Assembly (NCBI RefSeq): GCF_000497125.1
Contig: NC_090603.1
Span: 930,001 to 994,000, forward strand
DNA from: Spironucleus salmonicida
Lineage: Eukaryota
Length of the DNA: 64,000 nt
Direction of reading: 5' to 3'
The position numbers and the translations under genes were made by a program. Positions within the stretch are counted from its first letter, which is position 1. Every line of letters begins with the position of its first letter. Below, piece after piece: positions 1 through 64,000 of the stretch. The notes under the pieces were generated by a model. That model ran no database searches and was not told where the DNA came from. It saw nothing but the letters and a program-made list of their open reading frames with translations.

Positions 1-630
1 CTGGTTGATTCACCAATAGGATTTAGGTGTCCAAAATGTGGGGTATAGAATCAAGAAGAATAAGAATCCGTCGTAACTATCAGCTAATCTCTTATTGACT
101 GCGATAAAGTTCCAGAATTTATCATTGTCAAGGCCAATCGTCTTATGTTTGACCCAGTGCTGTAATAGCCTTTTAAATTGAGAACAAGAATTACTAATTG
201 TGAATACTTTGATTTATCTAAGCTGGTTAACAGATAAGACGTTTAATAAAAGAACTAAATAGAATATCCTATCGATTAATTATTAGAATTAGGTATTGAC
301 GCTGACACTGCTTCATTAGCTATGATTCAATACAACGGAAATGTGGAACAAATAGCCAATGATTTCTTTAATGGAAATTTAAATATTTAACAGTAAGATC
401 AAGATATTACTGAAAAATTAGCACATGCCAAAGAGTTTGATCAGGAGTTAAATTATTAATTACAATGTGTTGTATTCCATTTAGGCGGTAGCTATGACCG
501 CGGTCATTATACAGCGCTTATTAGAAATGGCAATGGATGGATAGATTGCAACGACTAGGTATTTATTTAGAAAGACGAAATCGACGTCGATCTGAGCTAA
601 GGAATACTTTATTTTTACAAGAAAGTATGA
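1..630 (+). CDS. Ubiquitin C-terminal hydrolase (USP, Ubp14/USP5-like with UBA insert), 3' part only
   Basis: Frame 1 is open with TAR=Q. UBA-like PIDQLLELGIDADTASLAMIQYNGNVEQIAN, His box YQLQCVVFHLGGSYDRGHYTA...WIDCND, ends ILYFYKKV-TGA at 628-630. Confidence 0.85.
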
Positions 631-759
631 TGTAAGTGATAATTTTTACCTTTTACGATTATCTTTCTTGCTCGACTTTTAACATCCTTAAAAATTTTAA
701 ATCTCAAACTCTACTTATTATATATCTATTATTATATTTATTATTCCTTTCCTATAACA

Positions 760-1572
760 ATGTCGAAGCAGAATATGCAGAAGCTAGCAACGCTGGAGAA
801 AGTAAAGCTCCAGGCCAGCGAGATGTAGAAACAAATCTATCAAATTACAAACGAAATTCAGCATAAACGGTCAGAAAACGAGGAGCTTCCCGTAAAACTC
901 GAACGCGTCAACGCCCTGCACGCAGAGCTCCAGACATAAGTCGAGCAGCTACAGCAGAAGCAGTAAGCCGAACTTCCTGATGACATCCGAATCAAGCTCG
1001 AAAACGAGGAAAATGAGCTTGAAAAGCCGCGCGAAATTTTGCAGAAAATGAAACTCCAACGGAAGCAGTTCCAGACTCATTTGGCCGACTACAGCAAGGC
1101 AAATATCACTGCAAAATGCGAGAACGATGCACTCAAAAAGGAGCTCAAAACGAGCGAGAAGTCGGCCTCGGAGACCTTGAAAAAGTACCAAATTTTGATG
1201 CAAAATACAAAGGATATTCAACGCTATCAGAGCGATTTGGACAACTACCGCGAAACTATCGAGCTCTACAGATCTATGGGCGAAAAAATGACGCTGGATA
1301 TCATAAAAGATAGGATGGAAAATGCAACATAGCTGCTCGAAAAAGTCAGTGGTTGTCATGACATTTTGCTTGTTGACGTGAAAGATCGTTTAAAATGCTC
1401 CAAATTTGGCCAGTATCCGCACAGAAAAATCAACTATCTGGAGTAGTTTTTGGCCAAATAAGAATAGGTTTTGGCTGAGGTAAATGTAGATCTAGATGGA
1501 AAAGACAGTGAGTGCGCAGTTTGCTAACCAGTTTTGGGGAGCGTTGAAACGGTTGATTGCGCGTGTGGATGA
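760..1572 (+). CDS. Coiled-coil protein with short Cys-rich C-terminus (hypothetical, 270 aa)
   Basis: ATG 760 to TGA 1570-1572, open with TAR=Q. Q/E/K/L heptad-rich, ends CAVCQPVLGSVETVDCACG. Confidence 0.7.
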
Positions 1573-1736
1573 GCTGGTTTTTCACTTTATTTATGGTGAG
1601 GATAATCAAATAAGCTAGATAATTTTCGGTAATTTTTATTTAATTGATTGACTTATAATTGAATTTGGCAAAAATGAAGGACTTTTATAATAATAAACTA
1701 AGAAAAATATAGAGGTTCATATTTGATTTCAATTTG

Positions 1737-2522
1737 TCACTATTGAGATAGTTTTTATGATCTGCTGCGTCGGAGGAGCTTGATCTTGACTCCTGTATGT
1801 TAAGATGGACGTGGTGGCTCGTCGTGTACTACTGGGGAACTGCTACGTTTACCGATAAAAATCTTGGGCTTAATTAGGATATCGTTTTCCTGCTTGACCT
1901 CAGTTACCACAGAGGCAGTTGGAAGTACAGGTTAGACTGTGGTGGTTGGAAGGGTGATCGAATGTGGGCACTGGTCCGTGATAGGTTAAGAGAGACACTG
2001 AGCTAGTAGCTGTACACTGGCAACCACTTCGGCGAGCACGGTATCGTGCCGGTTCTGGGTGTAGGTCACGTTGAAGTCCCGGCCGCCGTCCTTGAGAATG
2101 CGGTTGCCGACCCCGTCGCCGAAGTACCGTAGGCAACGCTTGACGGCGTCCGACACCGCACCCTTCTGGGCGTGCTCGATCGCCTCGGAGAGCTAGCGAC
2201 GCTCGGCGTTTCCCTGACCGATGTCCTCATGGAAGCAACCGTTCTCGAGGGACACGCGGACAGTCGCGGAGAAGGACACGCGGAACTGGTCGCCGTCCTC
2301 CTTAAGGTAGTTCTGCTGGAGATTCTTGATCTCGGAGCTCCATGCGCAGGGCCCGAAGGCCTGGTTCGCCTGCTGGATGGCTAGCGACACCTCAAGATAT
2401 GGAATCTTTGTACCTCGTGGCCCCTGACGGTATGCTAGCTGCTGCTTGGTGAGCGGTGTGGAGAGAACCTTCAGTGTCCTCTCAAGCTGGTTGAGCTGAC
2501 GTGTGCCGAAGTTAGGCAGCAT
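1737..2522 (-). CDS. RAD52: Rad52/Rad22-family DNA annealing protein, copy A (261 aa)
   Basis: LAYRQGPRGTKIPYLE...ANQAFGPCAWSSEI...VRVSLENGCFHEDIGQG...AIEHAQKGAVSDAVKRCLRYFGDGVGN is the Rad52 N-terminal domain. S/T/P-rich tail; ends TAG-TGA. Confidence 0.92.
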
Positions 2523-2581
2523 GTAGATGGAGTAGAATTGGCACGCATTGGACACTATAGTATATATTTTCTAAATCCAGA

Positions 2582-4612
2582 ATGGGAGAGTTCAGTTCGA
2601 TATTCTAGATCACCTTAAAATCGTTCATCCGTCAACGCTACTTTGTGGTACAGTTCTTAATATCATTTAGCTTAGCGTTGCTGTATATTATCATATTCTC
2701 ATTGTTCGTATAGCCGCTATTACGCACTGTTTTCGATACAGATACAACAGAGGTTATGTAGAACTCGTCCCAGCTCCTACGGGGGAATTATGGCATTGTG
2801 TATTCTGATCCTAAATAACATTCTTTCACTGCCCTACACCCGAACGCAAACGTGCTCTCTGCTACTTCGACCTCTACTGACACTATTATCATTAGCATGA
2901 CATAGAGTTCGAGTCAGTATGGAATATCTCTGGATGATTTAGGTAGTATTGTGGTGACGAAGTAATAGAACCAAGTCATATTACCTGTGATTCAGGCGTT
3001 GAATCTTGACTTCCACAACATCCGCATTGGAAGGCTACCACACCAGTCGCTGAAGCTAGCACAGTCTTTAACCCCATTCTCTGCGCTCTTAACAATATTT
3101 TTTACCGTGCTAGACTATATGCTTACACTATTTCTAGACTAGTATCAAAAGTCTAAACTCGAAGGACGCACACAATTTATACTTCTTAATGGTGCTAGTA
3201 AGGCTAAATGGCACACTTACCACCTCGTACTTGTAGCTGGAGCAATGTTTGTTTTCATGTGCGTCATCATGACCATTCTATCAGTGATCGGTGCTCAGTT
3301 TGCACGTGTGAATGTACTTATATGGGCCATTGTAGGTTTATTATATTACTTTTAGAGCGGCGCCATTTTGCTCTTGTTAGGCAAGTATTCCCAAACAATT
3401 ACTGGCTACTACCAATTAGGGTAGTATGTTTCGTTATTACAGACTATATCGCTTATGGTGTTGATGTTTTAGAGTACCAAAATTAACTAAGGCTTGCTTG
3501 TACTTCTGCAGTTGATGCCATAAGTTGCCCTAAATAATGTCATATTAGCAATGTTTTATGCTGGGTACAACCATGATAACAAATCACTTGAGTTCATTTA
3601 TGAAAATTTCAACCTGTATTATACTATCATAATTTAACTCATAGAGATTGCAGTATTCCTTGCAATAGTCATTTTTACAGACCCAAGCACAGTACGTAGA
3701 GCTACGAACTAATGTGTTGCGGTCTCGGAGGAGGTTCTAGAATCATAGTTCTCGGATACTATCTTAAAGCATGTACGATTAGCGAATCAATAAGTTTAGG
3801 AGAACAACTTTTAAGATGGGATTCTAATTTACGGTGTATCAAAATCTTATGGCAATACCTTAGCAAATAAGGAAATTACCATGTAGATACGGAAGAATTC
3901 AATTTTTGGTCTTATAGGTGAGAATGGGTCCGGAAAAACTACACTCTGCAAATCGATTATTAGGGCACATAAAATAGATTTAGGGGAGATATTTGTAGAC
4001 GGCCAGAAATTAATAGATAGTAAGTGTACATTTGGAGTATGTTCATAGGAAAATAAATCACTATTTGATTTTCTAAATGCTGATGAGCACATTAAAATTT
4101 ACCGCAGTTTATTCAAAATCAAGATATAGTAACCGGATGGAATTGACCTTAACATCCCGTAGAACTAGAACACTTTAACCTTTTCTGGTGGGTAGAAGCG
4201 CTTGCTGTAACTCGAAATTGCTCTTGTAAATGACCCAGATTATTTGATCTTAGACGAGCCAACAGCTGGTATTGACCCTAAAGGGCGTAAAAAAATTTGG
4301 AACTATATTAAAAGCCTGTAGAAAACTATCATATGCACCTCCCATTTGCCAGATGAGCTGACGTACTTTGATGAGATTTGTTTGCTGAGTGGTGGTGAAG
4401 TGAAACTAATTGGTGATGTCGATTCTATCTGCGGGGGACTACTGTCCGTGGAGCGCGACGGTCAGTGTAGTATCCTTCGTGCAGAGCCAGAAGGCTTATT
4501 TTCCCAGCTGCTAGATGAGAAATAACGTGGTATTATAAAAGAATTTAGCCTGAAAAGTTGTGGTCTGGAGTGGGTACTTAGTCAATGTGAGGAAAAAAGC
4601 ATACTTGAGTGA
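2582..4612 (+). CDS. ABC transporter, ABCA-like half transporter (TMD+NBD, 676 aa), copy A
   Basis: N-terminal TM helix, extracellular loop, then several TM helices. Walker A GENGSGKT, signature FSGGQKR (Q=TAG), Walker [13 protein letters not shown]. Confidence 0.9.
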
Positions 4613-4627
4613 CAATATGTTCACTGT

Positions 4628-5749
4628 TCATGGTAGAAAAAGGTCGATCATGAACCCCTCATCAGAATCAATAGGTTCCATACCGTAGCATGCTATAAAG
4701 TACTCCAGATAGCTGCTGAACCCAAAGGAGTTTGTGGGAGTTTGGACTGCCTAAATAATATTCTGAACATTTTTCACCGTTTCTTCCCGTACTTCAAATG
4801 CAGGACCAGAGGCATCTAGCATTTACCATACTGTCGAAACCCCACTTGCCTTGAGGGATACTTCTGCTTCACGTTGTTGAAATTCATTGATTTACGAATC
4901 AAAAATGATTACTGATATTCTTGCTAGTCCTAAAATCTTTGCAACCGATACCGGTTTGGGCTCGCCAACCAGCAGTTGGCTTATATACAGTTGGTCATAG
5001 ACATTGAAGGCGCTATCAATGCTTTGACCCACAACTTGTGAATGTATATTGAGTAAAACCTCCACGGTTTCACCAACAATGCGCTTCAATAGATATGCAG
5101 TCTCTAAGGACAGTAGTGTTTGTCCCTCGTCCTGAGGCCTGAGCTAAATATACACCTGTGATACCTTTTACGTGCCTAGCTGTTTAGAATTAAAAGTGTT
5201 GAGCGCTTATCCAAAATACTAGACATTCTCATATGCTGTAAAGTTAGATGATATATCATTTAGATATACCATCAGCCCCGGCTTCTATCCGGGAAACTTC
5301 TCAAAGAACTTCCGCAGTGACTCCTGATACGGGATTTGGCTCCGTACCCAAGATGGAGAATCCCATTATACACAGCCCCCATAAACGAACAGAGAGTGAA
5401 ACTGGTGTTTCTCAACAAATTTTGACAAAATTTGGATTTATTTTGGGTCTGTTAGAAGGGACCTATACGCTGGCTATCCTGCAATAATGGAGTTTGATGA
5501 TGGTGACCAGGCCGTTAGAAATTTTTTAGCATTACGGTATCCAAAATATTCGTTATCGTCAACTAAAGATTCCGTAGGGATTTTAACCCTGCGTATATGT
5601 TTAGCAATAAATACTGAGCCAACTACAACGCCGACTCCAATTAGAGTAGCTAACAATAGTATGAGTCCTATAAATACGGATTTCTTCTGCTTTACCATCG
5701 AAATCTCATTATATCGTTTTATTTGCGGCTTGGAGTTTGTTGATAGCAT
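4628..5749 (-). CDS. Single-pass (type II-like) membrane protein, hypothetical, 373 aa, copy A
   Basis: Open frame with TAR=Q. TM segment VFIGLILLLATLIGVGVVVGSVFIA after a basic N-terminus, followed by an alpha/beta globular domain. Confidence 0.75.
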
Positions 5750-5779
5750 TTAAATAGTTATAAGTCTACACTCTACGAA

Positions 5780-6565
5780 ATGGAGAACCTTTCGGTATTC
5801 CTGGCATACATTAGTGCAGGACTCAAAGAGCATATAATGAATACTAATAGATTACTTTCCATAATTTCCTTACACCAGGTGCGATAAAGGACCCAAAAAC
5901 ATATTCGAGATGTTCGCCATACAATAGAAAATATTAAAATTCCTGAGATAACCCAAGGTTTTTTAACCACATCTGATAACAAAATATCACTTGAGCATTC
6001 TCTGTTTAACACATCATTTGCAGATGTTGCAGGACCACTAATACTAAACAGCACGCCTTCTGGGCTTACTGAGGAGATTATAAGAGCAGATCTTCAAAGT
6101 ACAAGCCAAGAGGAACCTTAGATAGCATAATATTAAAAATATCATCTATAAAATGATATCCATTTTAAAATATTGTTAGAATACCGACCACATCCAACAA
6201 ATTTAGATATCCATAGCATTATCGCAGAGATTTCGCCTAATTAACCGTTAGCTGATTGGATGGACATAATAATAAAAATTTAAGAACCACTCACGCTAAT
6301 GTCTAATGACGAGCTAGTGATAAGAGCAGTCTCTGAAAATTTGTAAGAATCTAGTATGCATCTTGTAGATCTTAATAGCGGGATGAATGTGATGTAGCAG
6401 AGCTTAGAGATAACAAGTCTATAGATTAACACGACATTTAGGTAGCAGGCGTAAATCGATCACACGGTCAAGATCTTTGAAAAGCTCATGCGGTAGTATT
6501 AAAATCGGCAGATTAATTTAATACAATTACCAGATGGCGATATATAAATAATAACATATGAATGA
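5780..6565 (+). CDS. Hypothetical protein, 261 aa, copy A
   Basis: ATG 5780 to TGA 6563-6565, open with TAR=Q. Divergent from the 5749 gene with a 30-nt gap; the C-terminus runs out of the repeat arm. Confidence 0.7.
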
Positions 6566-6608
6566 AGATGTGATAACATAAATAAAAATAAATCTATATT
6601 TTAATTAT

Positions 6609-7280
6609 TCAGTCACTTTCGCTTTATTTCTTTGAGTCATAGCTAGTATCTATAGCTACTCCTACTTAAACTCCATTACCTGCTTTAATATCGTCGAGTG
6701 TTAAATTCTACCAAATATGCATATGCATAATAGAGGTTTTGATGCTTGAAGTGTGCTGCTTTTTACCAAAATATAAAGCAATTTTTGACAGGGTTGGCCC
6801 CATAAAAAACTCAAATTTTAATGTCGTTAACTTATGTATATAACAGAACTCAGTACTGCCATCAGAAAGATCAACATATTACGTTTTCACTTTCTTCTTA
6901 TTTTTTTCCATAAGATTCATATATTTTTAGGGAATATTTTCAGAGCCAGAAACTTCTGTATAAATATCAAAATAGCCTTACTCTGGATATTCAATAGAAC
7001 TCATCCTAGTATATAAGCTACTATCTGATTAAACAGAAGAGCAATCTAAAATAAGCACTGAGTGAGGAGTAATTTTTGAAATTCCTTTTGGGACATTTTT
7101 GGTTAAATTAAGCTTAATTTTAATTTTGTCAACTAAAAAACCATCAAGTGTCTCTTATTATAAAGATATCAGTTATGCTGTCTCCTTATCGTATGCTTTT
7201 TATGAAGACCAGAATGAATAATAGTTCATCTTTGCAAAGTCTTACTCCAGGAATGGTACTTTATATGTTTAAACGAACAT
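6609..7280 (-). CDS. Phosphatidylinositol transfer protein (PITP, START-like family)-like, 223 aa
   Basis: MFVQTYKVPF, NLTKNVPKGISKITPHSVL, FCYIHKLTTLKFEF and WQNLTLDDIK follow the order of PITP motifs (EYRIPLP, SKVPAW, MCAYKLVTVEF, WYGLTMEDIR). Confidence 0.65.
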
Positions 7281-7431
7281 TTAGCAACAGAATCAGTATA
7301 ACACCTAAATTATATATAACTATTAATTACAGAAATATGAATTCTTTTATAAATAAATATTATAATATAATTAATGTAATTTTATAAATAGTAATAATTT
7401 ATATGGATATATATAAATAATTTATAGTAAA

Positions 7432-8199
7432 ATGAAATGCTTAGCTAAAAAATAAAAAATTTAAAAGCCATTTTCTGTCTAATCTAACATAATTGGAACT
7501 GAAGCAGTTGTAATTACTCTACTTAACAATGAAAATACTTAGAATATTATTTTTGACTAAGCATCTAACTAATAAATGTTAATCCGCTCTCCTATTCCAT
7601 AAGAAAATATATAATCTAATACTGCGTATCTACTGCCATATTCTTAACGTAAAACAATAGTTTTAGATCTAGACGAAACTCTCATTCACTCTGAATTTGA
7701 TTTTACTAATAATGTTGATAAAATAGTTAAAATTATGATTAACAATGACACTGCAGATTTGCAAGTTGATTTTAATCTTAACTATATACCTATCTATTTA
7801 TAAATTCGAACTGGTGCTGCTGATTTTATTTAAACATTATCAGAATACTATGATGTTATTCTTTGGACTGCTAGTCCTAAAAGCTATGCTGATGCATTAA
7901 TGCAAGAAATTGATAAAAGATAGTTGGTAAAGTATAGATTATATAGAAATGACTGCAGTATTACAGATAGGGGAATGTTGTATAAAGATTTATCTAGATT
8001 AGGTAGAAATTTAGAAAATGTCGCTATAGTTGATAATTCAAGATAATCATTTGCAAAACATCCAGATAATGGTATACTTATTTAAGATTTTTATGGTAAA
8101 TAAGATAATCTATTATTTGAATTAGGTAAAGAGCTTGTAAGAATTTAAAAATTTAATAATCTAATCGATAATATACCTAAAAAGTGGGGTGATGTTTGA
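7432..8199 (+). CDS. NIF/FCP1-SCP family HAD phosphatase (CTD small phosphatase-like), 255 aa
   Basis: KTIVLDLDETLIHS, RTGAADFI, ILWTASPKSYAD, YRLYRNDC, KDLSRLGRNLENVAIVDNS, HPDNGILI. Confidence 0.92.
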
Positions 8200-8528
8200 T
8201 TTATAATTTATAATTTATAATTTTTATTTGCAAGTAAATGAAACTCATAATTTATTTGAGCATTTAACCTCAAAAACAGAGTTTTCCATAATTAATATTA
8301 CATATTGTTTATACTTTGTATAATGGTTCCACCTTCTTCCATTTTTGTTATAATTATACTTCTTCAACTTAAGCTATAACATTCATTTTGATTCAGTAAG
8401 TAATATCATAATGTAATAAGCGCCTTATTACATAAAAAATTATAGATTATAGGTTATACATAAATTATAAAATATTCAATTGTACTTATTTATGTGATAC
8501 ATAAATATTGAAATATATGGTGCTTAAT

Positions 8529-9308
8529 TCAATCGTTAAAATTTTTTACTGGCCATTTTATATTTATTAAATTTATCTGCTGATTTTAATACTACCGCAT
8601 GAGCTTTTCAAAGATCTTGACCGTGTGATCGATTTACGCCTGCTACCTAAATGTCGTGTTAATCTATAGACTTGTTATCTCTAAGCTCTGCTACATCACA
8701 TTCATCCCGCTATTAAGATCTACAAGATGCATACTAGATTCTTACAAATTTTCAGAGACTGCTCTTATCACTAGCTCGTCATTAGACATTAGCGTGAGTG
8801 GTTCTTAAATTTTTATTATTATGTCCATCCAATCAGCTAACGGTTAATTAGGCGAAATCTCTGCGATAATGCTATGGATATCTAAATTTGTTGGATGTGG
8901 TCGGTATTCTAACAATATTTTAAAATGGATATCATTTTATAGATGATATTTTTAATATTATGCTATCTAAGGTTCCTCTTGGCTTGTACTTTGAAGATCT
9001 GCTCTTATAATCTCCTCAGTAAGCCCAGAAGGCGTGCTGTTTAGTATTAGTGGTCCTGCAACATCTGCAAATGATGTGTTAAACAGAGAATGCTCAAGTG
9101 ATATTTTGTTATCAGATGTGGTTAAAAAACCTTGGGTTATCTCAGGAATTTTAATATTTTCTATTGTATGGCGAACATCTCGAATATGTTTTTGGGTCCT
9201 TTATCGCACCTGGTGTAAGGAAATTATGGAAAGTAATCTATTAGTATTCATTATATGCTCTTTGAGTCCTGCACTAATGTATGCCAGGAATACCGAAAGG
9301 TTCTCCAT
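8529..9308 (-). CDS. Hypothetical protein, copy B of 5780-6565 with a different C-terminal tail
   Basis: Mirror of the 5780 gene. Ends QQINLINIKWPVKNFND-TGA versus RQINLIQLPDGDIQIITYE-TGA in copy A. Confidence 0.68.
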
Positions 9309-9338
9309 TTCGTAGAGTGTAGACTTATAACTATTTAA

Positions 9339-10460
9339 ATGCTATCAACAAACTCCAAGCCGCAAATAAAACGATATAATGAGATTTCGATGGTAAAGCA
9401 GAAGAAATCCGTATTTATAGGACTCATACTATTGTTAGCTACTCTAATTGGAGTCGGCGTTGTAGTTGGCTCAGTATTTATTGCTAAACATATACGCAGG
9501 GTTAAAATCCCTACGGAATCTTTAGTTGACGATAACGAATATTTTGGATACCGTAATGCTAAAAAATTTCTAACGGCCTGGTCACCATCATCAAACTCCA
9601 TTATTGCAGGATAGCCAGCGTATAGGTCCCTTCTAACAGACCCAAAATAAATCCAAATTTTGTCAAAATTTGTTGAGAAACACCAGTTTCACTCTCTGTT
9701 CGTTTATGGGGGCTGTGTATAATGGGATTCTCCATCTTGGGTACGGAGCCAAATCCCGTATCAGGAGTCACTGCGGAAGTTCTTTGAGAAGTTTCCCGGA
9801 TAGAAGCCGGGGCTGATGGTATATCTAAATGATATATCATCTAACTTTACAGCATATGAGAATGTCTAGTATTTTGGATAAGCGCTCAACACTTTTAATT
9901 CTAAACAGCTAGGCACGTAAAAGGTATCACAGGTGTATATTTAGCTCAGGCCTCAGGACGAGGGACAAACACTACTGTCCTTAGAGACTGCATATCTATT
10001 GAAGCGCATTGTTGGTGAAACCGTGGAGGTTTTACTCAATATACATTCACAAGTTGTGGGTCAAAGCATTGATAGCGCCTTCAATGTCTATGACCAACTG
10101 TATATAAGCCAACTGCTGGTTGGCGAGCCCAAACCGGTATCGGTTGCAAAGATTTTAGGACTAGCAAGAATATCAGTAATCATTTTTGATTCGTAAATCA
10201 ATGAATTTCAACAACGTGAAGCAGAAGTATCCCTCAAGGCAAGTGGGGTTTCGACAGTATGGTAAATGCTAGATGCCTCTGGTCCTGCATTTGAAGTACG
10301 GGAAGAAACGGTGAAAAATGTTCAGAATATTATTTAGGCAGTCCAAACTCCCACAAACTCCTTTGGGTTCAGCAGCTATCTGGAGTACTTTATAGCATGC
10401 TACGGTATGGAACCTATTGATTCTGATGAGGGGTTCATGATCGACCTTTTTCTACCATGA
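9339..10460 (+). CDS. Single-pass membrane protein, hypothetical, copy B
   Basis: Mirror of 4628-5749; TGA at 10458-10460. Confidence 0.75.
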
Positions 10461-10475
10461 ACAGTGAACATATTG

Positions 10476-12506
10476 TCACTCAAGTATGCTTTTTTCCTCA
10501 CATTGACTAAGTACCCACTCCAGACCACAACTTTTCAGGCTAAATTCTTTTATAATACCACGTTATTTCTCATCTAGCAGCTGGGAAAATAAGCCTTCTG
10601 GCTCTGCACGAAGGATACTACACTGACCGTCGCGCTCCACGGACAGTAGTCCCCCGCAGATAGAATCGACATCACCAATTAGTTTCACTTCACCACCACT
10701 CAGCAAACAAATCTCATCAAAGTACGTCAGCTCATCTGGCAAATGGGAGGTGCATATGATAGTTTTCTACAGGCTTTTAATATAGTTCCAAATTTTTTTA
10801 CGCCCTTTAGGGTCAATACCAGCTGTTGGCTCGTCTAAGATCAAATAATCTGGGTCATTTACAAGAGCAATTTCGAGTTACAGCAAGCGCTTCTACCCAC
10901 CAGAAAAGGTTAAAGTGTTCTAGTTCTACGGGATGTTAAGGTCAATTCCATCCGGTTACTATATCTTGATTTTGAATAAACTGCGGTAAATTTTAATGTG
11001 CTCATCAGCATTTAGAAAATCAAATAGTGATTTATTTTCCTATGAACATACTCCAAATGTACACTTACTATCTATTAATTTCTGGCCGTCTACAAATATC
11101 TCCCCTAAATCTATTTTATGTGCCCTAATAATCGATTTGCAGAGTGTAGTTTTTCCGGACCCATTCTCACCTATAAGACCAAAAATTGAATTCTTCCGTA
11201 TCTACATGGTAATTTCCTTATTTGCTAAGGTATTGCCATAAGATTTTGATACACCGTAAATTAGAATCCCATCTTAAAAGTTGTTCTCCTAAACTTATTG
11301 ATTCGCTAATCGTACATGCTTTAAGATAGTATCCGAGAACTATGATTCTAGAACCTCCTCCGAGACCGCAACACATTAGTTCGTAGCTCTACGTACTGTG
11401 CTTGGGTCTGTAAAAATGACTATTGCAAGGAATACTGCAATCTCTATGAGTTAAATTATGATAGTATAATACAGGTTGAAATTTTCATAAATGAACTCAA
11501 GTGATTTGTTATCATGGTTGTACCCAGCATAAAACATTGCTAATATGACATTATTTAGGGCAACTTATGGCATCAACTGCAGAAGTACAAGCAAGCCTTA
11601 GTTAATTTTGGTACTCTAAAACATCAACACCATAAGCGATATAGTCTGTAATAACGAAACATACTACCCTAATTGGTAGTAGCCAGTAATTGTTTGGGAA
11701 TACTTGCCTAACAAGAGCAAAATGGCGCCGCTCTAAAAGTAATATAATAAACCTACAATGGCCCATATAAGTACATTCACACGTGCAAACTGAGCACCGA
11801 TCACTGATAGAATGGTCATGATGACGCACATGAAAACAAACATTGCTCCAGCTACAAGTACGAGGTGGTAAGTGTGCCATTTAGCCTTACTAGCACCATT
11901 AAGAAGTATAAATTGTGTGCGTCCTTCGAGTTTAGACTTTTGATACTAGTCTAGAAATAGTGTAAGCATATAGTCTAGCACGGTAAAAAATATTGTTAAG
12001 AGCGCAGAGAATGGGGTTAAAGACTGTGCTAGCTTCAGCGACTGGTGTGGTAGCCTTCCAATGCGGATGTTGTGGAAGTCAAGATTCAACGCCTGAATCA
12101 CAGGTAATATGACTTGGTTCTATTACTTCGTCACCACAATACTACCTAAATCATCCAGAGATATTCCATACTGACTCGAACTCTATGTCATGCTAATGAT
12201 AATAGTGTCAGTAGAGGTCGAAGTAGCAGAGAGCACGTTTGCGTTCGGGTGTAGGGCAGTGAAAGAATGTTATTTAGGATCAGAATACACAATGCCATAA
12301 TTCCCCCGTAGGAGCTGGGACGAGTTCTACATAACCTCTGTTGTATCTGTATCGAAAACAGTGCGTAATAGCGGCTATACGAACAATGAGAATATGATAA
12401 TATACAGCAACGCTAAGCTAAATGATATTAAGAACTGTACCACAAAGTAGCGTTGACGGATGAACGATTTTAAGGTGATCTAGAATATCGAACTGAACTC
12501 TCCCAT
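10476..12506 (-). CDS. ABCA-like half transporter, copy B
   Basis: Mirror of 2582-4612. Confidence 0.9.
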
Positions 12507-12565
12507 TCTGGATTTAGAAAATATATACTATAGTGTCCAATGCGTGCCAATTCTACTCCATCTAC

Positions 12566-13252
12566 ATGCTGCCTAACTTCGGCACACGTCAGCTCAACCA
12601 GCTTGAGAGGACACTGAAGGTTCTCTCCACACCGCTCACCAAGCAGCAGCTAGCATACCGTCAGGGGCCACGAGGTACAAAGATTCCATATCTTGAGGTG
12701 TCGCTAGCCATCCAGCAGGCGAACCAGGCCTTCGGGCCCTGCGCATGGAGCTCCGAGATCAAGAATCTCCAGCAGAACTACCTTAAGGAGGACGGCGACC
12801 AGTTCCGCGTGTCCTTCTCCGCGACTGTCCGCGTGTCCCTCGAGAACGGTTGCTTCCATGAGGACATCGGTCAGGGAAACGCCGAGCGTCGCTAGCTCTC
12901 CGAGGCGATCGAGCACGCCCAGAAGGGTGCGGTGTCGGACGCCGTCAAGCGTTGCCTACGGTACTTCGGCGACGGGGTCGGCAACCGCATTCTCAAGGAC
13001 GGCGGCCGGGACTTCAACGTACCTACACCCAGAACCGGCACGATACCATGCATCTCCTTGTCAAACCACTGGTAGATCTAGCTACGAATTTACTTTCTCT
13101 TAAAACCCACTAGATCTAACCCATGCCCCCATTTGCCTCGTTCTAGAGAACATCAGAATCAATCAAAACAGACACCTCCCCGCAAGACACTATATCGCCA
13201 CAGGCAGGCTATAGAGACCTCCTCACCTATCCTTCCTTTAAAAACTCAGTGA
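12566..13252 (+). CDS. RAD52: Rad52/Rad22-family protein, copy B (228 aa, alternative C-terminus)
   Basis: Same Rad52 domain as copy A. One nt is missing at ~13020 relative to copy A, then an unrelated tail runs to CAG-TGA at 13250-13252. Confidence 0.85.
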
Positions 13253-13266
13253 ACTATTATATCATT

Positions 13267-13302
13267 TCCCTTCCTTTTTAACCTCCCCTCCCCTCCTCTA
13301 AA
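13267..13302 (+). promoter_or_regulatory. C-rich pyrimidine tract immediately upstream of ATG (candidate promoter element)
   Basis: tcccttcctttttaacctcccctcccctcctctaaa directly before ATG 13303. A C-rich upstream motif has been described for Spironucleus genes (recalled, not verified). Confidence 0.4.
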
Positions 13303-14337
13303 ATGAAGATCAAGTGCCTGCTGCCAATCCCAAACCGCGGCCTCACAGTTCACAATGTTCCGTCGAACAAGTCATTTTACCAGCTTTTTGAAGCTGAATT
13401 GGCTACGCTGGATATCCGGAAGCACGTCCTCACAGACTCGTACGGGAAGCCGTTTTCAGTGTCTCAGCCGCTATGCGAAATCGGTGCCTACCCCGGCATC
13501 TCATTCGAGTTGAAGCTGGTGCCGGAGGTCGAAAAAGGCGCGTTCCAGATCCGGGCGCACGCCGGTGCCGCGCTGAACTTCAAGGTCAATCTGACCGAAT
13601 TTGGCATGCTAAACATGCAAATCTGCGCCGACCGGCACGCGATTTTGAAAAATTTGTTAATGGAGCGGAAAATCGAATTTGATTTTGATTCTATAGACGC
13701 TGTATATTAAAAATGTAGATTTTCGCTGAATAGCACGCTTTCGGGCATGAATTTGCAGGAAAACGCCGAAATTTATATCACACGCAGGCTACTACCATAA
13801 GAATACTGCGAGTAGTCTGCTGATATAACGAATCGCGATTTGGTGATTTTTGCGGCGGAGCGGGCGGCCTGGAGCGAGGCATGCGGGGCCGACAAGCTCA
13901 CGACACCAGAGGAGCGCAGGGAGCTCTATTTAGCGCGTGCGAGGGCCAAAGGGGTGCTAAAAATCAAACTCATCCAGAACGCGCTGCGGTGCCTGAAAAT
14001 CGTGGAAATGGACCCGTTAGGCACGCAGTTCGACTTGGTTATGCGCGTCCGCGCGTTCGTAGCCTCCAGGTGCACGAATTTGGACGAGGAGGAAACCGCT
14101 GTTCTGATTTCCGAAATGGAGGTACGAAAGGGTGTAAGCGGCATGGTTATCGATCCGAACCAGTGCGAGCTTTTTGAGCTCTTTAACGAGGCCGATGGGA
14201 CAGTTCAGATCGTGTGCTCAGTAGAATTGGGAGAGGTGGTGGAAGCGAAAATGGAAGCAGCAGAGGCGGTCGATAATGAATAAGCGTAGGTTGTAGTGGT
14301 CGAAAATAAGTTCGGGTCAGCAGGGAGAAAATTATGA
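13303..14337 (+). CDS. Protein with probable tandem ubiquitin-like (beta-grasp) domains, possibly TUG/UBX-like, 344 aa
   Basis: Track ORFs 13303-13710 and 13840-14283 join in frame through TAR codons. Two Ubl-like segments (MKIKCLLP...PLCEIGAYPGISFELKL; FQIRAHA...STLSGMNLQENAEIYI). Confidence 0.55.
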
Positions 14338-14384
14338 TTTAATGACATTATCGTATAATATTAAGTTTGTATATTCGCGGAAAA

Positions 14385-14795
14385 ATGGACGATTTGTTTC
14401 ACTCGTAGGTTTCTGATATTTTGGTCTAGGCATAAAATCTAGAATATTTTGTAGAGACTAATACTAGGGAGGCAACCCATAAGCCAGCGTCTTACTAGGA
14501 TAAATTGGATTCAATTTTGAAACCAGGAGAAAAATCGCCGTCATTTATTGGCTAATAGCGGATATTGCACGATGCGCTGATTTAGGCTGATAAAAATAAG
14601 AAAAAATTAGACCAATAGAGAAAAAGACTCGAAAATTTAATGGATCCCTCGTAGCGAAAACTTGCTCAGAGTGAAATTGGTAATGTCTAACCAATTATTA
14701 AGGAAAAACGAGTTAAGGAGCTAGGCCGAAATATAATTAATATTTAAGACGTATTAGATGAAAAAATTAAGGAATTAGGTGGTACAATTTACTGA
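14385..14795 (+). CDS. Hypothetical helical protein, 136 aa
   Basis: ATG 14385 to TGA 14793-14795, open with TAR=Q. Confidence 0.6.
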
Positions 14796-14804
14796 TAATT
14801 ACTT

Positions 14805-15011
14805 TCACTTAATAAAGTACTAATGATTTAATTTTTATCCCACTTTTATTCCTAGTGTCCCACTAATACTCCGTCTATATAGTTTTGGATCCCGCATAAA
14901 AAGACTCATTGACCTTCCAAAATCAACATCTTAGTCTTTACTGTTAGCATAACTTAACTGCAATGATTGGCTCATTGCATGATATGTCCTTGGTGTTTAT
15001 GATTTTCTCAT
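14805..15011 (-). CDS. Small hypothetical protein, 68 aa
   Basis: AAAATG start context, ends AAG-TGA, fills the gap between neighbouring genes. Confidence 0.35.
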
Positions 15012-15072
15012 TTTAGAATATTATAATGATATATAATAAATTATATAATATAAAATTCTTTCCAAAATCTCA

Positions 15073-15741
15073 ATGAAACGTTCAAAGTTGCTATCTGCCG
15101 ATCTTGACGTTCCTTTGAAGCCATCAACTAGCAAACCATAACCAGCAAAATCAGTTAAATTTAAACCAAAAGGGCCGGTAAAATCTTAAAATTCTACTAT
15201 TAATGAATCGAATCCGGCTTAGTCATCATTGAACTCTATGTCTGCTTCTTCAAACTATTTTAATGAAAATAAACCTGCAAAGCTAGAACGATCTAGAAAT
15301 TACACTGAATCTCTATAAAAGCTCAAAAGTTTGGAAAGAAAAGTTAAAAAATCAGCTGATTAATGTATCAGGGAAGCTAATAAAATTGCTGATATGACGC
15401 AAAATAAAAAAGCAGACTATCATGATTTAGAACGAAACTAACCTGAATTTTAGCTTTTGGATCATTTCCGTTTTTTAAACGATCGAATTCTATAAGGTGA
15501 GGAAGAGGAAGTTCGGATGTCCTGTACGCCAGAAATGGTAGATGGAATTTATAGACGCTATTTACCAAGTACTATAGATCGAAGAAATGGAATAACCGTG
15601 GATGACTTATAGTAAGCATATTTGGGGGATTAGGTGGATAAATGTTTAGGGGAAGCTATGCGTGTTTTAATAGACACGCGTAATAAGCAAAATTAAAGTG
15701 CTGAATCTGATTTTCAAAAATTTAATAATAAAGGGAAGTGA
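15073..15741 (+). CDS. Hypothetical protein, 222 aa
   Basis: Open frame with a S/K/P-rich N-terminus; ends AAG-TGA. Confidence 0.65.
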
Positions 15742-17328
15742 GTGCTTGCTATATTTCAAAAGTGTATATTGTTCTAGAGAACTCGTTAATGATATATTGG
15801 AATTTGATCAAATTTTTATAAATTATTATTTTGAAAATATTTTTATGTTCCTATATAATTCAATTTTCAATTTGATCGGTATCGTACAAAACTAAGTTTA
15901 ACTTATTAATCTAACTTTACATTATTGCTAAATATAAGTCATTGAATATCACAAAGCTACATTTTATATGAAGCAAGCCTGTAAAGTATTATTAATAGTT
16001 TTAAAGATGATCCTAGCAAAATAGTTTCACATATAGGCACAATTAGTATATTCTGGATGACTACTACAAATAAAAATTAAACAATTAAGTTTTATAATTG
16101 GGATATAATACCTAATTATCACTATTTTATATCATTCATTAATTTGTTATTTGAATTTATTATTTTACTGTTTTTAAATTTACGGTATTTATAATTTATA
16201 GCTAAATATTCTCAAACTTTTAGTAATATAAATTTTATTATAATAATAAATTAAATGAATAGCATAGTGATATAAAAATAGTTTTAAATATAATATAAAA
16301 AAATTAATTTATTATGTATGCCGCTAGATAAAAGTAATATTATATATAAATAATGAAAAATTATCAGTATAATATTATATATAAATTTAAGATTTTCCTG
16401 ACTTATGATCAACTTAATTTTTATATACTAAGTCTTTAGATATAAAGTAAAAGTATATAGTGTAAAATTCTATTAGTAATGATATTTATTAATCAAAACG
16501 CTAGGTTCATTCTCAATAATTTCATCTTTAATAACATCAGATATTTACTTTAATTCTAAAAGAATAAAATTATCAGCATTTCATTAATTATGTCAAGTGA
16601 AGGTGAAGTTATTCGTGTGATTTATTAATTTTATTCTTAAATTATATGTTAAGGAATAATAAATTGATTAATATATTAGATGTATTAAAAAAAGCAATAT
16701 ATATATATGAAATCAATAACTCTGATCAAAATATGCACTATTCTACTAAATATTTCATTTCATAAATTTGCTATTATCCTATAGTCTAAAGGAAGAAACG
16801 CCATAATACTTCTTTCATGTGGACTACGAAATTAAGTAACTAAGGATATAACAAATTTTAGAAGATTATATACACTTTAAATCTTTTCTTAATTCATAAA
16901 ATCTTGAATTTTTAGCCATATATTATAATTATAATCAGTTATTATGAATTTTGGAATAAATTAATTTTACTATTTTTTAAAAACTATAATAATTTATCAT
17001 CAAATTTATAATCTAAGAAAATATTTAATGGTTTTTAATTTGAAAATATAGTAAAACTAGATTCATACTAATATAACTTATAATATGAGAAAAATTAATA
17101 TTCCAACTGAAAAGATAATATTATAAGTAAATTTTAAAATATATATTTCCACCTTAATAATAAGGTAATATTTAACCATATATACTTAAAATTATCTTTA
17201 TAATTGAAACATTAATCCTGTATATTTATAGAAGTTAAGTAAAATTTTGATATGTGGTTTAAGTTTTTTTAAGGATTAACATAAAATAACTAACTATTTA
17301 GATTTTATAACTCCATTTCCTTATCAAA

Positions 17329-18822
17329 ATGAAAACTTACAAGGCTTATACAGCATCAGCTATGATGATTAATTTTGCAATAGGTACTGGAGTACTTAAC
17401 CTACCAAAAACAGTTGCTAGAGCTTCTATCATAGTTTCATTTATTTTACTTACCATTGTAACATTTGGGGCATATCTACTTGGCAGATATACTTTAGATG
17501 CATTAGCAAGAACTTTTGCTATTAAAAGAGCTCAGTAATGTCTAAAAGAGTAGATATCTACTACAACTGCTACTGCTATACCTAATATTGAAGAAAATAT
17601 AGTTTTACATAATGGGTAAGAGGATACTGTAATGCAGACCGAACCTGATTATTCCTTACCTAATGATTATACATATGAATTCTCTGAATTATGTGAGATT
17701 CACTGGGGTAAAGCTGGTTTTATCATTTATCAAATCACAATTATTCTCTATATTTTTGGCACACTTTGGGGTTATACTTCAGTTGTTGCTCAATCAATGA
17801 GTTCTGTTGTTCCTTTCGGTTCAAATTGGGAATGTGCTGATCCTTGCGGTACCAGCTATGCTCATTTATGTAATGTTGCTTATTATGTTTGGACTTATGT
17901 TGCTTTAGTCTATTGTTCTATCATGATATTTTTCGATCTTTCTAAGTAGAAAATATTATAAGCAATATTTACTATATTTAGATTTGTATCCGTTGGTGGA
18001 ATTGCTTTGATTGCTTTTATTGCCATTTTTATAGGGCCATTTAATACAACCTCTGTAACACCAGCTCCACCAGTTGTTAGTAAGACTGCTTATATATAAG
18101 ATACACCTCTTTTTGCATTCACGGTTCGTAGCTTTGGGTCTATATTTTCATCATCAACCTTTGCTATTATTCTGCATCATTGTATTCCCAATGTTCTCAA
18201 GCCAGTTTAATCGGAATAGTAGAAATATTTGAACCATTCTTTCACCGGTACATTTGTCTTTTTATATTTCATCATGGCTTTTGTTGCATATCCTTCTGCT
18301 TTATATTTCGGCACTGAGGGTAGCCAACTGATAACTCTGAACTTGATCAAATGGGATGGAAAAAATTGGAACGCTACCTCTTAGCCTGTGTGGGCAGCCA
18401 TCATCGCTTATGGCATTCGTGTTCTCCCTCCTATCTATGTTTTAGGGGCTATCCCAATTAACGGATTCTCCATGTGCTATAATGTTTTAGCGATTTTCCC
18501 TTAGATGAGAGAGAAAAAATGGTTTGCTGCAGTTATCAAACTTGTGTGTGTTATTCCACCAATGATTTTGGCTGGATTCTTCAGATGTATAGGTGATATC
18601 ATTGATTTAACCGGACTCTTTGGATTTATTATCTTAGTAAGCCCTGCTTTTATTTTAATCAAGGCTAAGAAGACTACTAAGTAATTGTTTGGTTCAGTTA
18701 AGACATCTTATTCTGGATTCTGTGATTAAGACTGGCTTATTATAGTCGTTATGTGCTTTAATGGAATAGGCTTTGGATTTACTCTTTTCGCCGTCATAAT
18801 GAATTTCATTGGGCCCCCATGA
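17329..18822 (+). CDS. Amino-acid transporter (AAAP/Aa_trans family, TMEM104-like), 497 aa
   Basis: INFAIGTGVLNLP in TM1, YEFSELCEIHWGKAG, FAIILHHCIPNVLKPV, roughly 11 hydrophobic segments. Confidence 0.88.
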
Positions 18823-18870
18823 GTAATTTATTTTTAATACATTTATTATATAATATGCCACCACAACTAA

Positions 18871-20631
18871 ATGGAATCCAGCAACCTGGACCTGGCATCG
18901 TTACAAAAGTAGCTAAAGACGCAGAAGCAACGCAATTCTGGCCTATTGCACCAGCTGGACATCATGAGGTCAGAATCACAGGACTAGCTCCTGCATCTCA
19001 CCAACCAGTACGAGAAGAAAATGTAATTCCTGTCGCAGACGTCCATAGACACCTCTCAAACCACACCAAGTGAGGTGATCCCGCTATTTGACTCCGGATT
19101 AGCCTCATTTTCTGCCACAGACCCGCTGCGCTTCGTGACCTCCAAGAAGGCAGTCCACGAGAAGTTCGAGCTCCCGCCAAAGAAACCCCGTAAGTCCCCG
19201 AAACGCTCAAGACTGTAGAATGACACAACGTCCATTTCTGCTTCAGAATCCCGCGACGTTTTAGACCTTCACACGTCGCCATCTGAAATTCAGCTACAGA
19301 AGCCGTGGCAGAGGCAGTCGCCCATCGATACCATGACCACAACGAAGCCGCTATTTGATGTCTTCCTGCATGACCTGCAGGAGGCACCAACCCCAAAGTT
19401 GGTCACAGAAAAAACACAGGCGCAGCTCGAGGCACACTTTCTGGGCGCCCAAATAGAGAAATTGCGCCTAGACCTGAAGCGCGAGAGGCAGACATCGTTG
19501 GGGCACAAGTACCGCGCGGACGTGTACCTGAAGAAGTACCGGTAACTGGACGCACAGAACGAAGCGTTGCGGGGCGAGCTTTTCAGCCAGGCCGAAACGG
19601 CAGAAATCGCGCACAGGGAGACTGAGCGGTAGCTAGAAATTGAGGGGCTGCAGAGCGAGCTAGCGCTCGCCCGTGAAGAGCTCGAAATTGCGAAAACGGA
19701 CAACGAGCAGAACTTCGACGTGCAGGCAGACCTGCGCCAGCAGCTTGGTAAGCTCAAATACGAAGTTTTCGCTTCCCAGAAGCAGGCACGCAAATTCCGT
19801 GATTTGCGCGACCAGGGTCATATTCAGTATCAGAAAAGCGAGGTGCAGCGGCGCGAGAGCCTGCGGGAGTATGCGTAGTTGTAGAGGCGTGCGGGGGCGT
19901 CGAAAGGTGTAAGCCGGGTTGTTGAGTTTGGGGTTCAAGTTTGTTAGGTTGGGAGCGATTTTGGAGTCTAGACCGTTAGTCTGGGCGGAGGAAGCGTGTG
20001 TAGACCGGTTGTCCGGGAGGTTGTGGAATGTGACTAGAGCGATAAACGGCAGAAAATACAAAATCTGGAAAAAGCAGTTCTAAGCAAAATTTGCGACGCA
20101 CGACAGATGCTGGTTCATTTTAATTAGCTACAGCGAGAATAAGCTATAACTATACCCAATAGAATCAGATAAAACACAGAGTTACCAGCGTGCTAAAATG
20201 TGATTAAGTTGCTTTGCTAATTTTCAGCTGAACAAAAATAATAGTTTTTTAAGGTTGTCAGCCCTGTTGATATAATAGACCATCTGAATTCTCGTAGTGA
20301 ATATCATCTTTAACTATAACTGGTTTTTCCAGAGATTTTAGTAAGTAATATTATTATAAATTTACAGACAGGATGGTGCCAAGATCTGGAGTTATTTACC
20401 AGAAATTCACTTTTTATTAAATATGATAACGAAATTTAATTCTTTTGTGTAAATAGCTAGAGAGACTTGTAGTTTTCAACAATATAATATTAGTCTGATG
20501 AATCCGATACTGTTTTCTAAATATGGATAATGACATAACTATTTTTTATTTTAGTAGGTGGAAAAGTAGTCCAGGAAACCGATACATTGATTTATTACAT
20601 GTTAAATAATGTGAAAATAATTGTAATTTGA
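18871..20631 (+). CDS. Coiled-coil protein, hypothetical, 586 aa
   Basis: ATG 18871 (MESSNLDLASLQKQ), open to TGA 20629-20631; includes track ORF 19333-19545. Confidence 0.72.
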
Positions 20632-23600
20632 TCATTTCATTTTTTTACTTGTTTCGTCCTTAAGTAGGAAACTTAGCTATTCAAACCATGTTCCACCAAA
20701 TATGCCGCTACCAAATTGCAAGAGGGCTTGATTCCCATTATCTATAATATTAAAAGAGTCAACTTATTCATCTTCGTCCATACCAACTTTTAACATTTCT
20801 TCAGTTAGCTTATATCCAGTTTTACTTACTGAGCTACTTCTTTCAAATGTAATACAAAAATCAAAAACAATTTGTACTAATGCTGGATTAAAATACTAGC
20901 TGAATATCGGTTAAATATTTTCCATAAACTACCTCGCATCGTTAACCATTTAACTTCCCTTAGGATTAAAGGTGGTGCAATTTTTAAACAGTAAACGTAT
21001 ATCCGTTATAATCTGATATAAACTTGTATATTATAAAGTAATAGTTTTAAAATGTATTAGCTTAAAGCTTATAGGTTTTTAAATAACTTTATAATAACTA
21101 GGTAAAATTTTTGCATTAGGGAGTTACCAGAATGGATATGAATTTCTATATTAAATATTTGATCGTGGTATAAGAACTTGTGAAAATGATAAACTAAACA
21201 ATTAGTGAATAATAGCTAGTATCTTAGCATTAAAATCTACAACTAGTCTAGATGGTAACTGGTTTGTTAAAAGTTGCAAGTTATCATAACTCTCTATTAA
21301 ATTTTAGTTATAATAAAATTACATAACTTAATTTTCAATTTATATTTTGAAGCTTGCCATTTAAAATTAATATTACGAATTTAACTTTTACATTTGAAAC
21401 ACAATATCTTTATTAAACTATTACATAACATTTTCAGTGTAGTTTAAACCAGCAAATATCTAAAAATAACTTATTTATTTAAATTTATTATCAAGTAGTG
21501 GATAAAACTCTGCATATTTTAATAGATTTACGTTCTTATAGAGTGGTTATTCTTATTGTAAGTTTAGCAAATCAATAAAATCCATTATATCATCTTAAAA
21601 ATCTAATTCTCTTACATTCAGATAAATGTTAATGAATTTTGATTCTGACTGTTGCTAATTAACCCCCTAATTTTTGACGACTGTAATCTTCTTATTCTGT
21701 TACTCAAACTTATTTAATTATTCCTTCTTATTATTACCAGTTTCCTTATTTCTGTCGCTTATTCCTCCACTCCCAGAATCACCCCCTTTCATAAATTCCC
21801 CTAATACAACGTCTCCAACGTTTCCACCAATAAATACCGCTGGGACGTCGCTTTCGACGGCAGGTCTATCTCCATACTTATCTCGGAACTCTACTTCAAT
21901 GCCTTCGTCAACCTCGTTAAAAATTCGTATTTCCTATTCATTTCTTGATATTTTTTCATTGATTTCAGAATTGCTCAAAAGTTGAATTTTAACCGAATTT
22001 TGTTAATTCAAAATCTCAATCAATAATTCTTTCTTACTAATTAGCTTGTTTTGGCTAAGCTCCCCGGCATCTAAAATGCTTTGTGCCATTTGCAACTTCG
22101 AGCTCGCAATATCAAGAATCTTCTATTCCAACTGAGTGTTGCTGAAGAGCTTAATAACTTTTACAGGTTTCAGCTGACCTATTCTATATACGCGATCCTA
22201 GGCCTGAAGGTCATAAAATGCGTTAAAATCACAGTCAAATATAATAACGGTATCAGCTGACTAGAGGTTCAAACCATGTGATGCTGCCCTGGTAGAGAGA
22301 AGGAACACGAAGTATTTAGAGTCTGTCGCATTAAAGTCGTTTACCATTTTGTTTCTGTCTGCGTCTTTGACATCTCCATCAAATTTCAAAAAATTGAAGT
22401 TTTTATATGTTAAAAAATCCGCAAGAATATTCAATACTGATTTAAATTACGAGAAAATGAGGACACGGTGATTAGTTTTCTTAAATTTTATTAAGAGATT
22501 ATTAAGCAGATTGAGTTTTCCAGAATATCTAGCTAGAGCATCTCCAAGAAAAACTTATTAAAGGAATGGTAGTTGTTAGGAATTAGAAAACGTGTTAATC
22601 TAACTATTTAGAGTAATTTCCTATTATTTTTTATAAAGCGTAGTATTTTTAAGTCTGTTATCATTTTCGAATGTTTGGGCATTTTTAAGCAAAAATCCAT
22701 ATAGTAAATCTAGCTAAGTGCCTTCTAAACCTAAATAAGGGTGATTGCATACTTTTCGTAGATACATGTCAACATTTCTAATGAACTTTTTGGGTAAAGC
22801 TGCAGAGGATGCTAATGATTCTGTATAGAAATTTGAAGAAAGAATCCGCTATGCTTCTGTGATCGACAGAGTATAAAGATAATTTTATAGCCCTGACAAA
22901 GGAACTCTTAAAATTACTTCATCTTTAGGTGGCAATTAATCTAACACATCAGATTTAATTCTTCGAATCATATACGGTTTGATAATACCATGTAGTCTGT
23001 AAATAATAAACATCTTTTCGTTGTCATTAAGTTAATCTTACACTTATGTGGTTGTTGATATTGAGGGTTCTATAATCTCAGTGGCATCAGTCCCATCATT
23101 GACATCAGTATCTCCTAAATCATCAACTTCATCTTCTTGATCATCAAAATATTATATAGATCTAGAAAATATTTTCCCAAATACCTAATCAAATTTATTG
23201 AAATCATCAAATACTGAGCCATGTATAAATTATAATAATGTGAACAATTCTCTTATATTATTTTAAAGTGGTGTTCCACTTAACAATAATCTAAATCTAC
23301 AAGTGATATCATTTCTCAAAACGCCAATAAGCTTACTTTTTCCATTTTTGATACGGCTAGCTTCATCAACAATAACACAATCAAATGTGAACTTCTTGAA
23401 AAATGCTTTATCCTAAATAACATAATCGTACGTAGTAATAATGCAATTATAGTATCCACTTCGATTTAATATATCTTGCTTAATTTTTTCGCGATCAACT
23501 CCCTTATATACAGCGACATTGAAGTTTGTTGAAAAACGTCTAAACTCTTTTTCCCAATTTTCAGAAACGGCTAATGGTGCAATTATCAGATGTGGATTTG

Positions 23601-24567
23601 ATGTAATCCGTTTTTCATGCAAATAAATTAAAAAAGCTATTGACTAAAGTGTTTTACCTAGACCCATGTCGTCAGCCAAACTTACACCCTATACATACTT
23701 TCCAATAGCTGGTTACGACTGTAAAACGTTTGAGTTGTACATTGATACTAGAAAATTCAAACACTCTATTTAGTAGCTTTTCATTGTAACATTTTTCAAC
23801 GTTACAGGCTATTTTATAGTCTCTGTGAATGCCCTGCTGTGTACTTTATTAAAAATTGCTTCTTCAATATTATTCTCCTATCGTAATATTGCTTCATCTA
23901 TACTAAGTTTTTATAAAATTTGCATATAAAAACTTGACATTTGATGTAAAACCTTGGTAAATAATTAGGATGTACCTACTTGAGTGAACTATTGATTAAA
24001 ATAATCTAAAAGTACACTGAAAATCTAGTCTTAATTCAATGATTGTATAGTTTGGTTTGATACAATTTACGTCTTTTAATTACGTTTTTTACGACTTTAT
24101 TCTGCTGCCATGACTGCTGATGGTTTAAAATCTCCGAAAAATAGTACTGAAAGTTGTGAAATTCGGTTATTTATAGCTTGCTATGATAATAATCTGGATG
24201 TAATCCTAGAATTGAGAGATAAGTGTTGAGAACTAACAGATAAAAGTAGTGACTATTTTGAATTCGGATTTTTTGTAAATTTTTAGTGCATTATTGGATT
24301 TAGTGCATAAAACGGATCTGGGATCATGTTGATTGGAATATTTCTTGTAGAAAGCAATGATTAATTTTAGAGCTACTTATTAAGTGCAAACTAATATTAA
24401 GATTTTTCTTAGCAATTTAAAAAAATCTCACGGCTTAAGTACCTAAGGTGTTAAAATTGAGATTAAGTTGGTTTTATATAAGGTTATTCAATGTAATTGT
24501 AATAGGTATATTTTTGTGGTATAAACTAATCTTCTTGTTGTAATAATTTTTCAAAGATATCGTTCAT
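20632..24567 (-). CDS. SNF2: Snf2/Brahma-type chromatin-remodelling ATPase with C-terminal bromodomain, 1311 aa
   Basis: LADDMGLGKTLQ, VDEASRIKN, LLLSGTPLQNN, HRVLIFSQF, LLSTRA..GLNLQSADTVIIFD, QAQDRVYRIGQ, SnAC-like NEKISRNEQEIRIF, bromodomain PFWQLP...YYKVIQKPI...LLFKNCTTFNPKGS, all in one frame. Confidence 0.9.
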
Positions 24568-24618
24568 CTGAATAGAAAAGTAAAATAAATATTAATATTA
24601 CTCATATAATATTAAAAT

Positions 24619-26100
24619 TCACTATTTTTATTTTGCCATTGGTGGTAGTTATAATTTCTTTTTTGGTTTTACATCTAGTGGTTTTTTAACTGCTAGTTCT
24701 CTATCGAAACTAGCAGGCTCAATTCCATGTAATTATGCGCTATTTTCGCTGTTGTCTTACTTATCTCCTTTTACTAACTTTTTAAGTTTTTCTAACTATT
24801 CAGCACCAGAATCTAGGCGGGCTAGTTTTTCATGAAAAGCTTATTTATCTTAACTTTTGATATGATGAAATATATTAAATATTACCTCAAATTAAATATT
24901 CGAATTTGTAAGCTCAGCTCCAAATAAATCTTCTTGTAAATCAAGTGTTTATCCGAAAGCACTATAACCGTAATATACCCTTTGTGCTTAAAATCTGTCA
25001 TACTTTGGAACTAAAAAATTATTTTAGGTGATATATCTACCTGGTTACAATGGTAAAAATATTTCTTAAAAACCGACATATTAGACTTGAAACTTATTAT
25101 AAACGGAATACAACTTTATGAAAAATTTTATTTATCCACATATAATTTCAAATTTATTAAAAAATAGCTATAATTCCGTAAGATCACAAAGTAACTAGTC
25201 ATATACAAGAATACGATTGCATTTGTTAAAGCTTCTAGACATTTATACCTAGCTAACCCCTTATTAGATAGATTCATATTTAATCTATGAGTTTCCTAGC
25301 TCTTTATTTTTATATACTCTAAACTCAAAAAAATACAACACTTTACGTTCTATATTTCGCATAATATTAAATTTAACATTTCCTCCAATTTAGAATAGAT
25401 TTTATGCTGTTATAAGTCTATTTTATAAGACAATTTGAGTTTTTAGTTGTAAATTTAGATATGGGTGTGTTCTAATATTGGAGTTTCGTATTCGGTTTAA
25501 TGATTAAATAATTGGACGATATGATACTTTTAAAGGAGGAGAGATTAAGTCTATAAAATTTTTTGACTTTATTAACTAGGAATGAAATTGAGACTTGGAA
25601 ATAAAACACCTGGTGCAAATTGAAAATCTGTTATTTTAAGTTGAGGTAAATGAAAGAAATGAAATACCTGGAATAATTCCTGTAGAATCCTATAAATTAG
25701 GTGTTGAAAGTGGTACTTATAACTGATTTTACCTATATCGTAGAGAAATAACCGGAAATATTTCATTTTCAAAAGTTCCTGTAAAAAGCATTGATGCATC
25801 TTATGCAAAATGATTTAATGTATTATTTTAACTATAAACTAACCCTAATTCTTCAAATTTTTATACAAATTTTTTGGTTAATAAATATGCATTGAGATGT
25901 TATTGTATTGACTTTGGAGCAAGATTAGGTTATTCTGAGCGTATAGAAAACTAAGCAGCAGTAGATGTGGAAGACGATTCAAATGGTAACATATCAAGCC
26001 ATTTGAACAGATAGTTCCATGTTATGGGTTATTCGTTAACTGATGTCGTTATATTAAGTTCAATTATCAAATCTTGAAGAAATTCTGAAGGGATATTCAT
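24619..26100 (-). CDS. B9-C2 domain-like protein, possible MKS1 homologue, 493 aa
   Basis: C-terminal IKFFIKLYSVYNKFQVQYVGFQEIFLPLQPGRY...LVPK...RVYYG resembles the B9 core (l.feV.S.D.w.r....GYg...lP..PG). Length and domain position fit MKS1. Confidence 0.45.
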
Positions 26101-26242
26101 TGTAAATTTTAGAATTATTTGTATTTATGAATAATAATGATATAATTTTATCAATGAAATATATGTTAACATATAAATTAACAGACTAAATACTTTATAC
26201 TTGTTTATTTTAAATATTTTGAAAAATATAGTTAAATAACAA

Positions 26243-29200
26243 TCACTCTAAGCATACAATAATGTTATTCATGACCTCATTAGATCTACAATCAAAAATT
26301 ACACCAAAACAACTCAAATAACATGTATGAGAGAATTCGAATGGTATTTCCATAGTTATCTTTACATACACAAGTTATTAACCACAAATAGCACGTTTTC
26401 CACCTTCGAAACTTTAGAAGCTAGCAATTAAGAATACGCCTTCCCCGAACAGTGAATCAACAGAAAAATCGACATCTTGCTATATGTTAATACCTTTAAA
26501 TGTTTTATTTTATAAACACTCCACCGTATATTAACTAACGACTTATAGATTACCAAATAAATCCATTTTCTGAATTCTTTCCATCATCATCAGAGTGTTA
26601 AACTCACTTATTCGGGTAGTAGTAACCTTTTAGTTATTGAAATTCTTCAAACTATCTTATATTTTACCAGCATGGAACTTACTGCTATTACGCAAAAATG
26701 CTGTAACTAGTGTGAAAATCCCATCTGAAAATGGTCGGAAGTAACTAAATTACATAGCGGCCTATAATGGTAATCGAATAGCAGAAAACTATTAAATAAA
26801 ACTAATTGGATTGAATGAATTAGAGATTTCAATCAGATTTAGCGAGTCTGGGAGCTATTACGCTAAAAATTATAAGAGCTAGGCAACTGAGTCATTTACT
26901 TACTCCAGTTCGACCGAGTTAATAGAAATCAAGAATTGGAAACGAGCAATTAATGCCTGGATAATTTCAAAAATAGGAGCAAAATGTAAATTTAAGGATG
27001 AAATTTCTTATGCCAAAATAAAACCTGAAATATATAAAATCTAGTAAAGCTCGTAAAGGTTATTTTACGTCTATTAAAATAATGGATGTGATGGTAAAGG
27101 CTACGAAATTTATGCATTGTTGGTAATAAAATTAGAGAAAGTAAAAAATATCTTCTATTGTTTAAAGGCTGCATAGTTATGAATTGAATCAAAGTCAGCC
27201 AGAGTATAACTCATGTTATAAACTACATTTAGTACTTGTGAATTAACAAGGTTAGGATGAACTTCAATTATAAAAATGACATTTTAAAACGTGTTATACT
27301 TAAGTGCTTATTAAAATGAAAATTCCTAAAATTAAAATGAATAAAGACGGATTATAGTTGGCTTAACAAAAACGGAGGAATAATTTTGCAATGAGTATAA
27401 GTGATCAAACTAATATGAGTGTAATTTCCCTAAATATAGTAACTCTTAAAGTGCTCGTGAAAAACTTAAAGTTTAAAATATAAGAGGACCTCTGGAAATC
27501 TATTTTTGTATAAAATCAATTTCTTATTTGGCATTCATATTTTGACAATCGCTAAACAAATATGGATAATTAAAAATAAGCTTTAAAAATATTTATATAT
27601 CATCGTGTAGAGATTATTTTGAATAAATAAGTGCTAAGCAAAATAAATAAATACCAGAAACTGGGGTTCCATCTTTAATAAATTGCGGAATAGATGTTTT
27701 CTAACTAGATAATACATATTCAATAATATTTTATTGTTTCATAGCAAAGTCGAAATCGTTTTTATAAGAAAGCATCCAGGTGGTAATTTCTTCTATAAAA
27801 GCATGAGGATACTTTGAAAATACTTCTTAAATATTAGCCTACGTTTTATTAAACTTACACTAAATTAATTCCAATAAGAGACTGTAACCTTCTTAAGGTA
27901 ATCTTTAAAATGTTTTTTCTATTACAACTACTATCATAAATACAACCATTTCTATATCTGATAGACTAAGAACATTGGATATAATAAAGATAACGTTTTT
28001 AAGTATCTACTGATACAGAATAGATGTATTATATTATAAACTATCCGAGGACATTTTGAAAATTTAATCTATGTTAAGAGACTTAATAAGCATTGGGAAG
28101 CGTGGTGTTAACTTTACTAACATATTTTAAATGCTGAAGAATGCTTTATAGTAGATATTTAGCCATGAATCTTTTTATTAAATCTTCTTAGTAAATTTTG
28201 CTTAAAATTCTTAATATTAAGAGGTAAGTGTTCTCTTTTACTGTATACTTTATTCTAAATTAGAAATATGTTGCTGTAAATTCTAAAATTACGTCGTTGG
28301 TGCATCAAAACCTATATTTTTGCAGTTAATGACTATATTCTATATTAAAATATAATATTAAGACTCTTGATGTTTTGTATCATATACATTTGATAAATAC
28401 TATGTTATATCTTAATAATGAATATATTTCCATATTATAAATGAAAGTTATTCTTTTAATACAGCCATAGATTATTAATAATAGTTATCTTGAATATCCA
28501 TAGTAAATAATTCATTGGCAAATTTTAAGTTCTAATTACTTAAATAAATTTAAGGATAATTAAACAAATTATAAAAACCATACTACAATGGATAATTATC
28601 ATCTAATTTTTAGAAAATTACATATAAATTAATAGTTGTCATTTATGGATTTACTTTTCGTCTTTCTTTCCCAATATTAACAATCTAAGTATATCCTGTT
28701 TTTATAGCGTAATTATATTATACTAGTCCTATAAATATATCGATTAATGCGGGTGATGACTTAGTTACATTAAATACTATATATGGCGCTTATTCTTTAC
28801 TAAATACTAAATTCTCCACAATTTACATTGCTTAATGATAATTATCATTAAACTCTACAATATATTAATTATTTAAATGCGGAATTTATTCAATAATACT
28901 AATTATTTATTTATAAAATATGTGTGATACAATTGATATTTTATAAGGGAATGCTTATCTTAATATAATTTATTATTATAATTCTAATAACTGCACTTAT
29001 CCCATAGCTAATAGTTTATCATAAGTTTACTTCTTTAATAATGTTTACTGATTTAAGGAGTTCATTAATTAATATAATTTATCTCTAGATGCTATCATTT
29101 CTGAAGTTTAATACGAAGGTGCTTACTTATTTAATTTAATAACCGTACCATTATCATCTAAATCATTCAAGCACACACACAGACAGTGACAATTATAACA

Positions 29201-32200
29201 TGAATTACATAACTCATCTTTATTATACTAGCAAAATTTACAAGTATTTTAAATAACAGGACATAAAATGTTCAAGATTTCCTTCAGCATGTCACCACCA
29301 TAAAGAATATAAGCAGCTAAACCGATAGAAGTAAAATCAATTAGATTAATACCCATCTACACTTATTATATATCATAAACGATATCATTTTATTGTTATA
29401 AGAAGAAACTATAAATCTTCGATGCAATATTAACACTATTTGATTATATTTTAACTTAATCTGATATTTAATCATATTTTTAATTGAATTAGTCTATTTG
29501 TCTCTGGTTTTCTAAAATTTTTGCCTTAATTGAAAATTATTCTTATTCTTTAAGATATGTTCGTTTTGACTCTAGCTCGATGATCGTTTGCTGTAACTAA
29601 GTAATAACTATTTCTTATTGAGGGTCAATCATATTTGAGAAATAAATATTGAGAGCAAGGACATAATTTACTAATCTTCTCTACAATCGTGTTTATGTAA
29701 ATGATAAAAGTTCTGATTCTAACTCTTACATTGAACAAACCTTACGTATTAACTCGATCTTTGTATCTGTTAGCTACTTATAATCAAAATTAATTATCCC
29801 GTGTGGAATTGCTATATCTACAAACATTTATTATTATATCTCTTTCCATTATTATGCAGATTCTTATTCTGTAGGATACTTTAAATCAGAAACAAATAAC
29901 GTATTTTTATCAAAAATAATGTTCCAAATAACTAAAAATACAAAAATCATAACATTATTCGTAATATTAGAATTATATAAGTCAATTATTTCTGACTTAG
30001 AAGTTTATTCCATTTCAATTATAGTATACGATAACATAGAGATTTGATTCTTTCTCTGCTTATCTAGTTATTATTATAACTATACTAGTTCAGATTATTT
30101 AAGTGATATGGAACTTAATACTGCTTTAAATTCACTTTAAAGATCATTATTAATTTTTAATAAAGTAATTTATGTCTATTTTAATTAATCTAATACGATT
30201 TTTTCATTACTTTAACTCTCTTAATATTATGCTAAGCTTTTTTCTGCCTATTTACAAACGCTTATGACACCTATTAATTTAGCTTAAAAATCAGATAAAA
30301 TTTTATGCTTACTATTTTCTTTATTTATTAAATTTTGTTTAATTGATTAAGACAACTGAAATAAAACACTAAAGTTCTACTCATTATGCTATTATAAATT
30401 TGAGTATAAGTTTAATGCCAATTAGTGATGGCGTAACTCGTCTGATTACGAAATAAAATCTGGTAGCAGCCTTTGTTTTACAGTATCAATTAGATCTTTA
30501 TTAGAATTTTATTCTAAAAGTTAAATAAAATTATCTTATTCTATTTTAATATCATTGGTATATGACTGTAAATTAACATAATTAATAAATGGTGGTAGAT
30601 TCTTTAAATCATAGCTTACATCCTAGATAATATAGATCATTAATTTTTATGACATAAGTAATTATACGGTTGCAAAATTTAAATTTTCAAGTTTACTAAA
30701 CACAATAGCCTCCTGATACATATCTTAAAACTCACTAGATGTAAATATTTATTATCCTTAGTTACCTGGAGTAATTAAATTTAATACTACAGATAACATA
30801 TTTGTTGATAGTAATATACTAAGTGGGAATGTTAATATGACATAATTGTAATTTTCTTTTTTTAATGCGGGCCTAAAAGCATCGAAATTTTGTATTTAAG
30901 GAGGTTACGTTATTTAAAATTATTATTATGACATTGTAGGTACATAATCTATAGCAGTTTAACCAAATAAACCATATTATGATTAGATTTATGTAACAGG
31001 TTATTAAAACATCATTTAATCATCTGTAAATTGCATTTTAAATTATTCTAACCCAGCAGCAAGACCAGATTGATAGCTTTTCTTATTTTCTAGTTTATTC
31101 TTAGATGATAAAGGAATAACGACACCTCTTTAAAGATGAAGCGTTGTATTAAGAGCAGTTCGTATGCAAGATAGAATTTTTTCTCGGGTGTTTAGCTATA
31201 ATATACTTGAATTTATGTAATTTTATTGGTATGACTAATAAATACCACTTACATCACCAACATCTATTAACATGTTCTTGCTAATTATTTTATCCTATTC
31301 AACTGGTAAATCTGTAATAGAATTTGTTATGACACTTATATATTAAACAATCTATTAGTAAGAAAATAAAGTTTAAAATTTAACGAAATGCGTAGGAATA
31401 GTAATCTCTAATACTGGAGATGAAGCCAAACTTAATAAACATCCATATCCTTAAGCCTCTTCTATAATACCGTCATTAAACTCAAATAAGGAGTTTGGGT
31501 CGTTTTTATATTTATCATAATTCTCTTAAAGAGATTCTTTGTATTCTCCTCTAGCAGCATCTCTAATGCATCCAAATAAAACTCTGTTATAATATGTTTA
31601 GTACAATCCAACATTAAATGAATGCGATAATTGCTTTAATGCTAATGTTTTAAACTAAGAAACGTCAATTAAATTAATCATCGCTGATATATCCCAGAAC
31701 AAAGCCAATTCTTCTTTAAGTGATCCCTAATATGTTGAATAGAATTAGTTTACTTTTTAAATCTCATTGGTACTTTACTGTTACTATGTAAATAAGTAAT
31801 TAATATTATCTACTAGCAGATCTTCATCCAAACCGAATTTTATAAATAAAAACTTATGCGCATTAAGATGAAATTATGAAGCATTTAAATCAGTTTTATG
31901 CTATGGTTTTTCGAAATCACATTAGAATAATGGATATTTATATTTTTTGTTAAATTTCGCAAGTTTTTAAGGTTATTAGAACATGATAATAAAACTACAG
32001 TTTAATAACCTATAGTGTTTAATCGTGCCAGTTTAATCAGGTATTTATATCTAGTAGGTAAGTAATGTTTAGAACCATGCAGATTCAAATATTTCCATAC
32101 TAACATAAAATTTAATTATTGTAAAGAACAACATAACTGCATTATTTCCCAATAATGTCAAAAATTCTCTTATTTATTAAATGAAATAACTAATTTCCAT

Positions 32201-35200
32201 TTAATCTGCAATAACAAATGATTGATACCGATATTCTAAGAGATGCCTATTCTAATTTACATTTTGCATGTTAGAAAATGAACGTAACGAAGCATTTAAT
32301 TACATAATACATCCTTTCAATATTTTTTCACAATTTGATGAACTTTTGTTACTTTGTAAAACTTAAGGAATTGAAAGCTTAATTGCTGAAAAAGATTAAA
32401 ATAACACCATTCTATATTATGGGTTACTATACTCAAACTATTCTCCAAATGTTCTCATAAAATATTAAATTCTTGATTCGTTGACGTTAGCACCCGTTAA
32501 AAATATATCTGATTTCTCTTCTGTTGTAGTGTTTAAAATATTATTGAAGGGTAACATAGATTATATTAGCTTAGGCTGGTTTAAAAGGGTATCTGCTAAC
32601 TTACCTAAAGAAAATAATTGCAATTACCCTCTGAAAATATGCAATTCTTGATAACTTGTATTTAACATACCTTAATATAATGGTAAATAAACCATATAAA
32701 TATTACTAAAATTAATAGAATTTTATGCTTTTTACTATGCAGGTAATGGTAAACTGGATGAAATAGTATTAATATAATCCGAGTATTCAATTTAAAAATT
32801 AATCAATGCATTATTTAAAACCGTAACATACATTTAAGGACACATTCTATATAACTAAATACATTAATAGGCTAATTAATAATTCGAATCCATTTATTGA
32901 ACTATTTGCTCATTTGATAAGTCTTAATCTTTAACATTAACAAAATAACACTAAAATCCAGCAAAAATAATCGAAAACATAAATACAGTTATATTTCCAA
33001 ATGCTACTCCTATATTTGAACCAGATGAATATACAATCTAAGTCAAAAATTCATCAGAAATTTCATAGTAATAATTTTAAAATAAGTATGATTTTGCTGT
33101 GAGTGATTCCCTTAAATCTAAAAATCCATATTATTGGAACAAAATAGTAGCATTTGCCATGACTTATCTAATAGCAAATATCTCCGTGATCTAAAACATT
33201 TAACTACAAAAATCAAATAATTCTTAAAATAGAACGACTATAAATTTTGTTGACTATTGTTAAATATGTCTAAGCTATCTACTAATATTGAATTTGGTAA
33301 ATATTTAATCAAATTCAGTTTAAGTTAATGATTTTTTATCTAATACACTAATATCATCTGAAAGTATTTACTAAAATTTCATAGTACTTGTAAAGTCATT
33401 AAATAAGTATCTTAATGAAATAATATTTTCAACTACTACTTAATAGTATTGACAATATAATTGTAATAAATCAATACAGTCTGAAATAACCAATACAATG
33501 GCATCAAAAGGTTTAGGTGTTACTAAAAATTCTTAAATCATGGATTTATATTCGAAGAAATCATCTTATGAGCCATTTTGATAAATAATTACATAAAACA
33601 TTCCCGGTAGAATTTATAGTATGTTATCTGAAGAAAAACTAAAATCCTATGAGCCATTTATAACTTAAACAGGAATACCAATTTAGTTTGACGATATCTC
33701 AAAAATACAATCTAAAAGTTATTAAACAGCTATAGAATTATATTGTTAGAAATATAAACCAATTTGATCTATTCTAGCAGAAAATAGTAACAAAATTATG
33801 TCAGCTACATATTTCCACCCTTGCGAATTCAAACATGTTTTTTGTCTTAAATATTATGAAATATACACAAAACTAGATAATTATTAGGGTATTTTAGATA
33901 CAATTAAATCTTCTTTGACTATAATTTCATTCTCCACGTTCTAAAATAATATTTCTGGTTGAATATCAAAAAATCGATACAAGAATTAATCACAACTACT
34001 AATTTTTTTATTGATATCTGCATCAAAGAAATCAGACTATAAATATGATCCCATTGTTTCTTTCATTGTAGATACAATTTAATTTAGTTTACTAGTTTAA
34101 AATTTATTTTATTACGCTACAATATAACAAAATTAAAGAACTGCTTGCTCAATTGGTTAAGATGATGAAAACAAAAAACGTGCAATTTACTATGGTATGA
34201 ATAAAGAGTTAGTAATTGAGAGCTTCTTGTAAAGTAACTCATATTCACATTATTAAAAATAGAGTTCTTAAAATCTAAATATATTATCTCCATTAACATC
34301 CAATCCTGAAAATTAGAGAGTATTTTTACACTAAATAGTCATAACACATTGATCTGTACTTGTTTATACTAATTCTGGTAGAATATACACAAAATTAGCT
34401 CCTGACTTTTCGGCTTGTACTTTTATAGATTATAGTTTGCTCAATATATCTAAACTAGCTAATTCTAAACCAGTTATGAGAATGATTACTCCTGTAGCTG
34501 CTAAACTACTTATCACATCAAGTGCATATGAAGATATAATATGAACATGTTCGACTTTACGCTATAGAAAGTTGGATATAATATCTATAAAAAGGCAATA
34601 TGTTAAATGGTAATAATATTTATCTGTGACGGGAGTGATACACGCAACTTAAGTTTAAATATTCATTTATTCTAATATTTTAGAGATATACTTCTATAAA
34701 ATCATCTATGTAATTCTTAATATTTAAGGACTATACAAACTAGCTACTTTAATAAATCCATGAGATTATTATATATACCCACCATTTACAAATATATCAA
34801 TTTTTGGTTAATACTTCATTACAACTTCTACCTTTTAATTTTAATATACAGAGTTTTTTGTTTCGTTAATTTATTTTCTTAATGCAAAAACTAGCTAATC
34901 TAAAGGCTTATTACAGTAGGGAATAACAAAATCTAACCAAACCGAATTAGCTTAGAAAGAAGATAAAAACGAATCTAGAAGAGAAATAAAATATATAATA
35001 CTTTACGTCTATTCTGGCCCTATACCTTAAGATGCACGTAGCATTGCTAAAATAATAAAATCTTCCGCATTAAACCCATCATGTAAAAAGTCACGCTATT
35101 TGTTGTCTTACGACTGAGCCTCACTATCTCCAAATAAATCATCATCCAATTCGCTATCAGATTAAGACTCATCAGAATCCAAGTCATTTAGCATATCAAA

Positions 35201-38200
35201 AAGTCCTTCTTACTATACAGTATCTTGTTTAACAATGTTAGACTTTTTCTATTGATTTAAATTCTATTGTCTTTAAAACTATTAACCTACTGGGTATGAC
35301 TATAAAGTTGATGATAAATCAAAGAATAAATAATTTTCAAAAGAAGTAAGCATTGACAATTAAGCTTGTCTTAATGCAATATTGATATCGAATTCATAAA
35401 CCTTTTCTTCTGGGTTACACTCTTATTCATAAAGTACTTTAAATTACTGTAATGCATGTTATAAAAACTGTATTTAATTATCTTTTTTATAGTTAAACGA
35501 AAGTATATTCTTAAATATGTGCATAATTACCTAAGAGCAAATATGAAATGAAATATTTGATGGATAAGAGATTAAAATTTACTAAATATTAAAATCATAC
35601 GTTGAATTAATTTTTTACTACCAATATAACATATGAGTTTCAAGAGTAGCTAATACAACTTTTTATAATACTGGTGTAGTAAGATTAATATAGATATCTC
35701 TTAAAGATCTATAAATTAGAGGATATGCAAACTTAAAATAAGTTGCATTAGACTGTATAATTCCATCTATATAATAACATCCATATGGCGTACCTCCTTC
35801 AGTTTTTGCCAAGAAATACAAGATATTGAACATAGAATCAGGAAACCCTAATTAAGTTAATAAAGTACACAAAGTAAGATTAACATCATCTGTTAATTAG
35901 GTCACAATTGCTGCTTTACCAGCATATTTAGATTTTTCTAATAATGGGGTCGAATGAGAATCATACCACATTAAGTCTAACAGATATGTTATTTGTAAAT
36001 CTTTAGGGTAAAATTTTCTTATTCTATAAAATGCATTTTAAATTTTAGTTTAACCGCGAAATATATCATAGACTTAATACACAGTTTCCCATAGTTTATC
36101 ACGTACAAATTTTCTCTATGACAATTGAACCGCATTAGATGCTGTTGTGTAACAACCTGTTAATAATCCTCTTAACTATTTAATTGCTTGGCTAAACCCT
36201 TCTTATTGTTCTTATGATAATGGATTTAGTTATATATTAACTGGTTATCCCTCTTAGTTTAATTCTAATGCAACCTCATTTAACAGTTAAACCCAACCAC
36301 CATAAGTGTAAATTTACCAATGCAAGGACACCATTTAATTTAAGGAATCTGATGAATTTATAAGCTACTAGGCTTAATACGTAGTAATTTAATTTTAAAA
36401 TAAGCTTTCAATAATTGTAGTCTTCTGAATATTCAAAAATGCTAATAATTCATTTTCTAATTCACAACCAATAATATTTGATCTAACTGTGCTAATTATT
36501 TTCTGATTGAAGAATTAGTTATTATAATAATCTTTATAGTATACAACCGTATAATTTTCTTTGACTTTCATATTATTAGGGCCTAAAATAAGAAAATCAT
36601 TCAAATCTCTTTTTAATTTTGGTGTTTCATTTGATTGCATAGACGGTAATATGAACTAAGTCTCAAGAATACTATCTAAGTTACCTTCAGCAATAATTTT
36701 ATTAATCTAGGTTTATTAATATGCTATTAATTTATCTGATCTAATCTTGAAAAGGGAGTGACAAGTATTTAAATATATAAAATCGTCATATGGTTTTAAT
36801 ACATCTAGCATATCACTAGTTCTTACATCGTCTGAAATTTTAAGATTTAGTGACTAAATAATAATATTAATAAGTGTTGCACTTACACTAAAATCTTTAG
36901 AATCAATTTTAAGTAGCTCGTCAATTTTATGTCGCTAAACAATTTCTTTAGAAGAATGCTGAATAGTTGAGACATTATTTTCGTATATAGCAGTTTTTGT
37001 TAAAAATATTAAGTAGAAAATATTATGTTGGTCTTATAAAAATTACAATAAGTTTAATGCCACTGTTACAATCTTAATATTTTGAGTAAAATTAACAATA
37101 ACTAAGGTAGAAACCTTGATGGCTTCAATAAGTTACCTTTTAATTTCTTCTAAGTTAACCATGGATAACGCTTAATCTAACCATTACGAAAAACTATTTT
37201 AAATATTATTACAAGTAAAAACTAATCTAGATGCTAACTAGAATACTGGTTATAGCGAACAAAGTCGTGATAATTATGTAGAATTTGTTTGGTTTACATT
37301 ATTTGATAAAATAACTTCCAGTGTTTCTTTATTTAAAGTAACTATATCTCCTTTATTCTTTAGTTGCTAAATATAAGAATCTTTTTTAGCCTATGTAACA
37401 AATAGTATCTTATCAATAGTATCAAAAAACTGTATATCTGTGTTACCTAGTAGCTATAGTTTTAAATTATTAAGTAACATTAATGTTTAAATAGAGTAAT
37501 TTATAATTTCCTCGGCTTCTTAAAACGCATCGTTTAAATTTTCTTCTTTAAATAAGATGGTTCTCTCAAAAATATGAATTTTAATATGATTAGATTTAAA
37601 TATTGGCAGCATTGACGTTTACTCTATTTCTTTAATCAACCTCTTAGTGTCAATAAGCTAAAATTCATCTAATTTTAATGGCTTAGGATAAATTATACTT
37701 TAAGTTAGTAAGGGGTATTTTTACTTAAAAACTTATTATTAGTTACTACACTATATCCAATCGGTATAACAAATAGAAAAATACTCCTTTGTCCTACCAA
37801 ATACATCTATAATTAATAAATCAAACCAATTTTGTACATTCTATAAAAATGTAAAACATTACTAATATGCCAAGCTAACCCTATTCGTGACTAAACTCTA
37901 ACTAGTAAATACTTATTTGAATTTTTTCTAACTGGCTATCAGCTAAGTATGCATAATATTATAATATGTATTACTTATATTCCCAATAGGTATTTCTTCA
38001 TACACCTCTAATATATCGTTCATTTGACCATATAATTCAAGCCATTTATCTTTATTATATGTAAACAACTTGCAAATTTCGTAAATTTCGCCTATTTCTT
38101 ACGTAGACGTAAAAGAAGTCTAGTTTAACTTTTCATTTACCTTATCCAAGCAATTATTGCATATTTCTAATACTAAGACGAAATAATCTGATAATCGGTT

Positions 38201-41200
38201 GCTATAAAGATCAAATAATATTTTATCTTGAATCTACAATGATTATAATAAAGACGTCAGGGAAATTTTAAAACTACTGTAGTAACAGATATTTGGCAAT
38301 GATAAAATCATAAAAGTGTTATCATAAACAATTTTCATGGTCTCCAAAAGCTTGTTAATCTGTTGATTTATAAGCATTTAGCAGGTTTCTGGAGGTGCTT
38401 AACCAGATTGAAACTCCTCTATTACCAAATCAACAAGTCCTTTGTTGCGTAAAAAATCACTAAAGGGCTTTAACTTTAGTTTAATTTACTCCTCCTAGGT
38501 TCCAGTTATTTTCACCATTTTTTAATTTTATGAAATACTTTCAACTTGATATTCATAATCTGAATGTTTCTGAACAATTTCTGGCATTAAATCTACCTTT
38601 TTATTTAGAAATTAAATATGAATTTATGATTTTTGGATGTGTAAAGTGAAATATCTGACAAAGATTTCAAAATACTTAGTTACTTTCTCAGCAGATACTT
38701 TGCTTAGCTTTACAAGCTTTTAGAGCAAAATAGATGGTTCATAGTAGATTGCTTCAGCAAGTTTTGTTTCAATTTTTATATCAAACTCAAATTCTTCATC
38801 TGCTTGCTCATTGAGCTCAACCTTGTTGCCTACAATTGTAATGAATTTCTACTTCGAATGCGAATTTGCAGCCTTTCCATCGGGTTTAATAAATCCTAAA
38901 TTAAAAGGATTACCTTGGGAGCCACCCTAAAGTGGAATATTATTATAAGCAACTTCTAAATATGCTTTGTAAGAGAGATTTTATTTGTCTAAGAATAATT
39001 CTCGCTCGTTCAAAGTTAGCTAATTTTAAACAATACCACTTTTGCAGTTGTAAATAAGAATGTCAGAGAATTTTGGCGAGGATGAATAGAACATTGAAAG
39101 CTATGATATACAGGATTCTAGGTTCTATGCAATTGACAGAGGGTCTGGACAGATTTTGATACCAGAAACAAAATTATCTGTCATTTCTGGAAGGGCTTTG
39201 AACTCCCATTTTGAGAGGCATTCAAGTGTTTTAGATGCTATTTCCTTGTTAATAGGAATCTTGAAATCTGAGTATTTATTTAATGAGTCTATATCTTTCT
39301 AGATTGATGACATAAAACTTTGCTCATTTGGTGTCAAATGTAAGATTTTTGTCAGTTCAGATTTGCTCTATAAGTTGATTGGTTAGATTTAACTAGTGGA
39401 TTTTTTCTTATTTCCCCCATGAATAAGTGCTAATAAGAAGTAAAACCATTCAGGTAGTGCATTTTCGTATAGCTCATTAATGAAAATTCTGAAAAATTAG
39501 ATTTCCATTATTTTGAATATTTAAACGTATTTCGAATGAGTAGACTAATAACTCTCTTCAGCGAATTTATCTCGCATTTCAAGTGACGGTGACCGCCCGT
39601 GAGATGATTAATAATTATGAAGCCTGAAATTCAAATTTTCCAAAACTGAATTTGCAAAATCTGAAATAATCTAATCTACTATATGTGGGCTCAAAATTTG
39701 ATAAATAACTTTATGTGTATTGATTAGTTTCTCCGAAAATGTATCCTTAAATGACAAAATTGAATAGTCATTGTTACGCACTTTGGCTCTCAAAAAGAAT
39801 TACTCAATACCTTTATACGAAAAATGTTAAATAAAGCTCTCTGATACTCTAACACTGATTTCAGGTAAAGTTCCCGTCCATAGGATATCAATAAAATGTG
39901 TTGCTCTGGCCATAATGTCATTTTTGTGCTAATCAAAGATTGTTGCTATATAATGCTATAAAGTAACGAACTGCTTACTAAACAAGTTGTTTATATGCTT
40001 CTCGATTTTTACCTATGCTTTCCTAAACTGTTTTTTATGCTCATCGTAAATATGTAAATTATCTGCTCCCGGCTCGTCTATTCCAAAGCAATACTGGCTA
40101 ATTTTCTTTACTTAGAATATCTTATGTGAACTCCATAAGAATAAAACCAGAAAATCTGCACACCAATGCAATTAATGCTACTCGTCATTATATGCCTTCT
40201 GCATTATTTACATCTGCGCATCTGTCAACTAGGCGTGCTGTACAAATTCACTACAAACCTAATCGCATATATCTTAAAAATTAAATATAATACTGTTTTA
40301 GTTCAGCTATTAGAAATTGATCCCTTATATCACCTAATTGCACAAAATTACTGCAGCAGATAAATTTTATTGTAATGAATTTGCCAAGTTTAACGGAACG
40401 TGATACGCATTTTTAGAGCGCAAATCTGCTTGATTTCGTACTAAAATCGCACGCTAATTTTCTGAATAGTTGGCGGGAATCGTCATATCGTGAAGACGAT
40501 TTTAGCGCAATGTCACAACTGCATATTCCGTGAAATCATCAGTTTGCTAGAACTGTTACCTTGTTATATCAATAGCTAAATTGCCAAAATCCTGAATAGC
40601 CTGCTCAAACTTCGCTTTCAGCTTCGTATTCTGGAGCTGCTGGTTAAATATTTTAATAAGGTATTCTTGGGAGGCATTTGACTAGCAATATTAGGAGATG
40701 AACTGCTGGATGTTGATAAGCGACGTCTATGTCTTGTACTGTCCGAACTCGTCCACGTTGTTCTCGTCATCTACTAGAAGCACCACGTCCTGGAAGATGA
40801 TATTTGAAGTAGAAACTACTTTGTTGAAGTTATTCTCCGAGATGAAAACGAGGAACTTGTCGTCGTCAATTTTCTTCAGAACGTCACAAGGGACCCATTT
40901 GAGGTTCTTTCGGTCCGAAATATCCGTCCAGTACTACGTAAAGCCAGATCCTGAGTTTATATCTGTACGCTGGTCAGTAATTGTATCCAATACCTAGTCG
41001 ACCATGTTTACAACTGCTACGAAATTTTCGCCTTTCTTATAGGGCGCAAGTTCTACTGGAATTAACTTGATTGCAATTCCCACGTCAAAAGCTTTACTTG
41101 ATAATTTGTCGCCCGATTGAAATGTTTCCTGGACCATTTTTGGCGGCTTTGGTGCATCCGGGATATCCTAAATTTATGGTATCGTGTAGGATTACTTTGT

Positions 41201-41308
41201 TGAGCTTTGCAGCGGTTTTGGAGTAGTAGTGCGCGATGATTACCGCTTTGAGAGAAGTTCTTTAGCAGCAGGTAGATTTTCTAATTACTTTGGTACATTT
41301 ATCTTCAT
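26243..41308 (-). CDS. Highly divergent dynein heavy chain (5021 aa), probably axonemal-type
   Basis: No in-frame TGA found over 15066 nt in a manual scan. Dynein landmarks occur in order: WVPCDVLK..DKFLV, SDMLDVL, QMVSLHWQIY, YAGKAAIVTQLTDD, ITIPTHFV, IDFTSIGL, GFDAPT, DSWLNI, FTLVTAFLRN, GEGVFL. Ends GAG-TGA. Confidence 0.8.
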
Positions 41309-41422
41309 TGTGAAGAGTTAAAAAATTATTTTTAGTGAAAATTATATGTGAAATGGTATAATAACATGATCGGTATTTATACAGTATATATATATATTAA
41401 TAATTAACTGTAAAAATTTTTA

Positions 41423-42426
41423 ATGCTACCTCAAATAAACAAGATCAAATTCGTACATTAAAAGATAATATTAAAAAATCAACAATAGAATATGTTTAAA
41501 TAATAGATAACACCTAGAATAAGTCCTATTTTTAATAATTAAAATGATATTATTTTATTAAAAATATAAATGATGCACAACTAAATTTAAGCTCTGTTTA
41601 CACAATAAACCTAATTTTCTGTAAATCCAATTAATTTTATAATAAATAATAAGGCACATTTTTAAAAGTTTACGTCATTAGATCTGTAATTTGATGAATA
41701 CGAAAAATTTTAACTTCCATAATAATTTTTTTGCAGAGAAATTTGCGATATATTCATTAATATAAATTATCTAAATATATCTTCGACTCCACTTATACCT
41801 ATAATTCCACCATTTCAAAATTTTCCACTTCTTGAATAATTGATTCTTCACAACTGTTAGCTTCAAAATATTCGTTTTTTAGAAAAGTTAAATGACTTAA
41901 AGGTATTAAATTTGTCAGATAATATTATAACTGATTTTAGACCAATTTTGGCATAAAGGAGTTTAATGCATTAAACATATCTAACTGCTAAGTTAAAGAG
42001 ACTGATTTTTTATCTAAACTGACAAACTTGAAATACTTAGATATCTCCAATAATAAGAAACTATCTTAGCTTACCGGATTATTAAAAATTGTTAAAAATC
42101 TTCATACATTGAATATGTCAAGATCTATCTTATCACCATTGTGGTTTTGTATGATTTTAAATGAAAATAGGAATTCTGAAAAAATTATGATTGATACTGA
42201 TTTTAACAGTTTTAAATTCATAAGAAATCGTCTTTTAAAACATATGAAAGTAAATGTATTAGATTGGAAATCTTAGAGTATAAATTAGTCGGATTCATTG
42301 TATCTTTTTGCAATATATAAACGGTTTAATGTGATGTATGAAAGTATCCAGTAACTGCGGCTTGCGAATGATATACGATTTGCAGAAGGAATGTTTTTCT
42401 TAAAGATATTGGAAGGTATTTATTGA
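41423..42426 (+). pseudogene. Leucine-rich repeat protein interrupted by a 1-nt frameshift
   Basis: LRR units LEQLILHNCQL and LKVLNLSDNII in frame 2 continue as ALNISNCQV and LKYLDISNN in frame 1 after ~41966. Pseudogene or sequencing indel. Confidence 0.7.
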
Positions 42427-43333
42427 TAAGTTATAGTATGATGTTAGCATATGCTAAATTTTTAGTAAAGTGAACTATAATTTTTTGTTCTATAATATAT
42501 CTAGTTTTAAAAGTTATAACTTAATTTTATTGCTAATGGAATATGAATATAATTTGCTATCAGATATGAATATGTCAAAAAAATAAATGTATATATACTA
42601 ATTTGATTCATCTTAGACTAATTAAAATCATACATTTTTATTTCATTGAAATTACTATGTCAGCATTATTATAATAATTTATTTTAAATAAATGAAAGCC
42701 ACTTCATCCCATAGTTTTTTATTGATCTCAAATATGAATTAATTGGAGTTAAATAATGAAAATGTAAGATAAATATTTAATATTTATCATTTAATTTACT
42801 AAAAAATCTGTAAGAATAGTAACTTAAAAATAATATTATTTTAATTTACAGTGTCTAAAACTTTAAATATTGATCAATCTGATATACCAATATTCAGAGT
42901 GTTATTTATTTATGGTTAGATTAAGAAATCATACAGATATATTAGAAGACTAGTTTTATATTATTCCATTCTAAAATATTGAAATTTAAAAAGATAAATA
43001 CAATATATTTGAGTAAAAGATTATTGTATAAGTCAGCTATAACCCTAAATAATATCTATTTACTACATATATTAAATCAAATACAATTCATTATTTTTAT
43101 TCATTAAAGATAAGTCTATATTCTTTTTTATAGTTTCTTTCTCAAATTAATAAACAAAATAAATTAAACATAATTATTATATAAGGATCCTTAATAAAAA
43201 ATGAGTAATGGAGATAATATAGTAATAATGGATTTACTCTTTAATTTATGCAAATGTATATAAACAATAAAGGGAATTAATTTTTAACTCTTACTTCATA
43301 CTCAAAAATAAATAAAAAATATTAATAAAAATG

Positions 43334-44806
43334 TCACTTTTGACTTTTGTCTTTATTTTTACGTTTACTGCTAGAATTAGTTTTTGCAGCATCCTTATAC
43401 ACAAAAAGAAATTTAATAATAAATAAAATTAATAACATAGTGCTAATACAGACACCTACACCTTCTGTTAGTGATAGTGAATAATAATAATTAGCGGTAT
43501 CACCATTATTTCTAGATGTGCTCAAAATAGTTATCAAGGCCATAATTAGCTTAAATACCGCAAGCATATAGTTTAAAGTGAAGAAACTCTCAAAGGAACT
43601 TAGAATAGAAACTATTTCTGGGATAATAGATGTGCTTCCAGCTACACAGGATAAAAACAAATTCTTAACTTAACTGCTGCTATATTCGGAATCTTTATCA
43701 GTCGAGAAGATGAACTACACATGAAATTACACAAAACATATCAATATTATTGCATTAACAGCAACTGATACAATAACCACAGTTAGAATTAATTTGCAAA
43801 CACGCTTGTAGTACCGTTGCTTATAGTGTAGAGCCGCAGCCGAAAAGAAGCAATAGCTCAGGGCAGTGGGAACGACTCTAAAAAACTATCCATAAAGTGA
43901 GAAGGAAAACAAGTCGTAAATAGCATCTTATCGTTATGAATCGTTTGTATATGTCTTAAAAATTTAAGCATGTGAAAGTAATACGGACATTGGAAGAACT
44001 ATTAAATAACACGTTCTAGGAAGTCCAAAACGAAGCATCTATATTAAGATAGAAATTTATTTTTTGTCACGAAACCCTTTAAATATCGCCATAAGATCCG
44101 AATTAAAATAATTTCGTATAGTAACACCAAGCAACGACCGACCTTCATTGATACCAGCCATCCAAACACCCAAAGAGAATTCAGTAACAACAAATGCTAC
44201 AACTGTGGGCCAATTATTAACTGGGACATCAGCAATGAAGTATAACATGGATTCTACAGCAACTCGAACAAGAGCACTGATACATAGATGACAAAATGTT
44301 ATGAAGGTTCTTCCTTCTGCTGTAAATTTTATTATGTTAACATTACTTAAAACATTGAAAGCATATGAGCAGCCAACTTATACTACGATTGAATAATAAT
44401 ACGATTTTGCTACCCCAAAAATAGTTTATGTGTACACAGCTATTAGAGAATTGACTATAAGAAACACAGGTAGAAGGAGGTAATATAGATAGAATAGAGA
44501 ATGATAGTATGCCTTCATTTCTTCATAATTTTTGCTGGCAATGAAGTCGGCAGCATGTAACGCATAACTGAACATTAACTGATTTGGTAGAGTTTATCCT
44601 AAGATTAATTTTAAATTATATGTCACATTTATAGCGTAAATACAGTCCTATCCAAAGTTAATTTGTTAAAAGTAGAAAGAGACTAGATCTGCAACTGCCA
44701 ATAGTAGCATTCCAAGAAACATTGGAAAACACTATTCTACTACAATCCATAAAATATTAGTACTAAGGATACGTACTGAATGCGCTGATAATTCAGATAG
44801 ATCCAT
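43334..44806 (-). CDS. MATE/MOP-like multi-pass transporter, 490 aa
   Basis: About 12 hydrophobic segments; IVVEQCFPMFLGML and FTAEGRTF resemble MATE motifs. Joins track ORFs 44057-44248 and 43334-43660; ends AAG-TGA. Confidence 0.65.
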
Positions 44807-44920
44807 TTTATCGAACAAGACTATATGTTATATTAATTTAAATAAAACATATAATTTGCTATTTATTTTTTATGTAATTTAATAGAATTGAACCAATAAT
44901 AAAAAACACTACGAATACAT

Positions 44921-45433
44921 TCATGCGAAGAAGCTCTTGAGCCAGTAGAGATCCGCCTGGAAAACAAACTTCCTCAGCCGCTAATATGCGAATTCCTGGC
45001 GCTTTATGAGAGTGAGGTTAGTGCGTAGGTGCACCTCGCTATCCACCAGGATGCTTTGAGCGAGAAACTGCGGCAGAGACGTCTGGATCTCGAACGAGGT
45101 CTCTTTGCACCCAGCCCATGTCTGGTCTGGGATTTTCACGGATCCTTCCGCAGTGACAAGCTGGATTCCGTCATAACCGTCAGAGAGCAGCAGTGAAGTG
45201 CTCTGGGAAACGATACGCGGTGATTAAATCTAGGGAGCCGTAGTATCTAGGATCTCCAGCTGATGTGCAGCCCTGACCTGCTGGAGCAACGTGCGCGCAC
45301 CTTCCGAGAACAGAGCCAGCTGCGCAGTTTGATAAGCAATGCAGTACTCTAAGTCCCACGACTCAGATGTTCCGCTGCATAGGATATCCAGAATCTCCGC
45401 CGTGAGATCACTGGCGATCGCGTTTGCTTCCAT
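44921..45433 (-). CDS. Hypothetical protein, 170 aa
   Basis: Extends track ORF 45230-45433 through TAR codons to TGA 44923-44921; GC-rich codons. Confidence 0.65.
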
Positions 45434-45475
45434 TCTTGAGAATATGTAGTAATATATAATAGTTTCCCTGGTTTA

Positions 45476-47446
45476 ATGGCACTATACGTCAGCTCGTCAG
45501 AACACGAGTACAGGGCCCTGGGTGTTCCGCTAGCGCGATACAGTGCCGAGACTACTAAACTGGTCTAGCTCATGCGTTAGCCTCTGTCCAGAAGTTCGTG
45601 CGTGCAGATCGCCGATTTAGTGAGCGCACTCGGCGTAACCCTGATCTCGGCGCTCGATATTGACCCGGTATCCATGCAGATAATATCCAGTTACTGCATG
45701 TGCGCGTGCTTCCCGTGCCAAGTGGTGCACCAGGCCCTGGAGCGGTATGGGCATCGAGACTTCTCCTTGGTGATCGAGGAGCGTGCAGATATCTTCCTGT
45801 TCCACGTAGCCAACGGGGTTATAACTAAATCTACCAGCTTCGATAATACGCGTAGCGAGATTCGGACCCTTCTTAAAACCATCGCACATAGCGTAACGCG
45901 GTATGTCGTAGTGGAAGGAAGGGCTCCTGCAGTTCGGAAGTATCTGTAGGAGCATATCGAAGCTCTGAATGAAAAGTAGATTCTGGATCTCACGGCTGAC
46001 TGGGCCATGGCATCCCAGGTAGCTACGGAATGCGATAGAGTCAAGATATTGCTCAGCGGGCAGCCAGTTGACGCTAGATAGTTTATTGTGCTGGCAGGAG
46101 CTGACGTACGGATACAGAAGGGTGCCTTCTCGGCAGTCATAAACTGCTAGCCCGGGGATATGATAATGCAGTCCGGTTGCACGTACTTCAACCACACGCG
46201 GAAGGCACCGCTGGAGTACATCGACACATATGATTCTTCATCGGTCCTAAACCTCCATACCCACCAATTCAGCATGCCTTTTGCATTCTAGGACGAGCAG
46301 CTGCACGCCTTTATCCACCGGGCGCTTGACATGTTTGTTCTGGTGCAAGGTATCCCGTTAGATCTAGCAGACAGCCTGCGGCGCTCAAGCTCGTGCATCG
46401 TGGAGGACATGATCGTCTTTGAATCATGCCAGACTTACTCAGACGGCGTGTTCACCCTCTACGGTATCTACGACAATTCTCTTGTAGGAGTTGACTGCGT
46501 CGCCACGGTGGAGGGGAGCCTTTTCTAGTTTCTACGAGATTTTCGCATCCAGAACATGGAGGGCCTCCCCTTCCTGCACGTTCACAAAGCTGTGGCCTAC
46601 GGCGGGTTCACGCTGTTCGCCCGGCAGGCAACAGTAGAGACCTTGCAGGAATATTCCTGTCACAGCGAGCGGGCGCTGGTACTGCATGATCTGGTCCAGA
46701 AGCTAGCGTTGCTACGACAGTACGGCGTTACCTTTGCCAACCTGTCTGCTAGGAACGTCCTGGTCACACCTAGTGGCAGTATGCTATTTAACCAGTTCGC
46801 ACTGGAGCCTGGCCCAGAGGACGTGACCGTACGCCAGCTAGGGAAAATTGCCCAGGTGATGCTCGAGTTCCATCCTAGGGGCTTCTCCCGCCACGAGATA
46901 TTACCGCACGCAACTTACCTCCAGAAGCAGTTCCTTATGCAGGCAGACCTGCCCAGTATCCGGCTGGAGGATCTGCTCGCAAACCCCCTGTTCATGTCTG
47001 ACGACTAAAAGGCCCAACTGATGGAGCAGTACCAGAGGTCCAAGGCTGGGTCCTGCCGCTACTTCGAGCGTCTCACTGTCGAGCTCGGCATCGACCCGGT
47101 AGGAATTGTGTGTGGTCTGAAGGAATTCACCCAGACTGGACGCAATGGGGCACATGGTATGGCCGGCGGTGGGGTAGACAACGCGATGCGGTTCGTACGG
47201 AACCAGCTTGCCCACTTCAGCGGCCGCCACGAATACACCTTCAGGCGGAAGCCCGTGCAGTTTTCGGCACCAGGAGAGCTGCTGCGCTTCCTGGAGACTC
47301 GAGTCGGAGGAATATTCCAGGTCGTGTACGACTGCTACCTGCTCGAGCGGTACGGTATGGAGCTGTTCCGCAGGCACAGTGAGGGAAAGCAGTCAGATCT
47401 GGGCAAGCCTCTTCGCTCTGGTAATGAGGGCAACCGTCTGGTCTGA
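45476..47446 (+). CDS. IRE1/RNase L-family pseudokinase + KEN ribonuclease protein, 656 aa
   Basis: Track ORFs 45602, 46331, 46556 and 47021 form one frame with TAR=Q. Kinase-like part: GVFTLYGIYDNSLVGVD, FARQATVETLQEY, VTFANLSARNVLV, LEDLLANPLF. KEN part: VDNAMRFVRNQLAHF, PGELLRFLETRVGGIFQVVY. Confidence 0.78.
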
Positions 47447-47656
47447 GTCGGTGCCATCGTGATCTGAAATCGGCTCCTGGGATGGGTCGAGCACCGGGAC
47501 GCCGCGCACGAGCGGCTCGCGGGAGATCGCGTACTCCTACCTCGCTGGAAGCTTTGGAGTACGAATAGCAGTTAGGGCATCACTGCTAACTATCGGCTGG
47601 GAGTCGGCCATGATCGCGGAGACCCGCTGCGCGAATGCGTGTCCAGAGGCGTTCAT
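47393..47656 (-). CDS. Small hypothetical protein, 87 aa
   Basis: MNASGHAFAQRVSAIMAD...AKRLAQI-TGA. Overlaps the 3' end of the KEN gene by 54 nt; divergent from the 47680 gene with a 23-nt gap. Confidence 0.4.
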
Positions 47657-47679
47657 TCGGATTTTGGAGCGGCCCCAGA

Positions 47680-47937
47680 ATGAGCAGGAAGGCCCCCGCA
47701 TCAACCTACGCGAAGCCCAACTCGCACTTCGGTCGCTTCCTGCTGGACACCTATCGTACGTATGATCTGGATGCGGTGCGCGATGACTCCGACAGTGAGG
47801 TCGCACTAGCGATGGCTATACCATTGGAGCGCCTTCACTAGCACGAGACCATAGTGCGGCGGCTTGGCCCCAGAGGAAAGGTTGTTCCGTGCTCACCCTT
47901 TGCCTGTATACGCTGGCTGGATCGAGTGCTTGAGTGA
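47680..47937 (+). CDS. Small hypothetical protein, 85 aa
   Basis: MSRKAPASTYAKPN...WLDRVLE; ends GAG-TGA, 17 nt before the next ATG. Confidence 0.5.
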
Positions 47938-47954
47938 CGTCTTCTCCACTCCAA

Positions 47955-49100
47955 ATGCCAGAGGTCCTAGTGATGGAGATCGGCACCAAGGACCCGGCCA
48001 CCTCAGATTTCGTATCGCGCCTGCTCTTTAACTTCCAGGTGATGGACGACAATAAGGCAGCTTAGCAGCGCAAGCTGGTTGGCCGGGTACAGCCGTTCGT
48101 GACCGAGGCCGAGTACGACTTCACGCGGCCATACTTTGAGAACCTCCTACTTATCCAGAGGAATGACGGCAAAGAGCCATAGGCGAACTCCCCTATGCTG
48201 TATCGGCACTACTCGGTCTAGACTGCACCGTTCGGCTGCCAGCACTACCTTCGCGCATGCGAGGTGGTCTGCCCCCAGTGTACCGCCCCGTATCCCTGCC
48301 GCTTCTGCCACGACGAAGAGCAGGACCACGAGCTACCCTTCCGCGAGGTAGCCCGGGTGGTGTGCTGCAGCTGCCAGCTTGAGCAAGACCTGCACCAGGT
48401 CTGCGATGGATGCGGATAGGTCTTTGGGGACTACTACTGCGAGAAATGCGCCCTCTTCGACAGCCTCGGCAACCAGGCCAAACCCATTTTCCACTCCGGC
48501 AGTCTCTGCAGAGTCGGGGTGGCCGCGTACTACCGGGACTGTACACTCTGCGGTCAGTGTATTCTCCGAGAGTGCTTTGATTCCCACGTATGCAAGCAAG
48601 AGGACACTTGCCCAGTCTGTCTGGGAACCCTCCGTGACTCCATCTACCTAAAATCTGACCTGCCATGCGGCCACCAGCTGCACCAGCACTGCCTCCAGGG
48701 GTGCTACGACGACGGCAACTACTCCTGCCCGATCTGCAGAAAGAGCACATTTACATCTTAAGATTTGTTGTAGTTTAAAAATGAATGGATTAGATGGTCT
48801 GGTAAGTAAAAAGTACCATTTATACTTAAAAACAAATATTGTATAGTAACTTGTAACGATTGTAATAATTAGTTTTATGAAAAATGTGTGCATTATGGTT
48901 ATTTATGCCCCAAATGTGATAGTACAAATACGTTTGAAAAAGAGTTTTGTACTAAAGCAATATTTATTTCTAATAATAATAATAAAATTAATAGAAAAAT
49001 TCAATATAATTATTTCATATTTTTTACACATATAATAGTAGATAAAAAAGTTTTCGCCTTAATTTTAGTAGTTTTAATATTTTTGATAAATTTGAAGTGA
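47955..49100 (+). CDS. RCHY1: CHY zinc finger + RING-H2 + zinc-ribbon E3 ligase (Pirh2/RCHY1-like), 381 aa
   Basis: GCQHYLRACEVVCPQC...YPCRFCHDE, YYCEKCALFD, CPVCLGTL...LPCGHQLHQHC...CPICRKS, VTCNDC...CPKCDSTNT. Confidence 0.92.
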
Positions 49101-49105
49101 GTAAA

Positions 49106-52100
49106 TCATTCTCTAGCGTTGTCCTTAATGTGTTAGCAAAGATATGGACAAACCCTTTCAAAATCTTAAAATCCAAAACCTTATACAGTAGTAAATCCCT
49201 TAAAGCATTAATTTAACTCGTTTTCATGTTGTCCATAATTTCTGGCAATAAGCACGTTGCTATCTTTTTTCTTATCTTTGCGTAACCTATCTCTCTTAAT
49301 AATTTCCAAACTATCTTTGTATTCATTTTTATTATCGCTCCAAAAGCTTCTATCTGTTTAAACTTGGACCTCAGGAGAACGTTTAGTGAGAATACGAGAA
49401 CTTTATAATAACCTTGTTCCCTCCCCAAAGTCCTAGAAAACTCTGCTTCTACTCAAAATACAGCTTAATTTTTCAATTAACTTATTTGCAGCTTCTATAG
49501 AGTTAGTCTCAACACTCTTAATCAGCAGACAAGGGGGTACCTATACTAGTCGCTAAATTCGCACTTTAAGCTTATTTGACGGAATTTTAAGCTTCTCAAA
49601 ACTGAGAACTGGATTACTTTGGTACCTGAAAGTAATACTAGTTTAAACATTTCTGTACCTAGTTTATTCATCAATTATTTTATTGTGTGCAAAAATCCTA
49701 TCTGGTATACACGAACTCCACTCTGGATGCACAAACTGGTTGTCCAAGTCCTAAAGTACTGGAACAGTGCTCCGATCGTTTTAATTGTACTATGCAAGTG
49801 TCAAAAACGCCATGGTTTCAGCTAATGCAGGCCTCCAGTCAAAGGCTGCAAGTATTTAATTTGTGATAATATAACCGTTGCTAACAAATGATACTTTTGC
49901 AGATAAATAAGTAGAAATTTACACATTAGCTAGACAACACAAAGCTAACTCACCTCGTGTGAGATATTTTTATATATATTCTGCAGTTTACTGCTGATCA
50001 GTAGGCCTAATTTGACGACCTGGCGGCGGCTTGTTCTGCTTTAATTTCCTAATATTAAAATTTAGAGGGACAACGCTGTTCTCTTCTGAAACACCGTTAT
50101 GAGCAATTTTCGATCCAAATAAGTAATCCACTGGATGTACAACACAATAGTTCTCTGGATCTTCATTTTTCAATTTTAGAATATTTAAAATTAGCTAATG
50201 CGACTTTCTGATCGGTGTACAAAGCAGATTTCCTCTGTTTTCATTTTTAATTAAGAACGCAAATTCTCCTAAATTTACATCAACTGATGCTGCATTAGCG
50301 TTTGCCTAATCAGATGGAAATGCTTCATTTATGACTCTAGCAGCTCCGGTTTGCTTGGATGCAATTGAGTTTAGCTAAACCTCCACAGATTGAATAATGC
50401 TTGTTAACACTAAGATGATTTCTTGAAGTTTTTCTTCGGTTAGAATATTCATCATAATTGATTTTGCATCCTAAAAGAGCTTAATTCGTGCGTATTTATA
50501 ATCTTCTTTTGATAGTTTAAAGAGCAATTCTGGTTTAGTTACTATTTCAAACAAGTTTTCTTGCGGGAACTTACTTTATTATTTAATTGACAATACGGAT
50601 TTTCGGGTGAAAATAGGATCACTTTCGGATAGAAATTTTAAATAAATTAGTGCAACCTACTATTAGAAATTAAGGAACTTCGCCAGTGGCTTAAATGAAT
50701 GAATTTTGTTCGATAAACCTAGCAACAAAATAGACTGTGGTTTTTGAAATTAAAACGATTAACATGTCAATTTTGGCGTATCTAATAATTTTTACCTAAA
50801 AGATTTATGAATTTACTGTGTTAAGTCGTCATTTTTAACTAGATAAAGTCGTTTTTTATTCATTTCACTTAAGAGCTGGTATACAAGCTAGTTTTTGCAG
50901 GAAAAGGTATAAATAGAGTCGAGTAGGATATGTTATACCAGCTGTGTATAGGGTCCAAATTACACTTATTACGCGAGTGAAGTCATCTACACAATAGCTT
51001 GAAAGGCTTTTATATTTAGCTTTTCAGATTAGTTGCTTTGAGATAAAGTGAGTAAATTACGGATGCTAGCGCCTCCAATGAAGCACTTTCTACAGAATAA
51101 CTCAATCATGATGTTTTGGGGAATATTTTGCTTGAAAATCTATGCAAAATTTTCAATTAAATCTGCTTAGTCCAGTTATTTGGCCATAAAATTTTAGACA
51201 CCAACTTGTAGAGATCCTATATTGGCCTAAATCAGGGTTTCAGTAGCTGAAATATTTGTATTAAAAGCACAAGAACTAAAAATTTAGCGCGAGAATTCTA
51301 GAAGAAAGTTGGTCAGTAGAGAAAAACTTTCACATTTTGGAATAAATGTAAGACCAGAAAATAGTGTTTAGATGATAAAAAGGATTTATACCTAGTCGAT
51401 TTGAGTTTGGTTTAAGAAGATGTTCAATTTGGTGTTTTATGAGTAGCTTTGTAAAATCTGATATAAACTTGTTGTGAGTGAATCTTGAGAAACTGTAAAT
51501 AGGAATGATGATAATACTGTATTTAAAAGAGTAGAAGACAAGCTTGAACTGCGTTAAAATGCAAATTAAAGCTGATTTTAGGTCTCTAAAAGCGGCTGGA
51601 AGTAAAGAATTAAGTCAAAAATACGATTTGCAAACAAATGTGAGTTTTTCGGATTGAAAAATGGAACTTTATTAGTTTCTTAGAGTGTCGAAATGATTAA
51701 ATCAACTTGTGGAAAACTACTTTATTTCGGTATTTGTGCATTTTAAAAGAACTCATATAGAAAATTCTACTACTTTTTGACGTTATTTTGCTACTAATTA
51801 ACTGTCTTAGGTTAAATTGTGTTAAAAATAGTGGTATCCTGCTTCGAATTAACAGAATTTTCTTCATTTTCATCTTTTTAGAGCCATTTTTGAACATCAT
51901 TTTCATTCAAATTTTCTGTGTTTTCAGCATCTTCAACTATTAATTTTTAACTGTTTTCCACCTAAATCTAACGGCTCACGCGCGCTAAAAGCTTGCTTTT
52001 ACTCAACCGTTTGAAACAGCATAACGCGTTGTGTCCATTCTCTTCTTAACACGAACACCCCAAACACCCAATTTCGTTCATTTTCAGCCCTTTTTAACCT

Positions 52101-53851
52101 CTGAGTTCGGCCCATTTTTATGCGAAATAACTCGAAAAACAACGTTCGCCGCAGCTGCGATTTTCGACTCTGCAGCGCCCGCAGTTGCTGCAATCGCTCA
52201 CGAAACTCTGAATTCTGATGTTTTCGACAAGCAAAACTATCTGCTGAACTGTCAAATTCTGCACGTCCGCAAATGTCGCCAGGCCTAGCTGCTGCATAAT
52301 TTGCACGCAAATTTCGTATTTGTAACTCGAAATTTCATTTGCGGGAAGCTGAAAATTTTGCTTCAAAAGAAGCTTAATTCGATCTTAAAGGGTGAGGGAA
52401 TTGATTTGGATTGTCTAGTTTAATCTGGACTGTAGATTGAACAGCTGCTCATTGACTTTTATTTCTAGCGCTTTTGCGTCGATTTGACCCGTTTTTGATG
52501 TAGAAATTAAAACTTTCCCGGTGAGTTACTGCGGCTTTTTCTCGATTATGAAGTCTGCTGGTGTGTTGTTGTCAGTTGTAAATTTGTCCTGGGAGTTATC
52601 TTATTATTCGAATTGGACAGTTCCAGGTGGAAAACGGGCCCGGTCCTAAGGAGATGCCTGCGGATTTTTGAGGAAATTCACCACCTCTGTGAGACGCGTT
52701 AGGGAGCGAAAACCAAGTAAACGAGCAATTTGTAGTCTGAAAATGTTCTCTCTAGTCTCTTTTTCTTTTAAAATTGAAGAAGCAAATTGCCTAAACTGGA
52801 GTCGAGTTTTGAAGGCTCTACAAAGCCAAGGGTTCTCAGATTCAAATTTATAAACATTTTCGTCCATTTGATACATTTCTGAGTTACAATGCGCTTCTTG
52901 ACTTTAAACTTTTAAAACTTTCAAATCAGCTTCAATAGAAACATCATCAACTCTTCTATCGGATCTATGGACTGAAAATTAATACAAAATGCGCTTTCTT
53001 ATATGTCTCTAGACGATTCGGTTAGAGTAACATTATAAAACACGTATTTTAGCTGACATAGAATCTTTGGACTCCTTAGCCGGATTAAAATGCAGGTACA
53101 TGATAGGATATTCTGCTTTGTTTATTAATTCGAAACTGAATTCTTCTCTTTTTGGCCAAGAACCTAAGGCATAAGGCTAACCAGTTCCCTCCCCAGTTGA
53201 AGAGGCTACTTCCGTTAGAAGTTAATATGCAGGAAATTAAGCTGATTCTGGATCAGATAGTAAATTAAGTGGTTAATGGAAGAGCTAATTCATAAATTCA
53301 GTGTTAAATTAATCTGTATAAGCTGATAACTGAGAATATTGTTGAAAATATGCCGCAAATATTTATTGAGAATTCATAGGACTGATAATAGATTAAGTAA
53401 ACTCTTTCAATGGCCTAAATTATAAAAATGTATCTATATTCGGTAATTATTAATAAATGTAACCAGATTCGCCGAATACTATCGCATGATGCTTAGCTAT
53501 AATTTCTAGTGGTTCCTATTCAGGTCGTTTCATAAATGCATGAATAAGGTCCCATGAACCAAAACCATGTAATTCTATACCTTCCAATAGTAACAAATCA
53601 TCTTGCACTGTCATACCATCAGGCCAGCAAACTTAATCATATTCTCGTCTTTCGTACATATCGTGATTTTTTCTATGAGATTTATATTCTGTACCAGCTT
53701 TAAAGCAATTTAAACAAATTTAAAAGTCTTTGCATTAATGACAAGACATTCTTATTTCGTTCAACTTGAATGGATACTCACAAAAATTACATTCGTCTCT
53801 ACCAACATTTTATTTATGAGAAGGATCTGCCTTAATAAGTGTTTAATCCAT
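49106..53851 (-). CDS. ADA2: ADA2-like transcriptional adaptor (ZZ + SANT + ADA boxes + SWIRM-like), 1581 aa
   Basis: ZZ CNFC...CHQCKDFQICLNCFKAG.E...HRKNH, SANT DDLLLLEGIELHGFGSW, GSWPKREEFSFELINKAE, YSNRIVQRHIRK, SWIRM-like LTRGELALCCLANVQISTYLSAK. One open frame. Confidence 0.82.
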
Positions 53852-53895
53852 TTATTTTGGAGCGGAAAATTACATATATAAATATAATATAATAA

Positions 53896-54321
53896 TCATA
53901 AAACATCATCCAGTTTCAAAGCTAGACCTCTGTCTGCGTTTCTTTATTCCATACCTACAATACTTGATTAAAGACCTGCAAAGTTAATAGTTGGATCTTA
54001 TAAATTTGGTTAATCTAGGTTTCCAAAAGTAAGAGTTGGTGTTCCATATAGTAAAGGGCCTAATTCTGCTAAGGCATATTGCATATTGATCGTAGGTGAA
54101 TTAACAACTTATTAAGATATATTTTATTTTGATAGAGGGTTTTCAAAATCAGTTCTAAGGATTTCCCTACCATATTAATTGCTTCTAATGTCTCTTAACC
54201 GTAATTCCTCAAATTGATATTCCACATATCCATTTTAAAAATCTTAGAAGATTATATCTTTATCATTAAAACTAAGCTATTCAAAAGGTCGGTTTTTAGG
54301 ATCAGCAATAGGAATAGGCAT
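53896..54321 (-). CDS. Small protein with a GLEBS-like motif, 141 aa
   Basis: Open ATG to TGA; contains EQLSFNDKDIIF...EYQFEELRLRD. Confidence 0.6.
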
Positions 54322-54753
54322 GCAAAATTTTAGCATAAGATATATTTATGATATAATAATGTAATAATAAATTAATAGTTTGATCATTTATTGAATTTTA
54401 CATTATAATAATTTAAGATGGATATTATTTTGCATTTTTAGAATTATTAATATTAAACAAAATAGTAAATAATTTTTTCAAATAATCATGACTCACATAT
54501 GATAAAAATAATTGAAAATATCAACATCAGATGATTTTAAAAAAAGTGCAACTGTATTCAGTTAACACCTTTATTTATTTGTTATTTGCATCTTGTATAT
54601 TCTACGTTCGGTATTAAAGTATCAAAATTATAGATAAAAGTAACAAATATTTAAAATATTTTTCTTAGAAACTAAATCTACAATAAATAACAAATCATTT
54701 TGTGTTCTTTAAACATTATCAAAAATATCAATTTTTTTCTTAAATTTTTACTA

Positions 54754-55995
54754 TCACATTTAAATTAATAACAATAAAACTTAATCTGGTTACATTTATT
54801 AATTAATACAGCTATTAATAAATTATACAAAAGAATTGTTAACTAAAACCTTATTCTGTTATAAATATTAGTCTAAAATCTTTTATTATTAGATAGAAAA
54901 TAAAATCCTACCAGTAAACATCTCAACTGTAAGTATCTTTAAATCCACAAAACTTTCATGCAGCCTTTCCACGAGATAACAGTTTGGGGTCTAACAATAC
55001 ATGCAGAACACCCCAACTGGGTGCTCGAATATCTCAAACCGTTCGTCGCAATCATAACAACCATATACTGCCTAGTTAGAATAGAAGAAGTACATATCCT
55101 GCAGTTTTTAGAACTAGTATTTATAATCATCTATCTACTCCTCACAGAGCATTGACTTCCTGCAGACAGGGCACTTGATGTCATTCCCCTCCAGTATCAT
55201 CTACTAGCAATGTAAGTGGATACAGTGGGAACACTTGAGCGCTATCTTTGGCTTGTTACTGTTATCGAGGTCCTCTAGACAGCAACAGCAATTTCCATAA
55301 CTTTTCCGGCACTGGTGGTCTGCGAAGTAGTTCATATGATAGCACCAGTTGCATTTATCACAGTAGATAGATTAAGCTTATATACCAATTGCGCACTGGT
55401 TTTGATCCTTTGAATGAAAGATCGGTTTATTCTCATCCCCAAGATCGCAAATCAGCCGGCAGTCCAGACAGCAGTATTTTCCAAACTACAGTCCACACAT
55501 TGTACAATATTAGCTAAATTTCTATACCAAATCACATTATCTACATTTTATCACATTTACATCATAGCGTCTAAATTCATGATCTGTTTCATCCGAATGG
55601 CACATACGGCAACCGAAAAAATCCATACAATCAGGGCATTATTATTCGCAACCACAAATATAGTGTTCACAGCCTATTTAGTTTGAAAGAGAAAATTTTA
55701 AGAAAATTTATTCATCAAAAGGCAATAATGTAAATTCTTTAGAAAATTTTGCATTTTGAAGTTGAAACGGAGTTAAAAACGAATTATAAATTGTTAGTGG
55801 TGAAAAGTGATAAATTTTAGAAAGTTCAGTATCCCAATAAGCAGCTCTATCTTGATCGTAAACATCATAATAATAAGTCTTAAGCGTAATATGTGACAGT
55901 ATATCAGTATTAACGATAGTACCTGGTTATAATTTAAAAATAGTACCAATAATTACTGTGTTATGGTGTCTTGAATTAAAATTATCAATGTTCAT
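54754..55995 (-). CDS. RCHY1: Second CHY-RING (Pirh2/RCHY1-like) protein, 413 aa
   Basis: IGCEHYICGCEQQCPDC..FFGCRMCH, CCCCLEDL...LKCSHCIHLHC...CPVCRKS, GCYDC...CMYCQTPN. Confidence 0.88.
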
Positions 55996-56099
55996 TAATA
56001 TTTAATGATATTTACTATATTTTATGTATAATATATATATTAAAATATTTAACAAATATACTCTAATATAATATAATGTTTCATGTTTTATTTTTAATT

Positions 56100-56315
56100 A
56101 TGAGACCATCGTTATTACGAATCATGCATAGAGCAGTAGATTTCCCTCCACTAACGTCGCCATCTAAATCTATACGCATTAAACGAAGTTATTAACCAGC
56201 TATTTAAAATGATGCAAGATTTGATTTCGACTAAATTTTTGAACATAAATCTGGATTTATAGGTACTATTAAGCGAAGACCAACTGGTAAAATAATAGAT
56301 AGATTATAATGGTGA
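56100..56315 (+). CDS. Small hypothetical protein, 71 aa
   Basis: MRPSLLRIMH...RLQW-TGA; higher GC than the AT-rich flanks. Confidence 0.35.
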
Positions 56316-56416
56316 AGTGGTATATTGCAAATTTTATTAATTATACTTGTACATGTTTATGTGATCGGATATCTGTAAAACATATTATATTATATCTTAT
56401 TTTTAGTATAAGAAAA

Positions 56417-56752
56417 ATGTTCGGAAAAGTCCGCTCACTCAAAGAAATATTCCCTTTTACTATTGATGTGTAAAATGAAACCTATGTCTAAATTGTTTCT
56501 AAAGAAGGAAATAAAAACTATATATCTAAAAGAGCAGCTATTTAATGCCCTATTTTTAAATAAAAATAATAAGATATTTATCACCTAGATTACTCAAATA
56601 AGATTGTTAAAATATTTATTCAGTATCTTTATTACAAGCTCAGATATTCTGCACCAGTTGTTGGAAAAGGAGTAGACATATCTCCCTTTAATGATATTTA
56701 ACCAGAACTTGCTCCTATAATTGCAATGTTAGCTCTCGAAATGTAAGTCTGA
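56417..56752 (+). CDS. ELOC: Elongin C (Skp1/POZ family), 111 aa
   Basis: YVQIVSKEG...ISKRAAIQC, KIFIQYLYYKLRYS, PFNDIQPELAPIIAMLALEMQV. Confidence 0.75.
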
Positions 56753-56809
56753 TATTTAACATTTGCTATTTTACCTGTATTCTTATATATAATTAAATAT
56801 AAATATTAT

Positions 56810-57535
56810 CTCTACCTGATAAGCACCGGGGCGGACCTGCACTAGTTTTAGGGAGGCCAGTTCATACGGCTTGGAATCAGGGGAGAGGGGCACCAGCTGG
56901 ACACAAATATTTATGCCCACCAGATAGATCACTAGCTTTGCCTGAGCCAGATGGACGCTAGTGTTCAGGGCCGTTGGTAGTATGATGTAAGCATCTCACG
57001 AAAGCAGTTTCGCAGGCTTAGTGCTAGAACTGTAGTTGTTAACAACTATATTATGCGTTTCAATGACGACAGTATGTTTGTGATGTAATAATATAAGATG
57101 CCTAGTACTGAGAGGTCCATCGCGATCGAGGGACGGGATGCAGTATTACGATGTGGTTCATATACGGTGAGTAAGACTGAACTGGATATTAGTATTAAGC
57201 AACTTCATAGTGAGGGGCGTGTTCTCCTCATGAATGCTGATCTCTAACTGGTATTGGTTGAGGAAATTGATGATGTTCTGATGGTTACAAAACTCAGGCT
57301 CCCACAAATGATTCCATCTGCGTTCTATATTGCAGAATCATCTGGTGGGCTGGACGTGTTCATTGGGTGCAAGACAGGCGAGATACTTTAGGTCCGGCTA
57401 TCATAGATGCGGAATTTGACTGATATCAAATTTATTTCTACTGATTCTGACTTTGCCGTTCATCTTAGTGTTGTTGGTGGTATGCTGTATTGTTTGAGTG
57501 TGCTAGGCTCTATTCGTTCTTACTCCCTGTAATGA
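56810..57535 (+). pseudogene. 5'-truncated duplicate of the beta-propeller gene's 3' end
   Basis: Identical to the last ~241 codons of 61331-63748 but begins at the repeat edge; the first in-frame ATG is ~140 nt inside. Confidence 0.75.
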
Positions 57536-57618
57536 TAATATTATATGTATATCGGTTTATATTTTTTGACCACTATCGCAAACCATTTTGAATTGAATTC
57601 TTGTTACCACTCCTCGGA

Positions 57619-58209
57619 ATGCAGTTTGTCGTCGATTGCGCTGATCACTTACTCGGTCGCCTCGCCTCTGAGGTAGCCCAGTAGCTCTTAGCTGGCCAGA
57701 AAGTAGTACTCCTCTGCTGCGAAAACGTCAACATCTCTGGTGGCGAATATCGTAACCTCCAGAACTATCTCTGCAAGTTCAACAAGCACTCCAACTACAA
57801 CCATCTCCGTGGTCCCTTCCACTTCCGTACCCCTGCTTATATCGTCCACAAGACCATCCGTGGTATGATACCTCACAAGACTGATCGTGGCACCGCTGCT
57901 ATGGCCAACCTTAAGGTTTTCGAAGGTATCCCTCCCCAGTATGCTAAATGCGAACGCCTCACCATCCCCTCTGCTCTCCGTGAACTTCGCCTCAAACCTA
58001 CCCGCCAGTTCTGCGTTCTCGGTGAGGTCGCTACCAAGCTCGGCTGGAAGCACGCTGAAGATGTCGCACACTTTGAAGACAAACGTATTGCAACTGAAGC
58101 CAAGATGAATGCCGATAAAGCTAGTATTGCTGCCAAAAACAACGCCGTTCTCGCTAAGAATGCTAAATACGTCGAAGTCTCCAAGAAGCTCGCCGAATAC
58201 GGGCTGTGA
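57619..58209 (+). CDS. RPL13A: 60S ribosomal protein uL13 (L13a), copy A, 196 aa
   Basis: VVDCADHLLGRLAS, CENVNISG, RGPFHFRTP, IRGMIPHKTDRG, LKVFEGIPP; strongly biased codon usage. Confidence 0.96.
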
Positions 58210-58221
58210 TTACAGATTTTC

Positions 58222-60609
58222 TCACTTTTCTGATCTCTATGTGGAAAGTAGTACAGCTTCTTTAAAATATTCCTCATTGTTCTTTTCTGTACAAATTTTA
58301 TTTACAAGTGAATCTACAACTATTCCATTTTGCGTACATGTTTCTTCTATTTCTTATGCTGTGATACTAGAATAACTATATCCTTAATTTACACTCAAAT
58401 ATTCTCTCCTTCCCATTGCTGAATCGACTTCTTTTGTTTGCTCACTTACTAGTATATAGAAGTAACCACATTGTCCACTACTTTTCGGTCTTGAAATACG
58501 GCCTATTCTTTGCGTTTCTTATCTTCTACTATTGTCTTACCAGTCAATTTCAATCAATACATTTGCATCAGGTAGATCTAAACTAGTATCCCCTACTCTT
58601 GACAGTAAAAAGCACTAGATTTTTCTTTCTAAAAATGCAGAAACAATTGCTTCTCTTTCTGATTCTACGCACGATCCTGTAATAAACGGTATTCTCAGTA
58701 ACCTAGCATATGTTTATCCCGCAATTACGTTATCACAAAATATTAATATTTAGTCTTACTGTGCTATGTGATAATTTTTAAGTAGAGAACATATTCTAAG
58801 TTTTGCAGGGTTTAATATAGGAATAATAGTTTTGAGCATTGACTTGATATCATTTGATGCAATTTTTTAATCTTTAATTTTTTAAGTTGTAAACTCGCCA
58901 ATAAAATCCTTAATAGAACCCATAGTTGATTTATCTTATTACTATTTCAAAATATCTATCTTAGTTTTTAAAAAGGTATTTGTCTCAGCAATAATGTTAC
59001 CAGATGCTGTATCAGCATTTCTGTATTATTTATAAAAATAACGAGTGATAGGGCAAATAACCTCGGCACAATTAAGTTTTGCAATAAATCCTTACTTACT
59101 TAAATCTGACCAATTTGACTCAAACAATTTTGATCCAATTAAATAAAGATTATCATCAAATGCGGTGTCTTCGCGTAATGGCGTTGCAGTTAGCATAAGT
59201 TTTGAAAAACATTTCAAAAAATTATTTGATCCTACTTTTTCATCGTCTGTTCTGAATAAAGTCTTAAAAGATTTTGCAAAAATACCATGAGCTTCATCAA
59301 ATAAAACGATTCCCCATAAATTCGAGTGTATCAACTATTTGGTCACAATAGAAAACTTACTAGAACTATTAGTAAGCATATTATATGTCGCAATTAATAC
59401 AGTATGATACCCAGGAACAAATACTTCTCTCTTTTTATCTCCAAAAAATGCATCTTCTACATCTGTGGAAAAAACAAATATCCTTTTTTCATCTATAGTA
59501 GTAAATTGCAAAAATTATGACTTCCATTGCTAAGAACTAAGATTTCCATTTGTAACAATTATGCAAGAAGCACCTATTTTACAAGCAGTAGAAATTCCCT
59601 ATAATGATTTTCCAGACCCACAGGGTAAGACTATCATACCTGATTATAATTTAAGATACGGTTCTTATGTTTTAGATTTAATATTTATTTAAGATACAAC
59701 TTTAGTTTGTGAAAGTTATTAATAATTTCTTAACACAGTAGTAGGTTTAAGAGTAGCCTATAGTGCCGCTGGCAAATTTCTATCTCTAAGTTCTAGTGCA
59801 GCATCAAATGCAGTTTTTATTGCTGGATCAACTCCTTCAGCATGCTACTTATTTTAAAGCTACAAATATGATATATAATCATCTCTAATATCCCATTTAA
59901 TAGCTTTTTAAGGGACAAACTAAGCTATTACTGGAAAATTTTATTTTATATATGCTTCTTCAATTACAACATAATAGTTTGCCAAGTATTAGTTTAAAAT
60001 TTTTCTAAAAAGAGTTATATTCTCTATATCTACATATTACTTAATTGGCTTATACGTTTTTTATTTTGTTATTAAATCCTCCGAATTATCATTATGACAT
60101 TCATCGAAAACTTAATCAATATCATCAGTGACACTCATAAATAAAGTTTTAATTTCTTTTATTTTATCTTAAGGTAATAATTTCAATCTTTCTTCAAAAT
60201 CTCGTGGTAATCTTACGATATAACGCATAGAATCAATGATTTAAATTGATATTACTTAATCGGATCCAGATGACAAAAGATTTGTTAATTCAACTGGTAG
60301 GTTTCTATATTTAGAGTGTGTAAGCAAAGTTTCTTTTACTTATTCTGCTGATATCCCTAAAGAAACGGCTGCTTTTAATGATCTATCACTCATTATATAT
60401 TCGTGTATGTACTATGGCCTTGATTAAGGTTCTGCTATTGAAACAATGAAATCAATGATATCAGCATAGTGCTAGTTAAAAGTTTCAACAAGAATAATAA
60501 ATTCTTTAGATTAACTCCTATCCTAAGATTTTACTGATTGAAATATTGTCAATGGGAACATATCATGGTCTTTCTTTAAATCATCAATAGATAGTTAAAC
60601 TTTTTTCAT
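58222..60609 (-). CDS. XPB: TFIIH helicase XPB (Ssl2/ERCC3), 795 aa
   Basis: IAEPQSRPQYIHEY, SGMIVLPCGSGKS, LFDEAH, LTATPLRED, LSRVGDTSLDLPDANV, QETQRIGRISRPK; ends AAG-TGA. Confidence 0.95.
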
Positions 60610-60653
60610 TTAATGAAGTGAAAGTATATATTTAATAATATAAAATATTTAAT

Positions 60654-62058
60654 TAATCAAAGACCGTATTCGGCGAGCTTCTTGGAGACTTCGACGTATT
60701 TAGCATTCTTAGCGAGAACGGCGTTGTTTTTGGCAGCAATACTAGCTTTATCGGCATTCATCTTGGCTTCAGTTGCAATACGTTTGTCTTCAAAGTGTGC
60801 GACATCTTCAGCGTGCTTCCAGCCGAGCTTGGTAGCGACCTCACCGAGAACGCAGAACTGGCGGGTAGGTTTGAGGCGAAGTTCACGGAGAGCAGAGGGG
60901 ATGGTGAGGCGTTCGCATTTAGCATACTGGGGAGGGATACCTTCGAAAACCTTAAGGTTGGCCATAGCAGCGGTGCCACGATCAGTCTTGTGAGGTATCA
61001 TACCACGGATGGTCTTGTGGACGATATAAGCAGGGGTACGGAAGTGGAAGGGACCACGGAGATGGTTGTAGTTGGAGTGCTTGTTGAACTTGCAGAGATA
61101 GTTCTGGAGGTTACGATATTCGCCACCAGAGATGTTGACGTTTTCGCAGCAGAGGAGTACTACTTTCTGGCCAGCTAAGAGCTACTGGGCTACCTCAGAG
61201 GCGAGGCGACCGAGTAAGTGATCAGCGCAATCGACGACAAACTGCATTCCGAGGAGTGGTAACAAGAATTCAATTCAAAATGGTTTGCGATAGTGGTCAA
61301 AAAATATAAACCGATATACATATAATATTATCATTACAGGGAGTAAGAACGAATAGAGCCTAGCACACTCAAACAATACAGCATACCACCAACAACACTA
61401 AGATGAACGGCAAAGTCAGAATCAGTAGAAATAAATTTGATATCAGTCAAATTCCGCATCTATGATAGCCGGACCTAAAGTATCTCGCCTGTCTTGCACC
61501 CAATGAACACGTCCAGCCCACCAGATGATTCTGCAATATAGAACGCAGATGGAATCATTTGTGGGAGCCTGAGTTTTGTAACCATCAGAACATCATCAAT
61601 TTCCTCAACCAATACCAGTTAGAGATCAGCATTCATGAGGAGAACACGCCCCTCACTATGAAGTTGCTTAATACTAATATCCAGTTCAGTCTTACTCACC
61701 GTATATGAACCACATCGTAATACTGCATCCCGTCCCTCGATCGCGATGGACCTCTCAGTACTAGGCATCTTATATTATTACATCACAAACATACTGTCGT
61801 CATTGAAACGCATAATATAGTTGTTAACAACTACAGTTCTAGCACTAAGCCTGCGAAACTGCTTTCGTGAGATGCTTACATCATACTACCAACGGCCCTG
61901 AACACTAGCGTCCATCTGGCTCAGGCAAAGCTAGTGATCTATCTGGTGGGCATAAATATTTGTGTCCAGCTGGTGCCCCTCTCCCCTGATTCCAAGCCGT
62001 ATGAACTGGCCTCCCTAAAACTAGTGCAGGTCCGCCCCGGTGCTTATCAGGTAGAGAT
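60654..62058. repeat. Inverted repeat 2, right arm
   Basis: Reverse complement of 56808-58212. Confidence 0.97.
60657..61247 (-). CDS. RPL13A: 60S ribosomal protein uL13 (L13a), copy B
   Basis: Mirror of 57619-58209; identical protein. Confidence 0.96.
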
Positions 62059-63748
62059 GGTTATCAGATTCGTAAAGTTAAAAGTTACCTTAATAAATTT
62101 CATCAAAACTATTATATGTCATTATGTAAACTGCACCTACTGAGCAAGCAAATATTTAAGATTGAAATACAAATAATTTTATAATGTCATTTGCAAAAAA
62201 TTGGTTAACTAATTCTCCAGTTTATATTGTTAACATATTTCTATTACCTGGTACACTTTCGACTTTTATGGTCTCTAGTTAAGCGAAAAGTTAATCAATT
62301 GATCGCAATATATGAATTAAGTCTATTTTTATCTCTGGGACTTCCGTTAAAACTTCAAATGAAATTTTATATATTTTATCATTTATTTAAATGATATTTT
62401 AGTACAAATATGTAAAATCATCTAAAATAAACCCAAAAATTCCATCGTTAAAAATTTCAATTGATTTTTAATAAAATACTACATTCATACTTTAAAATAT
62501 AGTAAACCCTTTGATTTAATCTATTAAAAAATCGTTTCTTGTTGACTTATAGCATTATATTGCAAAAGCTGATGTTTAAATTTACTGTAGCATATCTACT
62601 GATTCATCATACTGCAGTTGACTAAATGCATTAATTTTATTATTACTGAGAGTGAAGATGCTACCGTTTAATGTAAAAACTGTTTGGTGCTACATTTTTA
62701 TTAATACATTTTGTTTTGTTAATTAAGACACAACAATATCTGATTTAATTAGTATATTTGGTTGACTTTGCAATACCAATGCAAAAATATTTTTATTGGT
62801 TCCACCCACTATTAATGATTCCGTCATAATTTAACCACTAGTTAAAAAATTGTTTTGTATACTATCTTATAGCAAAACAAATTCAGCATTATTTTCTTAA
62901 TCTTGTAATGAAAGAATTAAATCCGTTATATGCATCATACGAACTCCATTCTCAAATAATATTATAAGAAATTTATTAATAAGACAGCAATCTATGCAAT
63001 TGTCAGTATTATCAATTTATTAATTTTTATAGGTTATTTATAGAGAATAATCATAAATTTTTTGATCAGTAGTATCTATTATTAAGTCTCCAGATCCTTA
63101 AAGTTCTACTTTAATAAAAATAAGACTCCCGTTTACTAGTAATACAATAATAATATCTATGAAATATAATAATTTAACTATAACAGAATCAAATTATATA
63201 CTTTATGATTCAAGTTTTGACATCATATCGTGAATTAATATAGATGATTCTAATTACATAAATACTAGATTATTTTTAATCAAACACCCGAGAATATTTG
63301 GAATGTAAAATATAATTTCATTAATCGAAATATGATCTAAATCAATATTAATAAAATATCCATATTAGAAAAAGCTAAGGACAGAAGCAAGCCTATGATA
63401 TTATTCTTATTTTTAATAGTTCAAAATTAAATTATGTCCAATAGATACTAATTCTTCATTTACGTAAAAAATTTTAAAGGGTTATTTATATGAATAATAC
63501 TTTTAAACTTATACAAACTCTTCATTAATCATATAGATATATTTTTAAGTTAATACTGCTAAATATTAATCAGTGGAGTCTACTGATAAGATAGACGAGT
63601 CGAATATTTTTTATTAATTAAATTGTAATAAATTTTAATGAAGTAATACTGAAAATTTTATGCTATATATAAAAATTGTTTTATCTGAAACTAGTAAAAG
63701 TTTGTCTTTAAAAGTTGAAGTTGATGTGAAAAAAGGAATTATGTTCAT
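61331..63748 (-). CDS. Divergent beta-strand-rich, WD40/beta-propeller-like protein, 805 aa
   Basis: Open frame from ATG 63748 to TGA 61333-61331, with repeated short hydrophobic strands and turns (e.g. VFIGCKTGEIL, CLSVLGSIRSY). Confidence 0.65.
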
Positions 63749-63819
63749 CCGAAGAAATATTATCAAAATAATATATAATTAAATATTTTACTAGATTTGA
63801 ATTAGATGTTTATCTATAA

Positions 63820-64000
63820 ATGAACTTTGATTTTTCTTTGATATACAATACTCCAGACTCAAATATGCCAATTCTTTCAACATAATCATTAAATTTGCCA
63901 TACACAATGTCTACTAGTATTTTCAAAATAAAAGATCAGTATCCTGAATTTTTATTAAATGAATTTTAAACTCAAAATTATGATAAAATACTTAGTTACT
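63820..64000 (+). CDS. 5' end of a hypothetical protein (runs off the window)
   Basis: ATG 63820 (MNFDFSLIYNTPDSN...) open to the window end; divergent from the 63748 gene. Confidence 0.5.

Follow-up and report, generated by a model that had tools for sequence, protein, structure and literature searches.

A candidate soluble pseudokinase-KEN/HEPN protein in the diplomonad Spironucleus salmonicida

The gene and its family

We analysed a stretch of 64,000 nucleotides of Spironucleus salmonicida DNA (contig NC_090603.1, positions 930,001 to 994,000, forward strand), which we call the window and whose coordinates we use throughout. Translated with NCBI table 6, positions 45476-47446 of the plus strand encode one 656-aa open reading frame that ends in TGA. 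This frame had been predicted to lie hidden as four fragments in a standard-code translation, and both the table 6 reading and the standard-code pieces agree with that description. Nine in-frame glutamine codons are TAR (eight TAG and one TAA), which under the standard code become nine stops that cut the frame, and exactly four of the resulting pieces are at least 60 aa long (residues 36-157, 273-350, 352-510 and 512-656). The locus comprises:

45434..45475, plus strand: AT-rich intergenic spacer of 42 nt, read from the sequence, and presumed to hold the promoter; it separates the start codon from a divergent gene upstream (44921-45433, minus strand)
45476..47446, plus strand: whole gene, 656 codons plus TGA in table 6, nine TAR codons read as Gln; V6LLR2 / SS50377_14508

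The open reading frame is a real gene and not a chance open frame, because four observations coincide. Codon periodicity holds a single phase between about 45521 and 47470 and is gone in 47471-47920; the TAG codon for Q351 sits at an alignment position occupied by Gln in each of the three lineages; the protein is identical in every letter to the public S. salmonicida entry V6LLR2 / SS50377_14508, whose sole public name is "hypothetical" protein; and an RN...H motif, for which the expectation of one chance occurrence at this protein's composition is 0.039, is invariant in the family. GC content at codon positions 1, 2 and 3 is 0.60, 0.39 and 0.67. The four standard-code fragments were also considered as separate genes, a reading that we reject since the periodicity is unbroken and the TAG-encoded Q351 matches Gln in the homologues.

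Transcript-like contigs were available from four runs of a single study, and we take them by guess to be RNA. In each run one contig spans the whole frame without joints (44921-48748 in X1, 44941-47927 in X2, 43462-48748 in X3 and 44923-48748 in X4); these contigs do not bear on transcript ends, strand or expression level. They differ from the window by two synonymous changes. Copies within the species differ by four amino-acid changes (D123G, I129T, G446V and M571T), of which G446V, in a second copy or allele, alters a residue that is otherwise invariant in the family.

A phmmer search of 1,835,955,588 representative sequences returned three matches, namely the window protein itself, a Hexamita inflata homologue (P0003; E 1.9e-20, query residues 295-625) and a fragment (P0004; E 2.9e-15). 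Word-indexed searches yielded no relatives beyond these three known proteins, and none of the 342 pattern matches in a metagenome scan was confirmed. H. inflata has three full copies of the family protein, and our family alignment holds five sequences (the Spironucleus protein, the three Hexamita copies and P0004). From these sequence searches, the family is probably restricted to Hexamitinae diplomonads. BLASTP of the window protein against the Hexamita homologue limits the conserved stretch to residues ~296-622, and its invariant positions fall in clusters, namely the collinear kinase-like motifs and RN..AHF / GEL...FQVVYD.

The kinase-like region and its structural matches

The original prediction rested its kinase-like region on two quoted peptides, GVFTLYGIYDNSLVGVD (residues 324-340) and FARQATVETLQEY (residues 381-393), and both are found in the translated protein. 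The landmarks of this region are:

46388..46999, plus strand: kinase-fold (pseudokinase) region, residues ~305-508, as predicted in an AF2 model; matches IRE1, RNase L and kinases in Foldseek, and its N-lobe is matched in a second fold search (VIA)
46484..46495, plus strand: VGVD, residues 337-340, with D340 at the expected beta3 lysine position; the VIA range equates model positions 11..92 with IRE1a 562..645
46640..46654, plus strand: TLQEY, residues 389-393, candidate hinge-region motif; the VIA N-lobe range ends at model position 92, residue 386, IRE1a 645
46733..46756, plus strand: FANLSARN, residues 420-427, catalytic-loop equivalent, with N422 at the HRD Asp; N422, L423 and N427 do not vary within the family
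46793..46819, plus strand: QFA (440-442, DFG equivalent), directly followed by P-G-P (445-447); Q440, F441 and P-G-P are invariant, except that Val replaces G446 in a second copy or allele
46982..46999, plus strand: NPLFMS, residues 503-508, at the junction with the C-terminal domain; P504 and F506 are invariant, and the motif may mark the end of the kinase fold

All catalytic kinase motifs had been described as lost, and the alignment bears this out in the window protein and in its homologues alike. The positions of the beta3 Lys, the HRD Asp and the DFG Asp are occupied by D340, N422 and Q440; D340 was placed by the lysine numbering of IRE1. N422 and Q440 are invariant, and the beta3 position is non-Lys in the homologues as well. 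With these three residues in place of the Lys and both Asp, trans-autophosphorylation is impossible. The activation segment is very short, because P-G-P comes directly after QFA.

Sequence searches gave little for the window protein. Pfam returned no matches at E<=10 for the whole protein, the C-terminal module or two sub-pieces, the NCBIfam family scan gave noise only, and PDB sequence and profile searches likewise gave only noise, with no IRE1, RNase L or kinase; Pkinase was matched by none of the five family members. Structure comparison started from a two-domain AF2 model that is poor (pLDDT 42.7, pTM 0.31). Against 350,542 PDB chains, Foldseek returned 10 matches at E<=1e-3, all of them kinases or kinase-RNases. 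Human IRE1 kinase-RNase takes ranks 1, 2, 4, 5 and 10 and RNase L rank 3, aligned over ~400 columns at 14-18% identity, and the other four are plain kinases aligned over ~260-275 columns. The best match is human IRE1 6w3a_B (E 2.8e-4, 399 columns, 18% identity), and RNase L 4o1o_A follows at E 5.5e-4 over 401 columns. The E-values for IRE1 are just 2-3 times better than those for the plain kinases, its alignments have an rmsd of ~11-15 A and a TM of 0.2-0.25, and only the N-lobe of the model superposes with an acceptable rmsd. In VIA, a Foldseek-independent search of 48,161 representatives, the best 50 rows are kinase entries in all but one, and among the matches listed only yeast and human IRE1 align over both domains. 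In this register IRE1a 562..645 aligns to residues 305..386 and the IRE1 chains end at model residue 343. The model thus places a predicted protein-kinase fold over residues ~305-508, immediately N-terminal to the putative nuclease domain, and the predicted comparison with IRE1 and RNase L came out with both as best matches of the kinase part.

Could the protein instead be a lineage-specific orphan, without true kinase or HEPN kinship, whose motifs arose by chance and whose kinase-like model is an artefact of a shallow alignment? Both AF2 models are of low or moderate confidence, the Pfam and PDB HMM searches with the window protein were empty, and ESM-based modelling leaves the Hexamita homologue unfolded (pLDDT 0.37), all of which would fit an orphan. 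We nevertheless regard it as very unlikely, given the kinase entries that fill the best VIA rows, unlike the outcome for a random model, the exclusively kinase-bearing Foldseek matches, and seven collinear conserved motifs at the expected kinase/KEN landmarks.

The C-terminal domain and the R-N-x3-H motif

The remainder of the protein contains:

47000..47380, plus strand: C-terminal helical domain, residues 509-635, putatively KEN/HEPN-like
47198..47218, plus strand: RNQLAHF, residues 575-581, candidate catalytic motif of HEPN/KEN type, placed where a helix reaches its C-terminal end; R575, N576, A579, H580 and F581 are invariant
47273..47332, plus strand: GELLRFLETRVGGIFQVVYD, residues 600-619, the family's most conserved block; G-E-L, E607, G612 and F-Q-V-V-Y-D are invariant
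47381..47446, plus strand: C-terminal tail, residues 636-656 and stop codon, of low confidence and missing from the homologues

AF2 predicts C-terminal helices at about residues 509-537, 541-554, 566-579, 599-609 and 613-635, with a beta hairpin at 585-596. The isolated-domain model, whose core has a pLDDT of 76-84, and the two-domain model agree in secondary structure from about residue 566 on. Upstream they disagree, with a helix at 509-537 in the isolated model against 509-522 plus 528-536 in the two-domain model, and 541-546 versus 541-554.

The R-N-x3-H motif had been reported intact as RNQLAH at 47198-47215. These coordinates are right (residues 575-580), and R-N-x2-A-H-F is invariant in all five aligned family sequences. 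According to PMC3149027, the scissile phosphate in yeast Ire1 is held by R1056 and N1057, with H1061 as the main catalytic residue. Their counterparts are R575, N576 and H580, with identical spacing and without variation in the five sequences. The distance from H580 to the end of the IRE1 chain in the model is 57 residues, close to the 54 between H1061 and residue 1115 of yeast Ire1 (H1061 from PMC3149027). In a search for the Y1043-type partner of the histidine, the family alignment showed no invariant Tyr in the ~20 residues N-terminal to R575; the closest one, Y529, lies 46 residues ahead of it. RNQLAH lies at a predicted helix end and so carries the Rx4-6H motif in an alpha-helical domain, a signature that PMC3710099 counts among HEPN features. 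In this respect the protein resembles HEPN RNases such as the HEPN domains of Cas13a, from which it differs in being a eukaryotic fusion to a kinase fold.

Among the five family members, only P0004 matched PF06479 (Ribonuc_2-5A), over residues 233-313 including the motif (E 0.0031); its 18.1 bits fall below the 23.3-bit cut-off. A search for PF06479 in E. coli and 14 control genomes found nothing. P0004 also matched two PADLOC models named Cas13a, of 139 and 166 positions (E 0.0014 and 0.002), which we take to be HEPN-domain pieces; the window protein itself had no PADLOC match. Fold searches with the isolated C-terminal model listed no KEN or HEPN structure among their matches and did not recover a four-helix HEPN core.

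These results leave some room for a pseudokinase scaffold or adaptor whose C-terminal helical domain is no nuclease, with RN..AHF and FQVVYD conserved for folding or partner binding. Such a protein would have the supported kinase fold next to a domain that retrieves neither KEN nor HEPN, would be tied to an RNase family by no sequence search, and would need no Tyr partner for its His, of which none was identified. Yet R, N and H are invariant in five of five sequences at the exact spacing of the Ire1 catalytic triad, as given in PMC3149027. The sub-threshold matches of P0004 to PF06479 and to the presumed HEPN pieces run over the motif, and IRE1 and RNase L, not plain kinases, lead the Foldseek list. 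We judge the scaffold unlikely.

A second alternative keeps the RNase and drops the ancestry: an HEPN-type enzyme unrelated to the KEN domain of IRE1 and RNase L could have been fused independently to a kinase fold in diplomonads and could work like RNase L. P0004 matches the Cas13a-named models, presumably HEPN pieces, about equally well with PF06479, and the beta hairpin and long helices of the C-terminal model are absent from every KEN match listed. However, the kinase part itself is closest to IRE1 and RNase L in Foldseek, the alignment keeps its register across both domains as far as the C-terminal end of IRE1 from yeast and human, and the PADLOC matches may stem from a composition shared by AT-rich organisms. 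An independent fusion is quite unlikely in our estimation. What survives of the predicted KEN RNase is an invariant motif, a register that fits IRE1 and one sub-threshold PF06479 match in five sequences; a Pfam or PDB sequence match of the window protein, and a KEN or HEPN match of its isolated model, did not emerge. Together, these data weakly suggest that residues 509-635 are a KEN domain.

The N-terminal region, a proposed mechanism and its meaning

Upstream of the kinase-like region lie:

45476..46360, plus strand: N-terminal region, residues 1-295, of no recognisable family and not alignable with the Hexamita homologue
45599..45655, plus strand: sole hydrophobic window, residues 42-60, Kyte-Doolittle 1.84, with Asp47 inside

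At E<=10 no Pfam family, ankyrin repeats included, matched residues 1-295, and the best N-terminal BLASTP pairing with the Hexamita homologue had an E of 0.54. We presume that this is the regulatory or sensor part. The N-terminus of the Hexamita homologue P0003 gave weak actin/MreB-like structure matches (TM 0.4-0.5), a lead only, and Protein Atlas listed no feature match for P0003.

The absence of a signal peptide or TM helix had been noted, and it holds with one caveat. In our Kyte-Doolittle scan a single 19-residue window, residues 42-60, exceeds 1.6, compared with 68 such windows in a multi-TM neighbour used as a control. The scan revealed no hydrophobic signal at the N-terminus, nor any hydrophobic segment where the N-terminal region meets the kinase fold. 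The highest value in the Hexamita homologue is 1.25, and its stretch aligned by MAFFT to residues 42-60 is not hydrophobic by eye, in a part where the alignment is unreliable (BLASTP E 0.54). Residues 42-60 more probably form a buried element than span a membrane, and from its sequence the protein is apparently soluble, with no convincing TM segment or signal peptide. The borderline window at 42-60 is also the one feature that would suit a canonical, membrane-anchored IRE1 orthologue sensing unfolded proteins in the ER lumen. Against such an orthologue stand the missing N-terminal signal sequence and hydrophobic segment ahead of the kinase fold, a Hexamita homologue with no window above 1.25, the replacement of all kinase catalytic residues, and contigs with no joint able to add an exon, and we give it almost no credence.

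We favour a soluble pseudokinase-KEN/HEPN protein, highly diverged and confined to Hexamitinae, at somewhat better than even odds (about 0.55). The protein would have three parts: a fast-evolving N-terminal region of ~300 aa whose fold is not recognisable, a degenerate kinase fold unable to phosphorylate and with almost no activation loop, and a helical domain of ~127 aa for which a strongly diverged kinase-extension-nuclease (KEN, HEPN-superfamily) domain is the likeliest reading. The pseudokinase and the helical domain would together form a diverged unit related to the kinase-RNase module of IRE1 and RNase L. In the mechanism we propose, the N-terminal region may sense a signal and cause self-association via the pseudokinase, which would pair two C-terminal domains, and R575, N576 and H580 could then cut RNA metal-free, with 2',3'-cyclic phosphate ends as products, as for IRE1 and RNase L. 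A homodimer prediction for the Hexamita module (residues 400-733, two copies) gave an ipSAE of 0.00, with the fold itself uncertain, and speaks neither for nor against a dimer.

RNase L is soluble and consists of ankyrin repeats, a pseudokinase and a KEN nuclease, as described in PMC4730318. The Spironucleus protein is like it in its apparent solubility and in the order of a presumed sensor region, an inactive kinase fold and a C-terminal helical domain with R-N-x3-H. It differs in having no ankyrin repeats or Pfam domain in its N-terminal 295 aa, and therefore its trigger cannot be inferred to be 2-5A. Identity to RNase L is just 12-14% in model-based alignments, the activation segment is far shorter, and there is no Ribonuc_2-5A match. 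IRE1 gives its best Foldseek matches, and it has invariant counterparts of R1056, N1057 and H1061; unlike IRE1, it has no signal peptide, lumenal domain or TM helix in the Kyte-Doolittle scan, its kinase Lys and both Asp are replaced, no Y1043 counterpart was found in the family alignment, and fold searches with its isolated C-terminal model do not return KEN.

A canonical IRE1 unfolded-protein response is generally regarded as missing from Giardia-like parasites. In line with this, PMC3218828 counts the IRE kinases with the classes "not found in excavates", and PMC3084755 describes Giardia as lacking a physiological unfolded-protein response. The KEN domain itself is traced to the last eukaryotic common ancestor in PMC3710099. 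The gene's three locus tags were not mentioned in the literature searched. No publication surfaced there that links "Spironucleus salmonicida" to "unfolded protein response", and the matches listed had no mention of IRE1 in diplomonads other than Giardia (Spironucleus, Hexamita).

We tentatively suggest, at less than even odds, that Hexamitinae keep a descendant of the ancestral eukaryotic IRE1, shorn of its membrane anchor and kinase chemistry and rewired, like vertebrate RNase L, to a fast-evolving cytosolic sensor. In that case a second soluble pseudokinase-KEN RNase of stress or immunity would have arisen independently, and no other KEN-family member would be known in Metamonada. If this is true, the kinase-RNase module would have survived, rewired, in part of the diplomonad lineage, and RNase L would have a natural parallel beyond the vertebrates. 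A transfection system exists for S. salmonicida, and regulated RNA cleavage in diplomonads would then be directly testable in a transfectable fish parasite.

Reading frame, copies and relatives

We propose that the 656-aa protein encoded at 45476-47446 (+), V6LLR2, is most likely a soluble pseudokinase joined to an RNase of the KEN (kinase-extension-nuclease)/HEPN type. Translated with table 6, the gene is a single 656-codon ORF that ends in TGA and reads 8 TAG and 1 TAA as Gln. The standard code introduces nine breaks in this frame and leaves four pieces of at least 60 aa, which bears out the original prediction of one ORF hidden as four fragments. The peptides quoted there are present in the translation, and RNQLAH was correctly placed (residues 575-580, nt 47198-47215). 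Codon positions 1/2/3 have a GC content of 0.60/0.39/0.67. Three-base periodicity keeps a single phase from ~45521 to 47470 and is lost in the adjoining 508-nt GC-rich spacer; since the phase is unbroken, the N-terminal part belongs to the same gene. Q351, encoded by TAG, occupies an alignment column that is Gln in 3/3 lineages, which at the sequence level directly supports the table-6 reading. Four runs from one study (presumed to be RNA, a guess as to kind) each yield one joint-free contig over the entire ORF, which argues against introns or an extra exon; such contigs are compatible with a single transcript without proving it, and are uninformative on expression.

The translation matches UniRef V6LLR2 / SS50377_14508 (Spironucleus salmonicida; annotated only as "hypothetical") at every residue. 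A second copy or allele, SS50377_28330, carries G446V and M571T, and two fragment genes in the older assembly have D123G, I129T and M571T. Contigs and the newer assembly differ from the window at nt 46812, 47187, 47344 and 47350; two of these differences are synonymous and the others give G446V and M571T. Elsewhere in the family position 446 is always Gly, yet it is Val in one within-species copy.

A phmmer search of 1,835,955,588 representatives (E<=1e-3) returned three proteins: the query itself, a 733-aa Hexamita inflata homologue (P0003; E 1.9e-20) and an unnamed 318-aa fragment (P0004; E 2.9e-15). In H. inflata the gene is present as three full copies. No further relatives came from profile-based word searches or from a metagenome scan, and neither these nor phmmer gave a Giardia homologue. 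BLASTP aligned only residues 296-622 with the Hexamita protein (27% identity, E 1e-27), leaving residues 1-295 unalignable. In a low-confidence model, P0003 residues ~3-287 give weak actin/MreB/HSP70-like (ASKHA) rows (TM 0.4-0.5 by row). These are no more than a lead for the presumed sensor region, one that does not transfer to the Spironucleus N-terminus because the two N-termini cannot be aligned.

Surroundings of the gene

Features of the window near and far from the gene are as follows.

2068-6523 / 8565-13020: perfect (100%) inverted repeat, 4456-nt arms 2041 nt apart, duplicating an ABC-transporter gene and a 430-aa gene
26243-41659 (-): giant uninterrupted table-6 ORF, 5138 aa, TAR in 421/540 Gln codons
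44921-48748: GC-rich island of three genes, GC3 0.63-0.77, few TAR=Gln codons
47447-47954: 508-nt GC-rich stretch between the target and CHY/RING genes, no codon periodicity, covered by the same contigs
47955-49100 (+) and 54754-56109 (-): paralogous CHY-zinc-finger/RING (Pirh2-type) E3-ligase-like genes within 8 kb, one GC-rich, the other AT-rich
56808-58212 / 60654-62058: perfect (100%) inverted repeat, 1405-nt arms 2441 nt apart, duplicating an L13-family ribosomal protein gene plus the 3' end of an 856-aa gene

In the flanking AT-rich genes, Gln is encoded predominantly by TAA and TAG; the L13 gene is likewise of the GC-rich, TAR-poor type. Possible short minus-strand ORFs lie at 47447-47954, for example ~47393-47656, which overlaps the last 54 nt of the target gene. 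At 48748, inside the first CHY/RING gene, GC-rich sequence switches abruptly to AT-rich; contigs of 4/4 runs depart from the window exactly here and go on with unrelated AT-rich sequence. This break could mark an allelic structural variant, the junction with a second copy or a join made during assembly, and both inverted repeats could have arisen by recent duplication or gene conversion, or be palindromic artefacts of assembly.

Kinase-like fold and candidate nuclease site

The invariant residues of the five-sequence family alignment run as a collinear series.

Invariant residues in the family alignment
N422, L423, N427: FANLSARN, catalytic-loop position
Q440, F441, then P445-G446-P447
P504, F506: NPLFMS
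R575, N576, A579, H580, F581: RNQLAHF region
G600-E601-L602, E607, G612, F614 to D619

Under the standard kinase-motif definition, D340 stands in place of the beta3 Lys, N422 of the HRD Asp and Q440 of the DFG Asp, so that, judged from sequence, the fold cannot act as a kinase; the predicted loss of catalytic motifs thus stands.

The target protein matched no Pfam family at E<=10, whether whole, as its C-terminal module or as two sub-pieces, and Pkinase matched 0/5 family members. Ribonuc_2-5A (PF06479) matched P0004 alone (1/5; E 0.0031, 18.1 bits, short of the 23.3-bit cut-off), over residues 233-313, which take in the RN..AH motif and the FQVVYD block; the target protein itself fails PF06479 membership by sequence. 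P0004 also matched two PADLOC models named Cas13a (139 and 166 positions; E 0.0014 and 0.002), which are presumably HEPN-domain pieces; similar composition may account for part of these matches. The PDB, searched four times by sequence or by profile, gave only noise.

An AF2 model of residues 295-656, built on the family alignment, is poor (mean pLDDT 42.7, pTM 0.31) and places a kinase-like region before helices. Searched with Foldseek against 350,542 PDB chains, it gave 10 matches at E<=1e-3: human IRE1 kinase-RNase at ranks 1, 2, 4, 5 and 10 (best 6w3a_B, E 2.8e-4, 399 columns, 18% identity), RNase L 4o1o_A at rank 3, and RET, CSK and ULK2 in the remaining four (~260-275 columns). The matches have low TM-scores (0.15-0.25), and IRE1 betters plain kinases in E-value by a factor of only 2-3. 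The model therefore supports a kinase fold and does not confirm a KEN fold.

Three independent alignments concur on the register with IRE1. A Foldseek-independent structure search (VIA) paired residues 305..386 with IRE1a 562..645; by IRE1a numbering, D340 then falls no more than two residues from the beta3 lysine, and residue 386 lies at the hinge. The aligned IRE1 chains end at model residue 343, 57 residues downstream of H580; yeast H1061, as numbered in PMC3149027, lies 54 residues upstream of residue 1115. The PF06479 match in P0004 agrees with this register, covering both conserved blocks. RNQLAH is thus compatible, in the modelled register, with a place at the KEN active site, an agreement of ranges short of residue-level superposition.

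Topology, kinship and proposed mechanism

Topology was judged solely by a Kyte-Doolittle scan, which found no hydrophobic N-terminus and no hydrophobic window between the N-terminal region and the kinase fold. A single 19-residue window exceeds 1.6 (1.84, residues 42-60, containing Asp); apart from it, the scan agrees with the earlier view that no TM helix or signal peptide is evident. The maximum for the Hexamita homologue is 1.25, and 68 windows exceed 1.6 in a multi-TM neighbour used as control.

The protein shows neither the membrane topology nor the active kinase that characterise IRE1, nor the ankyrin repeats of RNase L. It is probably a highly diverged relative and would operate in the manner of RNase L; we do not file it as a family member because PF06479 and the IRE1-specific and RNase L-specific features all failed. 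Independent fusion of a kinase fold with another HEPN domain is a possible origin for the same architecture. PMC3218828 lists the IRE class as "not found in excavates". In the literature searched, outside supplementary tables, there was no mention of the gene's three locus tags and nothing joining "Spironucleus salmonicida" with "unfolded protein response"; among the top matches listed, none dealing with a non-Giardia diplomonad (Spironucleus, Hexamita) mentions IRE1.

For yeast Ire1, the catalytic contribution of H1061 is put at 3x10^5-fold or more and that of Y1043 at ~10-fold, while the scissile phosphate is held by R1056 and N1057 (PMC3149027); no Y1043-type Tyr partner for the His is identifiable in the target protein. 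RNase L becomes active when a ligand makes it dimerise via its ankyrin and pseudokinase domains (PMC4730318). By analogy with both, we infer a soluble pseudokinase-RNase in which the variable N-terminal region would detect a signal, pairing would occur through the inactive kinase fold, and R575/N576/H580 would cleave RNA.

Follow-up and report, generated by a model that had tools for sequence, protein, structure and literature searches.

A possible ASKHA-like unit ahead of a candidate pseudokinase-KEN tandem in a lineage-restricted Spironucleus salmonicida protein

The open reading frame at positions 45476..47446 of the window (the whole stretch of Spironucleus salmonicida DNA analysed, 64,000 nucleotides of contig NC_090603.1) raises the question of what kind of module stands ahead of the putative kinase-like and KEN-like regions of the encoded protein. 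RNase L is built of ankyrin repeats, a pseudokinase and a KEN domain, and IRE1 of a luminal sensor, a transmembrane segment, a kinase and a KEN domain. In a preliminary description of this DNA the N-terminal part of the protein was read as a degenerate Hsp70/actin-fold module fused in cis to a pseudokinase-KEN tandem, which could act as a built-in proteotoxic-stress or nucleotide sensor. The ASKHA superfamily comprises the actin/Hsp70/sugar-kinase ATPases, in which the second subdomain has the order β-β-β-α-β-α-β-α and follows an inter-domain helix. We know of no description of an ASKHA-pseudokinase-KEN architecture.

Reading frame and distribution of the protein

The frame lies on the forward strand and consists of 656 codons and a TGA stop if TAA and TAG are read as Gln. 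Under the bacterial code (table 11) the region appears as a set of broken frames, so NCBI table 6 was used, which gives one unbroken 656-aa frame with nine TAA/TAG codons read as Gln. An in-frame TGA is located 39 nt upstream of the ATG at 45476. The start proposed originally is confirmed, as the ATG at this position opens the 656-aa frame, and all four strings quoted in favour of Hsp70 are found in the table 6 translation: LGVTLISALDIDPVSMQIISSYC (residues 52-74), VVHQALERYGHRDFSLVIEERADIFLFHVANG (residues 82-113), SVTRYVVVEGRAPAVRKYLQEHI (residues 139-161, with Q158 encoded by TAG) and LDLTADWAMASQVA (residues 170-183). The product is identical over its full length (100%) to the UniRef entry V6LLR2, annotated as ‘Uncharacterized protein’ of S. 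salmonicida. No obvious signal peptide or membrane segment is seen in V6LLR2 on reading by eye, Pfam gives no detectable domain and an NCBIfam search gave nothing relevant.

Contigs assembled from four sequencing runs of one study cover at least 99% of the ORF without joints, and their ends around it fall at 44921/44923/44941 and 47927/47967. The kind of these runs was guessed to be RNA, possibly DNA, so their coverage counts neither for nor against expression. The run contigs differ from the window at four sites of the ORF (46812, 47187, 47344 and 47350). At 46812 two of the four runs have T instead of G, which by codon reading changes Gly446 to Val; this residue is part of the PGP motif, which does not vary in the family.

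When 1.84 billion cluster representatives were searched exhaustively with phmmer (E<=0.001), three proteins were retrieved, V6LLR2 itself included. The first relative is a 733-aa protein of Hexamita inflata (P0004, E 1.9e-20 against the S. salmonicida protein), accompanied by two near-identical paralogues (P0007 and P0008) and a 158-aa fragment (P0006), and the second is a 318-aa fragment (P0005, E 2.9e-15). Both P0004 and P0005 match the S. salmonicida protein at residues ~295-625 only. Of the diplomonads named as possible sources of orthologues, Hexamita thus yielded one, over that part of the protein, and neither Giardia nor any further sequence was among the phmmer matches in the 1.84 billion representatives. 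Word-indexed homology searches with V6LLR2 and with Hexamita residues 1-404 returned only the query itself or the known Hexamita relative, and such a search with the KEN profile against longer proteins gave nothing beyond the known ones. When metagenome contigs were scanned with the family alignment, its pattern occurred in 343 stretches, none of which was confirmed by tblastn. As judged by these sequence searches, the family is restricted to Spironucleus and Hexamita-type sequences (Hexamitinae).

The conserved C-terminal half

Conservation across the three lineages extends over residues 295-640, and the invariant features of this half include NL..xN...T, F.QF.L.PGP, RN..AHF, GEL and FQVVYD. 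Its first part (residues 295-510; 46358..47005, forward strand) is kinase-like by eye only, the reading being based on the stretch FANLSARNVLV..FNQFALEPGP. The invariant residues of this part include N422, L423, N427, T431, F438, Q440, F441, P445, G446 and P447. We take FANLSARN and NQF to be the kinase catalytic and DFG motifs; if residues 295-510 do adopt a kinase fold, the catalytic Asp would be absent (FANLSARN). No match to Pkinase or related Pfam families was obtained at E<=10 for the S. salmonicida protein (P0001), its residues 295-510, P0004, P0005 or P0007.

The second part (residues 511-640; 47006..47395, forward strand) is probably a KEN-like (Ribonuc_2-5A-like) helical domain. The Pfam family Ribonuc_2-5A (PF06479) matches P0005 with E 0.0031 and 18.1 bits (profile positions 38-113 of 127) and the C-terminal stretch of P0004 with E 0.016 and 15.8 bits (profile positions 52-116), both below the 23.3-bit cut-off; residues 505-656 of the S. 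salmonicida protein gave no match to this family. The domain harbors an RNxxxH motif, R575-N576-Q-L-A-H580 (47198..47215, forward strand, codons read directly), which presumably corresponds to the catalytic motif of IRE1 and RNase L. R575, N576, A579, H580 and F581 are the same in each of the five sequences aligned. In the PDB, sequence and profile searches with the S. salmonicida protein, two family profiles and P0005 retrieved no IRE1 or RNase L chain; the matches were at chance level only (viral capsid protein, titin and Pelota, E 0.56-1.8). The KEN assignment is therefore to be read as weakly indicated, by the sub-threshold Pfam matches in the relatives. The pseudokinase-KEN label for the whole half is plausible and in our opinion fairly probable, though not established.

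Weak sequence matches of P0005 residues 214-295 (approximately 47000-47300 of the window) to the C-terminal domain of archaeal Pelota (3j15_A) were observed with E 0.56 for P0005 alone and 1.7 for the family profile. Central domains of Pelota also occur in the list of structural neighbours obtained for the N-terminal model described below. This recurrence in the KEN-like region and in the N-terminal model is probably a coincidence.

The N-terminal region

As both phmmer relatives match residues ~295-625 only, the N-terminal region of the S. salmonicida protein (residues 1-295; 45476..46360, forward strand) is left without a detectable sequence relative. In a direct comparison with the Hexamita N-terminus, the best BLASTP HSP within residues 1-295 has E 0.79, and the score of a local alignment (z 0.9) was equalled by 54 of 300 shuffles.

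At Pfam E<=10, HSP70 (PF00012) matches neither the S. salmonicida protein nor its residues 1-300 and 1-360, nor P0004 and P0007 of Hexamita, and the MreB, actin, FtsA, ROK and Ppx families are absent at the same threshold in the S. salmonicida protein, its N-terminal pieces and Hexamita. A PDB sequence search gave nothing relevant. Against the nucleotide-binding domain (NBD) of E. coli DnaK the BLASTP result was flat, and Smith-Waterman alignment gave z 0.27 (97 of 300 shuffles as high). Profile comparison by hhalign was performed with a DnaK/HscA/HscC/YegD profile and with a second one extended with MreB and FtsA, alongside 22 shuffled queries. With both profiles the probability was at most 0.31%, inside the range of the shuffled queries (for the first profile, 0.29% in S. 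salmonicida and 0.06% in Hexamita), compared with 99.0% (E 4e-18) for MreB and 96.5% (E 1e-9) for FtsA taken as single control sequences. The Hsp70 profile similarity that would follow from the original reading is thus not borne out. The best S. salmonicida match covers 11 columns at residues 265-275, off the mapping first proposed, and in global mode 5-23 columns were aligned, with no checked position, those of the four quoted segments included, among them.

The order of the segments was evaluated by a chain test, in which the best collinear chain of six ungapped hallmark segments of E. coli DnaK (the phosphate-1 loop, ITVPAYF strand, AYG helix, DLGGGT phosphate-2 segment, VGG adenosine strand and NPDEAVA helix) was sought in residues 1-300 and compared with shuffles. 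The positions chosen in S. salmonicida (53, 86, 141 and 173) are the very segments on which the Hsp70 reading had been built. The order is therefore reproducible, but it does not exceed chance: the score of 41 compares with 44.8±10.6 for the shuffles (z -0.36) and was reached or surpassed in 187 of 300 of them. In Hexamita z was 0.00 (142 of 300 shuffles as high), and the controls gave 8.45 for MreB and 6.07 for FtsA, with 0 of 100 shuffles in either case. For a sequence of such composition the Hsp70 resemblance is reproducible yet at chance level. Conservation of the phosphate 1, phosphate 2 and adenosine motifs was not above chance in this test, and the strands expected to carry the nucleotide motifs read DFSLVIEERAD and RYVVVEGRAP. 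Since the hallmark segments match no better than shuffles, the suggested role of a built-in nucleotide sensor is unlikely as far as an Hsp70-like mechanism is concerned.

What V6LLR2 shares with the Hsp70 NBD of DnaK and BiP is confined to four short segments of weak similarity, which follow one another in the same order. The original reading amounts to a genuine degenerate Hsp70-derived NBD, fused in cis to the pseudokinase-KEN half as a proteotoxic-stress or nucleotide sensor. The failure of HSP70 to match in Pfam, the chain test and the hhalign values all argue against such descent, the last especially because MreB and FtsA, which were readily recognized, are themselves very distant from Hsp70. 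The region is also short, with 295 residues in S. salmonicida against 385 in the DnaK NBD used here, and in the structural ranking type III PanK, ParM, FtsA and MreB are all placed above every Hsp70. We consider this explanation very improbable, and Hsp70 ancestry of the N-terminal region is unsupported by the sequence comparisons.

The AlphaFold models of the N-terminal regions are poor (mean pLDDT 36.5 and pTM 0.29 for S. salmonicida residues 1-300, mean pLDDT 34.7 and pTM 0.22 for Hexamita residues 1-404) because alignment depth is lacking. In the S. salmonicida model pLDDT exceeds 50 at residues ~80-160 only, where a helix, three strands, a helix, a strand and a helix follow each other; residues 1-75 are predicted to be helical, with pLDDT<50, and a first subdomain is not evident. 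The predicted unit at residues ~76-180 (45701..46015, forward strand) is a helix with a β-β-β-α-β-α arrangement, i.e. an RNase H-like motif. Foldseek against the PDB gave no match to this model at E<=0.001. The 44 weak matches listed (E 0.011-0.079) comprise 21 ASKHA proteins (Mlc/ROK, Ppx/GppA, YeaZ, BT_3980, AlfA, PilM, ParM and Hsp70/BiP/DnaK), 18 RNase H-like nucleases and 5 others. A further list of neighbours of the N-terminal model contains 10 RNase H-like nucleases, 5 Pelota/Dom34/Balon proteins, 5 aminopeptidase-P N-domains and 3 others. The best matches of the unit are second subdomains of ASKHA ATPases, with scores within tool noise, and wherever an ASKHA target is matched, the match comprises this second subdomain and the inter-domain helix ahead of it.

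A different assignment would be an RNase H-like domain of the nuclease type (YqgF/RuvX-, integrase- or RNase H-like) in place of an ASKHA half, so that the protein would contain two modules for nucleic-acid processing. The alignments with nucleases, however, begin only at about residue 92 and leave out helix 72-91, whereas those with ASKHA proteins include it, and no nuclease family is matched in Pfam. The nuclease matches also score below the best ASKHA matches, yet within about one Z unit of them, that is, the two are tied. On balance a nuclease-type domain seems improbable.

A second predictor was represented by the public language-model structure of Hexamita P0004, which is also poor (pLDDT 0.37, pTM 0.23). 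For residues 1-404 of this model 8 of the 10 nearest clusters are of the MreB/PilM/MamK/Hsp70 type, with P0004 residues ~2-288 aligned to the MreB-type ones; none of the TM values (0.31-0.36 by query) reaches the bar of the tool. Residues 405-733 of the same model, which served as a control, gave ten scattered families, with 0 of 10 actin-like, no kinase and no KEN. An Atlas search by features returned no usable match for either half of P0004, and VIA structure comparison of the Hexamita AF2 model gave no MreB-type signal.

Two predictors applied to two orthologues thus lean to one superfamily with a clean internal control. This is a genuine hint, but each single score is sub-threshold. Of the degenerate Hsp70/actin-fold module proposed at the outset, the actin-like lean persists in these weak models, and the Hsp70 part fails in the sequence and profile tests. 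A generic ASKHA-like unit in the N-terminal region appears plausible, though tentative. It is about equally likely that the resemblance is due to chance, in the sense that the Hsp70 motifs and the ASKHA neighbours both reflect the common β-β-β-α-β-α pattern in low-confidence models; we regard this as a serious possibility, somewhat short of even. Against chance stand the same superfamily lean in two orthologues that have no detectable mutual similarity, the lack of any consistent family for the control half of the P0004 public model, and the constant matching of ASKHA targets in the second subdomain with its preceding helix. On the chance explanation the poorly modelled region would be a lineage-specific, rapidly evolving one, partly disordered or with another, possibly novel, α/β fold and unrelated to the ASKHA or actin-like ATPases, and the ASKHA lean would be artefactual.

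Possible arrangement of the protein and its genomic surroundings

The picture that we tentatively put forward, at slightly less than even confidence, combines an ASKHA-like N-terminal unit serving as a sensor with a degenerate kinase-like middle and a KEN-like tail. The gene would encode a soluble, Hexamitinae-restricted protein of three parts: a very fast-evolving region (residues 1-295), the degenerate kinase-like middle (residues 295-510) and a KEN-like helical domain with the invariant RNxxxH motif (residues 511-640). The core of the first part (residues ~76-180) would be one RNase H-like β-β-β-α-β-α unit after a helix, which is the arrangement of an ASKHA second subdomain, devoid of phosphate-binding or adenosine motifs and of detectable Hsp70 ancestry. 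The RNase H-like/ASKHA-like nature of this unit is weakly indicated by the models. The N-terminal module may be a non-catalytic sensor or self-association module, which would control dimerisation and through it the C-terminal nuclease activity. The model for such a role is the ankyrin sensor of RNase L and the luminal sensor of IRE1; the role itself, like any RNase activity of the protein, is purely inferred.

In a stronger version the protein would be a cytosolic RNase L/IRE1 analogue, the sensor being a complete, motif-less ASKHA module in cis to a pseudokinase-KEN nuclease whose dimerisation is set by ligand binding or by actin-like self-association. This version appears rather unlikely to us. 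To the second subdomain of small proteins of the ASKHA superfamily (type III pantothenate kinase/Baf, ParM, AlfA, MreB and FtsA) V6LLR2 displays neither sequence nor profile similarity; it matches the glycine-rich segments of DnaK no better than shuffles do and has no evident first subdomain in the S. salmonicida model.

Returning to the three-part picture with a single ASKHA-like unit, the protein resembles RNase L in that it has, by reading, a soluble, non-membrane N-terminal module, a dead kinase-like region and a helical RNxxxH tail, and in that its relatives match Ribonuc_2-5A of Pfam, albeit sub-threshold. In contrast to RNase L, it contains no ankyrin repeats or other Pfam domain, its N-terminal module is unrelated, and its family is known from Spironucleus and Hexamita-type sequences only and retrieves no RNase L chain in PDB sequence and profile searches. 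With IRE1 it shares the C-terminal tandem of kinase-like and KEN-like regions and the conserved RNxxxH, which we assume to be equivalent. It differs from IRE1 in that a signal peptide, luminal domain and membrane segment are not seen by eye and in that the catalytic-loop Asp is, by our presumed mapping, replaced (FANLSARN).

Should the C-terminal half indeed prove to be a pseudokinase-KEN nuclease, the RNase L/IRE1 effector family would have a relative in the Spironucleus/Hexamita branch of the diplomonads. In that case, and if the proposed picture is true, the ankyrin and luminal domains would be joined by the N-terminal module as a third kind of sensor for a KEN effector, and an ASKHA-derived sensor would mean a new way of gating a KEN nuclease. 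The Hsp70/BiP-in-cis idea being unsupported, we are left with a lineage-restricted, uncharacterised protein whose fold assignment is plausible but unproven. The Giardia kinome paper lists the IRE kinase family as not found in excavates (PMC3218828), and a UPR survey detected no Ire1 in the protozoan parasites that it covered (PMC3084755). Our literature search brought up no paper dealing with KEN-type proteins of diplomonads, and the literature on KEN/pseudokinase/RNase L evolution, Ribonuc_2-5A and the Hexamita inflata genome yielded nothing on V6LLR2.

Upstream of the studied ATG, at a distance of 42 nt, begins a divergent 170-codon ORF (44921..45433, reverse strand), which matches no Pfam family at E<=0.01. 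The other neighbours are unrelated and comprise a CHY/RING zinc-finger protein, an ADA2-like ZZ protein and a 528-aa ORF, which is hydrophobic by eye and has no Pfam match. The GC content is strongly mosaic when window positions 44001-49000 are compared with their flanks: the studied ORF lies in a 2-kb bin of 57% GC, and bins a few kb off have 23-32%. On reading, the neighbouring 170-codon gene is GC-rich as well, and so is the CHY/RING gene in its 5' part. This mosaic suggests two gene classes of very different composition.

Elsewhere in the window, the reverse strand of 26243-41659 is occupied by a single ORF of 5,138 codons under table 6, in which 421 TAA/TAG codons are read as Gln. An inverted repeat with 100% identical arms of 4,456 nt each is found at 2068-6523 and 8565-13020, separated by a spacer of 2,041 nt, and each arm contains one 676-codon and one 430-codon ORF (table 6). 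Such a repeat may have arisen by recent inverted duplication, or it may be an artefact of the assembly.
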